In this document: piece after piece, positions 1 through 61,059 of the stretch | Layout of the letters: each line of letters starts with the position of its first letter | Position numbering within the stretch: position 1 is the stretch's first letter | Source: an uncultured Bacilli bacterium | GTDB taxonomy: Bacteria; Bacillota_I; Bacilli_A; RF39; UBA660 | Direction of reading: 5' to 3' | NCBI GenBank assembly: GCA_947630305.1 | Contig: CANRHC010000002.1 | Location: forward strand, 1 to 61,059 | DNA: 61,059 nucleotides | Position numbers and translations under genes: made by a program | The notes under the pieces: model-generated | Databases searched by the model: none | Seen by the model: only the letters and a program-made list of their open reading frames with translations | Told to the model about the DNA's origin: nothing

Positions 1-92
1 TTATCATATTTTAAAATATGTTTTAATGACTTACTTCCCATATTTAAAAATGCGGGAACTTTCAATTTTATTTTTGGTTTTCTTAAAGTATA

Positions 93-121
93 TTGAAAAA
101 CAATAAAAAAATTGTTATAAT
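93..121 (+). promoter_or_regulatory. sigma-A-type promoter of the first operon
   Basis: TTGAAA (93-98), 17 nt spacer, TATAAT (116-121). TG at 113-114 gives an extended -10. Confidence 0.5.
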
Positions 122-160
122 TATAACCAATGTTTAATAGTTTTGAAGGGATGTTTATAT

Positions 161-1429
161 ATGATGACTATAAAAAAAGTTACAGTTATTGGGGCAAATG
201 GTACAGTAGGAAGTCAAGTTGCGGGAATTTTTGCTTCTTTTGGTGGTGCACAGGTTTATTTAATTTCAAAATCTAAAGAAAAATCTGAACAGGCAGTTTT
301 AAAAGCTTCTTTATCTGTTAAAGCAATATCTATAGAATCACGTCTCATTCCTAAAACTTATGATGATCTAAAAAATTGTATTGAAGATTCCGATTTAATT
401 TTTGAATCAGTATCTGAAAATTTATCTTTAAAAAAAGAGATTCACTCCCAAATTGCAAAATTTGTAAAAAAAGATTGTCTTATTTCAACTGGAACATCTG
501 GACTTTCAATTGATGAATTAGCTTGTTGTTATGAAGAAAGTTTAAGAGAAAACTTTTTTGGAATTCATTTTTTTAATCCACCATATAGTTTAACCTTGTG
601 TGAATTAATTCCATGTAATTATGTGAAACAAGATACTATCAAAAATATGAAATCTTATTTAGAGAATCAATTAATTAGAGATGTTATAATTGTAAAAAAT
701 ACTCCGGCCTTTTTGGCAAATAGAATTGGTTTTAAATTTATGAATGAAGCTTTACAATATGCCTTAAAATATAAAGATAAAGGTGGAATAGATTATATTG
801 ATGCTATTTTAGGTTGTTATACTGGTAGAAATATGCCACCTATTCTAACAGTAAACTTTGTTGGTTTAGATGTCCATAAAGCTATTGTTGACAATTTGTT
901 TTCAAGTGTTTATGAAGAAGGATTTGTTTTACCAGAATATGTTAATGATTTAATTATGGATGGTAAAATTGGTTTAAAAGCTGGTGTGGGACTTTATAAA
1001 ATATGTGATGATAAAATTTTGGTATACGATATTCAAAGTAAGCAATATCGTGAAAAAATAGAATACAAATTTGATTTTAAAGAAAAAGCAATTGCTGAAT
1101 TTAAAAAGGCCCATTATTTTGAAGGTTTTAAATGTATTATTGAAGATGAATCTATAGAAAGTAAAATTTGTATGTCTTTTTTGTTAAATTATGTTATTTA
1201 TTCTGTTAATTTGGCCAAAGAAATAAGTGAAAATATATTAGATTGTGATGTTGCAATGGTTTATGGTTTTAATTGGATACCACCAATATCTTTAATTGAA
1301 CTTATGGGTGGACCTAAAAAGTTTATTCTATTATGTCATAAATATTTAGGCGAGGGAAATTATGACGATATTTTAAATCTTAAAAAAAGTAATATTGATT
1401 ATCGATCATATATAAAAGCTAAAAATTAG
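161..1429 (+). CDS. 3-hydroxyacyl-CoA dehydrogenase family protein (NAD-binding)
   Basis: N-terminal Rossmann motif [15 protein letters not shown] and the family motif HFFNPP. The ORF track starts at TTG 143; ATG 161 sits 10 nt after GAAGGG. Confidence 0.7.
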
Positions 1430-1440
1430 GAAGTGATAAA

Positions 1441-2694
1441 ATGAAAGATGTGTATGTTTTAGGTGGAGCTCAAACGGATTTTTCAAGAAATTGGTCGAAA
1501 GAAAATAAAGGTGTATTAGCTTTATTAAAAGAAGTTAGTGATGATTTATTTAAAAATACTATTCTTGATGAAGAAGATGTTATAAAGTTGAATAAAGAAA
1601 ATAGAATAGCTTTATTTATTGGTAATTTTGCAGCTGAGTATTATATTAATCAAGGACATTTAGGACCTTTAATGACTGAAGTTAATCCTTGTTTTTATGG
1701 TGTGCCATCTGCTAGGTATGAAGCCGCTTGTGCATCTAGTTCAGTAGCTTTAGATGCAGCTATAACAAAAATTAAAGCAAATGATTACGATGTTGCTATT
1801 GTTATTGGATGGGAACTTATGAAAACTGTTAATTCAAAACTTTGTGCAGATTATTTAGGAAGAGCTTCTTTATATGATGTTGAAGCAAAAAATATTTCCT
1901 TTCCTTTTCCAAAATTATTTGGTCATTTAGCTGAAGAAACAATTAAAAAATATAATTTAGATGAAAAAAGATATTATGAAAATTTAGCAACAATTTCAGC
2001 GAATAATTATAAAAATGCTAAACGTAATCCTTATGCTCAAACAAGAAATTGGTTTATGGATAAAAATCAAGCCAATTGTAGGGGTAGTAAAACTAATGAA
2101 AATGTTGGAGCTTTAAATATTTCTGATTGTTCACAGATTACTGATGGTGCAGTTTGTGTTTTATTAGCTAATGAAAATTTTATAAATTCTAAAAATAAAA
2201 ATATTTATGATTATCCAATTGTTAAAGGTTATGGTCATCGTGTTGCACCATTTGTATTTGAACATAAAATTAATGAAAGTAAAGATAATGATTATATTTT
2301 ACCTTGGACAAGGCAAGCATGTTTAGATGCTTATAATAAAGCTGGTATGAGTGTTGATGATATTGATGTTTTTGAAACACATGATTGTTTTACATCTAGT
2401 GAATATATGGCTATTTCAGCATTTGGAATTACAAAACCTGGTAAAGAATATGAAGCTATTGAAAACAAAATTATTGATTTTGATGGTAAAAAACCAATCA
2501 ATCCTAGCGGTGGTTTAATTGGATGTGGTCATCCCGTTGGAGCTACTGGTGCTAGAATGTTTTTGGACTTATATAAGCAAGTTACCAATCAGGCTGGAAA
2601 GTATCAAATAAAAAATGCTAAAAATGGTATGATGCTTAATTTAGGTGGTACTGCAACTACGAATTATTGTTTTATAATAGGAATGAAAGAATAA
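1441..2694 (+). CDS. thiolase-like acetyl-CoA C-acyltransferase family protein
   Basis: Active-site Cys context [11 protein letters not shown] and C-terminal [17 protein letters not shown], both typical thiolase signatures. Confidence 0.75.
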
Positions 2695-2711
2695 AAGGGT
2701 AGGTTTTCAGA

Positions 2712-3713
2712 ATGAAAAATTTAATAGCCAAAAAAAAGTATGATGGAATAGATATTATTAAATTTCTGATGGCAGTAATAGTTGTAGCAAGTCATACTCA
2801 ATTATATTCTAGAACCGATCCTTTTTTAACAACAATATATGATTTAATAAGAGATTGTGTAGTACCATTCTTTTTTCTAGCAAGTGGTTTTTTCTTATAT
2901 AAAGAAACAAATCAAGAAGAAAAATTAAAAAGTTGTTTAAATGGAATTATTAAACTTTATTTTATATGGAGTATTATTTATCTTCCATTTTCTATTTATG
3001 AATATATTAATAAGGATTATTCTTTAATTAGAGCAGTTTTATCATATACAAAAGACTTTTTATTTAAAGGACAACATTATTATTCATGGCAATTATGGTA
3101 TTTGTTATCTTTTATTTATGCTTTAATTGGAATTATATTTTTGAAAAAAAGAAAATTAAGTGATAAACAAATTTTAATTGTTAGTTTTCTTATTTATCTT
3201 TTAGGAATTATTATTACTAATAATTATAAAATTATTCCATTTGTTTCATTGTTTAATTCTATTTTAGGCACAGGAAGATTATTTACAGGTATGTTTTTAA
3301 TCTATATGGGAATATTTATTAGAAAATATAATATTACTTTATCAAAATTTATCATAGTTTTATTAATGATATTATGTTTTATAATATCAGTTATATTTCC
3401 TAATGAAATAAGTAAATTAATTTTGTATATTACTGTTTTTTTATTAGCAATGCAAATAAACAATTTAAAAATAAATACAATTTTTCTTAGAAAATGTAGT
3501 ACAATTTTTTATTATATTCATATGCTAAATATATTTGCTTTTATGTTAATAGTTGGTGAAAGTAATGCATTTGGCATTTATAGTTTTTTAATCAATTTAG
3601 TTATTTGTTTTATAGAAGCAATTATCATATTACTAATTCAAAAAAAATGGGATTTAAAATTTATTAATGTTATATTTAATTGGCCAGGTAATAAAAAAAT
3701 AAAAGAATCTTAA
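2712..3713 (+). CDS. membrane acyltransferase (acyltransferase_3-like)
   Basis: About 10 TM helices. N-terminal GIDIIKFLMAVIVVASH motif, with the conserved His of family-3 O-acyltransferases. Confidence 0.65.
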   Translation: MKNLIAKKKYDGIDIIKFLMAVIVVASHTQLYSRTDPFLTTIYDLIRDCVVPFFFLASGFFLYKETNQEEKLKSCLNGIIKLYFIWSIIYLPFSIYEYINKDYSLIRAVLSYTKDFLFKGQHYYSWQLWYLLSFIYALIGIIFLKKRKLSDKQILIVSFLIYLLGIIITNNYKIIPFVSLFNSILGTGRLFTGMFLIYMGIFIRKYNITLSKFIIVLLMILCFIISVIFPNEISKLILYITVFLLAMQINNLKINTIFLRKCSTIFYYIHMLNIFAFMLIVGESNAFGIYSFLINLVICFIEAIIILLIQKKWDLKFINVIFNWPGNKKIKES

Positions 3714-3771
3714 TTGTCTTCTTCTATTTTATTGGAATTTAGTAATATTATAAAACTATTTTTTTGAGTAA

Positions 3772-3814
3772 AAGATGCTTGAGTTTTAAGAGACTTGCGA
3801 GCATCTTTTTTATT
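3772..3814 (+). terminator. intrinsic terminator after the acyltransferase gene
   Basis: AAGATGCT (3772-3779) pairs with AGCATCTT (3800-3807), followed by a T run. Confidence 0.5.
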
Positions 3815-3955
3815 TTCCTATGTCTTTTCTTTTTTATAATTTTCAATTTTTAGTCTTTTTCTATATTATTTAATCTTAAAATCTACAACAAAAAACTGTA
3901 CTAAAAAATATGCTAAAACTTAATTTTTCAGTTGACGTAGGGAGAGGAGGATACG

Positions 3956-3964
3956 TGCTATAAT
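3956..3964 (+). promoter_or_regulatory. possible extended -10 promoter at the head of the polysaccharide locus
   Basis: TGcTATAAT at 3956-3964. The only good -35 (TTGACG 3932-3937) lies 21 nt away, which is too far, so confidence is weak. Confidence 0.3.
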
Positions 3965-4102
3965 TTTTAAAAGGAATAGTGATTATTTTATGAAGAAACA
4001 AGCAAAAATAAATTTTTATTAAAGATTAATTTGTTTCAAATATTATAAAAAGATGAAATAAATTTAAAAGATAAAATATGATTTAAAAGGAGAGATAAAC
4101 AA

Positions 4103-4996
4103 ATGTTATTAATAATAGGTGCTACTGGACATACAGGAAAATATTTATTAGAAGAATTGAATAAACATAATTATAAAGAAAAAATTAGATTTTTTATTAG
4201 AAATGAGGAAAAGAAAAAAATATTTGAAAGTTATAATTTAAATTATGAAGTTATGATTGGTGATTTAAAAAATGAAGAAGATGTTAAAAAAGCTTGCGAA
4301 GAAATTGATACAATTTTCGAAATATATAATATACGTTATTCAACAAAAGTTCTAGATGCGGCATTATTAAATAAAGTTAAAAGAATTATATTTGTACATA
4401 CTACGGGAATTTATTCAAAACATAAAATGGCATCAGAAGAATATAAGATAATTGAAAAAAAAGTTATTGAAAAAGCTAAAAATAAAATTGATATTACAAT
4501 ATTAAGACCTACTATGATTTATGGTGATATATGTGATCATAATATTGCAAAATTTATAAAAATGTTGGATAAGGTAAAAATATTTCCAATGATTGCCGGT
4601 GGTAAAGCAAAAATTCAACCTGTTAATGCAAGAGATTTAGGAGTAGCGTATTATCAGGTGTTAGTAAATGAGAATATAACTCGTAATAAAGATTATAATT
4701 TGTCGGGTAAAACTGAAATAGAAATAAAAGATATGTTAAAAATTATTAGTAGTAAGTTAAATAAAAAAACGATTTTTATAACTATTCCACTAAGTATCAG
4801 TGTTTTATTCGCGTATGTGATTAAAATATTTTCTTTTGGGAAAGTTGATATAGTAGAAAAAACTTTAAGAATGAATGAAACAAGAATTTTTAGTTATGAA
4901 AAGGCCAAAAAAGATTACGATTATAATCCAATGCCATTAAATCAAGGATTAGATATGGAAATTAAACAATATCTTGATAATACTAAAAAAAATTAA
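4103..4996 (+). CDS. NAD(P)-binding SDR (atypical/extended), candidate sugar-nucleotide 4-reductase
   Basis: N-terminal LLIIGATGHTGKYL glycine-rich motif, strong RBS AAGGAGAG, and position immediately upstream of the CapD-type dehydratase. Confidence 0.55.
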   Translation: MLLIIGATGHTGKYLLEELNKHNYKEKIRFFIRNEEKKKIFESYNLNYEVMIGDLKNEEDVKKACEEIDTIFEIYNIRYSTKVLDAALLNKVKRIIFVHTTGIYSKHKMASEEYKIIEKKVIEKAKNKIDITILRPTMIYGDICDHNIAKFIKMLDKVKIFPMIAGGKAKIQPVNARDLGVAYYQVLVNENITRNKDYNLSGKTEIEIKDMLKIISSKLNKKTIFITIPLSISVLFAYVIKIFSFGKVDIVEKTLRMNETRIFSYEKAKKDYDYNPMPLNQGLDMEIKQYLDNTKKN

Positions 4997-5092
4997 AATG
5001 AAAAGTATATAAGTTTACTTTCTTTTTTTGACAACATTTTAATAATTTACTATTTTCTTAATTTTTTTTGAATAAATACCTATTTAATTATA

Positions 5093-5121
5093 TTGAAAAA
5101 GATAGAAATATATGATAAAAT
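5093..5121 (+). promoter_or_regulatory. sigma-A-type promoter upstream of the capD-like gene
   Basis: TTGAAA (5093-5098), 17 nt spacer, TAAAAT (5116-5121), with TG at 5113-5114. Confidence 0.4.
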
Positions 5122-5202
5122 AACGAGGATTTATAAATGAGAAATCTTTTTATTTATGGGCTATAAGATAAAATTTTTTTTAAATATGGGAGTTGTAAAT
5201 TT

Positions 5203-7077
5203 ATGAAAAAGTTTGAAAATTTAGTAAAAAACAAAAAAAATCAAATTATTATATTTATTTTTATGGATTTAATTTTTTTATTGTTTTCTTCATTATTAGC
5301 TTTAGAACTTCGTTTTGATTTTAGTGTTATTCCAAGTAGGTATATGCATGCTTTATGGAATTCTTATATGATTGATTGCATTTTTATGCTTATTATTTTT
5401 TTATTGTTAAAAATATATACAAGTGTTTGGCGTTATGCATCGGTAACAGAATTGTTAAATGTTATTGATGGTTGTGTATTATTGGAATTTTCATCTTTTA
5501 TATATCATTATTGTTTTAATATTACTCTTCCAAGAAGTTTCTTTATTATTCGTTTATTATTGATGATTATTTTAGTTGGTGGTTCAAGATTTTCTTATCG
5601 AATTATAAGAACAATTTTTATAAAATATAATAAACGAAATAGAAAGAAAAATACAATGATTATTGGAGCCGGTGCAGCAGGAAGACTTTTAATTGATGAA
5701 CTTTATAGTAATAAGAGTGCTGTAAATGAAAAAGTTGTTTGTATGATTGATGATAATCCAAATTTAAAGTTTACTTATTTTAGGAATATTCCAGTAGTTG
5801 GTAATCGAAAAAGTATTTCTAAAAATGTAGAAAAGTATAATGTTTATAAAATTATTATTGCAATGCCATCGGCTCCAAAGGAAGAAATAGCTAAAATTGT
5901 TGATGAATGTCAAAAAACAAAATGTGAAATTAGTATTTTACCTTCTATTTATTTATTGTTAAATAAAGATGGTAAAGAATTAACTAAAAATGTAAGGCCT
6001 CTTTCTTATGAAGATTTTCTTGGTAGAGATCAAATAGTTGTTAATAATGATGAAATAGTAAATAATATTAAGGATAAAGTAATTTTAGTTACTGGTGGGG
6101 GAGGTTCTATTGGTTCAGAATTATGTAGGCAAATTGCTATTGCCTCTCCTAAAACTTTAATTATTTTTGATGTTTATGAGAATAATGCTTATGATATTCA
6201 GCAAGAATTATTAAGAAATTATCCAGAAATTGATTTACATACTCTTATTGGTAGTGTAAGAGATTATGATCGTTTAGAAAAGGTATTTAGAGAATTAAGA
6301 CCAGAGATGGTTTTTCATGCTGCTGCTCATAAACATGTTCCTTTAATGGAAGTAAGTCCAAATGAAGCAGTTAAAAATAATTGCTTAGGGACACTTAATG
6401 TTGCTAAATTATCTTATAAGTATAAAATTCAAAAATTTGTTTTAGTTTCTTCTGATAAGGCTGTAAGACCGACAAATATTATGGGAGCAACAAAAAGAAT
6501 TTGCGAGATGATTATTCAAACTTATGATAAAATAAGTGAGGATACTGATTATGTTGCAGTTCGTTTTGGTAATGTTTTAGGATCTAATGGTTCTGTTATT
6601 CCTCTTTTTTTAAAACAAATAGAAAGTGGGGGTCCTGTAACTGTTACTGATAAAGAAATGCGGAGATTTTTTATGACTATCCCGGAAGCTGTTAGTTTAA
6701 TTTTACAAGCAAGTGTATATGCTAAAGGTGGAGAAATTTTTGTTTTAGATATGGGTGAGCCAATAAAAATTTATGATTTAGCTGAAAAATTAATTCGTTT
6801 TAAAGGATATGAACCAAATGTTGATATTCCAATTAAAATTACTGGTTTAAGACCTGGTGAAAAATTATATGAAGAACGTTTAATGGATGAAGAGGGTTTA
6901 AAAAAGACTCCAAATAAGTTAATTAGTATTGGGCAACCATTAGAAATAACGGAAACTTTTTTGGATGATTTAGATAAATTAATTAAATCTTCTTATGAAA
7001 ATAAAGATGATATTAAAGAGAAAGTTTCAAAGATTGTTACGACATATAAAATTGATAAAGAAAGAGTTGGAAAATAA
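5203..7077 (+). CDS. CapD/PglF/WbpM-type membrane-anchored UDP-HexNAc 4,6-dehydratase
   Basis: Four N-terminal TM helices followed by two Rossmann modules (IIGAGAAGR and VTGGGGSIGSEL). Also has the SDR motifs SSDKAV and MGATKR. Confidence 0.85.
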   Translation: MKKFENLVKNKKNQIIIFIFMDLIFLLFSSLLALELRFDFSVIPSRYMHALWNSYMIDCIFMLIIFLLLKIYTSVWRYASVTELLNVIDGCVLLEFSSFIYHYCFNITLPRSFFIIRLLLMIILVGGSRFSYRIIRTIFIKYNKRNRKKNTMIIGAGAAGRLLIDELYSNKSAVNEKVVCMIDDNPNLKFTYFRNIPVVGNRKSISKNVEKYNVYKIIIAMPSAPKEEIAKIVDECQKTKCEISILPSIYLLLNKDGKELTKNVRPLSYEDFLGRDQIVVNNDEIVNNIKDKVILVTGGGGSIGSELCRQIAIASPKTLIIFDVYENNAYDIQQELLRNYPEIDLHTLIGSVRDYDRLEKVFRELRPEMVFHAAAHKHVPLMEVSPNEAVKNNCLGTLNVAKLSYKYKIQKFVLVSSDKAVRPTNIMGATKRICEMIIQTYDKISEDTDYVAVRFGNVLGSNGSVIPLFLKQIESGGPVTVTDKEMRRFFMTIPEAVSLILQASVYAKGGEIFVLDMGEPIKIYDLAEKLIRFKGYEPNVDIPIKITGLRPGEKLYEERLMDEEGLKKTPNKLISIGQPLEITETFLDDLDKLIKSSYENKDDIKEKVSKIVTTYKIDKERVGK

Positions 7078-7120
7078 TAAAAAAAATTGGAAATTTTTCG
7101 GCCATTAAGGAGTGTATAAT

Positions 7121-9058
7121 ATGCTAAAATTTTTGGAAATCTTAACAATTATAATATTTATTGTCTTTTTAGTTATGGCTTTCATAGCTTTTTTAAGAAA
7201 AGGCAATTCTGTTTATAAAAATGATAAATTACAGCAAAATCCTATGGAAGGCAAAAAGGTTAAATTTGTATTAGATGATAAAGATAATGAAAATGCTGAT
7301 GGAAAGAAAGGTCATTTGCAAGTTATTGGAGAATCTAATTATAAGCAAACTTTTTATGGAAAATATGTTAAAAGGTTTTTAGATATAATTTTATCTTTTT
7401 TTGGACTTGTTATACTAGCACCAGTATATTTGACTTTATGTTTAGCAATTATTATTGATGATCCAGGGCCAGTATTTTTTACTCAAAAAAGAGTAGGAAA
7501 AAATAAAAGATATTTTAAATTGCATAAATTTAGATCTATGAAAATGTGTACGCCACATGATGTACCTACGCATATGTTAGAAAATCCTGAACAATATATT
7601 ACTAAAGTTGGTAAATTCATTAGAGCACATAGTTTGGATGAATTGCCTCAAATATGGGACATTTTTATTGGCAATATGTCTTTTATTGGACCAAGACCAG
7701 GTCTTTGGAATCAAGATGTTTTAATTTCTGAAAGAGATAAATATGGTGCTAATGATATAAAACCAGGTTTAACAGGATGGGCCCAGATTAATGGAAGAGA
7801 TGAAATTAAACTTATAAAAAAAGCTCAATATGATGGTGAATATGCTAAAAATATTAGTTTTAGATTTGATTTAAAATGTTTTTTCTTAACAATAAAAAAA
7901 GTATTTCATGATGATTCAATTGTGGAAGGAAGTCTTAAAAAAAAGCAAATTAAAGTTCTTTTTTTAGCAAATCATTTTATAACATTATACTCTTTTCGAA
8001 AAGAATTAATTAAAAAATTAATTGATGAAAATTATGAAGTATATTTATCTCTTCCAGATGATGATCAGAATAAATACTTTGAAGATTTAGGTTGTAAAAT
8101 CATAATAACTGAGATTGATCGTCGTGGAATAAATCCTTTTAAAGATCTTAAATTATTGAGATTTTATAAAAGGATAATGAATTTAATAAAACCTGATATT
8201 ATATTTTCATATACTATAAAACCTAACATATATGGTACAATTGCTTCAAATAAAAAATTTAGACAAGTTTGTAATATTACTGGTACTGGAGCAACATTTT
8301 TAAAAAATAATATTATTGCTAAAATATGTAAAGTTTTATATAAAAATTCAATTAAAAAATGTTATAAGATTTTTTTCCAAAATACTGGTGATAAAGATTT
8401 TTTCATTGAAAATAAATTGGTAAGTAATAATTATGATATGTTACCGGGTTCTGGTTGTAATTTGGATGAATATCGTTTTGTAGATATGCCTGATGATAAA
8501 ATATTAAGGTTTATATTTATTGGGCGGGTAATGCATTTAAAAGGAATTGATGAATTTTTAGAATCGGCTAAAAGAATTAAAGAAAAATATTCTAATGTAG
8601 AATTTATAATTGCCGGGTGGAACGAAGAAGAAAAGTATAAATCTATAATTAAAGAATATGAATCTAAAAATATTGTAAAATATATTGGATTTAGAAAAGA
8701 TATTAAAGAATGGATTACAAAATGCCATTGTACAATTTTACCATCACATGGTGGTGAAGGAATTCCTAATGTTCTTTTAGAAAGTGCTGCTATTGGTAGA
8801 GTTTGTATTGGTTCAAAAATAAATGGTACAAAAGATGTTATTTCAGATGGAAAAACTGGTTATCTTTTTGATGTTTCAAATGTTGATGATTTAGTGGAAA
8901 AAATTGAAAAATTTATTCATCTTACTACAAAAGAACGTATTCAAATGGGAATTGCTGGTCGTAAGAAAATAGAAAAAGAATTTGACCGCAATATTGTTAT
9001 TAAAAAATACATGGATGAAATTAAAAAAATAGAAAATTTTAAAAATGAAGAAGAGTGA
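7121..9058 (+). CDS. fusion protein: monotopic phosphoglycosyl transferase (bacterial sugar transferase) fused to a GT4 glycosyltransferase
   Basis: The N-terminal half has PGPVFFTQKRVGKN, KFRSM, DELPQ and IGPRP, all PglC/WbaP-type motifs. The C-terminal half from about aa 275 has the GT4 pattern including EGIPNVLLESAAIGR. ATG 7121 lies 8 nt after AAGGAG; the ORF track start is GTG 7112. Confidence 0.8.
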   Translation: MLKFLEILTIIIFIVFLVMAFIAFLRKGNSVYKNDKLQQNPMEGKKVKFVLDDKDNENADGKKGHLQVIGESNYKQTFYGKYVKRFLDIILSFFGLVILAPVYLTLCLAIIIDDPGPVFFTQKRVGKNKRYFKLHKFRSMKMCTPHDVPTHMLENPEQYITKVGKFIRAHSLDELPQIWDIFIGNMSFIGPRPGLWNQDVLISERDKYGANDIKPGLTGWAQINGRDEIKLIKKAQYDGEYAKNISFRFDLKCFFLTIKKVFHDDSIVEGSLKKKQIKVLFLANHFITLYSFRKELIKKLIDENYEVYLSLPDDDQNKYFEDLGCKIIITEIDRRGINPFKDLKLLRFYKRIMNLIKPDIIFSYTIKPNIYGTIASNKKFRQVCNITGTGATFLKNNIIAKICKVLYKNSIKKCYKIFFQNTGDKDFFIENKLVSNNYDMLPGSGCNLDEYRFVDMPDDKILRFIFIGRVMHLKGIDEFLESAKRIKEKYSNVEFIIAGWNEEEKYKSIIKEYESKNIVKYIGFRKDIKEWITKCHCTILPSHGGEGIPNVLLESAAIGRVCIGSKINGTKDVISDGKTGYLFDVSNVDDLVEKIEKFIHLTTKERIQMGIAGRKKIEKEFDRNIVIKKYMDEIKKIENFKNEEE

Positions 9059-9062
9059 TAAT

Positions 9063-10157
9063 ATGAAAATTTTAATTAATACCATGTCTTTAAGTAAAGG
9101 CGGTGCTGAAAGGGTCATTAGTCTTTTGGCAAATTATTTATCTGTATCTAATGAAGTAATGATTATTACTCATGTTAAAACAAAAGTAGAATATAATTTT
9201 GATAATAAAATAATTATAAAGAGTATTGGTAAAGGTAATAATTTAATATCAAAATTTTTAAGAAGAATTTCAATTTTGATGTTATATAGATTAAAAAAAG
9301 AAGTGTTGAATTATAATCCTGATGTTGTTATTTCTTTCTTGCCTGAGGCTATATTTAGAATGTTAGCTTTAAAAAAACATTGTAAAAAAATTAAAAATAT
9401 TCCGATGATAATTTCAATAAGAAATGATCCTGAAACAGAATATAAAAATCTAGTTTATCACTTTATTATGAAAAAGTTATATCCATATGCCGATCAGATG
9501 ATACTTCAAACAATAAAAGCCAAAGAGTATTTTAAAAAGCATATTAATTATGAAGGAACGGTAATTTTTAATCCAGTTTCTGATGAATTTTTAACAAAAC
9601 GTTATAGTGGTGTACGACAAAGAAAAGTGGTAGCAGTTGGAAGATTAGAACCTCAAAAAAATTATAAAAATATGATCGATGCATTTGAAATAGTTCATAA
9701 AAAACATAATGATTATGTTTTAGAAATTTATGGTGATGGAAGTCAAAAAAATATATTAAAAGAGTATATAAACACTAAAAATTTACAAGATTATATTTTT
9801 TTAATGGGAAAATCTGATAATATAAAAGAAAAAATATATGATGCTTCTTTATTTGTGATGTCATCAAATTATGAAGGAATGCCAAATGCTTTATTAGAAG
9901 CTACTTGTTTGGGAATTCCATGTGTAAGTACAGATTGTCCATGTGGCGGGCCAGATGAAATTTTAGATCATGGTAAAAATGGAATTTTAGTGCCTATTAA
10001 AAATCCAGAAGAATTATCAAAGGGAATATGTAAATTAATTGAAGAACCTAAGCTAGCTGAAAAGTATAGTATAAATTCTTGTAAAAATGCTAAAAAATTT
10101 AATAAAGACTTAATATTAAAACAATGGTATAATGAAATAGATAAGATTATTAAATAA
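9063..10157 (+). CDS. GT4-family glycosyltransferase
   Basis: GGAERV near the N-terminus and EGMPNALLEATCLGIPCVSTD (E-x7-E region). ATG 9063 is preferred over 9045. Confidence 0.8.
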   Translation: MKILINTMSLSKGGAERVISLLANYLSVSNEVMIITHVKTKVEYNFDNKIIIKSIGKGNNLISKFLRRISILMLYRLKKEVLNYNPDVVISFLPEAIFRMLALKKHCKKIKNIPMIISIRNDPETEYKNLVYHFIMKKLYPYADQMILQTIKAKEYFKKHINYEGTVIFNPVSDEFLTKRYSGVRQRKVVAVGRLEPQKNYKNMIDAFEIVHKKHNDYVLEIYGDGSQKNILKEYINTKNLQDYIFLMGKSDNIKEKIYDASLFVMSSNYEGMPNALLEATCLGIPCVSTDCPCGGPDEILDHGKNGILVPIKNPEELSKGICKLIEEPKLAEKYSINSCKNAKKFNKDLILKQWYNEIDKIIK

Positions 10158-10174
10158 AAAGGGAGGAATTTTAT

Positions 10175-11563
10175 ATGTCTAGAACGAAAAATCTTAATTT
10201 TTTGGTCTTTTTAGCAATTTTATTAAGTGCTTTTATAGTAACAATTATATTATTTTTTAATAATGATTTTTCAAATTATTGGATGATTAATCTTCTTCCT
10301 TTAAGTTTTGTATCCGTACTTTTAATTAATTCAAATATTCTTACTAAAATTACTTCAAATGTTAGTGTTTTATTAATTGTTGGTTGTTATTATATGCGAA
10401 TGGTTATTTTGCCTATTTTTTATGTACTATCTGATTATAGTAGTTTTACTTTAGATGCTAATTACATTTTGTATATAACTAAAGCTGGCCTTTTAATGAT
10501 TTATGAATTTTTTGCAATTATGTTTTTTTCAAATATATATTTAAAAAGGTGTGAAAAAAAAGAAACTGAAATAAAGAAACTTAATATGGATAGTGTTTGT
10601 AAAAAAAGAAAAATTTTATATAAAATAGTAATTATATTAATTATTGTATTAGTTGGTTTTTTATTTTATCCTCAATTTAAATCTTATTTTAGATTGATAT
10701 TTAATGATGATTTAACAGCTATTAATACTCATAATGCTAATTTTAAAATAATGAAAAGTACAATCCCAGGAGTTATTTATAGAATTATTGTGTTTTTTAT
10801 TAATATTTTACAAGTTTTAATACCAATTGCTTTAATTAAAAAAATTTATACTTTAAAAATAGGTAGTGGAAAGAAATTTATTTTTTCCTTATTAATAATC
10901 CCAATTATAGTTTCGATTTGTACTCCTGATACTGCAACATCTTTTATTATTGCTTTAACGATTATTATTATGTTGATTCAATTATATCCTGAAAGAAAAA
11001 AAGTATTATTTATTGGTGCTTTATCTGTTGGAATTCCAATTTTGTTTTATGCTCTTTTTATTAAAACTGGTGTCAATTCGGCAACTAATGGTGTTTCAAG
11101 TGTTTTACAGGCTTATTTTTCTGGTATTTCTAATATAGCAACATCATTTTTAATGCCTAATATTCCCAATATTAAAATGCTTTTTAATGATATTTTGACA
11201 TCTATTCCTTTTTTAAATTATTTTTTTCAAAATTATACAACTACTGCTCAATTGTTTAATTATTCTTTATATGGAATGGTTGGTTCACATAGTCAAATTA
11301 TTCCTATGATAAGTCAATCATTATATTATTTTGGTGTTGTATTGGCTCCATTAATTCCTGTTTTATCAATATTAAGTTCTTTATCTTTTGAAAAAAAATA
11401 TCAAGAATCAGAGGACATTTATAATAAATTTTTATATTTAATTATGAGTATTTATTTTGCTATTGCACCTATCTTATATAATTTTACAATTCTTATATTA
11501 ATTTTTTTACAAATGTATATTCCATGTAAAATAATTGTCAATTTTAATTTGAAAAAGAAATAA
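10175..11563 (+). CDS. wzy: Wzy-like polysaccharide polymerase (polytopic membrane protein)
   Basis: More than 10 TM helices with no soluble domain. It sits between glycosyltransferases in a locus that also encodes Wzx. The call rests on context and topology only. Confidence 0.5.
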   Translation: MSRTKNLNFLVFLAILLSAFIVTIILFFNNDFSNYWMINLLPLSFVSVLLINSNILTKITSNVSVLLIVGCYYMRMVILPIFYVLSDYSSFTLDANYILYITKAGLLMIYEFFAIMFFSNIYLKRCEKKETEIKKLNMDSVCKKRKILYKIVIILIIVLVGFLFYPQFKSYFRLIFNDDLTAINTHNANFKIMKSTIPGVIYRIIVFFINILQVLIPIALIKKIYTLKIGSGKKFIFSLLIIPIIVSICTPDTATSFIIALTIIIMLIQLYPERKKVLFIGALSVGIPILFYALFIKTGVNSATNGVSSVLQAYFSGISNIATSFLMPNIPNIKMLFNDILTSIPFLNYFFQNYTTTAQLFNYSLYGMVGSHSQIIPMISQSLYYFGVVLAPLIPVLSILSSLSFEKKYQESEDIYNKFLYLIMSIYFAIAPILYNFTILILIFLQMYIPCKIIVNFNLKKK

Positions 11564-11583
11564 ATAAAGAACGGGTGGTTTTT

Positions 11584-12723
11584 ATGGACAATAAAAAAAT
11601 TAAGGTTTTACATTTAATTGATCATATGAATGATGGTGGAGCTCAACGAATAGTTTTAAATTATTTAAATGATTTAAGTAATGATGAAGATATTGAAATT
11701 AAAGTTTTAGTGTATAATAATAAAACAAATTCATATTGTAATCGAATCATTAGTCAAAATAAATATAATGTTGATTACTTATTTTTTAATGATCATAATA
11801 AATATATTCGCAAGATTAAGAAACTTTTTTTAGGGAAAAAAAAGTTGAGGGATTATATTAAAAATTATAATCCTGATATAGTTCATGTTCATATTTCAGC
11901 ATTTTTAAAAGTTTCTTTAAAAGAAATAATAAAATGTAATATTCCATTAAGGTTTGATACTTTACATAGTAATCCATATCGTTATAAGGGTATTTATTTA
12001 AAATATATTAGAAAGGCATTTCAAAGTGAAAATTTTATTGGATTATGTGTAACGAATGAACAAGCTTTATGTGCTAAATCTTATTATGGCTTAAAAAGGT
12101 ATGAAGTTGTTAAAAGTGGAATTGATATTGAGAAAATAAAAAAACAAATAATTTCTAAACAATCTGCAAGAAAGCAATTTAATATTTTAGATGATGCTTT
12201 TGTTATAATTGGTGTTGGTAGACTTAATAAAATAAAAAGATTTGATTTTTTAATTGATATTTTTGCTAAAATTTATGAAAAGAATGAAAATGCTATTCTT
12301 TTAATTGCTGGTGATGGAAAAGAGAGAAAAGATTTACAAAGAAAAGTTAAAAATTTGAATTTAGAACATCAAATTTATTTTTTAGGAAATTTAGATAATA
12401 TAATTCCTCTTTATTGTTTAGCTGATGTTTTAGCAATTACCTCAGTTTCTGAATCAGCATCTTTAACGTTGTTAGAATCACAGATATGTGGCCTTAGAAG
12501 TGTTATATCAAATGGTGTTCCAGATGAAAGTATTTTTACTACTAAAGTTAAAAAAATGGCAGAAAGTTCTGATATTGATTCTTGGGCTAAAGCATTATTA
12601 GACAAAGAATATGTTGGCAAAAAAGTTTGTCAAATGAAAGATTATGAAGTACATGAAAATAGTCAAAAGTTAAAGCAAATTTATTTAAAATACTGGAAGG
12701 AGTTTCAAAATGGGAAAAAATAG
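11584..12723 (+). CDS. GT4-family glycosyltransferase
   Basis: GGAQRIVLNY N-terminal motif and the E-x7-E-like segment SESASLTLLESQICGL. ATG 11584 follows GGGTGG. Confidence 0.75.
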   Translation: MDNKKIKVLHLIDHMNDGGAQRIVLNYLNDLSNDEDIEIKVLVYNNKTNSYCNRIISQNKYNVDYLFFNDHNKYIRKIKKLFLGKKKLRDYIKNYNPDIVHVHISAFLKVSLKEIIKCNIPLRFDTLHSNPYRYKGIYLKYIRKAFQSENFIGLCVTNEQALCAKSYYGLKRYEVVKSGIDIEKIKKQIISKQSARKQFNILDDAFVIIGVGRLNKIKRFDFLIDIFAKIYEKNENAILLIAGDGKERKDLQRKVKNLNLEHQIYFLGNLDNIIPLYCLADVLAITSVSESASLTLLESQICGLRSVISNGVPDESIFTTKVKKMAESSDIDSWAKALLDKEYVGKKVCQMKDYEVHENSQKLKQIYLKYWKEFQNGKK

Positions 12724-13663
12724 TAAACACTTTATAATAACAATTGATACTGAGGAAGATAATCAATGGAATTATGATCAAAAAGATACTACTTTAAATG
12801 TTGATTTTTTACCAAGATTTCAAGAACTTGCTGAAAAATTTGGTTTTAAACCTGTTTATTTAACTACTTATTCAATGGCTTTAAACAGTAAATTTGTAGA
12901 TTATTTTAAAGAAAAACAAAATAAAGGTTTATGTGAAATAGGTATGCATCTTCATGCATGGAATAATCCTCCAGAATATGTGTTACCTAAGATAAATAAG
13001 CAAAGACCATATTTAATAGAATATCCTACTAATATTATGGAAGATAAGATAAAAAAGCTTGATGATTTAATAACTAAAAAATTTGGAATGAAAGCAATAT
13101 CTCACAGATCAGGTAGATGGGCAATTAATGAAGATTATTTAAAATTATTAGAAAAATATAACTATAAAGTTGATTGTTCTGTTACTCCTCATGTTGATTG
13201 GCATAAGATGTTTGGCCAAACAAAGATTGGTGGAACAAATTATAAAAAAAGTAGTGAAAAAGAATATTTTATAACTGATAAAATTTTAGAAGTCCCGGTT
13301 ACTATTCGTCGATTAAGAATTTTAGAAAAAATGAGAATGAAAACATTGAAAGGTTTTGTAAAAGAGTGTATATTATATGTTACTAAAAAAAGTCAGTGGA
13401 TAAGACCATCAAATTCATTTTGTATAGATGGAATGAAAAAAGTAATTGATAAATGTAATAAAAATAATGAATATGTTATGTTTATGATTCATTCTTCTGA
13501 ACTCATGCCTGGTGGAAGTCCAAATTTTAAAACAGAAGAAAGTATAGAAAAATTATACCAAGTTATAATAGAAATATTTAAATATTTAAAAGATTTAGGA
13601 TATGTTGGTGTAACTTTAAAAGAATTTTATTCTGAATATATAGGAAGTGAGAAAAGTGAATAA
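12710..13663 (+). CDS. polysaccharide deacetylase-like protein (function uncertain)
   Basis: Cytoplasmic. TIDTEEDNQW, HLHAWN and MIHSSEL motifs resemble the metal-binding Asp/His pattern of deacetylase-like sugar-modifying enzymes. Confidence 0.4.
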   Translation: MGKNSKHFIITIDTEEDNQWNYDQKDTTLNVDFLPRFQELAEKFGFKPVYLTTYSMALNSKFVDYFKEKQNKGLCEIGMHLHAWNNPPEYVLPKINKQRPYLIEYPTNIMEDKIKKLDDLITKKFGMKAISHRSGRWAINEDYLKLLEKYNYKVDCSVTPHVDWHKMFGQTKIGGTNYKKSSEKEYFITDKILEVPVTIRRLRILEKMRMKTLKGFVKECILYVTKKSQWIRPSNSFCIDGMKKVIDKCNKNNEYVMFMIHSSELMPGGSPNFKTEESIEKLYQVIIEIFKYLKDLGYVGVTLKEFYSEYIGSEKSE

Positions 13664-14780
13664 TAGCGAAGTTGTAGTAATAGGCGGGGATCATTTTAAT
13701 ACATTATCTATAGTAAGATGTTTAGGACAAAAGAAAATTAATTTTCAAATTTTAATTCATAATGAAAGAAAAACTAAAGAAGAATTAATGATTTTACAGT
13801 CTAGATATTCTAAAAATTTAGTTTTATTAAAAGAGAGTGAAAATGATATTTTAAATTTTTTATTAAAAAATAAAGATGAAAATAAAAGAAAATTAATTAT
13901 TTCTTGTTCTGATTTAGCCCAATATACAATTGATCATAATTATCAAAAACTATTTAAGTATTATTATATTTCTGGGTTTAAAAATAATCCTGGTAGGGTA
14001 TGTGAGTTGATGGATAAATATGAGCAAAAGAAATGGGCAGATAAACATAATATATTAATGGCTAAAACTTGGAAAGTTAATAAAGATTATAAAATAAAAG
14101 ATATAACTATTCCTTGTATTATCAAGCCTTGTATTAGTGCTTTTGGTAAAAAAAGTGATATTAAAGTATGTTATAGTAAAGATGAATTGTTAAATACTTT
14201 GAATTATTATTTTGAAAACAATTATAATGAAGTTTTAATTCAAGAGTTTTTAGATAAAGAATATGAACTTTGTGCATTAGGTTGTATATTAGAAAACAAT
14301 CAAAAATATGGTAAAGTTATATATAAATTAAGAGAATATCCTTTAAATGGTGGAAGTACCTCTTATGCTAAATTTACAAGTGATTTAAGTATTGTAAATA
14401 GAGCTAATAAAATTATAGATTGTTTAATAAAAGAGGGTTATTTTGGATTATATGATATAGAAATTATTTATAGTAATGGTAAATATTATCTTAATGAAAT
14501 TAATTTTAGAAATAGTGGAAATAATTATGCACTTTTAAAATCTGGTATTGAAACTCCATATTTATTGTATTTAGAAAAATTTAATAAAGATTTATTAAAA
14601 AATTTGAAAATAAAAGATAAAGATATATATTTTATGGAAGATTTAAGTAATTTTAAATCTTTATGTGAAAAGCAAATTTCTTTATGGACTTTTGTGAAAA
14701 ATTTTTTTAGATCAAAAGCTCATTCTGTTTATTCTATTAAGGATTTAAAGGTTATTATTCATTATCTAAAAAAGAGGTGA
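13647..14780 (+). CDS. ATP-grasp carboxylate-amine ligase
   Basis: Central ATP-grasp pattern (IIKP..., LIQEFL, YELCALG) and the Mg/ATP-site motif EINFRNSGN. An alternative GTG start at 13656 lies 8 nt after AGGAAG. Confidence 0.6.
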   Translation: MRKVNNSEVVVIGGDHFNTLSIVRCLGQKKINFQILIHNERKTKEELMILQSRYSKNLVLLKESENDILNFLLKNKDENKRKLIISCSDLAQYTIDHNYQKLFKYYYISGFKNNPGRVCELMDKYEQKKWADKHNILMAKTWKVNKDYKIKDITIPCIIKPCISAFGKKSDIKVCYSKDELLNTLNYYFENNYNEVLIQEFLDKEYELCALGCILENNQKYGKVIYKLREYPLNGGSTSYAKFTSDLSIVNRANKIIDCLIKEGYFGLYDIEIIYSNGKYYLNEINFRNSGNNYALLKSGIETPYLLYLEKFNKDLLKNLKIKDKDIYFMEDLSNFKSLCEKQISLWTFVKNFFRSKAHSVYSIKDLKVIIHYLKKR

Positions 14781-14786
14781 AATTTA

Positions 14787-16256
14787 ATGAAAAATAAATT
14801 AGAAAAAGGTAATTCTGTAGTTGGTGGCCTTTTTTGGACATTTGGGGAACGAATAACTGCTCAATTGGTAACAGTAATAGTTACTATTGTTTTAGCTCGT
14901 ATTTTAGCTCCTGAACATTATGGTATTATTTCAATTGTTACGGTATTTATTTCTTTATGTAATATTTTTGTCTCAAGTGGTTTTGGAAGTGCGGTTGTTC
15001 AAAAAAAGAATGCAACTGATGATGATTTTAATACTGCTTTTGTTATTAGTTTTACGATTAGCATTTTATTATATTTGATTTTGTTTTTCTTATCACCTTA
15101 TATTGCTAATTTTTATCATATGCCTGATTTGGTTATGGTTTTACGAGTAATGGGTATAAGACTAATTATTGCATCATTAAATACAATTCAACATGCTTAT
15201 ATTCAACGTCAAATGAAATTTAAAAAATTCTTTTTTGCTACTTTATTTGGTACAGTTTTATCAGCTATTGTAGGTATTATTTTAGCTTATTTAAATTTTG
15301 GCGTTTGGGCTTTAGTGGCTCAGTATTTAATTAATACTACTGTTGATACTATTGTCTTGGCATTTGTTTGTAAATGGAAAGTTCGTTTTTATTTTAATTT
15401 AAAAAAAGCTAAAGAGTTATTTTCTTTTGGTTGGAAGGTATTATGTACTGAGTTAATATTTACTTTAGAAAGTGATATAAGAAGTTTAATTGTTGGAAAA
15501 GTTTTTGGCTCTGCTGATTTAGCTTATTATGATCAAGGAAGAAAATATCCTAGTTTATTTGTAACGAATATAAATTCATCAATCACTAAAGTTATGCTTC
15601 CGGCTTTTTCTAAAGAGCAAGATGATATAGAAAAATTAAAAAAAATGCTTCAAAAATCTGTTAAAGTAAGTACCTATGCTTTAGCTCCTTTGCTTATTGG
15701 TTTTGCCTTATTATCAGATAATTTTATTTTAATTTTTTTAACAGAAAAATGGCTTCCAGCTGTTCCATATGTTCAAATATTTTGCTTAGTTTTTTTAACA
15801 AGACCATTTGAAAATTCTTGTCATCAAGCTTTATTAGCAATTGGGAAAAGTGGGATTGTGATGAAGATTATGTTGGCTATCAATATTTTTGCCTTATTTA
15901 CTGTTTTATTTGCTGTTTTCATTTTAAAAAGTGTATATTTTATAGCAGTAGGTTCTTTATTAACCGCGGTTGTTAGTTTATCTCTTTTTATGATTATGGT
16001 AAGTATAAAAATTGGTTATAAAATATTGGATCAAATTCATGATATTTTTCCACCTATATGTATTAGTTTAATAATGGGAATTTTTGTTTATTTAATTGGA
16101 ATGATTAAACTTCCTCTTATAATATTATTAACACTTCAAATTTTAATAGGAGCAATTATATATTTGTTATTATCTGTTAAATTTAAAATTTATGGTTATA
16201 TATATTTAAAAGATAGATTATTCCATATTATTAGAAAGGTTAAAGGTGTATGTTAA
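14787..16256 (+). CDS. wzx: Wzx-type (MOP superfamily) oligosaccharide flippase
   Basis: About 14 TM helices. The N-terminal segment GGLFWTFGERITAQLVTVIVTIVLARILAPEHYG is typical of polysaccharide biosynthesis (PST) flippases. Confidence 0.8.
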   Translation: MKNKLEKGNSVVGGLFWTFGERITAQLVTVIVTIVLARILAPEHYGIISIVTVFISLCNIFVSSGFGSAVVQKKNATDDDFNTAFVISFTISILLYLILFFLSPYIANFYHMPDLVMVLRVMGIRLIIASLNTIQHAYIQRQMKFKKFFFATLFGTVLSAIVGIILAYLNFGVWALVAQYLINTTVDTIVLAFVCKWKVRFYFNLKKAKELFSFGWKVLCTELIFTLESDIRSLIVGKVFGSADLAYYDQGRKYPSLFVTNINSSITKVMLPAFSKEQDDIEKLKKMLQKSVKVSTYALAPLLIGFALLSDNFILIFLTEKWLPAVPYVQIFCLVFLTRPFENSCHQALLAIGKSGIVMKIMLAINIFALFTVLFAVFILKSVYFIAVGSLLTAVVSLSLFMIMVSIKIGYKILDQIHDIFPPICISLIMGIFVYLIGMIKLPLIILLTLQILIGAIIYLLLSVKFKIYGYIYLKDRLFHIIRKVKGVC

Positions 16257-16786
16257 TGATAAAAAGTAGAAAAGATTATAAGTATTATTTAGAATGTGAT
16301 AAAATAGCATTAGGTATTAGTAGAAAATATCCTATGCCAATTGTAGACATTATATGGAAATTTGAAAGATTATTAAGAAAATATGAATATTATAAAAATT
16401 GTTCAAAAACTATTTTTGGAAAAATATATTTAATTTTTTTGAAAATTCATTATTTTACATTATCTAGAAAATTAGGTTTTTCTATTCCAGCAAATGTTTT
16501 TGGACCAGGATTATCTATTGCTCATTATGGAACAATAGTTGTAAATTCTACTGCCCGTGTTGGCAAGAATTGTCGAATTCAAGAAGGTACTAATATTGGT
16601 TCTACTAATGGTTCTTCTAAAGCTGCAACAATAGGTGATAATGTTTTTATTGGAACTGGTGCTAAAATTATTGGCGATGTAAAGATAGGAAATAATGTTT
16701 GTATTGGTGCTGGAGCAGTTGTTACAAAAAGTTTTGGCGAAAACATCACCGTGGGGGGGGGTGCCAGCGAAAAAAATTTCATCTAA
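16250..16786 (+). CDS. left-handed beta-helix (hexapeptide) O-acetyltransferase, WcaB/CysE-like; C-terminus shifted at a G9 tract
   Basis: Hexapeptide repeats IGDNVFIGTGAKIIGDVKIGNNVCIGAGAVV. The frame ends ...VGGGASEKNFI*. Removing one G restores the family motif VGGVPAKKI and extends the ORF to 16841. Confidence 0.8.
   Translation: MLMIKSRKDYKYYLECDKIALGISRKYPMPIVDIIWKFERLLRKYEYYKNCSKTIFGKIYLIFLKIHYFTLSRKLGFSIPANVFGPGLSIAHYGTIVVNSTARVGKNCRIQEGTNIGSTNGSSKAATIGDNVFIGTGAKIIGDVKIGNNVCIGAGAVVTKSFGENITVGGGASEKNFI
16753..16761 (+). repeat. G9 homopolymer inside the acetyltransferase gene
   Basis: Nine consecutive G counted directly at 16753-16761, followed by an A7 run at 16771-16777, in an otherwise very AT-rich genome. 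Confidence 0.95.
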
Positions 16787-16870
16787 CAATTCGCATAGTA
16801 ATTTGCAAAAAAAGCTTCGTGAAAGTAACTTGTTGTATTAAATTAAAAATTAAGAAAGGAATTTAAGTTT

Positions 16871-17908
16871 ATGAATGTAAGTATAAAAGTAATATTAGTA
16901 ACCGGATCTTCTGGTTTTATAGGTTCTAATTTAGTTAAGAGATTATTAAAGGAGAATAAAGATATAACAATTATTGGTATTGACAATATGAATGATTATT
17001 ATGATGTTAATTTAAAGGAATATAGATTAAATGAATTAAAACAATTTGATAATTTTACTTTCATTAAAGGAAATATTGCCGATAAAAAATTAATTAATTC
17101 AATATTTGAAAAATATAAACCAAATGTAGTTGTTAATTTAGCAGCTCAAGCTGGAGTAAGATATAGTATTTTAAATCCTGATGTTTATATTGAGTCTAAT
17201 GTAATTGGTTTTTATAATATATTAGAAGCATGTCGTCATAATCCAGTTGAACATTTAGTTTATGCTTCATCATCTTCTGTTTATGGTGGTAATACAAAAG
17301 TTCCTTTTTCAACTGATGATAAAGTAGATAATCCTGTAAGTTTGTATGCTGCCACTAAAAAAAGTAATGAATTATTTGCTCATACTTATTCTAAACTTTA
17401 TAATATTCCCACAACTGGTTTAAGGTTTTTTACAGTTTATGGTCCAGCAGGACGTCCAGATATGGCTTATTTTGGTTTTACTGATAAGTTAATTAAAGGT
17501 GAAACGATTAAAATATTTAATTATGGTAATTGTAAAAGAGATTTTACTTATATTGATGATATTGTAGAAGGCATAATTAGAGTAATGCAAAAAGCTCCTA
17601 TGAAAAAAAATGGTGAAGATGGTCTTCCCATTGCTCCATATGCCATTTATAATATAGGAAATTCCCATCCAGAAAATTTACTTGATTTTGTAAATATTTT
17701 ACAAGAAGAATTAATAAATGCAAAAGTTTTATCAAAAGATTATGATTTTGAAAGTCATAAACAGCTAGTACCTATGCAAGCAGGCGATGTGCCAGTAACT
17801 TATGCTGATACAACTCCATTAGAAAAAGAATTTGGTTTTAAGCCTAATACATCTCTTAGAGCTGGTTTAAGAAAGTTTGCCAAATGGTATAAAGAATTTT
17901 ATGATTGA
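16871..17908 (+). CDS. extended-SDR nucleotide-sugar epimerase, UDP-glucuronate 4-epimerase type
   Basis: VTGSSGFIGSNL, YASSSSVYG and YAATKK motifs. Ugd is encoded in the same locus. Confidence 0.7.
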   Translation: MNVSIKVILVTGSSGFIGSNLVKRLLKENKDITIIGIDNMNDYYDVNLKEYRLNELKQFDNFTFIKGNIADKKLINSIFEKYKPNVVVNLAAQAGVRYSILNPDVYIESNVIGFYNILEACRHNPVEHLVYASSSSVYGGNTKVPFSTDDKVDNPVSLYAATKKSNELFAHTYSKLYNIPTTGLRFFTVYGPAGRPDMAYFGFTDKLIKGETIKIFNYGNCKRDFTYIDDIVEGIIRVMQKAPMKKNGEDGLPIAPYAIYNIGNSHPENLLDFVNILQEELINAKVLSKDYDFESHKQLVPMQAGDVPVTYADTTPLEKEFGFKPNTSLRAGLRKFAKWYKEFYD

Positions 17909-18966
17909 AAATTTGTATTTCTAGAAGTATAATAGTGCAAGTTTTTATAAAGGAGTGCATTTTAAGCGTGAAAAAAATAGTTGTTAAAAATGGATTATTA
18001 AGATTTATATTATCTAGTATTATTGCTTTTATAATTTTAACTCTTTTTTGTGTTTTTTATTATAATGTTCCTCCTCAAAATAAACCATTAGATGGAACAA
18101 CTGATTATAAATGGAAATCTAATACATTTTATTCTAGAGCTACTGAAGGATTTGCTTTAGGTAAAACTAATAATGATGGTTATGTTAATGATTATGATTT
18201 TAATGATAAAACAGATATTGATGTTTTAATAGTAGGTTCATCACAAATGGAAGCCCTTGAAGTAAATATGAATGAAACAACTTCATCATTATTAAATAAA
18301 AAGTTAAAAAATCAAAATGTGTATAATATTGGTATTTCTGGACATTATTTTTTAAATTGTGTTAGCAATTTAGAAAGTGCTATAAAAAAGTATAATCCTA
18401 AAAAATATTTAATTATTGAAACTTCAAGTTTAACTTTTGATGACGAATCATTAATTAAAACGATAAATAATGAGTTAGAAGAAATTCCTTTTAAAGCTAA
18501 TGGAATATTAGGAATTTTACAACAAAATCAATTTATTAGACTTGCTTATAAACAATTAAGAAGTTTTATTGATAAAAAAAGTATTAATGATGAAGAAGAT
18601 ATTTTAAATATTAATAATTCTTCAAATTATAATGCTGAACTATTAAATAAATTATTTATAAAAATAAGAAATATATCTTCTAAAACAAATATAATTATTC
18701 TTTATCATCCAAGTACAACTATAGCTGATAATGGTAAATTAATATTATCAAGTGAAAGTGAAAATGTAGAAGAATTTAAAAAGTTATGTAATCAAAATGG
18801 AATCGATTTTTTAGATATGAGTGATAGGTTTAAACAAGAATATGAAAATAATTATCTTTTACCTTATGGTTTTAGTAATACTACAATTGGAACAGGTCAT
18901 TTAAATAAATATGGTCATCAAATGATTGCCGATGAATTGTTTAAAATAATTGAAAGGGGAAAGTAG
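17905..18966 (+). CDS. membrane-anchored SGNH/DltD-like acyl-transfer protein
   Basis: Single N-terminal TM. VGSSQMEAL (block I Ser) and GTGHLNKYGHQMIA (block V His). It lies directly upstream of the MBOAT gene. The start is probably GTG 17968, after AAGGAG. Confidence 0.5.
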   Translation: MKICISRSIIVQVFIKECILSVKKIVVKNGLLRFILSSIIAFIILTLFCVFYYNVPPQNKPLDGTTDYKWKSNTFYSRATEGFALGKTNNDGYVNDYDFNDKTDIDVLIVGSSQMEALEVNMNETTSSLLNKKLKNQNVYNIGISGHYFLNCVSNLESAIKKYNPKKYLIIETSSLTFDDESLIKTINNELEEIPFKANGILGILQQNQFIRLAYKQLRSFIDKKSINDEEDILNINNSSNYNAELLNKLFIKIRNISSKTNIIILYHPSTTIADNGKLILSSESENVEEFKKLCNQNGIDFLDMSDRFKQEYENNYLLPYGFSNTTIGTGHLNKYGHQMIADELFKIIERGK

Positions 18967-18967
18967 T

Positions 18968-20443
18968 ATGTCCTTTGCATCAATAGATTTTATTATATTT
19001 TTTATTGTAATAATTTTAGGAATTTTAATAATTCAAAAGTTTTTTTCTAATAGAGTTAAAGAAATATTTTTATTATTAGCTAGTTATTTCTTTTATGGTT
19101 ATTGGGATTGGCGTTTTTGCTTTTTACTTTTATTTGTAACAGTAAGTTCTTATTTTACAGCAAAATATAAGGATAAAAAATGTTTTTATATAATTGGAAT
19201 TATTATTCCATTAGTAGTTCTTGGTTTCTTTAAATATTTTAATTTTTTCTTAGATAATGTTTCAATTATAATTGGACATAATTTAGGTACTTTAAATATT
19301 ATTCTTCCAATTGGTATTTCTTTTTATACTTTTCAAGCTTTAAGTTATGTTATAGATGTTAAAAGAGGAACTATTGAAGAAGAAAAAGATTTTGTAAAAT
19401 TAGCATTGTATTTAAGTTTTTTTCCACAGCTTGTTGCTGGTCCTATAGTAAGAGCATCTGATTTTTTACCTCAATTAAAAGAGGATAGAAAATTAAATGC
19501 CCAAAACTTTAAATATGGTATCCAGTTAATGGCTTTTGGTTTTTTCAAAAAAATTGTTTTAGCTGATCATATATCAATTTTTGTAGATACTGTTTTTAGA
19601 GTACCAGTTGCTTTTAGCGGTTATACAATATTACTTGCTGTATTATCTTATTCCATTCAAATTTATTTTGATTTTTCTGGATATTCTGACATAGCTATTG
19701 GATGTGCCAAATGTTTAGGTTATGATTTTAATAAAAACTTTAATTTACCATTTATATCAAAAAATACTTCTGAATTTTGGCGTAGATGGCATATTTCACT
19801 TGGAACTTGGATTAAAGATTATGTATTTTATCCATTATTGAAATCAAATTTTATTCAAAGTTTAAATAAAAAATGTAAGGCAATCTTTGGTAAAAAAGTT
19901 GGTAAAAAAATTCCTTTATATTTATCAATGTTTATTACTTGGAGTTTAGTTGGTTTATGGCATGGCAGTGCTTATACTTTTATAGTCGGTTCTGGAATTT
20001 TGCAATTTTTATGGATCTTTTTGGAAGAAAACTTAGAACCATTAGCTAAGTTTATTACCAATAAATTAAAAATTAATAGAGATTCAGTTATCTTTAAAAT
20101 TTATCAAATGATTAGAACCTATTTATTATTTTCTTTTGCAATGATCTTTTTTAGAGCTAGTAGTTTTAGTAATGCATTGCAAGTAATAAAAGGAATATTT
20201 ACTTTTCAAAAAGGAATTAAATGGTCTTTTGCTTGGTCATTTATATCAATGATATTATTATTAATATTTACAATAGGTGCTGTAATTAAATCAAAGAAAA
20301 ATAATGAAAAAGAAATTGAAGGATATTATCCAATTGTTAATTTAGATACAGTTTGGGGTTTAACAATCTTTTTAGTAGTATTGGGATTAATATTTGGTTT
20401 AGCATTTACAGGTGAACAACCATTTGTATATTTTCAATTTTAG
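18968..20443 (+). CDS. MBOAT-family membrane O-acyltransferase (DltB/AlgI-like)
   Basis: FWRRWHISLGTWIKDYVFYP contains the invariant MBOAT His. Polytopic. ATG 18968 follows AAGGGGA. Confidence 0.85.
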   Translation: MSFASIDFIIFFIVIILGILIIQKFFSNRVKEIFLLLASYFFYGYWDWRFCFLLLFVTVSSYFTAKYKDKKCFYIIGIIIPLVVLGFFKYFNFFLDNVSIIIGHNLGTLNIILPIGISFYTFQALSYVIDVKRGTIEEEKDFVKLALYLSFFPQLVAGPIVRASDFLPQLKEDRKLNAQNFKYGIQLMAFGFFKKIVLADHISIFVDTVFRVPVAFSGYTILLAVLSYSIQIYFDFSGYSDIAIGCAKCLGYDFNKNFNLPFISKNTSEFWRRWHISLGTWIKDYVFYPLLKSNFIQSLNKKCKAIFGKKVGKKIPLYLSMFITWSLVGLWHGSAYTFIVGSGILQFLWIFLEENLEPLAKFITNKLKINRDSVIFKIYQMIRTYLLFSFAMIFFRASSFSNALQVIKGIFTFQKGIKWSFAWSFISMILLLIFTIGAVIKSKKNNEKEIEGYYPIVNLDTVWGLTIFLVVLGLIFGLAFTGEQPFVYFQF

Positions 20444-20485
20444 GAGTATTTATTTTTATAATTGTGAAAGGAATGTGTGGTTTTG

Positions 20486-20863
20486 ATGAAATTTCATCAT
20501 ATTGGAATAGCAACGGAAGATATATATAAGACATTAGAAAAGTTAAAAAAATTTTTTAATATTAAAAATATTAGTGAAGTTATTTATGATAAGAATCAAA
20601 ATGCCAATTTATGTATGATAATGCTTGATGATGGTATTATGATTGAATTGATAAGTGGAGATGTAGTAGCTAATATAGTAAAAAAAAGACAATATTTATA
20701 CCATACTTGTTATTCGGTTGCCAATATAGAAAAGACTATAAAAGATTTAATTGATGATGGGGCTTTTTTAGTTAAAGAGGCCAAAGAAGCTATTTTATTT
20801 GATAATCATAAGGTTGCATTTTTAATGTGGGATTTAGGGTTGATTGAGTTGTTAGAAAATTAG
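20486..20863 (+). CDS. VOC (glyoxalase / methylmalonyl-CoA epimerase-like) family protein
   Basis: N-terminal MKFHHIGIATEDI and C-terminal LIELLE are characteristic of the small VOC fold. Confidence 0.6.
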   Translation: MKFHHIGIATEDIYKTLEKLKKFFNIKNISEVIYDKNQNANLCMIMLDDGIMIELISGDVVANIVKKRQYLYHTCYSVANIEKTIKDLIDDGAFLVKEAKEAILFDNHKVAFLMWDLGLIELLEN

Positions 20864-21168
20864 TTTGTTATTGCTATAGCAACTGTGTAATTTTTTTCAT
20901 GTGAAATAGAAATACAAATATTTGAATGATTTACAACATATGGACTTCCATCATTATTTGTTAAAATTTCAAAATCTAAGAAGTTTAAATTTTTAGTATT
21001 TGGTAAGGCTTTCATAATTGCTTCTTTAACAGCAAATCTTCCATATAAATAATGAAAGCCTCTTTTTTTATATTCTTCTTGTTCTTTTTTAGTTAAAATT
21101 AAATCAATAAAATCTTGATTTTTATTTTTTAAACGATAATTTTCGACAATATCAATTCCAATAGACAT
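20860..21168 (-). CDS. acpS: holo-[acyl-carrier-protein] synthase (4'-phosphopantetheinyl transferase)
   Basis: MSIGIDIVE... GRFAVKEAIMKAL ... ISISHEKNYTVAIAI aligns along its length with AcpS. Confidence 0.8.
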   Translation of the reverse strand: MSIGIDIVENYRLKNKNQDFIDLILTKKEQEEYKKRGFHYLYGRFAVKEAIMKALPNTKNLNFLDFEILTNNDGSPYVVNHSNICISISHEKNYTVAIAITN

Positions 21169-21203
21169 TTATAATCACCTAGGTAAATTTTAACATAATT
21201 TAC

Positions 21204-21232
21204 TTGAAATAGAAAATACTAAATGTTACAAT
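21204..21232 (+). promoter_or_regulatory. sigma-A-type promoter for the FkbH-like/ACP/ugd genes
   Basis: TTGAAA (21204-21209), 17 nt spacer, TACAAT (21227-21232), with TG at 21224-21225. Confidence 0.5.
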
Positions 21233-21252
21233 ATGGCTAGTGGTGAAGAAGT

Positions 21253-23031
21253 ATGAGGGAGTTAGAGTATCCATTTGATGTTGAATATCTTATTAAAAAT
21301 AAGAAAAAAATAAAAAAGAAATTATTAGAAAGTGAAAATTTATTAGAAAAAAGGATTGCAATATTAGGTGGATCAACTACTAGTGAAATAAAAAATATGT
21401 TAGAAATATTTTTATTAAATTATGGGATTAAACCAATATTTTATGAATCTGAGTATAATAAATTTTATGAAGATGCTTTATTTGGTAATGATGATTTAGA
21501 TAATTTTAATCCAGATATTATATATATTCATACGACAAATAGAAATATAATGAATTATCCAACTTTATATGATAGTGACGAAACTGTTAATGAATTACTG
21601 GAAAATGAATATTTAAAATTTGAAAAAATTTGGAATAGTTTATTTAAGAAATTTAAAGCAACAATTATTCAAAATAATTTTGAATATCCATCTTATAGAT
21701 TATTAGGAAATATGGATGCTAGTAATATTCATGGTAAAATAAATTTTATAACTAGATTAAATCAAAAATTTTATGATTATCAAAATAAAACTAAAAATTT
21801 TTTTATAAATGATATTAATTATGTTTCAGCATGTTATGGTTTAGATAAATGGGATCAAGGTTTTTATTGGCATATGTATAAATATGCTATGGAAGTTCCT
21901 GCTATTCCTTATTTATCATTTAATATAGCTAAAATAATTAAATCTATTTATGGAAAAAATAAAAAAGCTTTTGTTTTAGATTTGGATAATACTTTATGGG
22001 GTGGAGTAGTTGGTGATGATGGAGTAGAAAATTTAGCTATTGGGCCAGAAGTACCCAGTGGTCAAGTTTATTTTGAATTTCAAAATTATTTAAAAGAGCA
22101 TAAAAGTTTAGGAGTTATTTTAAATATAAATTCTAAAAATGAATATGAAAATGCTATAGCGGGATTAAATCATCCAGCAAGCTCTTTAAAACCTGATGAT
22201 TTTATTATTATTAAAGCTAATTGGAATCCAAAAAATATTAATATTAAAGATATTTCTGAAGAATTAAATTTAGGAGCGGATAGTTTTGTATTTGTAGATG
22301 ATAATCCTGCTGAAAGACAAATTGTTAAAAATTATATTGATAAAATAGCTGTTCCTCAAATTGATATTCCTGAAAATTATATTAAAATAATTGATCGAAA
22401 TGGTTATTTTGAAGTTACTAATTTTTCTAAAGAAGATTTAAATAAAAGTGAAATGTATAAAGATAATGCAAAAAGAAGTCAAATGATGGCAACTTTTGAT
22501 AATTATGATGATTATTTAAAGTCTTTGAAAATGAAAGCTGAAATAACATCTTTTAAAAAGATTTATTTGGAAAGAATTTCACAGTTAAGTAATAAAAGTA
22601 ATCAATTTAATTTAACAACTAAAAGATATTCCCTTGCAGATATTGAATCTATTTATAACGATGATAATTACATTAAATTATATGGTAAATTAGAAGATAT
22701 TTTTGGTGATAATGGCGTGATTACTGTTGTAATTGGACATATTATAAACGAAATAGAGTTACATATCGATTTATGGATTATGAGTTGTCGAGTTTTAAAA
22801 AGAAATATGGAATTTGCTATGATGGATGAACTTGTTAAGTATTCTAGAAAAAGAAACCTTAAAACAATATATGGATATTATTATCCAACATTAAAAAATA
22901 AAATGGTTCAAGATTTTTATGATATTCAAGGTTTTGAATTAATTAATGAAGATAGTGAAGGAAATAAAAAATATAAATTAGATATTAATGAATATAAATT
23001 AAAAAATAATGTAATTGAGGTGGAAGAATAA
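21253..23031 (+). CDS. FkbH-like HAD-IIIC family protein (carrier-protein loading enzyme)
   Basis: HAD motif I in FVLDLDNTLWGG and motif FVDDNPAERQ. It has a C-terminal GNAT-like region and is immediately followed by an ACP gene. Confidence 0.7.
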   Translation: MRELEYPFDVEYLIKNKKKIKKKLLESENLLEKRIAILGGSTTSEIKNMLEIFLLNYGIKPIFYESEYNKFYEDALFGNDDLDNFNPDIIYIHTTNRNIMNYPTLYDSDETVNELLENEYLKFEKIWNSLFKKFKATIIQNNFEYPSYRLLGNMDASNIHGKINFITRLNQKFYDYQNKTKNFFINDINYVSACYGLDKWDQGFYWHMYKYAMEVPAIPYLSFNIAKIIKSIYGKNKKAFVLDLDNTLWGGVVGDDGVENLAIGPEVPSGQVYFEFQNYLKEHKSLGVILNINSKNEYENAIAGLNHPASSLKPDDFIIIKANWNPKNINIKDISEELNLGADSFVFVDDNPAERQIVKNYIDKIAVPQIDIPENYIKIIDRNGYFEVTNFSKEDLNKSEMYKDNAKRSQMMATFDNYDDYLKSLKMKAEITSFKKIYLERISQLSNKSNQFNLTTKRYSLADIESIYNDDNYIKLYGKLEDIFGDNGVITVVIGHIINEIELHIDLWIMSCRVLKRNMEFAMMDELVKYSRKRNLKTIYGYYYPTLKNKMVQDFYDIQGFELINEDSEGNKKYKLDINEYKLKNNVIEVEE

Positions 23032-23273
23032 TGGAAAAAGAAATTTATGAAAGATTAAACAATGTATTTAGAGATATTTTTGATGATGAAACTATTGAAG
23101 TGCATCCCGAAACAACTTCAGATGATATTGAAGATTGGGATTCACTAGAACACATTAATTTAGTTGTTGCAGTGGAACAAGAATTTGGAATGAAATTTAA
23201 TATGAATGAAGTAACAACTATGAAAAATGTTGGTGAAATGGTTGAAATAATTAAGAAGAATATGACAAAATAA
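23031..23273 (+). CDS. acyl carrier protein
   Basis: 80 aa, acidic. The DSLEHINLV motif carries the phosphopantetheine-attachment Ser. Confidence 0.8.
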
Positions 23274-23293
23274 TTGAAAAGGTGTTGAAAATA

Positions 23294-24463
23294 ATGAAAA
23301 TTGCAGTATCAGGAACAGGTTATGTTGGTTTATCTTTAGCAACACTTTTAAGTGTTAAAAATGAAGTCGTTGCTTTAGATGTTATTGAAGAAAAAGTTGA
23401 TATGATTAATAATCGTATATCACCTATAAAAGATGAATATATTGAAAAATATTTTAAGGAAAAAGATTTGCATTTAAAAGCTACACTAGATTATCGTGAA
23501 GCTTTTTCTGATGCTAATTATGTTATTATTTCAACTCCAACTAATTATGATGAAGAATTAAATTATTTTGATACTTCTTCTGTTGAAGATGTTATTGAAA
23601 AAGTGCTTAGTATGGGTTTAAAAGATTGTACGATGGTTATTAAATCAACTATTCCAGTTGGTTTTGTAGAAAGTATGAAAGAAAAATATCATATTGATAA
23701 TTTAATATTTTCACCTGAATTTTTAAGAGAGGGTAAGGCTTTGTATGATAATTTATATCCTTCTAGAATAATTGTTGGTGGTAAAAATTCTGAGGCTAAA
23801 GTTTTTGCTGATTTATTAATTAATTCATCATTAAAAGAAGAAGTTCCAGTATTATTTATGAATAGTACCGAAGCTGAAGCTGTTAAATTATTTGCTAATA
23901 CTTATTTAGCTTTACGTGTTGCTTATTTTAATGAATTAGATACATATGCTGAGATTAAAGGTTTAGATACAAAATCTATTATTGATGGTGTTTGTCTAGA
24001 TCCAAGGATAGGTAATCATTATAATAATCCATCTTTTGGTTATGGTGGTTATTGTCTACCTAAAGATACAAAACAATTACTTGCCAATTATAAAGATGTA
24101 CCTGAAAATTTAATAGAAGCAATTATTAAATCAAATCAAACTAGAAAAGAACATATAGTTAATATGATTATGAATAAAAATCCTAAAATAGTTGGAGTAT
24201 ATCGTTTAACTATGAAAACTAATTCTGATAATTTTCGGGCTAGTGCTATACAAGATATTATATTAAATTTAAAAGCTAAAAATGTTTCTATAGTAATATA
24301 TGAACCAACTTTAACTAGTGATTTTTTTGAAGATTGTAAAGTTATTAAAGATTTTGCTGAATTTAAAAAAATAGCAGATGTTATTTTAGCAAATAGAGAT
24401 GAAAAAATATTAGAAGATGTAAAAGATAAAGTTTATACAAGAGATATTTATAATCGTGACTAA
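23294..24463 (+). CDS. ugd: UDP-glucose 6-dehydrogenase
   Basis: [12 protein letters not shown]ossmann motif, [14 protein letters not shown] catalytic Cys segment ([11 protein letters not shown]) and NSDNFRASA. Confidence 0.85.
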
Positions 24464-24487
24464 TTTTGATATATTTTGTCGTTTATG

Positions 24488-24517
24488 TTGTATAAATAAA
24501 TTAAGCATGGGTATAAT
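24488..24517 (+). promoter_or_regulatory. promoter of the small hydrophobic ORF
   Basis: TTGTAT (24488-24493), 18 nt spacer, TATAAT (24512-24517). Confidence 0.4.
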
Positions 24518-24537
24518 ATTTGTACAGGTGGGATATT

Positions 24538-24645
24538 ATGCAGTGGATATTAATTTTATTTATAGTAATGTTAATAATATTGTTTATTATATTTAGTTTA
24601 TTTTTTATTAGCTCTTTAATTATAGCTAAAAAATCTGATAATTAA
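24538..24645 (+). CDS. 35-aa hydrophobic peptide, candidate type I toxin (not in the ORF track)
   Basis: Sequence MQWILILFIVMLIILFIIFSLFFISSLIIAKKSDN. Strong RBS AGGTGGG (24526-24532) 5 nt before the ATG, with its own promoter and terminator. Confidence 0.35.
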   Translation: MQWILILFIVMLIILFIIFSLFFISSLIIAKKSDN

Positions 24646-24646
24646 G

Positions 24647-24690
24647 GTGCTGTTGGAAAATTAATTATTTAATTTTCAACAGTGCCTTTT
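24647..24690. terminator. hairpin terminator after the small ORF
   Basis: GCTGTTGGAAAATT ... AATTTTCAACAG(T)GC stem followed by TTTT. Confidence 0.5.
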
Positions 24691-24757
24691 AATTTGATAT
24701 TTCTTTTACAAACTGATAATTATATAAAATAGAAAATGTTAAATTCTTGAATTCAAT

Positions 24758-25120
24758 ATGGATAAATCAAAAAGACGTGGTATGATGAGAATGATGAAAG
24801 AAAGAAGAAGTTATTTTACTATTTAACAAAATTTGATATTAATCAAGAAGAGTTAGATGAGAAAGAGGATGATGCTTTTGTGAAGAAATTAAAAAGTAAA
24901 ATCAAGAAACTAAATCAAGATAAGAATTTTGTCAGTTTCTTAAGCCATGAAGATGACATAAAGTTTCAAAAGAATACCGTAAGAAACGAAGGCATCATTG
25001 AAGGCGAGAAAGCTAAAAGTTTAGAAATAGCCAAAAAAATTGTTTGAAATTAAATCAGATATTGAATTTATCACTGAAGTAACTGATTTAACCAAAATTG
25101 AAATAGAAAATTTAAAGTAA
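24758..25120 (+). pseudogene. remnant of an Rpn/YhgA-like (PD-(D/E)XK transposase-family) gene, C-terminal part only, frameshifted
   Basis: Three frame pieces read MDKSKRRGMMRMMKERR..., ...FQKNTVRNEGIIEGEKAKSLEIAKKIV* and EIKSDIEFITEVTDLTKIEIENLK*. This resembles the C-terminal tail of Rpn-family proteins. No nuclease domain is present. Confidence 0.45.
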
Positions 25121-25122
25121 AA

Positions 25123-25172
25123 AGGGTTGTTAGGAATCAATAATTTAATTTCCCAACAGCCTCTTTTTTTAT
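25123..25172 (+). terminator. hairpin terminator
   Basis: GGTTGTTAGGAA ... TTCCCAACAGCC stem followed by a T7 run. Confidence 0.5.
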
Positions 25173-25239
25173 CTTTCTTTGTCGAAAGTGTTTAAAGTTT
25201 ATTTAAAACATTCTATATTAAAATAGGCAAGGTGATTAT

Positions 25240-25539
25240 ATGTTTTATTTAAATTTAAAACGAAAAGGTGATGTTTTATATGCACATTTAGAAGGTAATT
25301 TATGTAAAAAGACTGTTCATCATATTGAGTATTATTTAATACCTTATTTAGAAAAAAATAAAGTTAAAAATTTATGTTGTGATTGTTCTAAGTTAAAAAA
25401 ATTGGATTTAGATGGAAAATATGCCTTATTAAGTACGAAAATTGAAATGAAAAAAAATGGGGGTAGTTTTCTATTATGTAACATGAAGAAAAAGTTAAAG
25501 GAGGGTTTAATTGGTTTTCATTTTAAAATAATGAATTAG
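25240..25539 (+). CDS. STAS-domain SpoIIAA-like anti-sigma-factor antagonist lacking the phospho-serine
   Basis: Aligns without gaps to B. subtilis SpoIIAA from VL..L.G.L through LEK to GG..V.C. The MDSSG segment is LDLDG here. Confidence 0.6.
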   Translation: MFYLNLKRKGDVLYAHLEGNLCKKTVHHIEYYLIPYLEKNKVKNLCCDCSKLKKLDLDGKYALLSTKIEMKKNGGSFLLCNMKKKLKEGLIGFHFKIMN

Positions 25540-25545
25540 GAGGAT

Positions 25546-26202
25546 TTGATGAATACAGAAGAAATTATCAAGGCTAATATTCCTTTAATTAAAAAAATTG
25601 CAACTAAATTTTATAATGCACCTTTTGAAGATTTGTTTCAAGCAGGTTGTATGGGAGTAATTAAAGCATACAAAAATTATCAAAAAAATGGTAATACAAA
25701 ATTTTCTAGTTATGCTTATGATTATATTTTTGGTGAAATGTATGAATGTGTATATAAAAATCAGAAATTAAAAGTTAGTAAAGATATTATTCGTTTAGTA
25801 AGAAAAATTGAAGTTGCTAAAAATGTTTTAAGTCAAAAATTAAATCGTCTTGCTACTTATTCAGAAATTGCCGAGTTTTTAGGTTTAGACTTAAAAGTAG
25901 TTTATGAAGCAGTTAATTCTATTTATGAACCAATTAGTTTAGATGGATGTTCTAAAGATGAAAAAGATTATTATGAAACTATTCCTTTAAAAGAAAATTT
26001 ATCTTTAGATGATAAACTTACTTTAAAAGATAGTATTACATCTTTAAATCCAGATGAACAAAAAATTATCAATTATCGTTATTTTGGTGATTTGACTCAG
26101 CAAGAAATAGCGAGAAAGTTAAAAATGACTCAAGTAATGGTTTCTAGATATGAAAAGAAAAGTCTTGAAAAACTAAGACAATTTTATGAAATTGGAGAGT
26201 AA
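25546..26202 (+). CDS. sigma-70 family sigma factor, SigF/SigG/SigB-like
   Basis: Region 2 (DLFQAGCMGVIKAYKNY, FSSYAYDYIFGEM) and region 4 (LTQQEIARKLKMTQVMVSRYEKKSLEKLR). Confidence 0.8.
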   Translation: MMNTEEIIKANIPLIKKIATKFYNAPFEDLFQAGCMGVIKAYKNYQKNGNTKFSSYAYDYIFGEMYECVYKNQKLKVSKDIIRLVRKIEVAKNVLSQKLNRLATYSEIAEFLGLDLKVVYEAVNSIYEPISLDGCSKDEKDYYETIPLKENLSLDDKLTLKDSITSLNPDEQKIINYRYFGDLTQQEIARKLKMTQVMVSRYEKKSLEKLRQFYEIGE

Positions 26203-26227
26203 AGAAAGGTTGTATCTTTCTTTTTTT
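26201..26227 (+). terminator. intrinsic terminator after the sigma factor gene
   Basis: AAAGAAAG, loop GTTGTAT, CTTTCTTT, then a T run. Confidence 0.55.
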
Positions 26228-26230
26228 AGG

Positions 26231-26248
26231 TTAACTCGTGTGAGTTAA
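26231..26248. promoter_or_regulatory. perfect palindrome, candidate operator (C-box) of the XRE controller
   Basis: TTAACTC-GTGT-GAGTTAA. It overlaps a -35-like TTAATC (26245-26250) placed 18 nt from TAAAAT (26269-26274). Confidence 0.45.
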
Positions 26249-26295
26249 TCATTTTTTTTAATTAATGCTAAAATATGTAAATATGAGGTGAGGTT

Positions 26296-26538
26296 ATGAC
26301 TATAACTAATGCAATAAAAAAAAGAATTGAAGATCTTTGTTCAGAAAAAAATATAACGCAAAACAAAATGTGTACTATCTGTGGAATTACCCAATCAACA
26401 ATTAATAATATTATTAATAGAGATCAAAAAGATGTTTCTTTATTAACAATCGTAAGAATTTGTAATGGTTTAGATATGACAATAAATGATTTTTTTGATT
26501 CAGATATTTTTAAAAATAAAATAGAAGAAAATATATAG
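26296..26538 (+). CDS. XRE-family HTH regulator, likely controller (C) protein of the R-M unit
   Basis: 80 aa. HTH segment ITQNKMCTICGITQSTINNI. It lies 8 nt upstream of the nuclease gene. Confidence 0.7.
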   Translation: MTITNAIKKRIEDLCSEKNITQNKMCTICGITQSTINNIINRDQKDVSLLTIVRICNGLDMTINDFFDSDIFKNKIEENI

Positions 26539-26545
26539 AAAGAAG

Positions 26546-27160
26546 ATGATAAAAATAAGTCCATATGAAAATTTGAAAATTGAAGATTGGAAAAACAAAA
26601 CAATTGAATTAGTTGAAAATCATCCATTAAAAAAAGAAGAAATTGTTGAAGCCGTTTTAACTAGTTGGGATAAAATATTTAACACATATATAGGAAATGA
26701 GTTAAAAATAGGAAGAGACATTAAACCTAGTCCTCAAATACTTGGCAATTATTTGCATGAATTAATTCCAATATATTTTGAAAAAAAATATCATGGAAAA
26801 TGGCATAAAGATAAAACTAAAAATGATAAAGATTTAGTATGCGATTTTGATGAATTTTATTCAATTGAAATTAAAACTTCTTCTAGTAAAAAAAATATAT
26901 TTGGAAATAGAAGCTATGGTATTTTATCTAAGGAGGAAAATACCAAAAAGAAACAAGGGTATTATTTAGCAATAAATTTTGAAAAATGTACTGAAAATAA
27001 TGAAAAACCAAATATTACATTGATAAGATTCGGATGGTTAGAACATTCTGATTGGAAATCACAAAATGCTCAAACAGGTCAACAATCAAGACTATTAAAA
27101 GAAAGTTATTCCTTAAAGTTTATAGTATTATATGAAAAAAAAGAGAAAGTAATTAATTAA
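26546..27160 (+). CDS. putative type II restriction endonuclease (PD-(D/E)XK)
   Basis: D-x(n)-E-x-K signature in KDLVCDFDEFYSIEIKTS. Convergent with and 8 nt from a DNA methyltransferase, and preceded by a C-protein gene. Confidence 0.5.
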   Translation: MIKISPYENLKIEDWKNKTIELVENHPLKKEEIVEAVLTSWDKIFNTYIGNELKIGRDIKPSPQILGNYLHELIPIYFEKKYHGKWHKDKTKNDKDLVCDFDEFYSIEIKTSSSKKNIFGNRSYGILSKEENTKKKQGYYLAINFEKCTENNEKPNITLIRFGWLEHSDWKSQNAQTGQQSRLLKESYSLKFIVLYEKKEKVIN

Positions 27161-27167
27161 CTTTCTT

Positions 27168-29318
27168 TTATATTTTATGAATATTAGCCCACCAACCTGT
27201 TCTTTTAGTAACAAGATTTGATACTTCTAATTTTTCTATTAATTCTTTATTTGATTGATATAATTGATCAAATCTTTGGATACCATTAGAACTGTTTTCT
27301 TCACAAGTAGATATAGCTGAAAATAATAATGCTATAAACATATTAATAATATCTGGTTTTGTTAATTCGGCATTTACATTATTCAATCTTTTAATATTAT
27401 CTGTTAATTTTTTCATTACATTATTAACTAATTCTTCATCACTTAGTGATCTATTTTCATTTTTTTTATTACATACAAGGAACATATCAAATGCAATTGA
27501 TTCTTTGCTAGAGGTATGTGCTCCTGTTCTTGATTCAGAATGAATAGGATAAGTAGTTGTTATTTTAAATCCAGAATCTATTAACGATTTATAGATTGAT
27601 TTCCAACCATTCAAATTTTTATCATGGTATGTAAAAGCCATGATTCCATCATCTTTTAAGACTCTACAACATTCTGAATATACATTTTTTAATCCATCTG
27701 AATATGATTCATGATTTTTATTTTTAAATTTATTTACTACAATTTCTTTTAATTTTGGTGTTAATGGCTCGTTAAATCCTAATTTTTCTTTAGCATAATC
27801 TGATAAATACAACCATGAATGAAAGAAATCAAGTAATTCAGAGTACATAACATTACCACTATATGGTGGATCAGTTAATATAATGTCAATATCTTTTTTC
27901 TGAATAAAACTTAAATTTTCTGAATTAGAGCAATTTATAAATGGTTTTTCTGAAGATAAATCACTATAATTAATTGCATTATTAAATAATACTTTATCAT
28001 TGGAATATACTTTTTTGGATTTTTCACTATCTGCATATATATCATAAATATTTTCTGAAAATTCTTTTCCTTTAATTATTTTATTTACTGTTTTAATAAA
28101 TGTACCTGTTCCTAAATTTGTTCCCCAAACGCAGTTTTCTGTAGGCATACATATTGGTACATATGCATGATTAAAAAAAATATTTGTTATTTTGGTTGCA
28201 TTTGCTTGGTAACGACAAAACATATTATTATTTTCTAATATGCCTGAAAAAGCAACAGTAAACCAAAACTTATTATTTTCATTTTCAATTTTATTAATTT
28301 CATCAAATAAAATACTTAAACACAATAATTGTCTTTTATTATATAAATCTGAAAATTTTTTATATCCGTGATTGATAATTTGATTTGTATTATATCCAAT
28401 TGGTATTTCTATATTAGGTATTTTTTTATGTTTATATTCAAAATCTTCACATGCTTTTTCATACAGTTTTATATCTTCTTTAGTAGGAGTTTTATAATCA
28501 TGCGTTTTACAATGTGGACAATAGTATTCTATTGCAACTATATCTGAAGCAAATGGGTATCCGTATTTATTTTTTAAATTTGTTAATGGTATACTTTTAT
28601 TATTTATTATTATATTACCATTTTTTATATTTGAATCGTTTTCTTTATTTAAAATAAATTGGCATTTTGGACACTCAAATTCATTATTTTTATTTTTTAA
28701 AGAATTAACTACTAGAGAACAATTAGGACAAACATAGATAATTTCTTTTTTTTTAATTGCAATAATATGACTTGAAAATAATCTTATTTTTTTGTTTTCT
28801 ATATTTAATACTTTTGTATGAAAGTTATACATCATATCTGCTTTATTATGACAAATAGGGCATTCAGTTTTATAATATTTTTTAATAAATTTACCTGCAG
28901 TTTCTTCTAACTTTTTTAAATCATTATTAAAACTTTTTTTATCAATTGGTAATATTTCTGCTAAAGTAACCATTTTTGAAATAGGTTGCAAATCATTCCC
29001 AATAACTTTTGCATTTAGTCTTAATGATTCGTATATTGTTGTTCCTCCGCCCATGAATGGGTCTAATATTTTAATATCATCATCTTTTAATTTACATTGA
29101 GTATAAAAGTTATCCCAGACATTATCATTTTTATCACTTAACATTGATAAAAGCATTAATCTAAAATTACAGGTAGTTCTTCTTGCAAAATATTTATGTA
29201 TAAAAAAAATCGGTTTTTTTCTACTAGCTTCTTTTCTACTAGTTTCATATATTTTGTCGAAAGGAAAGTCATAATATATATATGATTCATTTATTTTATG
29301 TTTTTTTAAAATTGTCAT
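27168..29318 (-). CDS. DNA methyltransferase (N6-adenine/N4-cytosine type) with a DUF1156-like N-terminus and a Zn-ribbon insert
   Basis: IHKYFARRTT (DUF1156-like H-x-[WY]-[WF]-A-R-R), AdoMet motif LDPFMGGGTT, catalytic ILTDPPYSGN, and four CxxC pairs at aa 153-270. Confidence 0.8.
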   Translation of the reverse strand: MTILKKHKINESYIYYDFPFDKIYETSRKEASRKKPIFFIHKYFARRTTCNFRLMLLSMLSDKNDNVWDNFYTQCKLKDDDIKILDPFMGGGTTIYESLRLNAKVIGNDLQPISKMVTLAEILPIDKKSFNNDLKKLEETAGKFIKKYYKTECPICHNKADMMYNFHTKVLNIENKKIRLFSSHIIAIKKKEIIYVCPNCSLVVNSLKNKNNEFECPKCQFILNKENDSNIKNGNIIINNKSIPLTNLKNKYGYPFASDIVAIEYYCPHCKTHDYKTPTKEDIKLYEKACEDFEYKHKKIPNIEIPIGYNTNQIINHGYKKFSDLYNKRQLLCLSILFDEINKIENENNKFWFTVAFSGILENNNMFCRYQANATKITNIFFNHAYVPICMPTENCVWGTNLGTGTFIKTVNKIIKGKEFSENIYDIYADSEKSKKVYSNDKVLFNNAINYSDLSSEKPFINCSNSENLSFIQKKDIDIILTDPPYSGNVMYSELLDFFHSWLYLSDYAKEKLGFNEPLTPKLKEIVVNKFKNKNHESYSDGLKNVYSECCRVLKDDGIMAFTYHDKNLNGWKSIYKSLIDSGFKITTTYPIHSESRTGAHTSSKESIAFDMFLVCNKKNENRSLSDEELVNNVMKKLTDNIKRLNNVNAELTKPDIINMFIALLFSAISTCEENSSNGIQRFDQLYQSNKELIEKLEVSNLVTKRTGWWANIHKI

Positions 29319-29423
29319 ATTCTACCCCATTTCATTTTATTTTAAAATTAAATAAACTAAAACATATATATTGTATCACATTATATTGATATATTGCTGA
29401 AAATTCTTTTTTAAAAAATATAA

Positions 29424-29446
29424 AAATGTCTTGTAAAAAGACATTT
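29424..29446 (-). terminator. terminator downstream of the tRNA
   Basis: AAATGTCTT, loop GTAAA, AAGACATTT: a perfect 9-bp stem with a T run on the minus strand. Confidence 0.55.
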
Positions 29447-29456
29447 TTTAACAATC

Positions 29457-29533
29457 TGGCGTCCCAGATAGGATTTGAACCTACGACGTTTCGCTTAGGA
29501 GGCGAACCCTCTATCCAACTGAGGTACTGGGAC
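29457..29533 (-). tRNA. tRNA-Arg (anticodon CCU), CCA encoded
   Basis: The reverse complement folds as a cloverleaf. Acceptor GUCCCAG/CUGGGAC, D stem CCUC/GAGG, anticodon stem UUCGC/GCGAA with loop CUCCUAA, T stem GUAGG/CCUAU with loop UUCAAAU, discriminator G, then CCA. Confidence 0.9.
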
Positions 29534-29643
29534 TTACAAACATTTTATCATTTAATTTTTAAAATGTAAATGTCTTCAAAAATGTAAGTTTGTCTTTTTA
29601 AAAAAAATTAAATATGTTATCATATATTTACGAGGTGGTATAA

Positions 29644-30582
29644 ATGAAAAAATTAAAAACTTTTTTAGCTTTTATTTTATCAATTATTTGTATTTGTTTG
29701 TTAATTGGTTTTACAGCTTGTTATACAATTAGTCACTATGTAAGTGGAGAAACGATTAAAAAAATGATTACTGATAATGATTTTAGTACAGTTTTAAATG
29801 ATCTTTATCAAGAAAATGAAGAAATATTAGAGGGTACTAAACAGGTATTTGAGGCTTTAAATATTCCAAGTGATGCGATAGAACAAGTTATAAATTCTGA
29901 TGCAACTAAAAATTTTATTGGTATTTATGCATCTAATACTGTTGATGCTTTATTTGGCAATGAAGAAGAAAAGGTTTTAACTAAAGAAGATTTAAAATCT
30001 TTAATTAAAGATAATTTAGATATTATTCAACAACAAATGCCTAGTGAAGAAAAAGAATTTTTAGAAAATTATGAAAATATAGCTTATGATTATATTGATG
30101 AACATGGTGATGAAATTATTTCTTATTTTCCAACACCTAAAGAAATCTTTGGTGAGGTTGATCAATCTAAAATTAAAGTATATAATGATATATCTTTAAA
30201 ACAGGTTATTGATTTTATTAATTTAATTACAAGTTTAAAATTTTTAATTATTTATTCTTTAATTATTTTATTTGTTTTGTTATTAATTTATTTGCTTAAA
30301 AGAAAAGTTAGATGGGCACGTTATTATACAGGGGTATTTACAACTTATTCTTTTATAATGATTTTTGTTGAAGTTATTTTATTGACTGTTATGAAAAGTA
30401 CAATAATGAATGAATTAGAAAGTTTTTCAACTATAGTTAATTATTTAATTAATGGTTTAAGTAAAACAATTTGGATGTTTATTATTCCATCATTAATTAT
30501 AGCAATTATTTGTTATTGTTTTTATAGAAAGAAAAAGGGGTTAATTAAAGATGAGAGTGTATCTTCTAAATTATCTGAATGA
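29644..30582 (+). CDS. membrane protein of unknown function
   Basis: N-terminal TM, a ~170-aa acidic soluble region, then 3-4 C-terminal TM helices. RBS GAGGTGG. Confidence 0.5.
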   Translation: MKKLKTFLAFILSIICICLLIGFTACYTISHYVSGETIKKMITDNDFSTVLNDLYQENEEILEGTKQVFEALNIPSDAIEQVINSDATKNFIGIYASNTVDALFGNEEEKVLTKEDLKSLIKDNLDIIQQQMPSEEKEFLENYENIAYDYIDEHGDEIISYFPTPKEIFGEVDQSKIKVYNDISLKQVIDFINLITSLKFLIIYSLIILFVLLLIYLLKRKVRWARYYTGVFTTYSFIMIFVEVILLTVMKSTIMNELESFSTIVNYLINGLSKTIWMFIIPSLIIAIICYCFYRKKKGLIKDESVSSKLSE

Positions 30583-30880
30583 AGTTCAAAAATTGTTAGA
30601 TAAAGAATATCTTACTAAAGATGATATTGAAAATTTAAAAACTAAAATTATGTTTTTTCAACATGAAAGATTAATTCATTTAATAGTTACTTTATTTTTT
30701 AGTTTATTTGCTTTGATTTTTATGATTTTAGGAGTTGTAAGTTATTATTTTTTAATAATTTTTGCTATTTTAATTGTATTTGTAATTTTATATATTTATC
30801 ATTATTTTTTCTTAGAGAAAAAAGTTCAGTATTTGTATACAATATATGATAAATTAAAAGAAAGTGAGTTGATTTTATGA
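30551..30880 (+). CDS. small two-TM membrane protein of unknown function
   Basis: 109 aa. RBS AAAGGGG. Its stop overlaps the tyrS start (ATGA at 30877-30880). Confidence 0.4.
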   Translation: MRVYLLNYLNEVQKLLDKEYLTKDDIENLKTKIMFFQHERLIHLIVTLFFSLFALIFMILGVVSYYFLIIFAILIVFVILYIYHYFFLEKKVQYLYTIYDKLKESELIL

Positions 30881-32097
30881 CATTATGGGAAGATTTAGAA
30901 TATCGTGGTTTAATTAAAGATGTAACTAATCCTTTATTAAAAGAAAAATTAAATGAAGGTGGTTTGTCTTTTTATATTGGAGCTGATCCTACAGCAGAAA
31001 GCTTACATATTGGTCAATTTTCAACTTTTTTAATGGTTGAGCGTTTAAAAAGGGCTGGGCATAAACCATATATTTTAGTTGGGGGAGCAACTGGAAGAGT
31101 TGGTGATCCAAGAGGTACTGGTGAAAGAGATAAAGCTGATGTTAAAGTTATTGAAAAAAATTTTGTTAAAATTAAAAAACAGATGCAAAAATTATTTGGT
31201 GAAGATGTAACTATAGTTAATAATTTTGATTGGTTTAAAGATATGAATTATATTGATTTTTTAAGAGATGTTGGTAAATATATTAATGTTAATTATATGT
31301 TAAATAAAGATTTAGTAAAACGTCAATTAGATATTGGTATTTCTTATGCTGAATTTTCTTATATGTTAATTCAAGGTTATGATTTTAAAAAGTTATTTGA
31401 AACGTATGGTGTTACTTTACAATTTGGTGGTTCTGACCAATGGGGTAATTTAACAACTGGAATTGAGTTAATTAGAAAATTAAATAATGAAGAAGTTTAT
31501 GCTTTTAGTATGCCTTTAACAACTGATTCTTCTGGTATGAAATTGGGTAAATCATATGGTAATGCATTATGGCTTGATAAAGAAATGACATCAAGTTATG
31601 AATTATATCAATATATGTTAAATTTTGAAGATGTTATGATGGAAGATTATTTAAAAAAGTTTACCTTTTTAAATAAAGAAGAAATTGATAATATTATGAG
31701 AGAACATAATGAAAAACCAGAACTTAGAATTGCCCAAAAAAGATTAGCCAAAGAAGTTATAACTTTCTTACATGGTGAAGAAGAATATAATCATGCTAAA
31801 GAAGTATCAGAATCATTATTTACTGGTAATGTTGCTAATTTAACCGATGATGAAATATTAAAAGTTTTTAAAGGAGTTCCAACCTTTAATTATCATGATG
31901 ATGAAATATTAATTGATTTATTAGTTAATAATAAAATTGTTTCGTCTAAAAGAGAGGCAAGAGAATTTTTTACTAATAATGCTATTAGTTTAAATGGTCA
32001 AATTGTCAATGATGAAAATATTAAATTAAATGTTAATCGTAAGTATAATATTGTCAGAAGAGGTAAGAAAAAGTATTTTATTTTTATTAAGTTATGA
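30877..32097 (+). CDS. tyrS: tyrosine--tRNA ligase
   Basis: GADPTAESLHIGQ (HIGH region), KLGKS (KMSKS region) and a C-terminal S4-like domain SSKREAREFF. Confidence 0.9.
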   Translation: MTLWEDLEYRGLIKDVTNPLLKEKLNEGGLSFYIGADPTAESLHIGQFSTFLMVERLKRAGHKPYILVGGATGRVGDPRGTGERDKADVKVIEKNFVKIKKQMQKLFGEDVTIVNNFDWFKDMNYIDFLRDVGKYINVNYMLNKDLVKRQLDIGISYAEFSYMLIQGYDFKKLFETYGVTLQFGGSDQWGNLTTGIELIRKLNNEEVYAFSMPLTTDSSGMKLGKSYGNALWLDKEMTSSYELYQYMLNFEDVMMEDYLKKFTFLNKEEIDNIMREHNEKPELRIAQKRLAKEVITFLHGEEEYNHAKEVSESLFTGNVANLTDDEILKVFKGVPTFNYHDDEILIDLLVNNKIVSSKREAREFFTNNAISLNGQIVNDENIKLNVNRKYNIVRRGKKKYFIFIKL

Positions 32098-32174
32098 TGT
32101 AAAGCTTCGTAAAAAATCATTGCATTTTTTAATTAAATAGAGTATTCTTAAAATATGAAAGGAATGGTAGAAAA

Positions 32175-32756
32175 ATGGAAAAAGAAAGAGGTTTTAAAAA
32201 CGCTATTATTTTATTGTTAGTTGTTGCCGTTTTAGGTTTATCAGTAGCTTTCGCATTATTTGAAAGTCAATTAACGGTTAATGGTACAGCTAAGGTTTTG
32301 TCATCAGGCAATAATTGGAATGTAAATTTTAGTGAGGTAAGTGCTGATCATGGTGGATATGCAACTTCTACTGCTGAGACATCTGATGATGCTAAGACTA
32401 CAATTACTTTTGATTGTTCTATCTCATCTAGTGAAGATAGTTGTACATTAAATGGTACTATTAAAAATAGTGGAAAAATTAATGCAAAGTATAAAGGATA
32501 TACTTTACAACTTGATTCTAGTTCAGTAAATGATGGTGTAACGGAAGTATCTAATGATGATATTAAAGTTACTTTAACTCCACCAGTTGGTTGGGTTAAA
32601 GATACTAAAGTTTTAAAAAATAATGATACTGGTTCATTTACGTTAACTGTAAATCCAGAAGACGGAATTACATTTAATGAAGGAACTAGTGGCGATGAAA
32701 CTTATACTATTACATTAACATTTGATTTTGAACAAGCTGATGCTTCTGCACCATGA
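32175..32756 (+). CDS. secreted small subunit 1 with a SipW-type signal (TasA-like fibre subunit candidate)
   Basis: Basic N-terminus, one TM, small-x-small site VAFA|LF, then LTVNGTAKV. The rest is rich in beta-type residues and ends YTITLTFDFEQ. Paralogous to 34990..35547. Confidence 0.55.
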   Translation: MEKERGFKNAIILLLVVAVLGLSVAFALFESQLTVNGTAKVLSSGNNWNVNFSEVSADHGGYATSTAETSDDAKTTITFDCSISSSEDSCTLNGTIKNSGKINAKYKGYTLQLDSSSVNDGVTEVSNDDIKVTLTPPVGWVKDTKVLKNNDTGSFTLTVNPEDGITFNEGTSGDETYTITLTFDFEQADASAP

Positions 32757-33883
32757 GAAAACAAAAAACTAGTAAATGGCTAAAAGCAATTCTTGCATTT
32801 ATTGCTTTTGGCACTTTTTCGTATTATTATTTAAATACTATTAATGTGCCTTATTTAAATTATATTTATGATGCTTATTGGTGTTTTTTGGCAGTTATAT
32901 CTTATTTTTTATTGGGATATAGTAAAAATCGTAATATCTTAAAAAAAGATGTAGTTCAAATTATAATAATATATACAATATTATATTTATTAATAAGTTA
33001 TCTTTTAGGATTATATACTGGTTTTGCTGCAACACCTTTGTCATTGAAATTAATTTCAATAATTAAAAATATATTACCAGTAGTCATTTTAATTTTTGCT
33101 CAAGAAATACTTAGGTTTATATTAGTTAAAAAATGTAATGGCAATCGAGTTTATTTAACTTTAACAACGTTAATGTTTGTTTCAAGTGAAATTGTAACGT
33201 ATTATTTTTTATATAATTTAAATAATTATAGTGAAGTTTTTGAATTTTTTGGTGTTAGTATTTTGGGAACAATCTTTAATAATATTTTATATACTTATAT
33301 AGTATATTATGTTGGTTATGTTCCCAATATATACTATCGTTTAATTATGGAATGTTATATTTATTTTGTTCCTTTTGTACCTAATTTTGGTATTTATTTG
33401 AATACAATATTTCATATAGTTTTACCGGTAATTATAACAATTCATTTAAGTCATTTTTTTGAAAAAGAAGAAAAGACTTATATTAAACATAAATATTATC
33501 GGATATATTATGCGATTTGTATTGTTTTTATTGGTTTAATTGTGTGTTTGACATCTGGTATTTTTCGTTATCAATTACTTGCTATTGCTTCTGATTCAAT
33601 GAATCCTTATTTTAAAAGAGGTGATGCGGTTTTAATTGATAAAAATGATAAGACTTTAGATGTGGATGATGTTATTGCATTTAAAAATGAAAAAAAAATT
33701 GTAGTTCATCGAATTATTAAAGTTAAGAAAATTAAAAATCAATATTATTATACTACTAAAGGTGATAATAATTATAATGATGATAATAATGAAATTGCTA
33801 GTGAAGATATTGTAGGAAAGGTTAATTATATTGTACCGATTATTGGTTATCCAACTGTTTGGTTGAGTGAAATAATGAATTAA
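32753..33883 (+). CDS. SipW-type (archaeal/ER-type S26B) signal peptidase I fused to an N-terminal ~8-TM domain
   Basis: The C-terminal 110 aa carry SDSMNPYFKRGDAVLI, VVHRII and TKGDNNYNDD, the signature boxes of SipW-like peptidases. About 260 aa of polytopic membrane sequence precede them. Confidence 0.75.
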   Translation: MRKQKTSKWLKAILAFIAFGTFSYYYLNTINVPYLNYIYDAYWCFLAVISYFLLGYSKNRNILKKDVVQIIIIYTILYLLISYLLGLYTGFAATPLSLKLISIIKNILPVVILIFAQEILRFILVKKCNGNRVYLTLTTLMFVSSEIVTYYFLYNLNNYSEVFEFFGVSILGTIFNNILYTYIVYYVGYVPNIYYRLIMECYIYFVPFVPNFGIYLNTIFHIVLPVIITIHLSHFFEKEEKTYIKHKYYRIYYAICIVFIGLIVCLTSGIFRYQLLAIASDSMNPYFKRGDAVLIDKNDKTLDVDDVIAFKNEKKIVVHRIIKVKKIKNQYYYTTKGDNNYNDDNNEIASEDIVGKVNYIVPIIGYPTVWLSEIMN

Positions 33884-33888
33884 GAAGG

Positions 33889-34989
33889 GTGATAAAAATG
33901 TTTAATCTACTGAGTTTAAAACGAGTGAATAATATTAAAGTTACTAAAAGTATGACGATTAAAGTAATTGTTTTGTATTTATTAATTTTAGGATTAGGCA
34001 TTTTTTCCGTTTCTATTTTTGTTAGAGGTATAAAAAATAAAAAAGAATATCAGTTTAAATATCAAGAACAAACTAAATTAGATTATAAAGTTGAATTAAA
34101 AGAAAATGAGTATTTTGAAACTCCTGTTTTAGAATCTGGTGGTAATTATATTTCTTCTTTGATTAATAAGATTATTGTTGATTTTAATTATGATTTAACA
34201 TCAAATGATTTAATTGATGGTAGTTATGATTATAAGATTGTGGCAACTATGGAAGCAAAAGAAAAAGGCAAGAATGCTATAGTATGGAGTAAAGATACAA
34301 CCTTATATGAATCTGAAGAGAGTAATTTTACTGATTCAAATAATATTGATTTTGCTACTCAAATAGAAGTTGATTATAATAATTTTAATATGACGATGAA
34401 TGATTTTAGAAGAGCATATGGTTTGTCAATTGATGGAAGTTTAACGGTTAGTTTAATTGTTAATAGTAGATTAAATCATGATATGAGTACCGAAAATATT
34501 CCAAATGAAAATAAATCATCTATTACAATTCCATTAATGGAAGATACAACTGAAATTAATATGAATTATAATCCTTTAACATCTAAGGAAAATACCATTG
34601 AATATAAAGGTAATGTTGTTCTTCATTATGTTTTAATTATATGTGGCGTGATATTGTTTATATATTATTTATATATGAGTTATTGTTTAGTTGCTCTTAT
34701 TTATGAGATTTTAGTTAATCAAGATAAATATACTAAAAAAATTAATAAATTATTTCATGATTATGATGAAATAATTGTTAAGGTTAAAACTTATCCGGAA
34801 ATAAATAATAAAAATATTTTACAAGTAGATAATTTTGAAGAATTATTAGATGTTAATGTAAGTTTAAAAAAGCCAATTATTTATTATGAGGTTAAGAAAA
34901 ATCGCGAGTCACGTTTTTTGATTATCGATGATGATCGGGTATTTATGTATGTAATTCGTTATACTGATTTTTATAAAAGAGGGGATTAA
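33889..34989 (+). CDS. bitopic membrane accessory protein (possibly DUF5305-like)
   Basis: TM at about aa 25-45, a ~200-aa external domain, a second TM at about aa 243-272, and a ~95-aa cytoplasmic tail. The DUF assignment is from memory only. Confidence 0.4.
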   Translation: MIKMFNLLSLKRVNNIKVTKSMTIKVIVLYLLILGLGIFSVSIFVRGIKNKKEYQFKYQEQTKLDYKVELKENEYFETPVLESGGNYISSLINKIIVDFNYDLTSNDLIDGSYDYKIVATMEAKEKGKNAIVWSKDTTLYESEESNFTDSNNIDFATQIEVDYNNFNMTMNDFRRAYGLSIDGSLTVSLIVNSRLNHDMSTENIPNENKSSITIPLMEDTTEINMNYNPLTSKENTIEYKGNVVLHYVLIICGVILFIYYLYMSYCLVALIYEILVNQDKYTKKINKLFHDYDEIIVKVKTYPEINNKNILQVDNFEELLDVNVSLKKPIIYYEVKKNRESRFLIIDDDRVFMYVIRYTDFYKRGD

Positions 34990-35547
34990 ATGCATCATAA
35001 AAAGAAATTAAGAAGTATAATTATTGTCATTTTACTTATTTTAGTTGGTACTTTAACAATTGCTTATTCTGGTTTTACTCAAGTTTTAACTATAAATGGT
35101 ACAGCTAAGGTTATTAATCAAGGAACTTGGGATTTAGTTTTTGAAAACATTTCGACAATGAATACAACTGGTTATGCTACTGGAACAAGAAGTAGAGATG
35201 AAACTGAAAAAAATATTGTTTTTTCTTGTGAATTCGTTGCTTATGGCGATTCCTGTTCTTTTACGGCTAATTTAAGTAATCGTGGAACAATAGATGCTGT
35301 TTTAAAAAGTTATGAGATTATTATTACGGAAAATGGTAGTGAAGTTTATCGTGGTACAAATACTAATTTTGTCGATGAAACAATTACTGTTGATTTTACT
35401 AATAGTTTAGATGTTAATCAAACTATTGCATCTGGTGTTAAAAAGCAAGTTGGCATTTCGGTAACTTTAAATCCTGATGCTTATGCTACAGCTACTGATA
35501 ATTATTCCATAAGAATTTCATATAATTTTGAACAAGTTGCAAAATAG
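34990..35547 (+). CDS. secreted small subunit 2 with a SipW-type signal (paralogue of 32175..32756)
   Basis: IAYS|GF cleavage-like site, then LTINGTAKV. Ends YSIRISYNFEQ. Confidence 0.55.
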   Translation: MHHKKKLRSIIIVILLILVGTLTIAYSGFTQVLTINGTAKVINQGTWDLVFENISTMNTTGYATGTRSRDETEKNIVFSCEFVAYGDSCSFTANLSNRGTIDAVLKSYEIIITENGSEVYRGTNTNFVDETITVDFTNSLDVNQTIASGVKKQVGISVTLNPDAYATATDNYSIRISYNFEQVAK

Positions 35548-35560
35548 AAAGGAAAAAAAG

Positions 35561-44104: not shown

Positions 44105-45549
44105 AACTTGCTCCTTTGTTTAGTAAGATTTTTTTTAGTTAACATTGGACTGCGATTTTCATCTTTAGTAATTTTAAATTTTAATAAATATTTATGTAAG
44201 TAATTTTTTTCATATGGAGCAATTGGAAAAAAATATGGTTTTCCAAGTGAAGTTATTTCAGTTACATAAACTAAAAAGTAAATAAAGGCAATTACTATTC
44301 CATAAAGGCCAAATAAAGTTGCTAAAACTAAAAATAAGAATCGCCATTGTCTTAAGGCATTTGTAACTTCTTGATCAGTAAAAATTAAACTAGTTATAAA
44401 AGTAAAAGCAATAATAATTATCATAATAGGTGAGACAATTCCTGCTGAAACAGCTGCTTCACCGATAATTAAAGCTCCTAAAATTGATATGGCACTTCCA
44501 TAAGAATTAGGAAAACGATAATCACTTTCTCTTAAAATTTCACAAACAATAAGCATTATGATAGCTTCAACAATAGTTGGAAAAGGTACTTCACTTCTTT
44601 GCATAGCAAAATTAACAAGTAAACTAGTTGGAATCGTTTCGGGATTAAAATTTAAAAGAGCAATATATATAGCTGGTATCATCATTGTAAAGAAAAAACA
44701 AGCAAATCTTAAAACTTTTAAAAAGTTAATATTTTTAGGAATACTATAATTATCAGAAGGGGGATTTATAAAGTCACCAAAGAAAGATGGTAAGATTAAA
44801 GCAAATGGTGAAGTATCAACTAAAATAACTATTTTACCTTCTAAAAGTGCAGTTGATACTAAATCTGGTCGTTCTGTTTTATAAACTGTTGGTAAATTAG
44901 AATTACTTTCTAAATGAAAATATTGAGCTAAACTTCCTGAGTCTGTAATTCCATCTATATCAATTCCATCAATAACTTTTAAAACTTGGGAAATGTTTTC
45001 TTTATCAGCAATATCATCAAAATATAAAATATTTAACATTGTTAAAGTTTTTCGACCTATAAATTTATTTACTGATTTTAAAGTATGACTTTTAATTCTT
45101 CTTTTTACTAAACCTAAATTTATTTGAATATTTTCGGTAAAAGCATCTTTTGGTCCATTAATTGCTTGTTCAGTAGTAGGTTCAGTTACACTCCTATTAA
45201 TATCAGCTTTAGTTTCTAAAGCTAAAACTGTATTTTTTTCAATTACAATTGTAAAACCATTTGTTAAATAAAATTCAATTTGATCTAATTTTTTAATAAC
45301 AATTGTATGAGGTGATGGAATTAAACTTTTAATATCATTTAATTTTCTTTTTTTAAAAAGTGTTAATAAAGAAAGATTTTTTAAAATATAATCATTTACT
45401 TTATCTGATCCAGTTACACTTTCTAAATAAACAACATAGATTGTTTTTAAAGGACTAATTTTAATTTCTTTTATAATTAAATCAACATTTTCATTAAATT
45501 CTTCTTGGATTCTTTTAATAATTTTATTTTTCATAAAGTAATTCACCAT
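44101..45549 (-). CDS. spore germination protein, GerAA-type subunit
   Basis: GerA-family soluble N-domain plus 5 C-terminal TM helices (...PTIVEAIIMLIVCEILRE...). An alternative start is ATG 45534, after GGTGA. Confidence 0.8.
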   Translation of the reverse strand: MVNYFMKNKIIKRIQEEFNENVDLIIKEIKISPLKTIYVVYLESVTGSDKVNDYILKNLSLLTLFKKRKLNDIKSLIPSPHTIVIKKLDQIEFYLTNGFTIVIEKNTVLALETKADINRSVTEPTTEQAINGPKDAFTENIQINLGLVKRRIKSHTLKSVNKFIGRKTLTMLNILYFDDIADKENISQVLKVIDGIDIDGITDSGSLAQYFHLESNSNLPTVYKTERPDLVSTALLEGKIVILVDTSPFALILPSFFGDFINPPSDNYSIPKNINFLKVLRFACFFFTMMIPAIYIALLNFNPETIPTSLLVNFAMQRSEVPFPTIVEAIIMLIVCEILRESDYRFPNSYGSAISILGALIIGEAAVSAGIVSPIMIIIIAFTFITSLIFTDQEVTNALRQWRFLFLVLATLFGLYGIVIAFIYFLVYVTEITSLGKPYFFPIAPYEKNYLHKYLLKFKITKDENRSPMLTKKNLTKQRSKL

Positions 45550-45643
45550 TTATAGTATGAAACAAAATAAAATATTTTAAACCATAATATGTTGGATAAA
45601 ATTTAAAAAAATGATATGATTAGTTTGCAAAGGAAAAAAAGTT

Positions 45644-46837
45644 ATGGAATTAGAAATTATTGATATTGATGAATTAGGAAGAGGTTTAGCTAAAAATGAT
45701 GGTAAAGTTTGTTTTATAAATAAGGCTTTACCAAATGAAATAGTTAAAAGTAAAGTAGTAGTTAATAATAAGAAATATATGGAATGTAAAGTAGTTGAAA
45801 TTATTAAAAAAAGTAATAAAAGAATAAATTCATTTTGTCCATATTCAAATAATTGTGATGGTTGTTCTTTTGATATAACAACTTATGAAAATAGTTTAAA
45901 ATTAAAAGAACAAGCAATTATTGAAAGTTTTAAAAATGATATATCATTTTTTAAAATTGAGAGTAATCCTAAACATGTAGGTTATCGTAATAAAATTAGT
46001 TTAAAAGTTTTAAATGAACAAATTGGTTATTATGAAGAAAATACTCATAATTTTATTTCTATAAAAAGTTGTTCTTTAGCTAAAGAAAGTATTAATAATA
46101 TTATCAAAGATTTTAATTTATTTAAATTTAAAGAAGGTATGCTTACTATAAGAAGTAATTATAATGATGAAATATTACTGATTATAGATACTTTAGAAGA
46201 TTTAAATATTGCTAAAGAATTATTTTTAAAACATAAAATAGTAGGTATTATTAAAAATAATCAAGTTATTTATCAAGATTCATTTTTTTATGAAAGAAGA
46301 AATGGTTTACTTTATAAAGTTAGTTATGATGCTTTTTTTCAAATTAATGAGTTAGTTAGTGAAAAAATAGTTAAAGATATTATTAAAAATTTAACAAATA
46401 ATGATGTTGTTTTAGATTTATATTGTGGAGTTGGTTATTTTAGTTTACCAATGTCTTTAAAAGTTAAAGAAGTTGTAGGTATTGAAGTTGTTAAAAATGC
46501 GGTAGTAAATGCTACTTTAAATAAAAAATTAAATAATATTTCCAATGTTAATTTTATATTGGGTAAAGTAGAAGATAAGATAGATAAAATACCTTTAAAA
46601 TTTACTAAAGTTTTAGTAGATCCACCAAGAAGTGGTCTTGATAAAAAAACAATTAATTTTTTATTAGAAAAAGAAATACCTATGATTTTATATGTATCTT
46701 GTAATCCTAAAACTTTAAAAAATAATTTAAGTAAATTAAAAAGTAAATATAAAATAATTGATTTTAAAGGATATGATATGTTTTCATATACAAAACATAT
46801 TGAATGTTTATGCATTTTAAGTTTAAAAGAATGGTGA
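45644..46837 (+). CDS. 23S rRNA (uracil-C5)-methyltransferase, RlmD/RlmCD (TrmA family)
   Basis: N-terminal TRAM-like domain, Fe-S Cys cluster CPYSNNCDGCSF, AdoMet motif DLYCGVGYF, VDPPRSG, and catalytic SCNP. Confidence 0.8.
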   Translation: MELEIIDIDELGRGLAKNDGKVCFINKALPNEIVKSKVVVNNKKYMECKVVEIIKKSNKRINSFCPYSNNCDGCSFDITTYENSLKLKEQAIIESFKNDISFFKIESNPKHVGYRNKISLKVLNEQIGYYEENTHNFISIKSCSLAKESINNIIKDFNLFKFKEGMLTIRSNYNDEILLIIDTLEDLNIAKELFLKHKIVGIIKNNQVIYQDSFFYERRNGLLYKVSYDAFFQINELVSEKIVKDIIKNLTNNDVVLDLYCGVGYFSLPMSLKVKEVVGIEVVKNAVVNATLNKKLNNISNVNFILGKVEDKIDKIPLKFTKVLVDPPRSGLDKKTINFLLEKEIPMILYVSCNPKTLKNNLSKLKSKYKIIDFKGYDMFSYTKHIECLCILSLKEW

Positions 46838-47223
46838 TATTTGTGAAGAAAAAGATAATGATTTTCTTTTTGATTATATTTTTAGTTTTATTTTTATTAG
46901 CTTATTTTTTCTTTTGGCAAAGTAAAAGAGATTTTGGTAAAGAAGAAGTACAACAACAAATAGATATTAGAAACACTGATTCTAAGACTTTAATAAGGTA
47001 TAATTTAGGATTATATGCTATTGCTACTGATGATTATATTATTGAAGGTGATATTTTAGTTAATTATGGAACGATTTCTAAATTAACTGATGGTATTCCA
47101 ACAATTGATTTACAAACAAATGATAATAATTTTTTAAATGCTTCTATTGTTAGAGTTTCTTATGAAGAATTAGTTGTTAAAAATAAAGATTATTTTTATA
47201 AATTTTATCGTGTAGGTGATTAA
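46831..47223 (+). CDS. membrane-anchored hypothetical protein
   Basis: Single N-terminal TM (IMIFFLIIFLVLFLLAYFFF). Its start overlaps the stop of the preceding gene (ATGGTGA). Confidence 0.4.
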   Translation: MVIFVKKKIMIFFLIIFLVLFLLAYFFFWQSKRDFGKEEVQQQIDIRNTDSKTLIRYNLGLYAIATDDYIIEGDILVNYGTISKLTDGIPTIDLQTNDNNFLNASIVRVSYEELVVKNKDYFYKFYRVGD

Positions 47224-47225
47224 AG

Positions 47226-48704
47226 TTGAAAGAGTTATTAATACCGGTTGGTAGTTATGAAGCATTAGAATATGCTGTATATAATGGTTGTGATGCCGTT
47301 TATTTAGCTGGTAAAAAATATGGTGCTAGATCATATGCTAATAATTTTACTTTAGAAGAATTAAAAAATGCTGTTTCATTTTGCCATTTATATGATGTTA
47401 AAGTATATGTTGCTATAAATATTATGATTTTTGAAAGAGAATTTAAAGAAGTAATAAAATATATTTTGTATTTAAATTCAATTAATGTTGATGCTTTAAT
47501 TATTTCCGATTTAGGTTTAATTTCTTATCTTCATCAAAATTATCCAAAGATAGTTATTCATGCTTCAACTCAAGCTCATACTTTTAATATTAACCAAATT
47601 AAATTTTTAAAAGAATTAGGAGTTAAAAGAGTTGTAGTTGATAGGGAGTTATCAATTGAAGAAATAAATTGTTTTGAAAATATTATGGAAATTGAAGTAT
47701 TTATTCATGGAGCTTTATGTGTTTGTTATTCAGGTAATTGTTTAATGAGTTATTTAACTAAAAAAAGAAGTGGTAATCGTGGTTGCTGTGCTCAAAATTG
47801 TCGTTTGCCATATCAATTGAAACAAAATAATAAATTAGTAAATTTAAAAGATAAATATTTATTGTCAACTAAAGAATTAAATACTTCATATCATATTGAA
47901 GAACTTATGAAAAGTAATATTACTAGTTTTAAAGTTGAAGGAAGAATGAAAAGTCCTAGTTATGTTGGCTTTATTACTAATTTTTATCGAACTTTAATTG
48001 ATAATTATCAAAAATTTGGTAAAGTAATGATTAGTGAAGAAGATATAGAAAAATTAAAAGTAATTTATAATCGAGATTTTACAGATGGTTATTTGTTTAA
48101 TAATCAAAATATTTATAATATGAAAAGTCCTAACCATCAAGGCATAATATTGGGAAAAGTAATTGATTTTAATAAAAAAATAGTTAAAATTAAATTATTT
48201 AAAGATTTAAATCAAGAAGATGGAATAAGATTTGTTAATGAAAATTTAGGAATGATTGTTAATTTTTTATATGATGAAAAAGGTAAATTAATTAATAAAG
48301 CTTTTAAAAATGATATTGTTTTAATAGATAATAAATTAAAAATTGAATCTTTAGGTGAAGTAAGAAAAACAATTGATTATCAATTAGAAAAAACTTTGCA
48401 AAAAACTTTTAAAAGAACAATATTAATTGATGTTATTTTAAATATTACTTTAGATAATTTTATAATAACAGTTATTGATAATAAAAATAAAATTACCATG
48501 GAAAGAAAAATTTGTGAAAAAGCTTTAAAAGTTGTCACTAGTAAAGAAGAAATAATTAAGCAAATTAAAAAAACAGGTGATACACCTTTTACAATTGGAC
48601 AAATAAAAATTCTTTTAGAACCTAATTTATTTATCCCAATCAAAAAAATAAATGAAATTAGAAGAGATGTTTTAGAAAAATTAGAAAGTGTAAGAAGGAA
48701 ATGA
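47226..48704 (+). CDS. peptidase U32 family protein
   Basis: U32 signature region EVFIHGALCVCYSGNCLMS and RSGNRGCCAQNCR. Confidence 0.8.
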   Translation: MKELLIPVGSYEALEYAVYNGCDAVYLAGKKYGARSYANNFTLEELKNAVSFCHLYDVKVYVAINIMIFEREFKEVIKYILYLNSINVDALIISDLGLISYLHQNYPKIVIHASTQAHTFNINQIKFLKELGVKRVVVDRELSIEEINCFENIMEIEVFIHGALCVCYSGNCLMSYLTKKRSGNRGCCAQNCRLPYQLKQNNKLVNLKDKYLLSTKELNTSYHIEELMKSNITSFKVEGRMKSPSYVGFITNFYRTLIDNYQKFGKVMISEEDIEKLKVIYNRDFTDGYLFNNQNIYNMKSPNHQGIILGKVIDFNKKIVKIKLFKDLNQEDGIRFVNENLGMIVNFLYDEKGKLINKAFKNDIVLIDNKLKIESLGEVRKTIDYQLEKTLQKTFKRTILIDVILNITLDNFIITVIDNKNKITMERKICEKALKVVTSKEEIIKQIKKTGDTPFTIGQIKILLEPNLFIPIKKINEIRRDVLEKLESVRRK

Positions 48705-49318
48705 TAAGTGTTTTAATTAGAAATGAAGAACAATATAAAATAGTTAAAAATTATAATTTAGATTGTATTTATACTGATGATTTATCTTTAGCCAGAAAGT
48801 ATGATTTATATTATGAAGTTAAAAGAGTATATGATAAATTAGATAATTTACCAAATAAGTTATTAATAAATGATATTGGTTTATTAAATGAAGAGGATAA
48901 AGAAATCGTTACTAATTATTCTTTAAATGTTGCTAATATTAATACTATTTTGTTATTTCAAAAATATAATGTAAAAAAAATTACTTTATCAATAGAAGTA
49001 ACTTTAGAAGATTTAAGATTTATTGATTATCCAGTTGAAGTTATTATTTATGGTAAATTATTAGCGATGTTTGTTAAAAATCATCCTTTAATAAAAGATT
49101 CTAATTATGAATTAATAGATTATCAAAATAATAAATATCAAATAAAAGTTGATGAAGATGAACATCTTTTAATATATTATTCTAAACCTCTTAATAATCT
49201 TGATCAAATAAATGAGTATAAAAAGTTAGGTATTAAATATTTTAGATTAGATTTTTTAGATGAAAAACCAAAACAAATAAAAGAAATATTAGATTTATTA
49301 TTTACATTTGATAATTAA
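48701..49318 (+). CDS. U32-associated protein (second subunit-like)
   Basis: Translationally coupled to the U32 gene. A TIM-barrel-like pattern is inferred only weakly. Confidence 0.35.
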   Translation: MISVLIRNEEQYKIVKNYNLDCIYTDDLSLARKYDLYYEVKRVYDKLDNLPNKLLINDIGLLNEEDKEIVTNYSLNVANINTILLFQKYNVKKITLSIEVTLEDLRFIDYPVEVIIYGKLLAMFVKNHPLIKDSNYELIDYQNNKYQIKVDEDEHLLIYYSKPLNNLDQINEYKKLGIKYFRLDFLDEKPKQIKEILDLLFTFDN

Positions 49319-49330
49319 TTTTGTTATAAT
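49302..49330 (+). promoter_or_regulatory. sigma-A-type promoter
   Basis: TTACAT (49302-49307), 17 nt spacer, TATAAT (49325-49330), with TG at 49322-49323. Confidence 0.45.
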
Positions 49331-49359
49331 ACCAATTGTTTTTAAAAGGAGCAAGAATT

Positions 49360-50169
49360 ATGTTTTTAAATATTAATGAAGAAAAAATATTAAAAGAGAG
49401 AAAAACATTATTAGAAGAAGATGAACGAAAGAGTAAATTTTTTTATGAGTTATTTATTAATGGACAAGCTAATGATCAAGATTTTAGAGATATAGCAGGT
49501 AAATATACAAAATTAAAATATAGTAATTTAACTTTAGAGGCTCTTATTAACGATTTAAAAGTTTTAAATGAATGTGTTAAAAATAAGGCTATATTTGGTT
49601 TAAGTATATTTGAGGAAAATACTTATAATAAAGTTAAAAAATTATATCAAAGTGTTCGTAATGATGTAAATTATTTATGTGAAAATATTGATAGTATTAG
49701 TGATTTTAGAATGTATCATGAGAATGTTTTAGATGTAATAATGTATATGTCTAATGTTGATTTTACTTTGTATTTTAGTGTTCCTTCTGTAACTTTAAAT
49801 TCTATTAATATTTTAGAGGTTCAAGATTTAAAAAATCCTGGTGAGATTATTTTTCATTCTTTAGATGAAGATTTGGATTATAAAACTTTTATGAATAAGA
49901 TTGGGATTTATAGGGAATATAATTTTTTACTTACAATGGCTAAAATTAATCTTGCTAAGCAAAATAGTGAAGAAGATGATTATTTAAAAGAAAATCCCGC
50001 TCATATTATTGAACATAATCCATTAATATTAGAAAGTAATTTATTTGATCGAAAAACTTTACTTGAAGCTAAGAAGGTTATGTATGAACATGCTAAAAAT
50101 GCTTTAAGTAAAAAACAAGAAGAAGATTGTATAAAGGCTATTGTAAAAACTAATTTAGTTTTAAAGTAA
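49360..50169 (+). CDS. hypothetical cytoplasmic protein
   Basis: The ORF has RBS AAGGAG 8 nt upstream of ATG 49360. I recognise no motif. Confidence 0.4.
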   Translation: MFLNINEEKILKERKTLLEEDERKSKFFYELFINGQANDQDFRDIAGKYTKLKYSNLTLEALINDLKVLNECVKNKAIFGLSIFEENTYNKVKKLYQSVRNDVNYLCENIDSISDFRMYHENVLDVIMYMSNVDFTLYFSVPSVTLNSINILEVQDLKNPGEIIFHSLDEDLDYKTFMNKIGIYREYNFLLTMAKINLAKQNSEEDDYLKENPAHIIEHNPLILESNLFDRKTLLEAKKVMYEHAKNALSKKQEEDCIKAIVKTNLVLK

Positions 50170-50179
50170 AGATTGTTCT

Positions 50180-50208
50180 TTACAATTCTTATTTTCTTTT
50201 GCTATAAT
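50180..50208 (+). promoter_or_regulatory. sigma-A-type promoter of rpmG
   Basis: TTACAA (50180-50185), 17 nt spacer, TATAAT (50203-50208), with TG at 50200-50201. Confidence 0.5.
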
Positions 50209-50238
50209 ACATATAGTTTTGAGTGAGGAGGGATTATC

Positions 50239-50412
50239 ATGGCAAAAAATGAAAATAGACAATTTTTTGGATTAAAATGTTCACGTTGTGGAAAACAAAT
50301 TAGACCCACAAATAAAAATAAGAAGAATACTCCTGATAAGTTAGAAATTAAAAAGTATTGTCCAAATTGTAGAAGTGTTGTTGTTTTTAAAGAAACAAAA
50401 TTAGGAAAGTAA
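50239..50412 (+). CDS. rpmG: 50S ribosomal protein L33 (zinc-ribbon form); absent from the supplied ORF track
   Basis: MAKNENRQFFGLKCSRCGKQIRPTNKNKKNTPDKLEIKKYCPNCRSVVVFKETKLGK. It has the L33 pattern with CxxC...CxxC and KLEIKKYCP...KETK, and RBS GAGGAGGG. Confidence 0.85.
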   Translation: MAKNENRQFFGLKCSRCGKQIRPTNKNKKNTPDKLEIKKYCPNCRSVVVFKETKLGK

Positions 50413-50429
50413 GATAAGGGGGATATTAA

Positions 50430-50990
50430 ATGAATATAAATATTAATGATATTAAAAATGGAATGACTATTATTATTGATGGTAATCTTTGTCAAATTAT
50501 GGAATTTCAACATGTTAAACCTGGTAAAGGTTCTGCTTTTGTGCGAATTAAATTAAAGAATTTAAGAACTGGTGCTGTTGTTGAAAATTCTTATAATACC
50601 AATATTAAGATTGAAAGAGCAAGGGTTGAACATAATCCAATGCAATTTTTGTATACTGATGGTTCTAATTATGTTTTTATGAATACTGAAACTTATGATC
50701 AAGTAGAAGTTGCGGAAAGTAAATTAGAAAATGAAAAGAGATTTTTAAAGGAAGGTTTAGAAATTCAATTAGATTATTATGAAGGTGAATTGCTTGGAGT
50801 TACTTTACCTGAAAAAATTGAATTTGAAGTTATTGAAACTGAACCAGCTGTAAAAGGTAATACAGCTAATAATGCAATGAAAGATGCTAAGATTGAAACT
50901 GGTTATACTGTAAAAGTTCCATTATTTATTAATCAAGGTGAAAAAATTATAATTTCAACAAGTGATGGAAAATATTCATCAAGGGCATAG
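50430..50990 (+). CDS. efp: elongation factor P
   Basis: NDIKNGMTIIIDGNLCQIMEFQHVKPGKGSAFVRIKLKNLRTG is the canonical EF-P N-terminus. Confidence 0.95.
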   Translation: MNININDIKNGMTIIIDGNLCQIMEFQHVKPGKGSAFVRIKLKNLRTGAVVENSYNTNIKIERARVEHNPMQFLYTDGSNYVFMNTETYDQVEVAESKLENEKRFLKEGLEIQLDYYEGELLGVTLPEKIEFEVIETEPAVKGNTANNAMKDAKIETGYTVKVPLFINQGEKIIISTSDGKYSSRA

Positions 50991-50997
50991 AAGTTAC

Positions 50998-51026
50998 GTA
51001 TAAAGTTTTCTTTTTGTTTCATAATA
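50998..51026 (+). promoter_or_regulatory. forespore (SigG/SigF-type) promoter of gpr
   Basis: GTATA (50998-51002), 17 nt spacer, CATAATA (51020-51026). This fits the GHATR-N17/18-CAHWHTA consensus known for SigG regulon genes such as gpr. Confidence 0.5.
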
Positions 51027-51042
51027 TTATTGGTGAAGTAAG

Positions 51043-51777
51043 ATGAAACAAAATTTATTTATTGATGCAGCTATGTCGATTGAAAAAAAATATTTACTTG
51101 AAAGTCGTAAAGAAAGAAATGTTTTAATTAAGCATTATTATGTTAAAGATGAATTTGTTCATAAGTTAAAACATGATAAAGGTGATTATTTTAATGTTTC
51201 TTTTGATGATGTTATTTTGTATCAAGAGGTTAAATCATTACAAAAGATTGTTAGTAAGATATTAAGAATATTTTTAAAAAAGTATCATAAAAATGGACCT
51301 ATTTTAATTTTAGGATTAGGTAATTCTAGTATTATGGGTGATTCTTTTGGGGTTAAATCTGTTAGTAAAATGATTGCTACTAATCATTATAATGATATTT
51401 ATACGATTCCTAAAGTAGCTTTATTTACTCCAGAAACAACTAATAAAACTGGTATTTCTTCATTTAAACTGATTTCAATGGTTGTAAATGATTTAAAACC
51501 AGATTTAATTATTTTAATTGATTCTTTAGTTACGGAAAATATTAATTATGTTAATCGTACTTTAGAGATTAATGATTGTGGAATAGTATATGCTGATGCT
51601 TTAAAAGATAATAAATGTATTAATCGTAAAACTTTTGGTATTCCTGTTTTATCTATTGGGTATCCCACTTTATGGAATTGTAAAAAAGCATACTATTCTA
51701 AATTAAATTTAGAAGAAGATTTAAATATTATTAGTAGTATGATAGCTGATGTAATAAATCAAATTATAATGTCTTAA
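51043..51777 (+). CDS. gpr: germination protease (peptidase A25), compact form
   Basis: ILILGLGNSSIMGDSFG, LIILIDSLVTENINYVNRTLEINDCGI and FGIPVLSIGYPTL align with Gpr core blocks. Conserved gpr-spoIIP-lepA context. Confidence 0.75.
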   Translation: MKQNLFIDAAMSIEKKYLLESRKERNVLIKHYYVKDEFVHKLKHDKGDYFNVSFDDVILYQEVKSLQKIVSKILRIFLKKYHKNGPILILGLGNSSIMGDSFGVKSVSKMIATNHYNDIYTIPKVALFTPETTNKTGISSFKLISMVVNDLKPDLIILIDSLVTENINYVNRTLEINDCGIVYADALKDNKCINRKTFGIPVLSIGYPTLWNCKKAYYSKLNLEEDLNIISSMIADVINQIIMS

Positions 51778-51818
51778 AACGACATTTTTTTATTATCTTT
51801 TATAATATAATAAATTGG

Positions 51819-52700
51819 GTGAAGATAATGAAAAGATTTAAAAGTAAAAATAGAAAATCATTTAAATTAAAATTTATTATTTTTATAATTCTTTTTTCTT
51901 TAAGTTTTTGTTATGTGTTTTCTTATTTTGTTGATCCTAATGTTTTATTAGATAAAATTAAAGATAGATATTTTAGTAATAATGATATTATAACTTATTA
52001 TATAAATGATTTATTTGGTAGTTTAAAAGAGGATAATGGTCTTGGAAAAACTGAATATATTCCTGATCCTACTCCAAAAGAGAATAAAGAAAGTCCAATT
52101 GTTTATTTATATAATTCCCATCAAACTGAAGAATATTATGTTGATTTGTTAATGGAACATGATATTATGCCAAGTGTTATGACTGCTAGTTATATTTTAA
52201 GGGAAAAGTTAAATAATTTAAAAATAAATACGATGGTAGAAACTACTAATATTAAAAATGTGATTGAAAATAATAATTGGAATTATACTGATAGTTATAA
52301 AGCTAGTCGTATTTTATTGCAACAAGCTAAAATTAATTATCCTTCTTTAACTACTTTTATTGATTTGCATCGTGATTCTATACCTTATGAAAGTTCTATT
52401 TTAAAAACTGATGATGGCATATATGCTAAGGTTTTATTTGTTATTGGAACTGATTATGAAGGTTATAAAGATAATGAATCGTTAGCTTTAAAAATAAGTG
52501 ATGAGATGAATAATTTTGTTCCAGGTATATCTAAAGGGATTATAGAAAAAGGTGGATTAGGAAATAATGGTGTTTATAATCAAGATTTTAATACTAATAC
52601 TATCTTAATTGAGATAGGTTCATCATATAATTATATAACTGAAATAAGTGCAACATTGGATATTTTAGCAAATAGTTTAGCTAAGGTATTGGGTGGTTAA
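51819..52700 (+). CDS. spoIIP: stage II sporulation protein P
   Basis: N-terminal TM, IVYLYNSHQTEEY, IDLHRDS, and LIEIGS motifs of SpoIIP amidases. Confidence 0.8.
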   Translation: MKIMKRFKSKNRKSFKLKFIIFIILFSLSFCYVFSYFVDPNVLLDKIKDRYFSNNDIITYYINDLFGSLKEDNGLGKTEYIPDPTPKENKESPIVYLYNSHQTEEYYVDLLMEHDIMPSVMTASYILREKLNNLKINTMVETTNIKNVIENNNWNYTDSYKASRILLQQAKINYPSLTTFIDLHRDSIPYESSILKTDDGIYAKVLFVIGTDYEGYKDNESLALKISDEMNNFVPGISKGIIEKGGLGNNGVYNQDFNTNTILIEIGSSYNYITEISATLDILANSLAKVLGG

Positions 52701-53030
52701 ATGGAAAAGAAAAAGAAAAATAATTGGTTTTTAAAATTAATTGGGGTTTTATTTGTTATTTATTTATCATTAACTATTGCAATTAATACTGGTTATTATG
52801 AAGCAAAAGTTAATGAAAAAACGATTATTACTGAAGAAAATATGAAAAAGTTTGAGGAAGATGTTAAAAATGGTAAAGAAATTGATATTAATGATTATAT
52901 AGGTGAAACGGTTAAAGATTATTCAAGTAATACAAGTAAAGCGGGGATTAAATTAGCTAAGGTTGTAGAAAAATTTATGGCTGAAGGAATTACTGATATG
53001 GTTGATATATTAAAAAAATTATTTACTTAA
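52701..53030 (+). CDS. YqxA-like small membrane protein
   Basis: 109 aa with one TM. It occupies the position between spoIIP and lepA, as yqxA does in B. subtilis. Confidence 0.45.
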   Translation: MEKKKKNNWFLKLIGVLFVIYLSLTIAINTGYYEAKVNEKTIITEENMKKFEEDVKNGKEIDINDYIGETVKDYSSNTSKAGIKLAKVVEKFMAEGITDMVDILKKLFT

Positions 53031-53058
53031 ATTTAATTTTTTGTATAATAATTTATAG

Positions 53059-54870
53059 GTGAACAAAATGGATATAAAACAAGAAAATATTAGAAATTTT
53101 TCTATTATTGCTCATATAGATCATGGTAAAAGCACTTTAGCAGATCGTATTTTAGAAATAACTGGTTCTGTTTCTAAAAGAGAAATGAAAGAACAAATGT
53201 TAGATAGTATGGATTTAGAAAGAGAACGAGGAATTACAATTAAATTAAATGCGGTAAGTTTAAATTATGAATATAATAATGAACAATATTTATTAAATTT
53301 AATTGATACTCCAGGTCATGTCGATTTTTCTTATGAAGTAAGTCGTTCACTAGCGGCTTGTGAAGGGGCTATATTAGTAGTTGATGCAACTCAAGGAATT
53401 GAAGCTCAAACTCTTGCTAATTTATATTTAGCCCTTGATGCTGATTTAAAAATTATTCCTGTTATTAATAAAATCGATTTACCTAATGCTAATATTTTAA
53501 AAGTAAAAAATGAATTGATTAATGTTTTAGGTTTTAAAGATGAAGAAATTTTACTTTGTAGTGGTAAAACTGGTGATGGTGTAAAAGAATTAATTGAAGC
53601 TGTAATTAATAATGTTCCAGCCCCTAAAATAAATAATGATAATTGTTTGAAGGCTTTAATTTTTGATAGTTATTTTGATCCATATAAAGGGGTTGTTGGT
53701 TTAATTAAAGTTATAGAAGGTACAGTTAAGTTAAAAGATGAGATTTTATTAATGGCTAGTAATAAATCTTTTATGGTTAGTGAATTAGGAGTTCATACTC
53801 CTTTTGAAAAACAATTAGATGTGTTAAAAAGTGGTGAGGTTGGTTATTTATGTGCTTCAATTAAGGATATATCTAAAATTGAAGTAGGTGATACGATAAC
53901 TTTAAAAAATAATCCAGCTAAGGAGTGTATATCTGGTTATAAAAAAATGAAACCAATGGTATATTCTGGTATTTTCCCAATAGAACCCAATAAATATGAA
54001 GCTTTAAAAGAAGCTTTTGAAAAATTAAAATTAAATGATGCTGCTTTAACATATGAACTTGAAACAAGTGATGCCTTAGGTTTTGGTTTTCGGGTAGGTT
54101 TTTTAGGCTTATTGCATATGGATATTATCACGACTAGACTTGAAAGAGAATTTCAAATATCGGTTATTGTTACTAGTCCAAGTGTTATTTATAAAGTATT
54201 TTTAACTAATGGAGAGGAAATTGAAATTGATAGTCCAAATAAAATGCCTGAATCGGTTAAAATTAATAGTATTTATGAACCTTATATTTATACTAATATT
54301 ATCGTGCCTTCATCTTATATTGGAAGTATTATGGAATTATGTCAAGATAAAAGAGGGATATATAAAGGAATGGAATATCTTGATGAAGCTAGAGTAAATA
54401 TTCATTATGAATTACCTTTATCTGAAATTGTTTATGATTTTTTTGATAAATTAAAGAGTAAAACTAAAGGTTATGCTTCTTTTGATTATGATCTTTGTGG
54501 TTATAAAGAAAGTAAATTAGTGAAGATGAATATTTTACTTAATGGTGAGGTTGTTGATGCTTTATCAATCATTGTTCATAAAGATTTTGCTTATCAAAGA
54601 GCTTTAATAATGACTAAAAAATTAAAAGAATTAATACCTAGACAATTATTTCAAGTTCCTATTCAAGCTCAGATTGGTTCTAAAGTTATTGCTAGGGAAA
54701 ATATTATGGCAATGCGTAAAAATGTGTTAGCAAAATGTTATGGTGGAGATATTACTAGAAAAAGAAAGTTATTAGAAAAACAAAAAGAAGGCAAAAAAAA
54801 GATGAAACAAATTGGAAGTGTGGAAGTTCCTAAAGAAGCTTTTTTAGCAATTTTAAGTAGTGATGAATAG
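53059..54870 (+). CDS. lepA: translation elongation factor 4
   Basis: [32 protein letters not shown], and the LepA C-terminal domain. An alternative start is ATG 53068. Confidence 0.95.
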
Positions 54871-54877
54871 TTTTTGA

Positions 54878-54905
54878 TTGACAATTAATTATTTTTAAGT
54901 ATAAT
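54878..54905 (+). promoter_or_regulatory. near-consensus sigma-A promoter
   Basis: TTGACA (54878-54883), 16 nt spacer, TATAAT (54900-54905). Confidence 0.55.
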
Positions 54906-54935
54906 ATTGAATGTTGCTAAAAGGGGGATTTTTAT

Positions 54936-56204
54936 ATGAAAAAAAATATTAATGAAGAAATATTTGAACTAGCAATGCAAGGATTAACTGATCGGCAAAT
55001 TGCTGATATTTTGTATTCAGATGAGGGAAGAATAAATGTTATTATTAAATCTTTGAGTGATCCACTAAATCCTAATTATAATTTAAATATGTATAATCAA
55101 ATTTTAATGGAAAAAGCTTTAAATAATAAAGCAATTGTTGATAAAGATTTGATAGATAAGGTTATACAGATGATTTTAGATGGCTATATGCCTATTGAAA
55201 TAGTTGTTTTAAATGATATAAATAAAAAGATTTTTGATCGTATTATCAAAGATATTAAAATTTATTATGATTCTAAAACATATTTAAAAATTAAAGAATG
55301 TATATCTAAATGGACTTTAGTAGATTTTGATATTATTTATAGAAGAATATTAAAATTAGAAAATAAATATCCAAATATTAAAATAGAAGATTATGGTTTT
55401 GATTTAATTCGTTATCGTTCTTGGAAAAATCACTATTATTTAATTGAAGACTTTTTATATAATGGTTTAAGTTTAGAAGCTTTATCAATAAAATATGATG
55501 TAAGTATAAATACGGTAAGAAATATTTTATTAGATAAAGATTCTTCTAATTTTATTAGTAAACATTTTGATAAAGAGGTTTGTCAAAAAGTTAGGGAATT
55601 ATATAATAGTAAGACTAATTTATATAAATTTAATGATTTAGAAAAAGAAAAAATTTTTGAAAGTGATAAATGTAAAATTGATAATATTTGTTTAAATAGT
55701 GTTTTTTGGATTTCTGTTCTTTTAACTTTTAGGATTTCAATAAATGATTTAGCAAATATGTTTCATATTACAAATTCTGATTTATTACATTCTAAATTAT
55801 TTGGTCTTGCCTCAAATTTAGGTGACAAATATGTTAATGCCCTAAATTATTTAGATGCAAATGGAAATTCCAAAAATATTCCTAAAGTTTCTAAATTTTA
55901 TAAAGAATATTTGTATGCTAAAAAATTTGATTTAAATAAAGCTAAAGAAATGATAAGAGAAATTAGTGATACTGATTATATTAATTTAATTAAATCTAAA
56001 AAAAGAATTAATCAAATGACTGAAGAAGAACATCAAATAATTGCTAAATATTGGGTAAAATATGCTTTATCTGAAAAAAAATTAACATATAAACGCGAAT
56101 CATTATTAAAGTATTGTTTTCCTTATGAAGAAGATGAGATTAAAAAAATAAAGGATTATCATACAAGTCTTTATTTAAAAAGGAAGTTTACATTTTATAA
56201 ATAA
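54936..56204 (+). CDS. hypothetical protein with several HTH-like segments
   Basis: GLTDRQIADIL, LSLEALSIKYDVSINTVRNIL and ISINDLANMFHITNSDL resemble sigma region-4 or LuxR-type HTH units. I recognise no family. Confidence 0.4.
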   Translation: MKKNINEEIFELAMQGLTDRQIADILYSDEGRINVIIKSLSDPLNPNYNLNMYNQILMEKALNNKAIVDKDLIDKVIQMILDGYMPIEIVVLNDINKKIFDRIIKDIKIYYDSKTYLKIKECISKWTLVDFDIIYRRILKLENKYPNIKIEDYGFDLIRYRSWKNHYYLIEDFLYNGLSLEALSIKYDVSINTVRNILLDKDSSNFISKHFDKEVCQKVRELYNSKTNLYKFNDLEKEKIFESDKCKIDNICLNSVFWISVLLTFRISINDLANMFHITNSDLLHSKLFGLASNLGDKYVNALNYLDANGNSKNIPKVSKFYKEYLYAKKFDLNKAKEMIREISDTDYINLIKSKKRINQMTEEEHQIIAKYWVKYALSEKKLTYKRESLLKYCFPYEEDEIKKIKDYHTSLYLKRKFTFYK

Positions 56205-56244
56205 TTATTATTTTAAAAGAAAGTTAAAATTGATATAATATTTT

Positions 56245-56541
56245 TTGAAGGATTTGTTGTTTATGAAAGTAGAATATCAAGGGATTATAAATTTTTTTAA
56301 AAATAAATATGGTAATGAAGATATAAGTAAGATAATTATGTATTATGAGAATTTAAGTTTCGATGGAATAGATTTGGAAACGGAAAAAGTTACCTCTTTA
56401 TTTAATATTATGTCTATCTTAAATACTAAATATAATGGAGAAATGCTTGATGATTTATTTGCTATTGAGTATCAACGTTATTGTGATAAGTATGGTATAA
56501 ATGTTATTAATAAAGTTATTGATGGAGGTAAAGTAAGATGA
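56245..56541 (+). CDS. hypothetical small protein
   Basis: The ORF is translationally coupled to hemW (ATGA overlap at 56538-56541). The start is probably ATG 56263. Confidence 0.35.
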   Translation: MKDLLFMKVEYQGIINFFKNKYGNEDISKIIMYYENLSFDGIDLETEKVTSLFNIMSILNTKYNGEMLDDLFAIEYQRYCDKYGINVINKVIDGGKVR

Positions 56542-57620
56542 AAGGTGTTTATATTCATATTCCATTTTGTAAAAAAATTTGTTCTTATTGTGATTTTTGT
56601 AAATTATTTTATGATTCTTCTTGGGCAAGACCATATTTAAAGAAACTTAGTAATGAAATAGATAATTATTATATGGGTGAAGATATTAGAAGTGTTTATA
56701 TTGGTGGTGGTACTCCATCAGCTTTGGCTTTAAATGAATTGGAGTATTTATTAAATTTAACTAAAAAATTTAAAAAAATGAAGAATATTGAATTTACTTT
56801 TGAATGTAATTTAGAAGATATAAATATGAATATGTTAAAATTGTTAAAGTTTTATAATGTTACAAGATTAAGTATTGGTATTGAAAGTTTTCAACCTCAT
56901 ATTAATGATGTTATGGGAAGACATCATGATTATAAGGATGCTAAAGAAAAAATTGCTTTAGCTAGAAGTTTAGGATTTACTAATATTAATTTAGATTTAA
57001 TGTATGGTTTTTATAATGAAACTTTAGATGATTTAAAAAAAGATTTGAAAATGTTTTTAAAATTAAAACCAGAACATATAAGTGCTTATAGTTTAATTAT
57101 AGAAGATCATACTTTATTAAAAGTTAATCATATTCCTTCTATTTTAGAAGAAGATGAATTATTAATGTATGAAACTTTATGTGAAATATTAGTAAGATCT
57201 GGTTATAATCATTATGAAATAAGTAATTTCGCTAAAAAAGGGTATGAATCTGTTCATAATTTAAATTATTGGGATAATGGTGAATATTATGGTTTTGGTC
57301 TTGGAGCAAGTGGTTATATTGATAAAGTAAGATATACTAATACTAAGAATTTTTATAAATATATTAATGAAGATTTTCGCTGTGAAGAAAAAATATTACC
57401 TATTAAAGAGATAATGGATAATGAAGTTATGCTAGGTTTAAGAAAGATAAAAGGTATTAATAAAAAAGAGTTTAAAGATAAATATAATGTTGAATTAGAG
57501 GATGCTTATCCAATAAAACCTTTATTAAAAAATAAAGATTTAAAACAAAAAAAAGAATATATTTTTATACCATTGGACAAACTATATGTAATGAATGAAA
57601 TTTTATTAAAGATGATATAG
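56538..57620 (+). CDS. hemW: radical SAM heme chaperone HemW (HemN-like, oxygen-independent coproporphyrinogen oxidase family)
   Basis: CKKICSYCDFC (CxxxCxxC), GGGTPS, and an HemN C-terminal domain. Confidence 0.85.
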   Translation: MKGVYIHIPFCKKICSYCDFCKLFYDSSWARPYLKKLSNEIDNYYMGEDIRSVYIGGGTPSALALNELEYLLNLTKKFKKMKNIEFTFECNLEDINMNMLKLLKFYNVTRLSIGIESFQPHINDVMGRHHDYKDAKEKIALARSLGFTNINLDLMYGFYNETLDDLKKDLKMFLKLKPEHISAYSLIIEDHTLLKVNHIPSILEEDELLMYETLCEILVRSGYNHYEISNFAKKGYESVHNLNYWDNGEYYGFGLGASGYIDKVRYTNTKNFYKYINEDFRCEEKILPIKEIMDNEVMLGLRKIKGINKKEFKDKYNVELEDAYPIKPLLKNKDLKQKKEYIFIPLDKLYVMNEILLKMI

Positions 57621-57628
57621 GAGGTCTT

Positions 57629-58069
57629 ATGAAAAAAATATTCTTTTTTCTTTTTCTTTTTTTTACAATTAATGTTCATGCTGAAACTATCAAACATTTT
57701 GAAGTTTTAAATGGAAAGTTATCTATTCCTTTTGATTCTAAAGTTAATGATTATACTGTTTATTTAGTTGATGGTGAAACTAATATTAAAGCTAATTATA
57801 ATTTAATAGATGAAAATAATGAAGTTGTTATAAAGGAAGATAATGAAAAGGCTATTTATACTGTTTTTAGTAATGGTGAGGAAATAGAACAATATAATTT
57901 TTATAAAAATATTGATGAGGAAGTTCCTGTTTTTAAAGAAGTTAATTCTAAATCTAAAACAGAGAAAATTAAAAATTTGGAAATTTATGTTTTTGGATCA
58001 TGTGCTTTAATTATTATTTTATTATTTAAAATAATTGTTTTAGGTTTTAAAAAAAAGCATAAATTTTAA
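57629..58069 (+). CDS. secreted, C-terminally anchored small protein (cadherin-like beta-sandwich pattern)
   Basis: Signal peptide ending VHA|E, the pattern FEVLNGKLSIPFDSKVNDYTVYL, and a C-terminal TM plus KKKHKF. Confidence 0.4.
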   Translation: MKKIFFFLFLFFTINVHAETIKHFEVLNGKLSIPFDSKVNDYTVYLVDGETNIKANYNLIDENNEVVIKEDNEKAIYTVFSNGEEIEQYNFYKNIDEEVPVFKEVNSKSKTEKIKNLEIYVFGSCALIIILLFKIIVLGFKKKHKF

Positions 58070-58070
58070 T

Positions 58071-58670
58071 ATGAATAATTTAATTGCTCATAGAGGTTTG
58101 AAAAAAAATAATGATAAAGAAAATACTATTCCATCATTTATTAATGCAATAAATGATGTTAATTATGTTGGATTTGAATGTGATATTTGGACAACTAGTG
58201 ATGGATATTTTGTTATTCATCATAGTCCAATTTATAAATTTAAATTAATTTCAACTTCTAAATTAAAAGAATTAGAAGGTATTCCTACATTAAAAGATTT
58301 ACTAAAATTAAAAAGTAATAAGATTTTTTTAATTGAAATTAAAGATTTAAGTATTGATTATGAAAAATTACATCAGATTTTAATTAATGAAAAAAATAAA
58401 AATATTTATATAATGAGTTTTCATAATAAAGTTATTAAAAAATTAGCCAATAAAGAAAGAAATTATAAAGTTGGTTATTTAAATTATGTTTTAAATTCGG
58501 AAAATGATTATCAAGAATATGATTTTATATGTTTATTAGAAAGTGTTTATACGAAAAATATTCATCAATTTTTTATGAAGCAAAATATAGAAGTTTTTTT
58601 ATATGGTATTCATAAAGATAGTAGTTATAATTTAAAAGATTTATATTTTATAACTGATAAGATTATTTAA
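58071..58670 (+). CDS. glycerophosphodiester phosphodiesterase family protein
   Basis: IAHRG, ENTIPSF, FECDIWTTSDGYFVIHH (E-x-D ... H-H/D pattern). Confidence 0.7.
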   Translation: MNNLIAHRGLKKNNDKENTIPSFINAINDVNYVGFECDIWTTSDGYFVIHHSPIYKFKLISTSKLKELEGIPTLKDLLKLKSNKIFLIEIKDLSIDYEKLHQILINEKNKNIYIMSFHNKVIKKLANKERNYKVGYLNYVLNSENDYQEYDFICLLESVYTKNIHQFFMKQNIEVFLYGIHKDSSYNLKDLYFITDKII

Positions 58671-58715
58671 TTTACAACTTTAAATATCCATGTTAAAATT
58701 TAGTTTATAAAGGAT

Positions 58716-59624
58716 TTGGTAAATATGTTGGAAGTTAATAATGTTACAAAATATTATGGTCATAATTTAGCTGTTGATAATTTATCTTTTAAAGTAAATG
58801 ATGGGGAAATTTTTGGTTTATTAGGAGTAAATGGAGCTGGTAAAACGACTACTTTTAGAATGATTATTGGTTTACTTGAAATGAATGAAGGAACTATAAA
58901 ATTAGATGGTAAAAATATTAATTATGATAATACTAATCAAATTGGTTTTTTAACTGAAGAAAGAAGTTTACTTACTAAATTAACGGTTAAAGAACAAGCT
59001 ATTATGTATGGTATTTTAAAAGGTATGAGAAAAAAAGATATTTTAAAAAAATTAGATTATTGGTTAGAAAGATTTCATATTAAAGAATATAAAGAAAGAA
59101 AAATTAAGGAATTATCTAAAGGTAATCAACAAAAAATTCAATTTATAACAGCTATTATTAATGATCCTAAATTACTTATTTTAGATGAACCTTTTACGGG
59201 TTTAGATCCAATTAATGTTGAAGAATTTGTTAAAGTTATGAAAGAATTTAAGGAAAAGGGAAGTATTATTATTTTTTCTTCCCATCGAATGGAACATGTT
59301 GAAATGTTTTGCGATAATTTATTAATATTAGTTAAAGGAAAAAGTGTATTACAAGGAAGTATAAAAGAAATTAAAAAAGAATATCGTAAGAAAAATATTC
59401 ATATTATTGGCAATGTTAATATAGAAGATTTACAAAAAACTAAGGGTGTTTTAGAAGTAGAGAAAAATGCTTTAGAAATAATTGTTAAAATTGCAAGTGA
59501 AGAATATATTGATAATGTTTTTGATGTTGTTAAAAATGGTTGTGATATTACTAAGTTTATGGTTGAAGATCCATCTTTAAATGAAATATTTTTAAATAAG
59601 GTTGGTGAAGTATATGAAAACTAA
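58716..59624 (+). CDS. ABC transporter ATP-binding protein
   Basis: Walker A GVNGAGKTT, signature LSKGNQQK, and Walker B LLILDEP. Confidence 0.9.
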   Translation: MVNMLEVNNVTKYYGHNLAVDNLSFKVNDGEIFGLLGVNGAGKTTTFRMIIGLLEMNEGTIKLDGKNINYDNTNQIGFLTEERSLLTKLTVKEQAIMYGILKGMRKKDILKKLDYWLERFHIKEYKERKIKELSKGNQQKIQFITAIINDPKLLILDEPFTGLDPINVEEFVKVMKEFKEKGSIIIFSSHRMEHVEMFCDNLLILVKGKSVLQGSIKEIKKEYRKKNIHIIGNVNIEDLQKTKGVLEVEKNALEIIVKIASEEYIDNVFDVVKNGCDITKFMVEDPSLNEIFLNKVGEVYEN

Positions 59625-60906
59625 ATTTAAATTTTTAATTAAACAAAGTTTAAATAAGAAAGTTAAAACGAAATGGTTTAAGATTGCTAATTTAGTAATT
59701 GCTATATTGTTAATTGGAATTTTTAATATAGATAAAATAATAAGTGTATTTGGGGGAGATTTTGATGATATAGAATATATTTATGTAATTGATAAATTAA
59801 ATGCTTATGATGAATTTGAAAATATTTTTAATAATACGGCTAAGACTTTAGATATGAAAAATTATAAGATTGAGAATACTAATGAAAGTGAAGAAGTTTT
59901 GATTAATGATTTAAAAGATGATAATAAAATTATTTTAGTTATTTCTTATGATGATGTAAATTATTTAAATAGTAAGGTTATTAGCTATAATGAAGTTTCA
60001 AGTATTACTTCCCAGTTATTAACAACAACTCTTACAACTTTAAAATCAAGTATAGTTGCTAAAGAAAATAATTTTAGTGAAGAACAATTATATGCTTTAA
60101 GTAGTCCAGCTAATATTGATGTTCAACTAATAAATCCTTCTGCTAGTAATAAAGATATGTTATCAGTAGGTGTTATTATGATTATTATAGTGCCATGTTT
60201 TTTATTGATAACTTTGTTAGTCCAAATGATTGGGGCAGAAGTAAATGATGAAAAAACGACGAGAAGTATGGAAATAATTATATCTAATGTATCTCCTAAG
60301 GTTCATTTTTCTTCTAAGATAGTTGCTTCGGTTTCTTTTGTACTTATTCAAGGTAGTTTAATATTATTGTATGTTTTAATTGCATATATTATTAGAATAT
60401 TAATGGGTGGTTCTAGAATTTTAATAGATAATAGTGAAATAAGTAATTTATTTATTTCTATTAAAAATATGGGAATATTAAATACTTTAATGAAAGGTTT
60501 ACCAATTATCCTTATTTTATTTATTTTTTCCTTTTTATCTTATGCTATAGTTTCAGGTGTCCTAGCGTCAATGACTACTAGTACCGAGGATTTTCAACAA
60601 TTACAAACTCCTTTAATGATTATATTGGTTCTTGGTTATTATTTATCTTTAATGGCTTCAACATTTGAAGGTTCCTTATTTATTAAAATAGTTTCATATG
60701 TTCCGATGTTATCATTTTTAATATCACCAACTTTGTATCTTTTAGGTCAAGTTTCATTAATAGAATTATTTATAACTACAATTATTTCAGGAGTATTTAC
60801 TATAGTTATTTTTAAATATGGATTAAGGATATATAAAGTTGGAATATTAAATTATTCTTCTGAGAATCTTTGGAAAAAAATATTTAAATCGATTAAAGAA
60901 AAGTAA
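59602..60906 (+). CDS. ABC-2 family permease (NatB/YhaP-like)
   Basis: N-terminal TM, a large external loop, then 5-6 C-terminal TM helices. Translationally coupled to the ATPase gene. Confidence 0.7.
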   Translation: MVKYMKTKFKFLIKQSLNKKVKTKWFKIANLVIAILLIGIFNIDKIISVFGGDFDDIEYIYVIDKLNAYDEFENIFNNTAKTLDMKNYKIENTNESEEVLINDLKDDNKIILVISYDDVNYLNSKVISYNEVSSITSQLLTTTLTTLKSSIVAKENNFSEEQLYALSSPANIDVQLINPSASNKDMLSVGVIMIIIVPCFLLITLLVQMIGAEVNDEKTTRSMEIIISNVSPKVHFSSKIVASVSFVLIQGSLILLYVLIAYIIRILMGGSRILIDNSEISNLFISIKNMGILNTLMKGLPIILILFIFSFLSYAIVSGVLASMTTSTEDFQQLQTPLMIILVLGYYLSLMASTFEGSLFIKIVSYVPMLSFLISPTLYLLGQVSLIELFITTIISGVFTIVIFKYGLRIYKVGILNYSSENLWKKIFKSIKEK

Positions 60907-61010
60907 AATTTTTACAAAAAATGTAAAAATTTTTCTTTAAATAAAAAAACAAACTTGATAAACATATTAATCTATTATATACTCTCACGTTTGACAGTTT
61001 TAAAAAGGCA

Positions 61011-61054
61011 AAAACTCTCAATGTCCCTATTTATGAGGGGTTGAGAGTTTTTTA
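61011..61054 (+). terminator. strong intrinsic terminator hairpin at the window edge
   Basis: AAAACTCTCAA (61011-61021) pairs with TTGAGAGTTTT (61041-51). There is an inner CCCT/AGGG stem and a T run. Confidence 0.55.
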
Positions 61055-61059
61055 AGTGA

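What the first reader, a model, noticed from the sequence alone, without database searches (positions are those of the whole stretch)
16751..16841. G9 homopolymer shifts the frame of the capsule O-acetyltransferase: candidate slipped-strand phase switch
Seen in sequence: nine consecutive G at 16753-16761 in a genome where G runs are otherwise nearly absent. The current frame reads ...ITVGGGASEKNFI* and stops at 16786. Deleting one G gives ...ITVGGVPAKKISSNNSHSNLQKKLRESNLLY*, stopping at 16841. That restores GGVPAK-I, the hallmark C-terminal motif of hexapeptide (LbH) acetyltransferases. Established knowledge: homopolymer length changes are a standard ON/OFF mechanism for surface-glycan modification genes. 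Inference: this assembly captures the OFF or altered state of a phase-variable O-acetylation gene. The alternative is a homopolymer sequencing error.
Basis: partly seen in the sequence, partly recalled or inferred. Interest (0 to 1): 0.65.

Follow-up and report, generated by a model that had tools for sequence, protein, structure and literature searches.

The report
Poly-G switch in polysaccharide O-acetyltransferase gene
A run of nine G's near the end of a sugar O-acetyltransferase gene in an uncultured rabbit-gut spore-former puts the gene out of frame, and relatives carry the same run at other lengths (in frame, one short, one long), so it is very likely a reversible on/off switch of a well-known kind for decorating a surface polysaccharide.

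Summary
G9 lies at 16753-16761 and is the only G/C run longer than 5 in 61 kb of 23.6% GC DNA (about 0.01 expected). It truncates a serine-acetyltransferase-fold hexapeptide acetyltransferase in a Wzx/Wzy polysaccharide locus. G8 restores a 194-aa protein that aligns end to end with 107 homologues.

G9 is not an assembly error: the window and four other assemblies all show it.

The tract behaves like a contingency locus:
- A conspecific fragment from another study has G8 (ON) on identical flanks.
- The 83%-identical orthologue has G7 where G8 is needed (OFF, -1).
- A 70% orthologue has an in-frame G7 (ON).
- Other homologues use interrupted codons (GGT GGT GTT).
- The tract persists although synonymous sites are saturated and GGG makes up only 6% of Gly codons.
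- The out-of-frame tail is under purifying selection in the ON frame (dN/dS 0.12).

A second clade of the family (Gallintestinimicrobium) has a mid-gene poly-G of 7-10 with ON and OFF alleles.

Switching within one population and the O-acetyl phenotype remain untested, because no raw reads held the organism.

Verdict: a well-supported new member of a known kind, SSR-mediated phase variation of polysaccharide O-acetylation.

The parts
16753..16761 (+). Poly-G tract (G9), the proposed slipped-strand switch. It spans the codons GTG GGG GGG GGT. G8 or G11 is in frame (ON). G6, G9 or G12 gives the short tail. G7 or G10 gives the long alternative tail.
   Evidence: GGG is 6.2% of Gly codons and GTG 5.4% of Val codons in the window's ORFs. 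Of 50 Gly-Gly codon pairs, the only GGG-GGG pair is this one.
16256..16786 (+). Hexapeptide-repeat (LbH), serine-acetyltransferase-fold polysaccharide O-acetyltransferase gene as read in the present G9 frame: 176 aa ending GGGASEKNFI*. The ORF finder starts it at 16250.
   Evidence: Pfam Hexapep scores 46 bits against a cut-off of 27. The start follows from alignment to homologues. The AF2 model of the G8 read-through has pLDDT 94.9, and its best PDB fold matches are CysE structures with TMq 0.64-0.69.
16762..16841 (+). C-terminal coding segment, out of frame with G9 and read only with G8/G11: VPAKKISSNNSHSNLQKKLRESNLLY*. It holds the family's invariant or nearly invariant residues P170, A171, I174, S175, S179 and L183.
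   Evidence: 107-sequence alignment. In the G8 frame, dN/dS against the L005 orthologue is 0.12 with dS>1. The model places residues 171-175 as a beta strand paired with 165-168, at pLDDT 95-98.
16842..16866 (+). Extra stretch read only in the third frame (G7/G10): ...CQRKKFHLTIRIVICKKSFVKVTCCIKLKIKKGI*. The stop ends 5 nt before the next gene's ATG.
   Evidence: The L005 orthologue (P0002) is caught in this frame.
14787..16256 (+). Wzx-type flippase gene. Its TAA stop overlaps the acetyltransferase ATG (TAATG), which suggests translational coupling.
   Evidence: Pfam Polysacc_synt_3, E 3e-96. Sequence.
16871..17908 (+). NAD-dependent sugar epimerase/dehydratase gene immediately downstream. 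Synteny is kept in L005.
5203..24463 (+). The surrounding Wzx/Wzy-type polysaccharide biosynthesis locus. It contains a CapD-like dehydratase, an initiating sugar transferase fused to GT1, further GT1 genes, an ATP-grasp-like gene, wzx, the acetyltransferase, an epimerase, an MBOAT, an FkbH-like gene and UDP-glucose dehydrogenase.

Best explanation
The G9 run is a simple-sequence contingency tract inside the 3' part of a polysaccharide O-acetyltransferase gene. During replication the run gains or loses a G by slipped-strand mispairing.

With G8 (or G11) the gene makes a full 194-aa SAT-fold LbH acetyltransferase, which probably O-acetylates the repeat unit made by this Wzx/Wzy locus. With G9, as in this assembly, translation leaves the conserved frame right after Gly168-Gly169. 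It replaces the conserved last beta strand and tail (25 residues, six of them invariant or nearly invariant in the family) with eight unrelated residues. This most likely inactivates the enzyme (OFF). G7/G10 gives a third, long unrelated tail, also presumed OFF.

The lineage therefore toggles O-acetylation of a surface polysaccharide. By analogy with known systems, that changes recognition by phages and by host antibody.

Shown here:
- the tract and its frame consequences;
- its rarity;
- G9 reproduced in independent assemblies;
- G8, G7 and in-frame alleles in a conspecific strain and in orthologues;
- selection on the tail and on the tract.

Inferred:
- the rate and reversibility of switching within a clone;
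- loss of activity in the OFF frames;
- the acceptor sugar and the ecological benefit.
For: (1) Rarity and codon bias. This is the only G/C run longer than 5 in 61 kb, with about 0.01 expected. It is built from codons used at about 6% (GGG) and 5% (GTG).

(2) It is not an artefact. G9 is identical in the window and in four other SPAdes assemblies that differ from it by private variants.

(3) Length polymorphism on identical flanks. Run X5, from another study, has a 205-nt contig covering 16717-16922 with 0 mismatches and exactly one G fewer, i.e. G8 = ON. In the 18-kb comparison, this was the only indel reported in the few X5 fragments that match.

(4) Orthologues:
- L005 (83% aa identity) has CTG GGG GGG TAC, a G7 where G8 is needed, so it is shifted into the third frame.
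- L144/L145 (70%) have ATC GGG GGG GTA, a G7 in frame, giving an intact 201 aa.
- L147, L142/143, L146, L148-150 and about 30 other homologues use interrupted codons with a longest G run of 2-4.

(5) Selection. Between the window and L005, dS exceeds 1 (saturated). Both still keep GGG GGG, and both keep an open, conserved tail in the G8 frame. dN/dS is 0.12 for the tail and 0.08 upstream.

(6) The lost residues matter. P170 and S179 are invariant, and A171, I174, S175 and L183 are at least 90% conserved in 107 homologues. They are well ordered in the model.

(7) The same family shows textbook ON/OFF polymorphism at another poly-G. The Gallintestinimicrobium clade has G7-G10 at codon ~120 in 12 contigs that are 96-100% identical, with products of 194/195 aa or 135-148 aa.
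Against: No read-level data were available. The runs that hold the organism exist only as contigs, and the two raw-read runs offered had no reads of it. Heterogeneity within one population, the defining behaviour of phase variation, is therefore not shown.

All five assemblies of this clone are G9, and the protein database holds no G8 or G10 form of this allele. Switching may be slow, or OFF may be strongly favoured.

The G8 allele rests on one 205-nt contig of k-mer depth 3.1, from a strain present at very low coverage.

The tract sits 87% of the way through the gene, so the truncated product could keep some activity. The enzyme's activity and acceptor are inferred only from homology and context.
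Confidence: 0.7

Rival explanations
1. Fixed degenerative frameshift. The acetyltransferase is simply a young pseudogene in this clone, and independently in L005. The G run is a mutational hotspot but not a selected, reversible switch.
For: All five assemblies of the clone show G9, and no G8 or G10 product of this allele is in the protein database. Other apparently disruptive private variants occur in the same locus: a 2-bp deletion in wzx in L001 and a premature stop in the ATP-grasp-like gene in L003. This hints at relaxed selection on the locus.
Against: The tail ORF is intact and conserved in the G8 frame in both OFF lineages, despite saturated synonymous divergence. The tract is retained against strong codon bias in three lineages. 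An in-frame G8 allele exists on identical flanks. Opposite-direction shifts (+1 and -1) around the same ON length are what a toggling tract produces.
Confidence: 0.12
2. The frameshift changes or only partly reduces function rather than switching it off. Either the G9 and G7/G10 products with alternative C-termini are functional isoforms (C-terminal switching). Or RNA-polymerase or ribosome slippage on the G9 run restores some full-length protein from the G9 template.
For: The tract lies near the 3' end, after all hexapeptide coils, and the catalytic-site His (H90, invariant) is retained. C-terminal sequence switching by 3'-proximal homopolymers has been described in Helicobacter canadensis (PMC2823697, title and abstract). 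Long homopolymers are known slippage sites for RNA polymerase (my own knowledge, not tested here).
Against: The residues lost are among the most conserved in the family and are ordered in the model. The alternative tails show no conservation: the L005 third-frame tail is unrelated to any homologue tail. No expression data exist.
Confidence: 0.13
3. Homopolymer sequencing or assembly error. The true sequence is G8 and the gene is simply intact.
For: Coverage is low, about 3-4x. Logan contigs of the source runs break at the tract. One other run gives G8.
Against: The window and four other separately assembled contigs, with private differences elsewhere, all give G9. The contigs of run X1 that reach into the tract from either side both contain nine G. 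Illumina consensus errors would not recur identically five times. Orthologues show that other out-of-frame lengths really occur.
Confidence: 0.03

Closest known systems
Campylobacter jejuni poly-G contingency loci in the capsule, LOS and flagellar-glycan modification genes
   Same: An AT-rich genome in which G runs of about 8 or more are rare and concentrated in surface-glycan modification genes. Gain or loss of one G shifts the frame ON/OFF, and standing tract variation allows rapid adaptation and phage escape (PMC3025981, PMC5808241, PMC8224891, abstracts).
   Different: Different phylum: a spore-forming Bacillota here (gpr, spoIIP). Only one tract occurs in 61 kb here. The switching rate and mismatch-repair status are unknown. 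The tract is near the 3' end of the gene.
Streptococcus pneumoniae wciZ (serotype 15B/15C)
   Same: Gram-positive Wzx/Wzy capsule locus. A simple repeat inside an O-acetyltransferase gene changes length, shifts the frame and removes O-acetylation, and mixed populations are seen (PMC5028725).
   Different: The repeat there is a TA dinucleotide tract near position 413, not a homopolymer.
Escherichia coli K1 NeuO
   Same: A phase-variable capsule O-acetyltransferase, ON only at certain repeat numbers. O-acetylation alters phage and neutrophil killing. Public genomes are a mix of ON and OFF (PMC13001214).
   Different: It uses a heptanucleotide repeat (AAGACTC) at the 5' end, is prophage-borne and acts on polysialic acid. 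No sequence comparison with NeuO was made here.
Serine O-acetyltransferase CysE (solved structures 4HZC, 6WYE, 1T3D...)
   Same: Best sequence and fold matches. An N-terminal helical domain is followed by a left-handed beta helix ending in G-V-P-A-K/R.
   Different: It scores far below the CysE, EpsC and WcaB equivalog cut-offs (74.7 against 210.65 for TIGR01172). It has a shorter N-terminal domain and sits inside a polysaccharide locus, translationally coupled to wzx. It is a sugar O-acetyltransferase of the SAT-like subgroup, not cysteine biosynthesis.

Membership tests
SSR-mediated phase-variable (contingency) locus | A simple sequence repeat long enough to be hypermutable, lying in the reading frame or promoter | tested here: met
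   G9 lies inside the ORF at 16753-16761.
SSR-mediated phase-variable (contingency) locus | Changes of repeat number switch between an intact and a disrupted product | tested here: met
   G8/G11 gives a full-length 194/195 aa. G6/9/12 and G7/10 give two unrelated tails.
SSR-mediated phase-variable (contingency) locus | Repeat over-represented or maintained against composition and codon bias (a sign of selection for mutability) | tested here: met
   Expected count is about 0.01. GGG is 6% of Gly codons. The tract is kept in window, L005 and L144 despite dS>1, and absent in other homologues.
SSR-mediated phase-variable (contingency) locus | Different tract lengths among closely related strains | tested here: met
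   G9 in five assemblies against G8 in the X5 contig with identical flanks. The G8 allele rests on a single low-depth contig.
SSR-mediated phase-variable (contingency) locus | High-frequency, reversible length change within a clonal population | not testable with these tools
   Only contigs exist for the runs holding the organism. Raw-read runs X6 and X7 held no reads of it.
SSR-mediated phase-variable (contingency) locus | A phenotype that switches with the tract (here O-acetyl content or antigenicity) | not testable with these tools
   The organism is uncultured. This needs chemistry on ON and OFF variants.
Hexapeptide-repeat (LbH) acyltransferase superfamily, SAT-like fold | Hexapeptide repeats forming a left-handed beta helix | tested here: met
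   Pfam PF00132 scores 46-51 bits against a cut-off of 27. The AF2 model has pLDDT 94.9 with short-strand coils over residues 94-175.
Hexapeptide-repeat (LbH) acyltransferase superfamily, SAT-like fold | Overall fold like serine acetyltransferase (N-terminal helices plus LbH), with the active-site His conserved | tested here: met
   Top 33 Foldseek hits are CysE structures, probability 1.00, TMq 0.60-0.69. H90 is invariant in 107 homologues and aligns with the D-H of SAT. The role of that His is taken from the SAT literature (my own knowledge).
True serine O-acetyltransferase (CysE), as sources label the homologues | Passes the CysE equivalog model and lies in a cysteine-biosynthesis context | tested here: not met
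   TIGR01172 scores 74.7 bits against a cut-off of 210.65, and NF008349 scores 57.9 against 397. The gene is embedded in a Wzx/Wzy polysaccharide locus.
Colanic-acid WcaB / EpsC-type polysaccharide acetyltransferases | Passes the WcaB or EpsC equivalog model | tested here: not met
   EpsC scores 75.6 against 150 and WcaB 49 against 194.65. It is related to these families but belongs to neither.

The most novel reading that the evidence does not exclude
Poly-G contingency tracts may be a widespread, repeatedly evolved device by which gut Clostridia, commensals not usually counted among phase-varying bacteria, toggle O-acylation and expression of their surface polysaccharides.

From the loci fetched for this one gene family alone I saw five cases:
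- a 3'-proximal tract in three low-GC rabbit-gut lineages, with states ON, -1 and +1;
- an unrelated mid-gene tract of G7-G10 with ON and OFF alleles in Gallintestinimicrobium propionicum-like contigs;
- an in-frame G9 in a Lachnospiraceae MAG;
- membrane Acyl_transf_3 acyltransferase genes split at G10 (Anaerobium acetethylicum isolate) and at G8 (rabbit MAG);
- two G8 tracts sitting in the spacers of the two best promoter-like sites of a relative's polysaccharide locus.

If general, this would be a Campylobacter-like 'phasome' in the dominant gut Firmicutes. It would complement the invertible promoters of Bacteroides.
Probability: 0.45. Interest if true: 0.65.

Novelty: new member of a known kind. 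Interest (0 to 1): 0.48.

Why it matters
O-acetyl groups on capsules and other surface polysaccharides decide which phages adsorb and which antibodies bind. A stochastic ON/OFF switch lets one clone hedge between these states. Such switches are textbook for mucosal pathogens (Campylobacter, Neisseria, pneumococcus, E. coli K1). They are hardly documented for the anaerobic spore-forming Firmicutes that dominate mammalian guts.

This locus and the parallel tracts in related gut Clostridia suggest the same strategy operates there. There are practical consequences too. Automated annotation calls these genes truncated or split, and MAG pipelines may 'polish' the tract, so real biological states are misread as errors or pseudogenes. 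Two cultured species with similar tracts (Gallintestinimicrobium propionicum, Anaerobium acetethylicum) make the idea testable.

Tried and rejected
- Read-level counting of G8/G9/G10 was not possible. The four rabbit-gut runs and X5 are held only as Logan contigs. The two raw-read runs of X5's study had zero reads on the region in the ~12% sampled.
- Logan contigs of X1 break at the tract, and X2-X4 lack 16500-16790. This fits low coverage as well as heterogeneity, so I did not count it as evidence.
- Naming the organism failed. The genome-contig scan found no conspecific genome carrying the gene; the best hit was 65%. A LepA search returned only unnamed metagenome proteins at 90% or less. The nearest named cluster, at 83% identity, includes Candidatus Ventrenecus avicola, itself 'Bacteria incertae sedis' in NCBI taxonomy. 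The paper that names it did not show the term in the text held.
- The first AF2 model, from a 15-sequence alignment, was too poor to use (pLDDT 64). A 107-sequence alignment gave pLDDT 94.9.
- I considered that the tract might act on the downstream gene or as a promoter element. No convincing promoter or terminator surrounds it on the + strand, and the next gene has its own start 30-85 nt downstream.
- I considered a true CysE role and rejected it on model scores and context.
- Literature searches for homopolymer phase variation in Clostridia or Lachnospiraceae polysaccharide genes found nothing specific. Absence from this library is not proof of novelty.

Full report
**1. The observation**

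Window 16753-16761 is GGGGGGGGG. The window has 23.6% GC, with nine G5 runs, no C run of 5 or more, and no other G/C run longer than 5. A first-order Markov estimate gives about 0.01 runs of G>=9 per 61 kb.

The tract lies in ORF 16250-16786, a hexapeptide-repeat protein (Pfam PF00132, 46 bits against a cut-off of 27) that ends ...ITVGGGASEKNFI*. Removing one G gives ...ITVGGVPAKKISSNNSHSNLQKKLRESNLLY*, ending at 16841. Homologues begin MIKS, so the true start is probably ATG 16256. It overlaps the stop of the upstream wzx gene as TAATG. The products are then 176 aa (G9) and 194 aa (G8).

**2. Context**

The gene sits in a Wzx/Wzy-type polysaccharide locus of roughly 5203-24463. In order it holds:
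- a CapD-like 4,6-dehydratase;
- an initiating sugar transferase fused to a GT1;
- three GT1 genes and two unassigned membrane or unknown proteins;
- an ATP-grasp-like protein;
- the Wzx flippase (14787-16256);
- the acetyltransferase;
- an NAD-dependent epimerase (16871-17908);
- an unassigned 353-aa protein and an MBOAT (a second O-acylation system);
- an FkbH-like protein and UDP-glucose dehydrogenase.

Elsewhere the window encodes TyrRS, DnaD, EF-P, LepA, the germination protease Gpr and SpoIIP. It is therefore chromosomal DNA of a spore-forming Bacillota. The runs that hold it are rabbit-gut metagenomes. No named close relative was found: LepA matches at 90% or less, and the nearest named cluster (83%) includes Candidatus Ventrenecus avicola.

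**3. Is G9 real?**

The exact 178-aa G9 product is encoded on five contigs: the window and four others from separate ENA assemblies (L001-L004; SPAdes, coverage about 3-4x). All have G9. They are 99.94-100% identical to the window over 6.5 kb but carry private differences:
- a 2-bp deletion in wzx in L001;
- one SNP in L002;
- one nonsense SNP and a 3-bp deletion in L003.

They are therefore independent assemblies of one clone. A random homopolymer miscall would not recur five times, so the 'assembly error' alternative is essentially excluded. Because they are one clone, they count as one evolutionary observation.

**4. Does the tract vary?**

Three lines say yes.

(a) Run X5 is a gut metagenome from a different study. 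It contains a 205-nt contig (k-mer depth 3.1) covering 16717-16922 with no mismatch and exactly one G missing at the tract. That is the G8 in-frame allele. X5 holds this organism only at very low coverage. Its other matching fragments are 95-99% identical, so it is a conspecific strain, not the same clone.

(b) The closest orthologue is P0002, on the Logan contig L005, at 83% aa identity in the same gene order. It has ...ACC CTG GGG GGG TAC CTG CTA..., a G7 where G8 would read L-G-G-V-P-A-K-K-I-S-D-N-N. As assembled it runs into the third frame (GGYLLKKFQ...).

(c) P0008 is 70% identical and lies on a rabbit MAG contig of GCA_947631345.1 (L144) and on an independent assembly (L145). It has ATC GGG GGG GTA CCG, a G7 that is in frame, and the protein is an intact 201 aa.

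Three diverged orthologues, all in 24-26% GC DNA (the window and L144/L145 from rabbit-gut samples; the host of the L005 run is not known), thus carry a poly-G at the same Gly-Gly-Val codons, in the states +1, -1 and ON.

**5. Is the tract selected or accidental?**

Elsewhere in the family the same residues use interrupted codons:
- GGC GGT GTT in L142/143;
- GGC GGC GTA in L146;
- GGC GGT GTG in L148-150;
- GGT GGT GTT in L147, which is 27% GC and the closest relative of P0008 at 73%;
- GCA GGA GTT or similar in about 25 more distant homologues.

The longest G run in these is 2-4. By pairwise identities, the tract-bearing genes fall into two groups, (window, L005) and P0008, separated by tract-free relatives. 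The tract was therefore gained at least twice or lost several times.

In the window's own ORFs GGG is 6.2% of Gly codons and GTG 5.4% of Val codons. Of 50 Gly-Gly pairs, only this one is GGG-GGG. Between the window and L005, synonymous sites are saturated (dS 1.1 upstream, 1.8 in the tail), yet GGG GGG is retained. The 25-codon tail, read in the G8 frame, has dN/dS 0.12, against 0.08 for the 166 upstream codons.

Both 'OFF' genes have thus been kept under purifying selection in the ON frame throughout their divergence. That is expected of a gene that keeps returning to ON. It is not expected of two decaying pseudogenes.

**6. What the frameshift removes**

In an alignment of 107 homologues (58-72% identity), G168, P170 and S179 are invariant, and A171, I174, S175 and L183 are at least 90% conserved. 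Everything after G169 is lost with G9.

An AlphaFold2 model of the G8 read-through, built on that alignment, has pLDDT 94.9. It shows three N-terminal helices and a left-handed beta helix. Residues 171-175 form a strand paired with 165-168, followed by an ordered tail with short helices at pLDDT 87-98.

The best fold matches in the PDB are serine acetyltransferases (probability 1.00, TMq 0.60-0.69). The sequence alignment to them runs through G-V-P-A-K. The protein is not CysE: it scores 74.7 bits against a cut-off of 210.65 for TIGR01172, and it also falls below the EpsC and WcaB cut-offs.

I infer that the G9 and G7/G10 products are inactive, but this is inference. The catalytic-site His (H90) and all the coils are retained.

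**7. Mechanism proposed**

Slipped-strand mispairing at the G run changes its length by one. G8 or G11 gives active enzyme and an O-acetylated polysaccharide. G9 (this assembly) or G7/G10 gives truncated or mis-tailed protein and a non-acetylated polysaccharide.

The G7/G10 frame ends at 16866, 5 nt before the epimerase ATG at 16871. No convincing promoter or terminator lies around the tract on the + strand. Polar effects on downstream genes are therefore probably small.

The ecological role is taken by analogy with NeuO, pneumococcal wciZ and Campylobacter capsule modifications: escape from phage or antibody (PMC13001214, PMC5028725, PMC5808241).

**8. What is missing**

The defining behaviour of phase variation is frequent, reversible change within a clone. 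It could not be tested. The runs that hold the organism are available only as contigs, and the two raw-read runs on offer contained no reads of it. All five assemblies of the clone are G9, and the protein database has no G8 or G10 version of this allele. The G8 allele rests on one low-depth contig.

The rivals I keep are:
- a fixed young pseudogene (0.12);
- altered function or slippage-rescued expression, rather than OFF (0.13);
- a sequencing or assembly artefact (0.03).

**9. Wider pattern seen in the fetched loci**

A second clade of the same family is 52-56% identical to the window gene, with ~36% GC. It includes the isolate Gallintestinimicrobium propionicum Sanger_16 and 11 metagenome contigs that are 96-100% identical to one another. 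It has a poly-G at codon ~120 (GATTCAA-Gn-(T)ACCGAC) with n = 7, 8, 9 or 10. Products are 194/195 aa in L074, L077, L079 and L080, and 135-148 aa in L022, L086, L087 and L088.

Further cases:
- L016, a Lachnospiraceae MAG, has an in-frame G9 in the same region.
- Flanking Acyl_transf_3 membrane acyltransferase genes are split exactly at a G10 in Anaerobium acetethylicum GluBS11 (L013) and at a G8 in a rabbit MAG (L011).
- In L144, two intergenic G8 tracts share the context C-G8-TATTATAA. They lie in the spacers of the two best + strand promoter-like sites that precede genes, TTGACT-16-TATAAT and TTGACA-18-TATTAT, upstream of a GT2 gene and the next gene.

Poly-G tracts thus recur in polysaccharide-modification genes of gut Clostridia.

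**10. Comparison and novelty**

The mechanism is the classical simple-sequence contingency locus. The closest analogues are:
- Campylobacter jejuni poly-G tracts in capsule-modification genes;
- pneumococcal wciZ (TA repeat, 15B/15C);
- E. coli K1 neuO (heptanucleotide repeat).

This case differs in host (an uncultured spore-forming gut Bacillota), enzyme subgroup (a SAT-fold LbH enzyme coupled to wzx) and tract position (3'-proximal, removing only the last strand and tail). Literature searches found no description of such switches in Clostridia or Lachnospiraceae polysaccharide loci, but the library is incomplete.

I classify it as a new member of a known kind. The case is well supported by comparative evidence and of moderate interest. 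The broader, convergent pattern is the more interesting lead.

Noticed in passing
L022, L074, L077, L079, L080, L086-L091, L094 (tract at locus position 3359 where the gene starts at 3001): A second clade of the same acetyltransferase family carries a mid-gene poly-G at codon ~120. The clade comprises Gallintestinimicrobium propionicum strain Sanger_16 and human or animal gut metagenome contigs that are 96-100% identical to each other. Tract lengths are G7, G8, G9 and G10 in different contigs. Products are full length (194/195 aa) or truncated (135-148 aa).
   Followed up: yes
L144 9077-9084 and 11430-11437: In the polysaccharide locus of the 70% orthologue's genome (GCA_947631345.1), two intergenic G8 tracts share the context C-G8-TATTATAA. 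They sit in the spacers of 11/12-match promoter-like sites (TTGACT-16-TATAAT and TTGACA-18-TATTAT), upstream of a GT2 gene and the following gene. They look like promoter-spacer phase switches.
   Followed up: partly
L013 4922-4931; L011 2689-2696: Membrane Acyl_transf_3 (OafA-like) acyltransferase genes next to the homologous acetyltransferase are split into two ORFs exactly at a poly-G. The tract is G10 in the isolate Anaerobium acetethylicum GluBS11 and G8 in a rabbit Clostridia MAG. L011 also has a G9 at 4122, at the 3' end of another ORF.
   Followed up: partly
L016 1621-1629: A Lachnospiraceae rabbit MAG has an in-frame G9 (ACG GGG GGG GGT) in the middle of its copy of the acetyltransferase gene.
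   Followed up: no
window 15934-15935, 13668, 18069-18071, 15415: Contigs otherwise identical to the window, from other samples, carry private variants in the same locus. L001 has a 2-bp TA deletion that frameshifts wzx. L003 has a G>T that turns codon 8 of the ATP-grasp-like gene into a stop, and an in-frame 3-bp TCC deletion. L002 has one SNP. These are either real within-population loss-of-function variation in the polysaccharide locus or low-coverage errors.
   Followed up: partly
window 17905-20443 and 2712-3713: Further O-acylation machinery lies in or near the locus. An MBOAT (DltB/AlgI-like, 18950-20443) is preceded by an unassigned 353-aa protein with a faint SGNH/GDSL hit. An Acyl_transf_3 gene at 2712-3713 lies next to 3-hydroxyacyl-CoA dehydrogenase-like and thiolase-like genes. 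The polysaccharide may carry several acyl decorations, only one of them tract-controlled.
   Followed up: no
window 16770-16776: An A7 run (Lys-Lys codons AAA AAA A) lies 8 nt downstream of the G tract and is kept in all three tract-bearing orthologues. A -1 slip there would restore the conserved frame after a +1 in the G run, changing only about four residues.
   Followed up: no
window 26546-29318: A ScaI-type restriction endonuclease gene (Pfam RE_ScaI, E 7e-74) is convergent with a 716-aa N6/N4 DNA methylase gene, just downstream of the polysaccharide locus and a sigma-70-family factor gene (25546-26202).
   Followed up: no
window 16746-16761 (run X1 contigs): Logan contigs of the source run break at the tract. 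One contig ends at 16761 and the next starts at 16746. Runs X2-X4 have no contig over 16500-16790. This fits low coverage, homopolymer-related read errors or length heterogeneity, and cannot be resolved without reads.
   Followed up: partly
L148 21-28, L149 20-27, L150 same place: An ATPgrasp_TupA-like gene beside another homologue has an in-frame G8 in two assemblies and GGGGTGGG in a third.
   Followed up: no
L005 6648-7226: The 83% orthologue's locus carries a second, unrelated hexapeptide acetyltransferase gene (192 aa) just after the epimerase. The window has the 353-aa protein and the MBOAT at that position.
   Followed up: no

Follow-up and report, generated by a model that had tools for sequence, protein, structure and literature searches.

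A probable carrier-protein-dependent MBOAT-SGNH O-acylation module with an FkbH-type loader in a Bacilli polysaccharide locus

The window analysed here, a 61-kb stretch of DNA (61,059 nucleotides) from an uncultured Bacilli bacterium, a spore-former of the gut, contains a module of six open reading frames. These genes, and the sites within them that are discussed below, are located as follows.

17968–18966 (alternative TTG start at 17905), + strand: TM-anchored SGNH-fold protein with an N-terminal hydrophobic helix and GSSQ and GHLNKYGH blocks
18968–20443 (491 aa; 497 aa from an alternative TTG start at 18950), + strand: MBOAT, PF03062
19790–19792, + strand: codon of the MBOAT catalytic His, H281 in the 497-aa numbering, within RRWHISL; in alignment with DltB it falls in the conserved His region
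19778–20182, + strand: 'donor block' in the centre of the MBOAT (about 135 aa), with PLGGNR absent and YPLLKSNFIQSLNKKCKAIFGKKVGKK in its place
20423–20440, + strand: C-terminal FVYFQF of the MBOAT, an FxYxxF acyl-shuttle motif with predicted acyl-Tyr Y494
20477–20863, + strand: VOC-fold metalloenzyme, glyoxalase-I-like, PF13669
20860–21168, − strand: AcpS-type phosphopantetheinyl transferase, 102 aa, PF01648
21253–23031, + strand: FkbH-family loader, 592 aa, TIGR01686, TIGR01681 and PF21211 (FkbH_N)
23031–23273, + strand: discrete ACP, 80 aa, PF00550, with S38 in DWDSLEH at nucleotides 23142–23144

The open reading frames, their profile matches and the flanking genes agree with the initial annotation as to the six genes, their coordinates, order and orientation, and their setting in a polysaccharide locus. 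The locus is of the capsule type. It encodes a CapD-like dehydratase, an initiating sugar transferase in fusion with a GT4, additional GT4s, Wzx, a hexapeptide acyltransferase (16250–16786), an NAD-epimerase and a UDP-glucose dehydrogenase, and an AT3 acyltransferase is also encoded in the window at 2712–3713. The epimerase gene is on one side of the module and the UDP-glucose dehydrogenase gene on the other, in the same direction, and reading frames overlap or nearly abut. The window has one MBOAT and one SGNH partner and no others, and the genes that flank the module include none of the PKS, FabH-like, FkbK/I/G-type or tetronate kinds.

Profile searches, proposed as a check with the initial annotation, bear out its description of a 592-aa FkbH-like HAD-IIIC protein: the score against TIGR01686 is 244.7 bits (cut-off 146.65), TIGR01681 (HAD-IIIC) matches at 61 bits, and PF21211 at E=1e-10. 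The protein consists of an FkbH_N domain, a HAD-IIIC phosphatase domain, in which LDLDNTLWGG begins at residue 242, and a C-terminal transferase domain. D243, D245 and T247 do not vary among 32 diverse relatives, and S511-C512-R513 is close to invariant; the family is large, with 13,405 clusters at 50% identity, and PDB entry 3slr (B. fragilis BF1531, labelled uncharacterised) matches with E=7e-50. The FkbH-family enzymes of polyketide and tetronate pathways covered by the source used here all load a glyceryl unit that they take from 1,3-bisphosphoglycerate; the window protein is likewise predicted, from its family, to make glyceryl-S-ACP.

The ACP matches PF00550 and several NCBIfam ACP models, below cut-off, and has the expected DSL motif within DWDSLEH, which begins at residue 35 and places the phosphopantetheine attachment serine at S38. 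Of the structures it matches, the putative ACP 2lml ranks first (E=3e-17), and DltC is not among them. Most of the related FkbH loci also encode a recognisable ACP homologue, as a rule immediately after FkbH. The opposite-strand gene is an AcpS, as had been claimed (PF01648, E=8e-15; TIGR00556 above cut-off and TIGR00516 just below), and an AcpS gene occupies the matching position upstream of FkbH in two other loci, L010 and L171. Its product is probably a dedicated phosphopantetheinyl transferase that converts the apo-ACP to the holo form.

The small protein encoded after the MBOAT has the VOC fold assigned to it earlier (PF13669, E=2e-16). Models for methylmalonyl-CoA epimerase and glyoxalase I match only weakly, far below their equivalog cut-offs, and the nearest structures are Glyoxalase-I and lactoylglutathione lyase entries (3hdp and 2qh0, E=8e-18). 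The HHIG, IEL, YH and IELLE blocks are conserved, and the four metal-ligand positions are kept. Glyoxalase I converts a hemithioacetal to a 2-hydroxyacyl thioester, and both it and methylmalonyl-CoA epimerase act through an enolate or enediolate on the carbon that adjoins a thioester. We predict that the window enzyme acts on a 2-hydroxyacyl thioester bound to the ACP, for instance epimerising C2 via an enediolate. VOC genes in other FkbH loci adjoin the MBOAT and never occur together with MaoC and SDR genes.

Homologues and an independent gene call favour the start at 17968 for the SGNH-fold protein, giving 332 aa rather than the 353 aa from the TTG start. A Pfam profile search returned no match to this protein, and sequence similarity to DltD, PatB or AlgX/J was looked for and not found; its family of about 335 homologues is unnamed throughout. 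An AF2 model (pLDDT 88, pTM 0.87) has an N-terminal helix at residues 2–31, and its top Foldseek matches are all SGNH hydrolases, with probability 1.0. S92 (in GSS), H126, H311 (in GHLN) and H317 are invariant in the family. The label 'DltD-like' given to this protein at the outset stands for architecture and fold and fails for the sequence family; lacking any DltD sequence match, the protein is not a DltD homologue. Wherever neighbouring sequence is available in other loci that carry the family, an MBOAT gene is directly beside it. The protein is predicted to be an extracytoplasmic acyltransferase that passes an acyl group from the C-terminal Tyr of the MBOAT to form a glycan ester.

The MBOAT matches PF03062 with E=1e-17, and since RRWHISL begins at residue 278, the invariant catalytic His of the initial annotation is H281. 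Against the DltB model TIGR04091 the protein reaches 147 bits, where the cut-off is 375, and the DltB structures 6bug and 8jem match with E=1e-20. A DltB-like type was rejected for this protein on its fused FxYxxF end, as found in PatA/AlgI-type enzymes; one close homologue is annotated AlgI. FVYFQF occupies residues 492–497, preceded by hydrophobic segments at 422–449 and 460–493, and the same FxYxxF end is present in 55 of the 57 MBOATs of FkbH loci. In MBOAT-SGNH pairs the Tyr of this motif carries acyl groups, and the acyl donor of DltB is a carrier protein (PMC12148441). With its own fused shuttle the window MBOAT therefore has no need of DltX, and we predict that it is a transmembrane relay from acyl-ACP to its C-terminal Tyr.

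The closest relatives of the MBOAT-SGNH pair, the stand-alone pairs L166–L168 (62–69% identical to that of the window), lack FkbH and ACP, and thus the pair can use another donor. Identity of the window MBOAT is 64% to that of L168, which has the same capsule-locus layout as the window but ends after the MBOAT, and 41% to the FkbH-linked MBOAT of L010. These relatives, and the presence of other acyltransferases (hexapeptide and AT3) in the locus, favour an alternative explanation in which the genes are unrelated neighbours: the MBOAT-SGNH pair would be an acetyl-CoA-dependent O-acetyltransferase, and FkbH, ACP, VOC and AcpS would feed a separate cytoplasmic step, such as the N- or O-acylation of a nucleotide sugar, carried out by a different transferase of the locus or by the FkbH C-terminal domain. 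We consider this quite unlikely, because the window MBOAT departs from its relatives exactly in the block following the catalytic His, where PLGGNR is lost and a block of the FkbH-linked type is gained. PLGG(N/S)R follows this His, at 43-aa spacing, in 115 of the 120 closest homologues; a longer basic loop without PLGGNR is found only in the window MBOAT and two others (P0406 and P0409). A prediction set beforehand, that a loader and a carrier would lie beside such MBOATs, held for both: P0406 has an AMP-binding enzyme and a 77-aa carrier as its neighbours, and P0409 an FkbH and an 81-aa ACP. Within the clade an adjacent loader accompanies 5/5 members without PLGG and 0/37 with it (Fisher p=1.2e-6, with sequences that are not all phylogenetically independent).

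PLGG(N/S)R is also absent from FkbH-adjacent MBOATs of two other lineages and from DltB, and in loader-adjacent MBOATs a longer basic loop usually replaces it. There are exceptions: at L080 a PLGGNR MBOAT abuts FkbH and a second, non-PLGG MBOAT is beside the ACP, and at L166 no loader is visible near a non-PLGG MBOAT. In sliding windows, residues 1–270 and 406–491 of the window MBOAT are 60–97% identical to stand-alone relatives, and residues 271–405 only 10–47%; this central segment shares mostly 47–77% identity with FkbH-type MBOATs, apart from one sub-window where the value falls to about 30–37%, and outside it the stand-alone relatives are the closer ones. As judged by these alignments, the protein is a mosaic of stand-alone-clade ends and a central block from FkbH-linked MBOATs. 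It looks like a natural domain swap, in which a putative ACP-type donor block was joined to a shuttle end matched to the SGNH family of the window. By the positive-inside rule, the PLGGNR site and the basic loop would face the cytoplasm and contact CoA or ACP.

Co-occurrence was examined in 80 loci with related FkbH genes, from distinct species in several phyla, and the association, which the initial annotation proposed to analyse, is tight and same-stranded. An MBOAT is no more than 7 kb from FkbH in 55/80 loci (29/39 of those with full flanks), within 3.5 kb in 51, and on the FkbH strand in all 55; the median gap is 1.4 kb. The SGNH partners belong to at least four families (S3, DHHW/AlgX-like, GDSL and that of the window) and gene order varies. 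Such adjacency across phyla, with non-homologous SGNH partners, is poorly explained by hitch-hiking and further argues against unrelated neighbours, but about one third of loci, including the closest FkbH relative (L171, a short contig), have no MBOAT near FkbH-ACP, and FkbH-ACP therefore has other outlets. The FkbH-ACP-MBOAT-SGNH combination is not rare and is widespread in gut anaerobes.

Many of these cassettes, some of them isolated MBOAT-DHHW-FkbH-ACP sets, are outside any glycan locus (e.g. L042, L052, L074, L075 and L083), and two stand-alone pairs of the SGNH family of the window (L002 and L003) are beside unrelated genes. The relay could thus operate as proposed on a different envelope polymer, for instance lipoteichoic or wall teichoic acid, peptidoglycan or a secondary cell-wall polymer. 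We regard this as unlikely given the position of the module between two polysaccharide genes and the similar placement of the L168 and L169 pairs inside polysaccharide loci.

Tailoring genes also vary between FkbH loci (VOC, MaoC and SDR, or a split transketolase), which implies varied cargo. The relay might then carry another acyl group: the loader could use a different phosphorylated or activated acid, or the VOC enzyme could form lactoyl-S-ACP from methylglyoxal and holo-ACP, as the names of its nearest structures suggest. Membership of the FkbH family is at the domain level, in a 590-aa FkbH_N-containing clade known from sequence, with an uncharacterised protein as its structural match. 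This too seems improbable to us, as the catalytic motifs of the HAD domain and the Cys are retained, the described family members share glyceryl as cargo, and minimal cassettes have no tailoring enzyme, so that FkbH alone must supply a transferable acyl group.

We therefore think it probable that the module directs carrier-protein-dependent MBOAT-SGNH O-acylation of a cell-surface glycan, with an FkbH-type loader instead of an adenylating enzyme. This reading, the core of the initial annotation, is well supported because synteny, the MBOAT donor signature, its mosaic structure and the successful prediction for P0406 and P0409 agree. From these and the domains and motifs observed we infer the chemistry, the acyl group and the acceptor. 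AcpS would convert the 80-aa ACP to its holo form, and the HAD phosphatase domain and conserved Cys of the FkbH-like protein would move a glyceryl unit from 1,3-bisphosphoglycerate to the ACP thiol. The VOC enzyme would modify the 2-hydroxyacyl thioester, most likely by epimerisation at C2 via an enediolate. The MBOAT would take the acyl group from ACP at the cytoplasmic face and, through its catalytic His, pass it to Tyr494 in FVYFQF at the outer face; the Ser of the SGNH partner would receive it and esterify a hydroxyl group on the polysaccharide that the Wzx-type locus around the module produces. The cargo would be glyceroyl or a derivative, a glycolysis-derived hydroxy-acid. To our knowledge the carrier-dependent MBOAT route has so far been described only for D-alanylation of teichoic acids, and we know of no glyceroyl-ester-bearing glycan from this lineage; no description of an FkbH/ACP-fed MBOAT-SGNH system was found in the literature searched. 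If correct, this reading extends carrier-dependent acylation to a surface sugar polymer and an FkbH-loaded acyl group.

The module resembles the Dlt system (DltA, DltC, DltB, DltX and DltD), in which a small loaded cytoplasmic carrier is the acyl donor of an MBOAT, and an FxYxxF acyl-Tyr hands the group to a membrane-anchored SGNH-fold protein that esterifies an extracellular polymer (PMC12148441). Both MBOATs lack PLGGNR. The window differs in having an FkbH/HAD-IIIC enzyme in place of adenylating DltA, a predicted glycolysis-derived hydroxy-acid in place of D-Ala, an ACP-like protein in place of DltC, and a shuttle motif fused to the MBOAT via two extra TM segments in place of the DltX microprotein. 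Its SGNH protein lacks sequence similarity to DltD, its acceptor is likely a Wzx-pathway polysaccharide rather than teichoic acids, and it comes with an AcpS of its own and a VOC enzyme for tailoring.

PatA/PatB (peptidoglycan O-acetylation), AlgI with AlgJ/AlgX, and Wss share with the window an MBOAT with a catalytic His, a fused C-terminal FxYxxF and an adjacent SGNH or AlgX-like partner, and the stand-alone relatives described above are of this type. Such pairs are described as carrier-free and acyl-CoA-using (PMC12148441), whereas the window MBOAT adjoins a loader, ACP and AcpS and has, in place of PLGG(N/S)R, the basic loop common to other carrier-linked MBOATs. FkbH/FkbJ, Mad7/Mad8 and Mad14/Mad12 likewise combine an FkbH-family enzyme with a discrete ACP, yielding glyceryl-S-ACP from 1,3-bisphosphoglycerate; their tailoring is by dehydrogenases and a methyltransferase, in contrast to VOC in the window (MaoC and SDR, or a split transketolase, in related loci), where the acyl unit would pass downstream to an MBOAT-SGNH pair encoded in a glycan locus. 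Finally, the VOC protein is, like glyoxalase I and methylmalonyl-CoA epimerase, small and single-domain with four conserved metal-ligand positions, but it is encoded in an ACP-dependent acylation module and its substrate is presumably an acyl-S-ACP.

All six open reading frames of the putative acylation module were found in the order originally described, and profile searches assigned five of their six products to families (MBOAT, VOC, AcpS, FkbH family and ACP). The FkbH-like protein scores 244.7 against TIGR01686 (cut-off 146.65), 61 against the HAD-IIIC model TIGR01681 (cut-off 35.75) and 41.9 against the FkbH_N domain PF21211 (cut-off 27). Among 32 diverse relatives, residues D243, D245 and T247 of the HAD DxDxT motif are invariant and S511-C512-R513 nearly so; from the OzmB and FkbH literature, we take the conserved C-terminal cysteine to be the acyl-enzyme site. 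The start of the ACP gene (PF00550) overlaps the FkbH stop, placing an ACP next to the loader as expected of the FkbH family. This family comprises 13,405 clusters at 50% identity, and formation of glyceryl-S-ACP from 1,3-bisphosphoglycerate is established for its polyketide-associated members. One homologue, the 2554-aa P0341, was considered as a link to FkbH domains embedded in polyketide synthases and rejected; it has no polyketide synthase character and contains instead a radical-SAM/SPASM domain, flanked by two FkbH-like HAD and C-terminal domains 35–36% identical to the window's protein.

AcpS matches PF01648 (55.3 versus a cut-off of 25) and TIGR00556 (53.7 versus 45.35), falls just under the cut-off of the equivalog TIGR00516 (52.4 versus 59.8), and with both an ACPS domain and a holo-ACP synthase profile match is an AcpS-type phosphopantetheinyl transferase. 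The VOC protein matches PF13669 (60.8 versus 27), which gives superfamily membership only, and it is below the equivalog cut-offs for glyoxalase I (TIGR00068, 27 versus 120) and methylmalonyl-CoA epimerase (TIGR03081, 27.5 versus 115). Its nearest structures, 3hdp and 2qh0, are Glyoxalase-I/lactoylglutathione lyase entries, and all four ligand blocks are conserved.

The first protein had been called DltD-like, a description that holds for its architecture and fold and fails for DltD sequence homology. It has no Pfam match at E≤0.01; Pfam, NCBIfam and phmmer searches found no relationship to DltD, PatB or AlgX/J, and a 36-sequence profile compared with all PDB sequences gave no match to any of these. 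Weak matches to epsilon-toxin and BceA were dismissed as low-complexity noise. An AlphaFold (AF2) model built from 36 homologues (pLDDT 88) has a helix at the N-terminus and then a domain for which Foldseek gives exclusively SGNH hydrolases (probability 1.0), DltD being absent among the 50 matches listed; the SGNH assignment thus derives from the fold search, which alone placed the protein. GSS92 and H311 are invariant, and the Asp of block V is not conserved (G-x-G-H). The gene overlaps the MBOAT start, so that the MBOAT has an adjacent, anchored SGNH-fold partner with a Ser nucleophile and a His. This SGNH family is an obligate MBOAT partner, its gene abutting that of an MBOAT in about 60 metagenomic loci, with a loader or carrier in almost none of them.

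The MBOAT itself (PF03062, 65 bits; cut-off 27) has the expected fold and catalytic His, its RRWH281 aligning with the DltB His region, and its best NCBIfam model is DltB TIGR04091 at 147 bits against a cut-off of 375. Its extreme C-terminus, following two extra hydrophobic segments, reads FVYFQF (residues 492–497), a version of the FxYxxF acyl-shuttle motif that is C-terminal in 55 of 57 MBOATs of related FkbH loci. In the PatA/PatB model, the MBOAT passes an acyl group to the invariant Tyr of FxYxxF and the SGNH partner moves it onto the polymer (PMC12148441). The Dlt pathway uses the carrier protein DltC as donor, with the shuttle motif on the microprotein DltX, whereas other MBOAT-SGNH pathways have the motif fused to the MBOAT on two extra transmembrane helices, a feature absent from DltB; these other pathways were described in 2025 as carrier-less and acyl-CoA-using (PMC12148441). 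Judged by its sequence architecture, the window's MBOAT is of the PatA/AlgI type, yet it lies beside a loader, an ACP and a dedicated AcpS.

Three other loci, L166-L168, contain the pairs most closely related to the window's MBOAT-SGNH pair; these loci have no FkbH, and their MBOATs are 62–69% identical to the window's. L168 shares the capsule-locus layout of the window, ending after the MBOAT. In another MAG, FkbH-ACP adjoins a different MBOAT pair, and a window-type pair is located elsewhere on the same contig. Since the nearest pairs are carrier-less and the two elements are separately placed in one MAG, the window's pair could be a plain O-acetyltransferase, although residue-by-residue comparison of the MBOATs removes most of this doubt. 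Every stand-alone relative, with no adjacent loader or carrier, contains WHISLS-W-x-EYLYIPLGG(N/S)RKG after the catalytic His, and the next WHG comes after 43 residues. PLGGNR is missing from nearly every MBOAT directly adjoining FkbH, in three lineages, and also from DltB; in one FkbH-adjacent group we find a 60-residue segment with a lysine-rich loop (YPLLKS…FGKKxGKKIP), and in a second, DHHW-partnered group a 40-residue PIFGKRR-type segment. Second MBOATs of FkbH loci keep PLGGNR where they are distant or on the other strand.

Of the 120 homologues closest to the window's MBOAT, the canonical PLGG(N/S)R block is present in 115, and only the window's protein and two homologues, P0406 and P0409, combine its absence with a longer basic loop. 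A loader and carrier were predicted beforehand from this signature to lie beside both homologues, and both have them: P0406 precedes an AMP-binding enzyme, a GNAT and a 77-aa carrier, and P0409 a 593-aa FkbH and an 81-aa ACP. An adjacent loader is present for 5/5 non-PLGG and 0/37 PLGG members of the clade (Fisher p=1.2e-6, for sequences that are not all phylogenetically independent), the non-PLGG members spanning at least three loop types. We infer that the PLGG(N/S)R block may be tied to CoA use. One exception to the signature is at L166:6963-9551, where an MBOAT without PLGGNR keeps the 43-residue spacing and has a 367-aa partner, with no loader or carrier in view.

Sliding-window comparison shows that residues 1–270 and 406–491 of the window's MBOAT are 60–97% identical to stand-alone relatives, whereas residues 271–405 are 10–47% identical to these and mostly 47–77% identical to FkbH-linked MBOATs of another lineage. 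This pattern indicates that the protein joins a carrier-type central block to a shuttle end that fits the SGNH family of its own partner.

The association of loader and MBOAT drawn in the initial annotation recurs across genomes. A scan of one genome per species yielded 80 loci with FkbH proteins 47–83% identical to the window's, in taxa including Lachnospiraceae, Oscillospiraceae, Ruminococcus, Eisenbergiella tayi, Odoribacter splanchnicus, Synergistaceae, Endomicrobia and Epsilonproteobacteria; most contain an ACP homologue, usually directly 3' of FkbH. An MBOAT lies within 7 kb of FkbH in 55 of the 80 (29/39 where flanks are complete) and within 3.5 kb in 51, with a median gap of 1.4 kb, and all 55 share the FkbH strand. 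The SGNH-type neighbours of these MBOATs belong to a 347-aa TM-anchored family with GSSN and DGAHFN blocks, to DHHW/AlgX-like proteins, or to GDSL proteins; the window's own SGNH family was considered as a general FkbH partner and discarded, being present in none of the 80 loci. Gene order is variable. The MBOAT-SGNH pair and FkbH-ACP might be two independent systems, and for about one third of FkbH-ACP pairs no MBOAT lies close by; we give this lower weight, with the ACP, AcpS and loader adjoining an MBOAT that carries, in the sequence data, the carrier-associated signature.

FkbH loci differ in their tailoring genes, which are absent, or comprise a VOC protein, a MaoC-type dehydratase with an SDR, or a split transketolase. 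The window has the VOC set, as do L009 and L010, its close FkbH relatives, and this set never co-occurs with the MaoC and SDR set. The latter, with a hotdog dehydratase in place of VOC, is present in L006-L008, L011-L017, L033, L051, L060 and L084 (e.g. L008:3029-4178); lactoyl-ACP would result if glyceryl-ACP were dehydrated and then reduced, a route that resembles the proposed BryA loading module of bryostatin. Split transketolase genes, for N- and C-terminal subunits, occur in L014, L016, L022, L034, L040 and L041 (e.g. L040:2782-3717), adjoining or soon after FkbH and ahead of or near the ACP, and L047 has a transketolase-N gene (16987-17823) some 6.7 kb downstream. These genes suggest a further kind of ACP-bound unit, perhaps a glycolyl-type group of two carbons. 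The window's SGNH family and MBOAT clade also occur with AMP-binding enzymes and a 75–77-aa carrier in L004 (5430-10017), L005 and L172 (486-5911), where one of these enzymes carries a fused nitroreductase domain and a GNAT comes after another; we regard these loci as Dlt-like systems for some acid.

The module is embedded co-directionally in a Wzx-type polysaccharide locus with genes for a CapD-like dehydratase, an initiating transferase-GT4 fusion, further GT4s, an ATP-grasp protein, Wzx, a hexapeptide transferase, an epimerase and UDP-glucose dehydrogenase. Other features of the window are as follows.

143-1429, plus strand: 3-hydroxyacyl-CoA dehydrogenase, start of the polysaccharide region
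1441-2694, plus strand: thiolase-like protein, start of the polysaccharide region
2712-3713, plus strand: AT3-family membrane acyltransferase, start of the polysaccharide region
12710-14780, plus strand: 317-aa protein without a family match and 377-aa ATP-grasp-like protein, between the glycosyltransferases and Wzx
25240-26202, plus strand: STAS-domain protein (99 aa) followed directly by a sigma-70-family factor (218 aa)
26546-27160, plus strand: ScaI-type restriction endonuclease
27168-29318, minus strand: 716-aa protein with an N6/N4 DNA methylase domain, convergent with the endonuclease
29460-29533, minus strand: tRNA gene

The first three genes look like a second custom acyl-supply module, possibly with 3-hydroxybutyryl-CoA feeding the AT3 O-acyltransferase; in L167, AT3, thiolase and SDR genes are inserted between the MBOAT and a second SGNH-like gene. 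The 317-aa and ATP-grasp-like proteins may add an amino acid or other acid as an amide to the repeat unit, and L168 has a gene with a weak ATP-grasp-type match at the same position. The endonuclease and methylase genes likely constitute a type II restriction-modification system. No anti-sigma kinase gene separates the STAS and sigma-factor genes, an unusual layout for a SpoIIAA/sigma-F-like pair; together with a GerA germination operon, this pair points to a spore-forming Firmicute host. The window has a G+C content of about 24%. In the one-genome-per-species scan, the MAGs most closely related to it come from rabbit gut and are named uncultured Bacilli or Clostridia.

We infer each chemical step of the module. 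AcpS would convert the ACP to holo-ACP, and the FkbH-like enzyme would load it with a glyceryl unit from 1,3-bisphosphoglycerate. The VOC enzyme would act on the 2-hydroxyacyl thioester, our preferred guess being C2 epimerisation by analogy with methylmalonyl-CoA epimerase. The MBOAT would then accept the acyl group from the ACP, probably through the basic loop, which by the positive-inside rule would lie on the cytoplasmic side; His281 would catalyse transfer to Tyr494, and the SGNH partner would esterify the polysaccharide. A cargo other than a glycerate-derived group carries lower weight, set beside the variety of tailoring genes on one side and the FkbH-family loader on the other. We similarly give lower weight to an acceptor other than the locus polysaccharide; many FkbH loci are isolated MBOAT-DHHW-FkbH-ACP cassettes, and the window's module is surrounded by polysaccharide genes.

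With moderate confidence, we read these data jointly as a class of FkbH-fed, carrier-dependent MBOAT-SGNH systems, widespread in gut and rumen anaerobes, in which a swappable block after the catalytic His sets the MBOAT donor. On this joint reading, the FkbH loader diverts 1,3-bisphosphoglycerate to glyceroyl esters on surface glycans, tailoring by VOC, MaoC and SDR or transketolase may yield epimeric glyceroyl, lactoyl or glycolyl groups, and the choice between acyl-CoA and acyl-carrier would correspond to PLGG(N/S)R versus the basic loop, a swap illustrated by the window's chimeric MBOAT. Literature searches found no paper linking FkbH with MBOATs in the acylation of envelope polymers, or linking FkbH with capsules, O-antigens or teichoic acids, and the system was not found in work on HAD-IIIC proteins with ACPs or on MBOATs with carrier proteins and capsular polysaccharide; in the source databases these proteins have no label, or are 'MBOAT family protein' or 'hypothetical'. 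These searches are in line with the earlier view that this gene combination has no characterised example, and the module is widespread rather than a one-off.

Together with its many relatives, the module points to a second branch of MBOAT-SGNH systems that is carrier-dependent and widespread, with a different loader and cargo. It predicts that abundant gut Firmicutes, Bacteroidota and Synergistota bear new ester substituents of glyceroyl or lactoyl type on their capsules or wall polymers, which would affect antigenicity, recognition by phages and the immune system, and the properties of the polymer. The PLGGNR-versus-basic-loop signature is a candidate donor-type annotation for proteins now named just 'MBOAT family protein' and a testable specificity marker, and the mosaic MBOAT is a natural domain swap for locating donor-binding and partner-binding regions. 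Cultured carriers of these loci, Odoribacter splanchnicus (L025) and Eisenbergiella tayi DSM 26961 (L023), make the predictions directly testable.

Systems of the PatA/AlgI type are described as using acyl-CoA and no carrier, whereas the window has carrier and loader genes and its MBOAT is missing PLGG(N/S)R. Dlt is loaded by a DltA-type AMP-binding enzyme, whereas AMP-binding domains are absent from all six module proteins and the loader is of the FkbH/HAD-IIIC type; DltB has no fused shuttle and is accompanied by a separate DltX, whereas the window's MBOAT has a fused FVYFQF and scores below the DltB cut-off; and Dlt has a DltD-family SGNH protein, whereas the window's SGNH protein has no DltD match. 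Because these three defining features are missing, the module is not a member of Dlt; it would work like Dlt, with another loader, another cargo and a fused shuttle.
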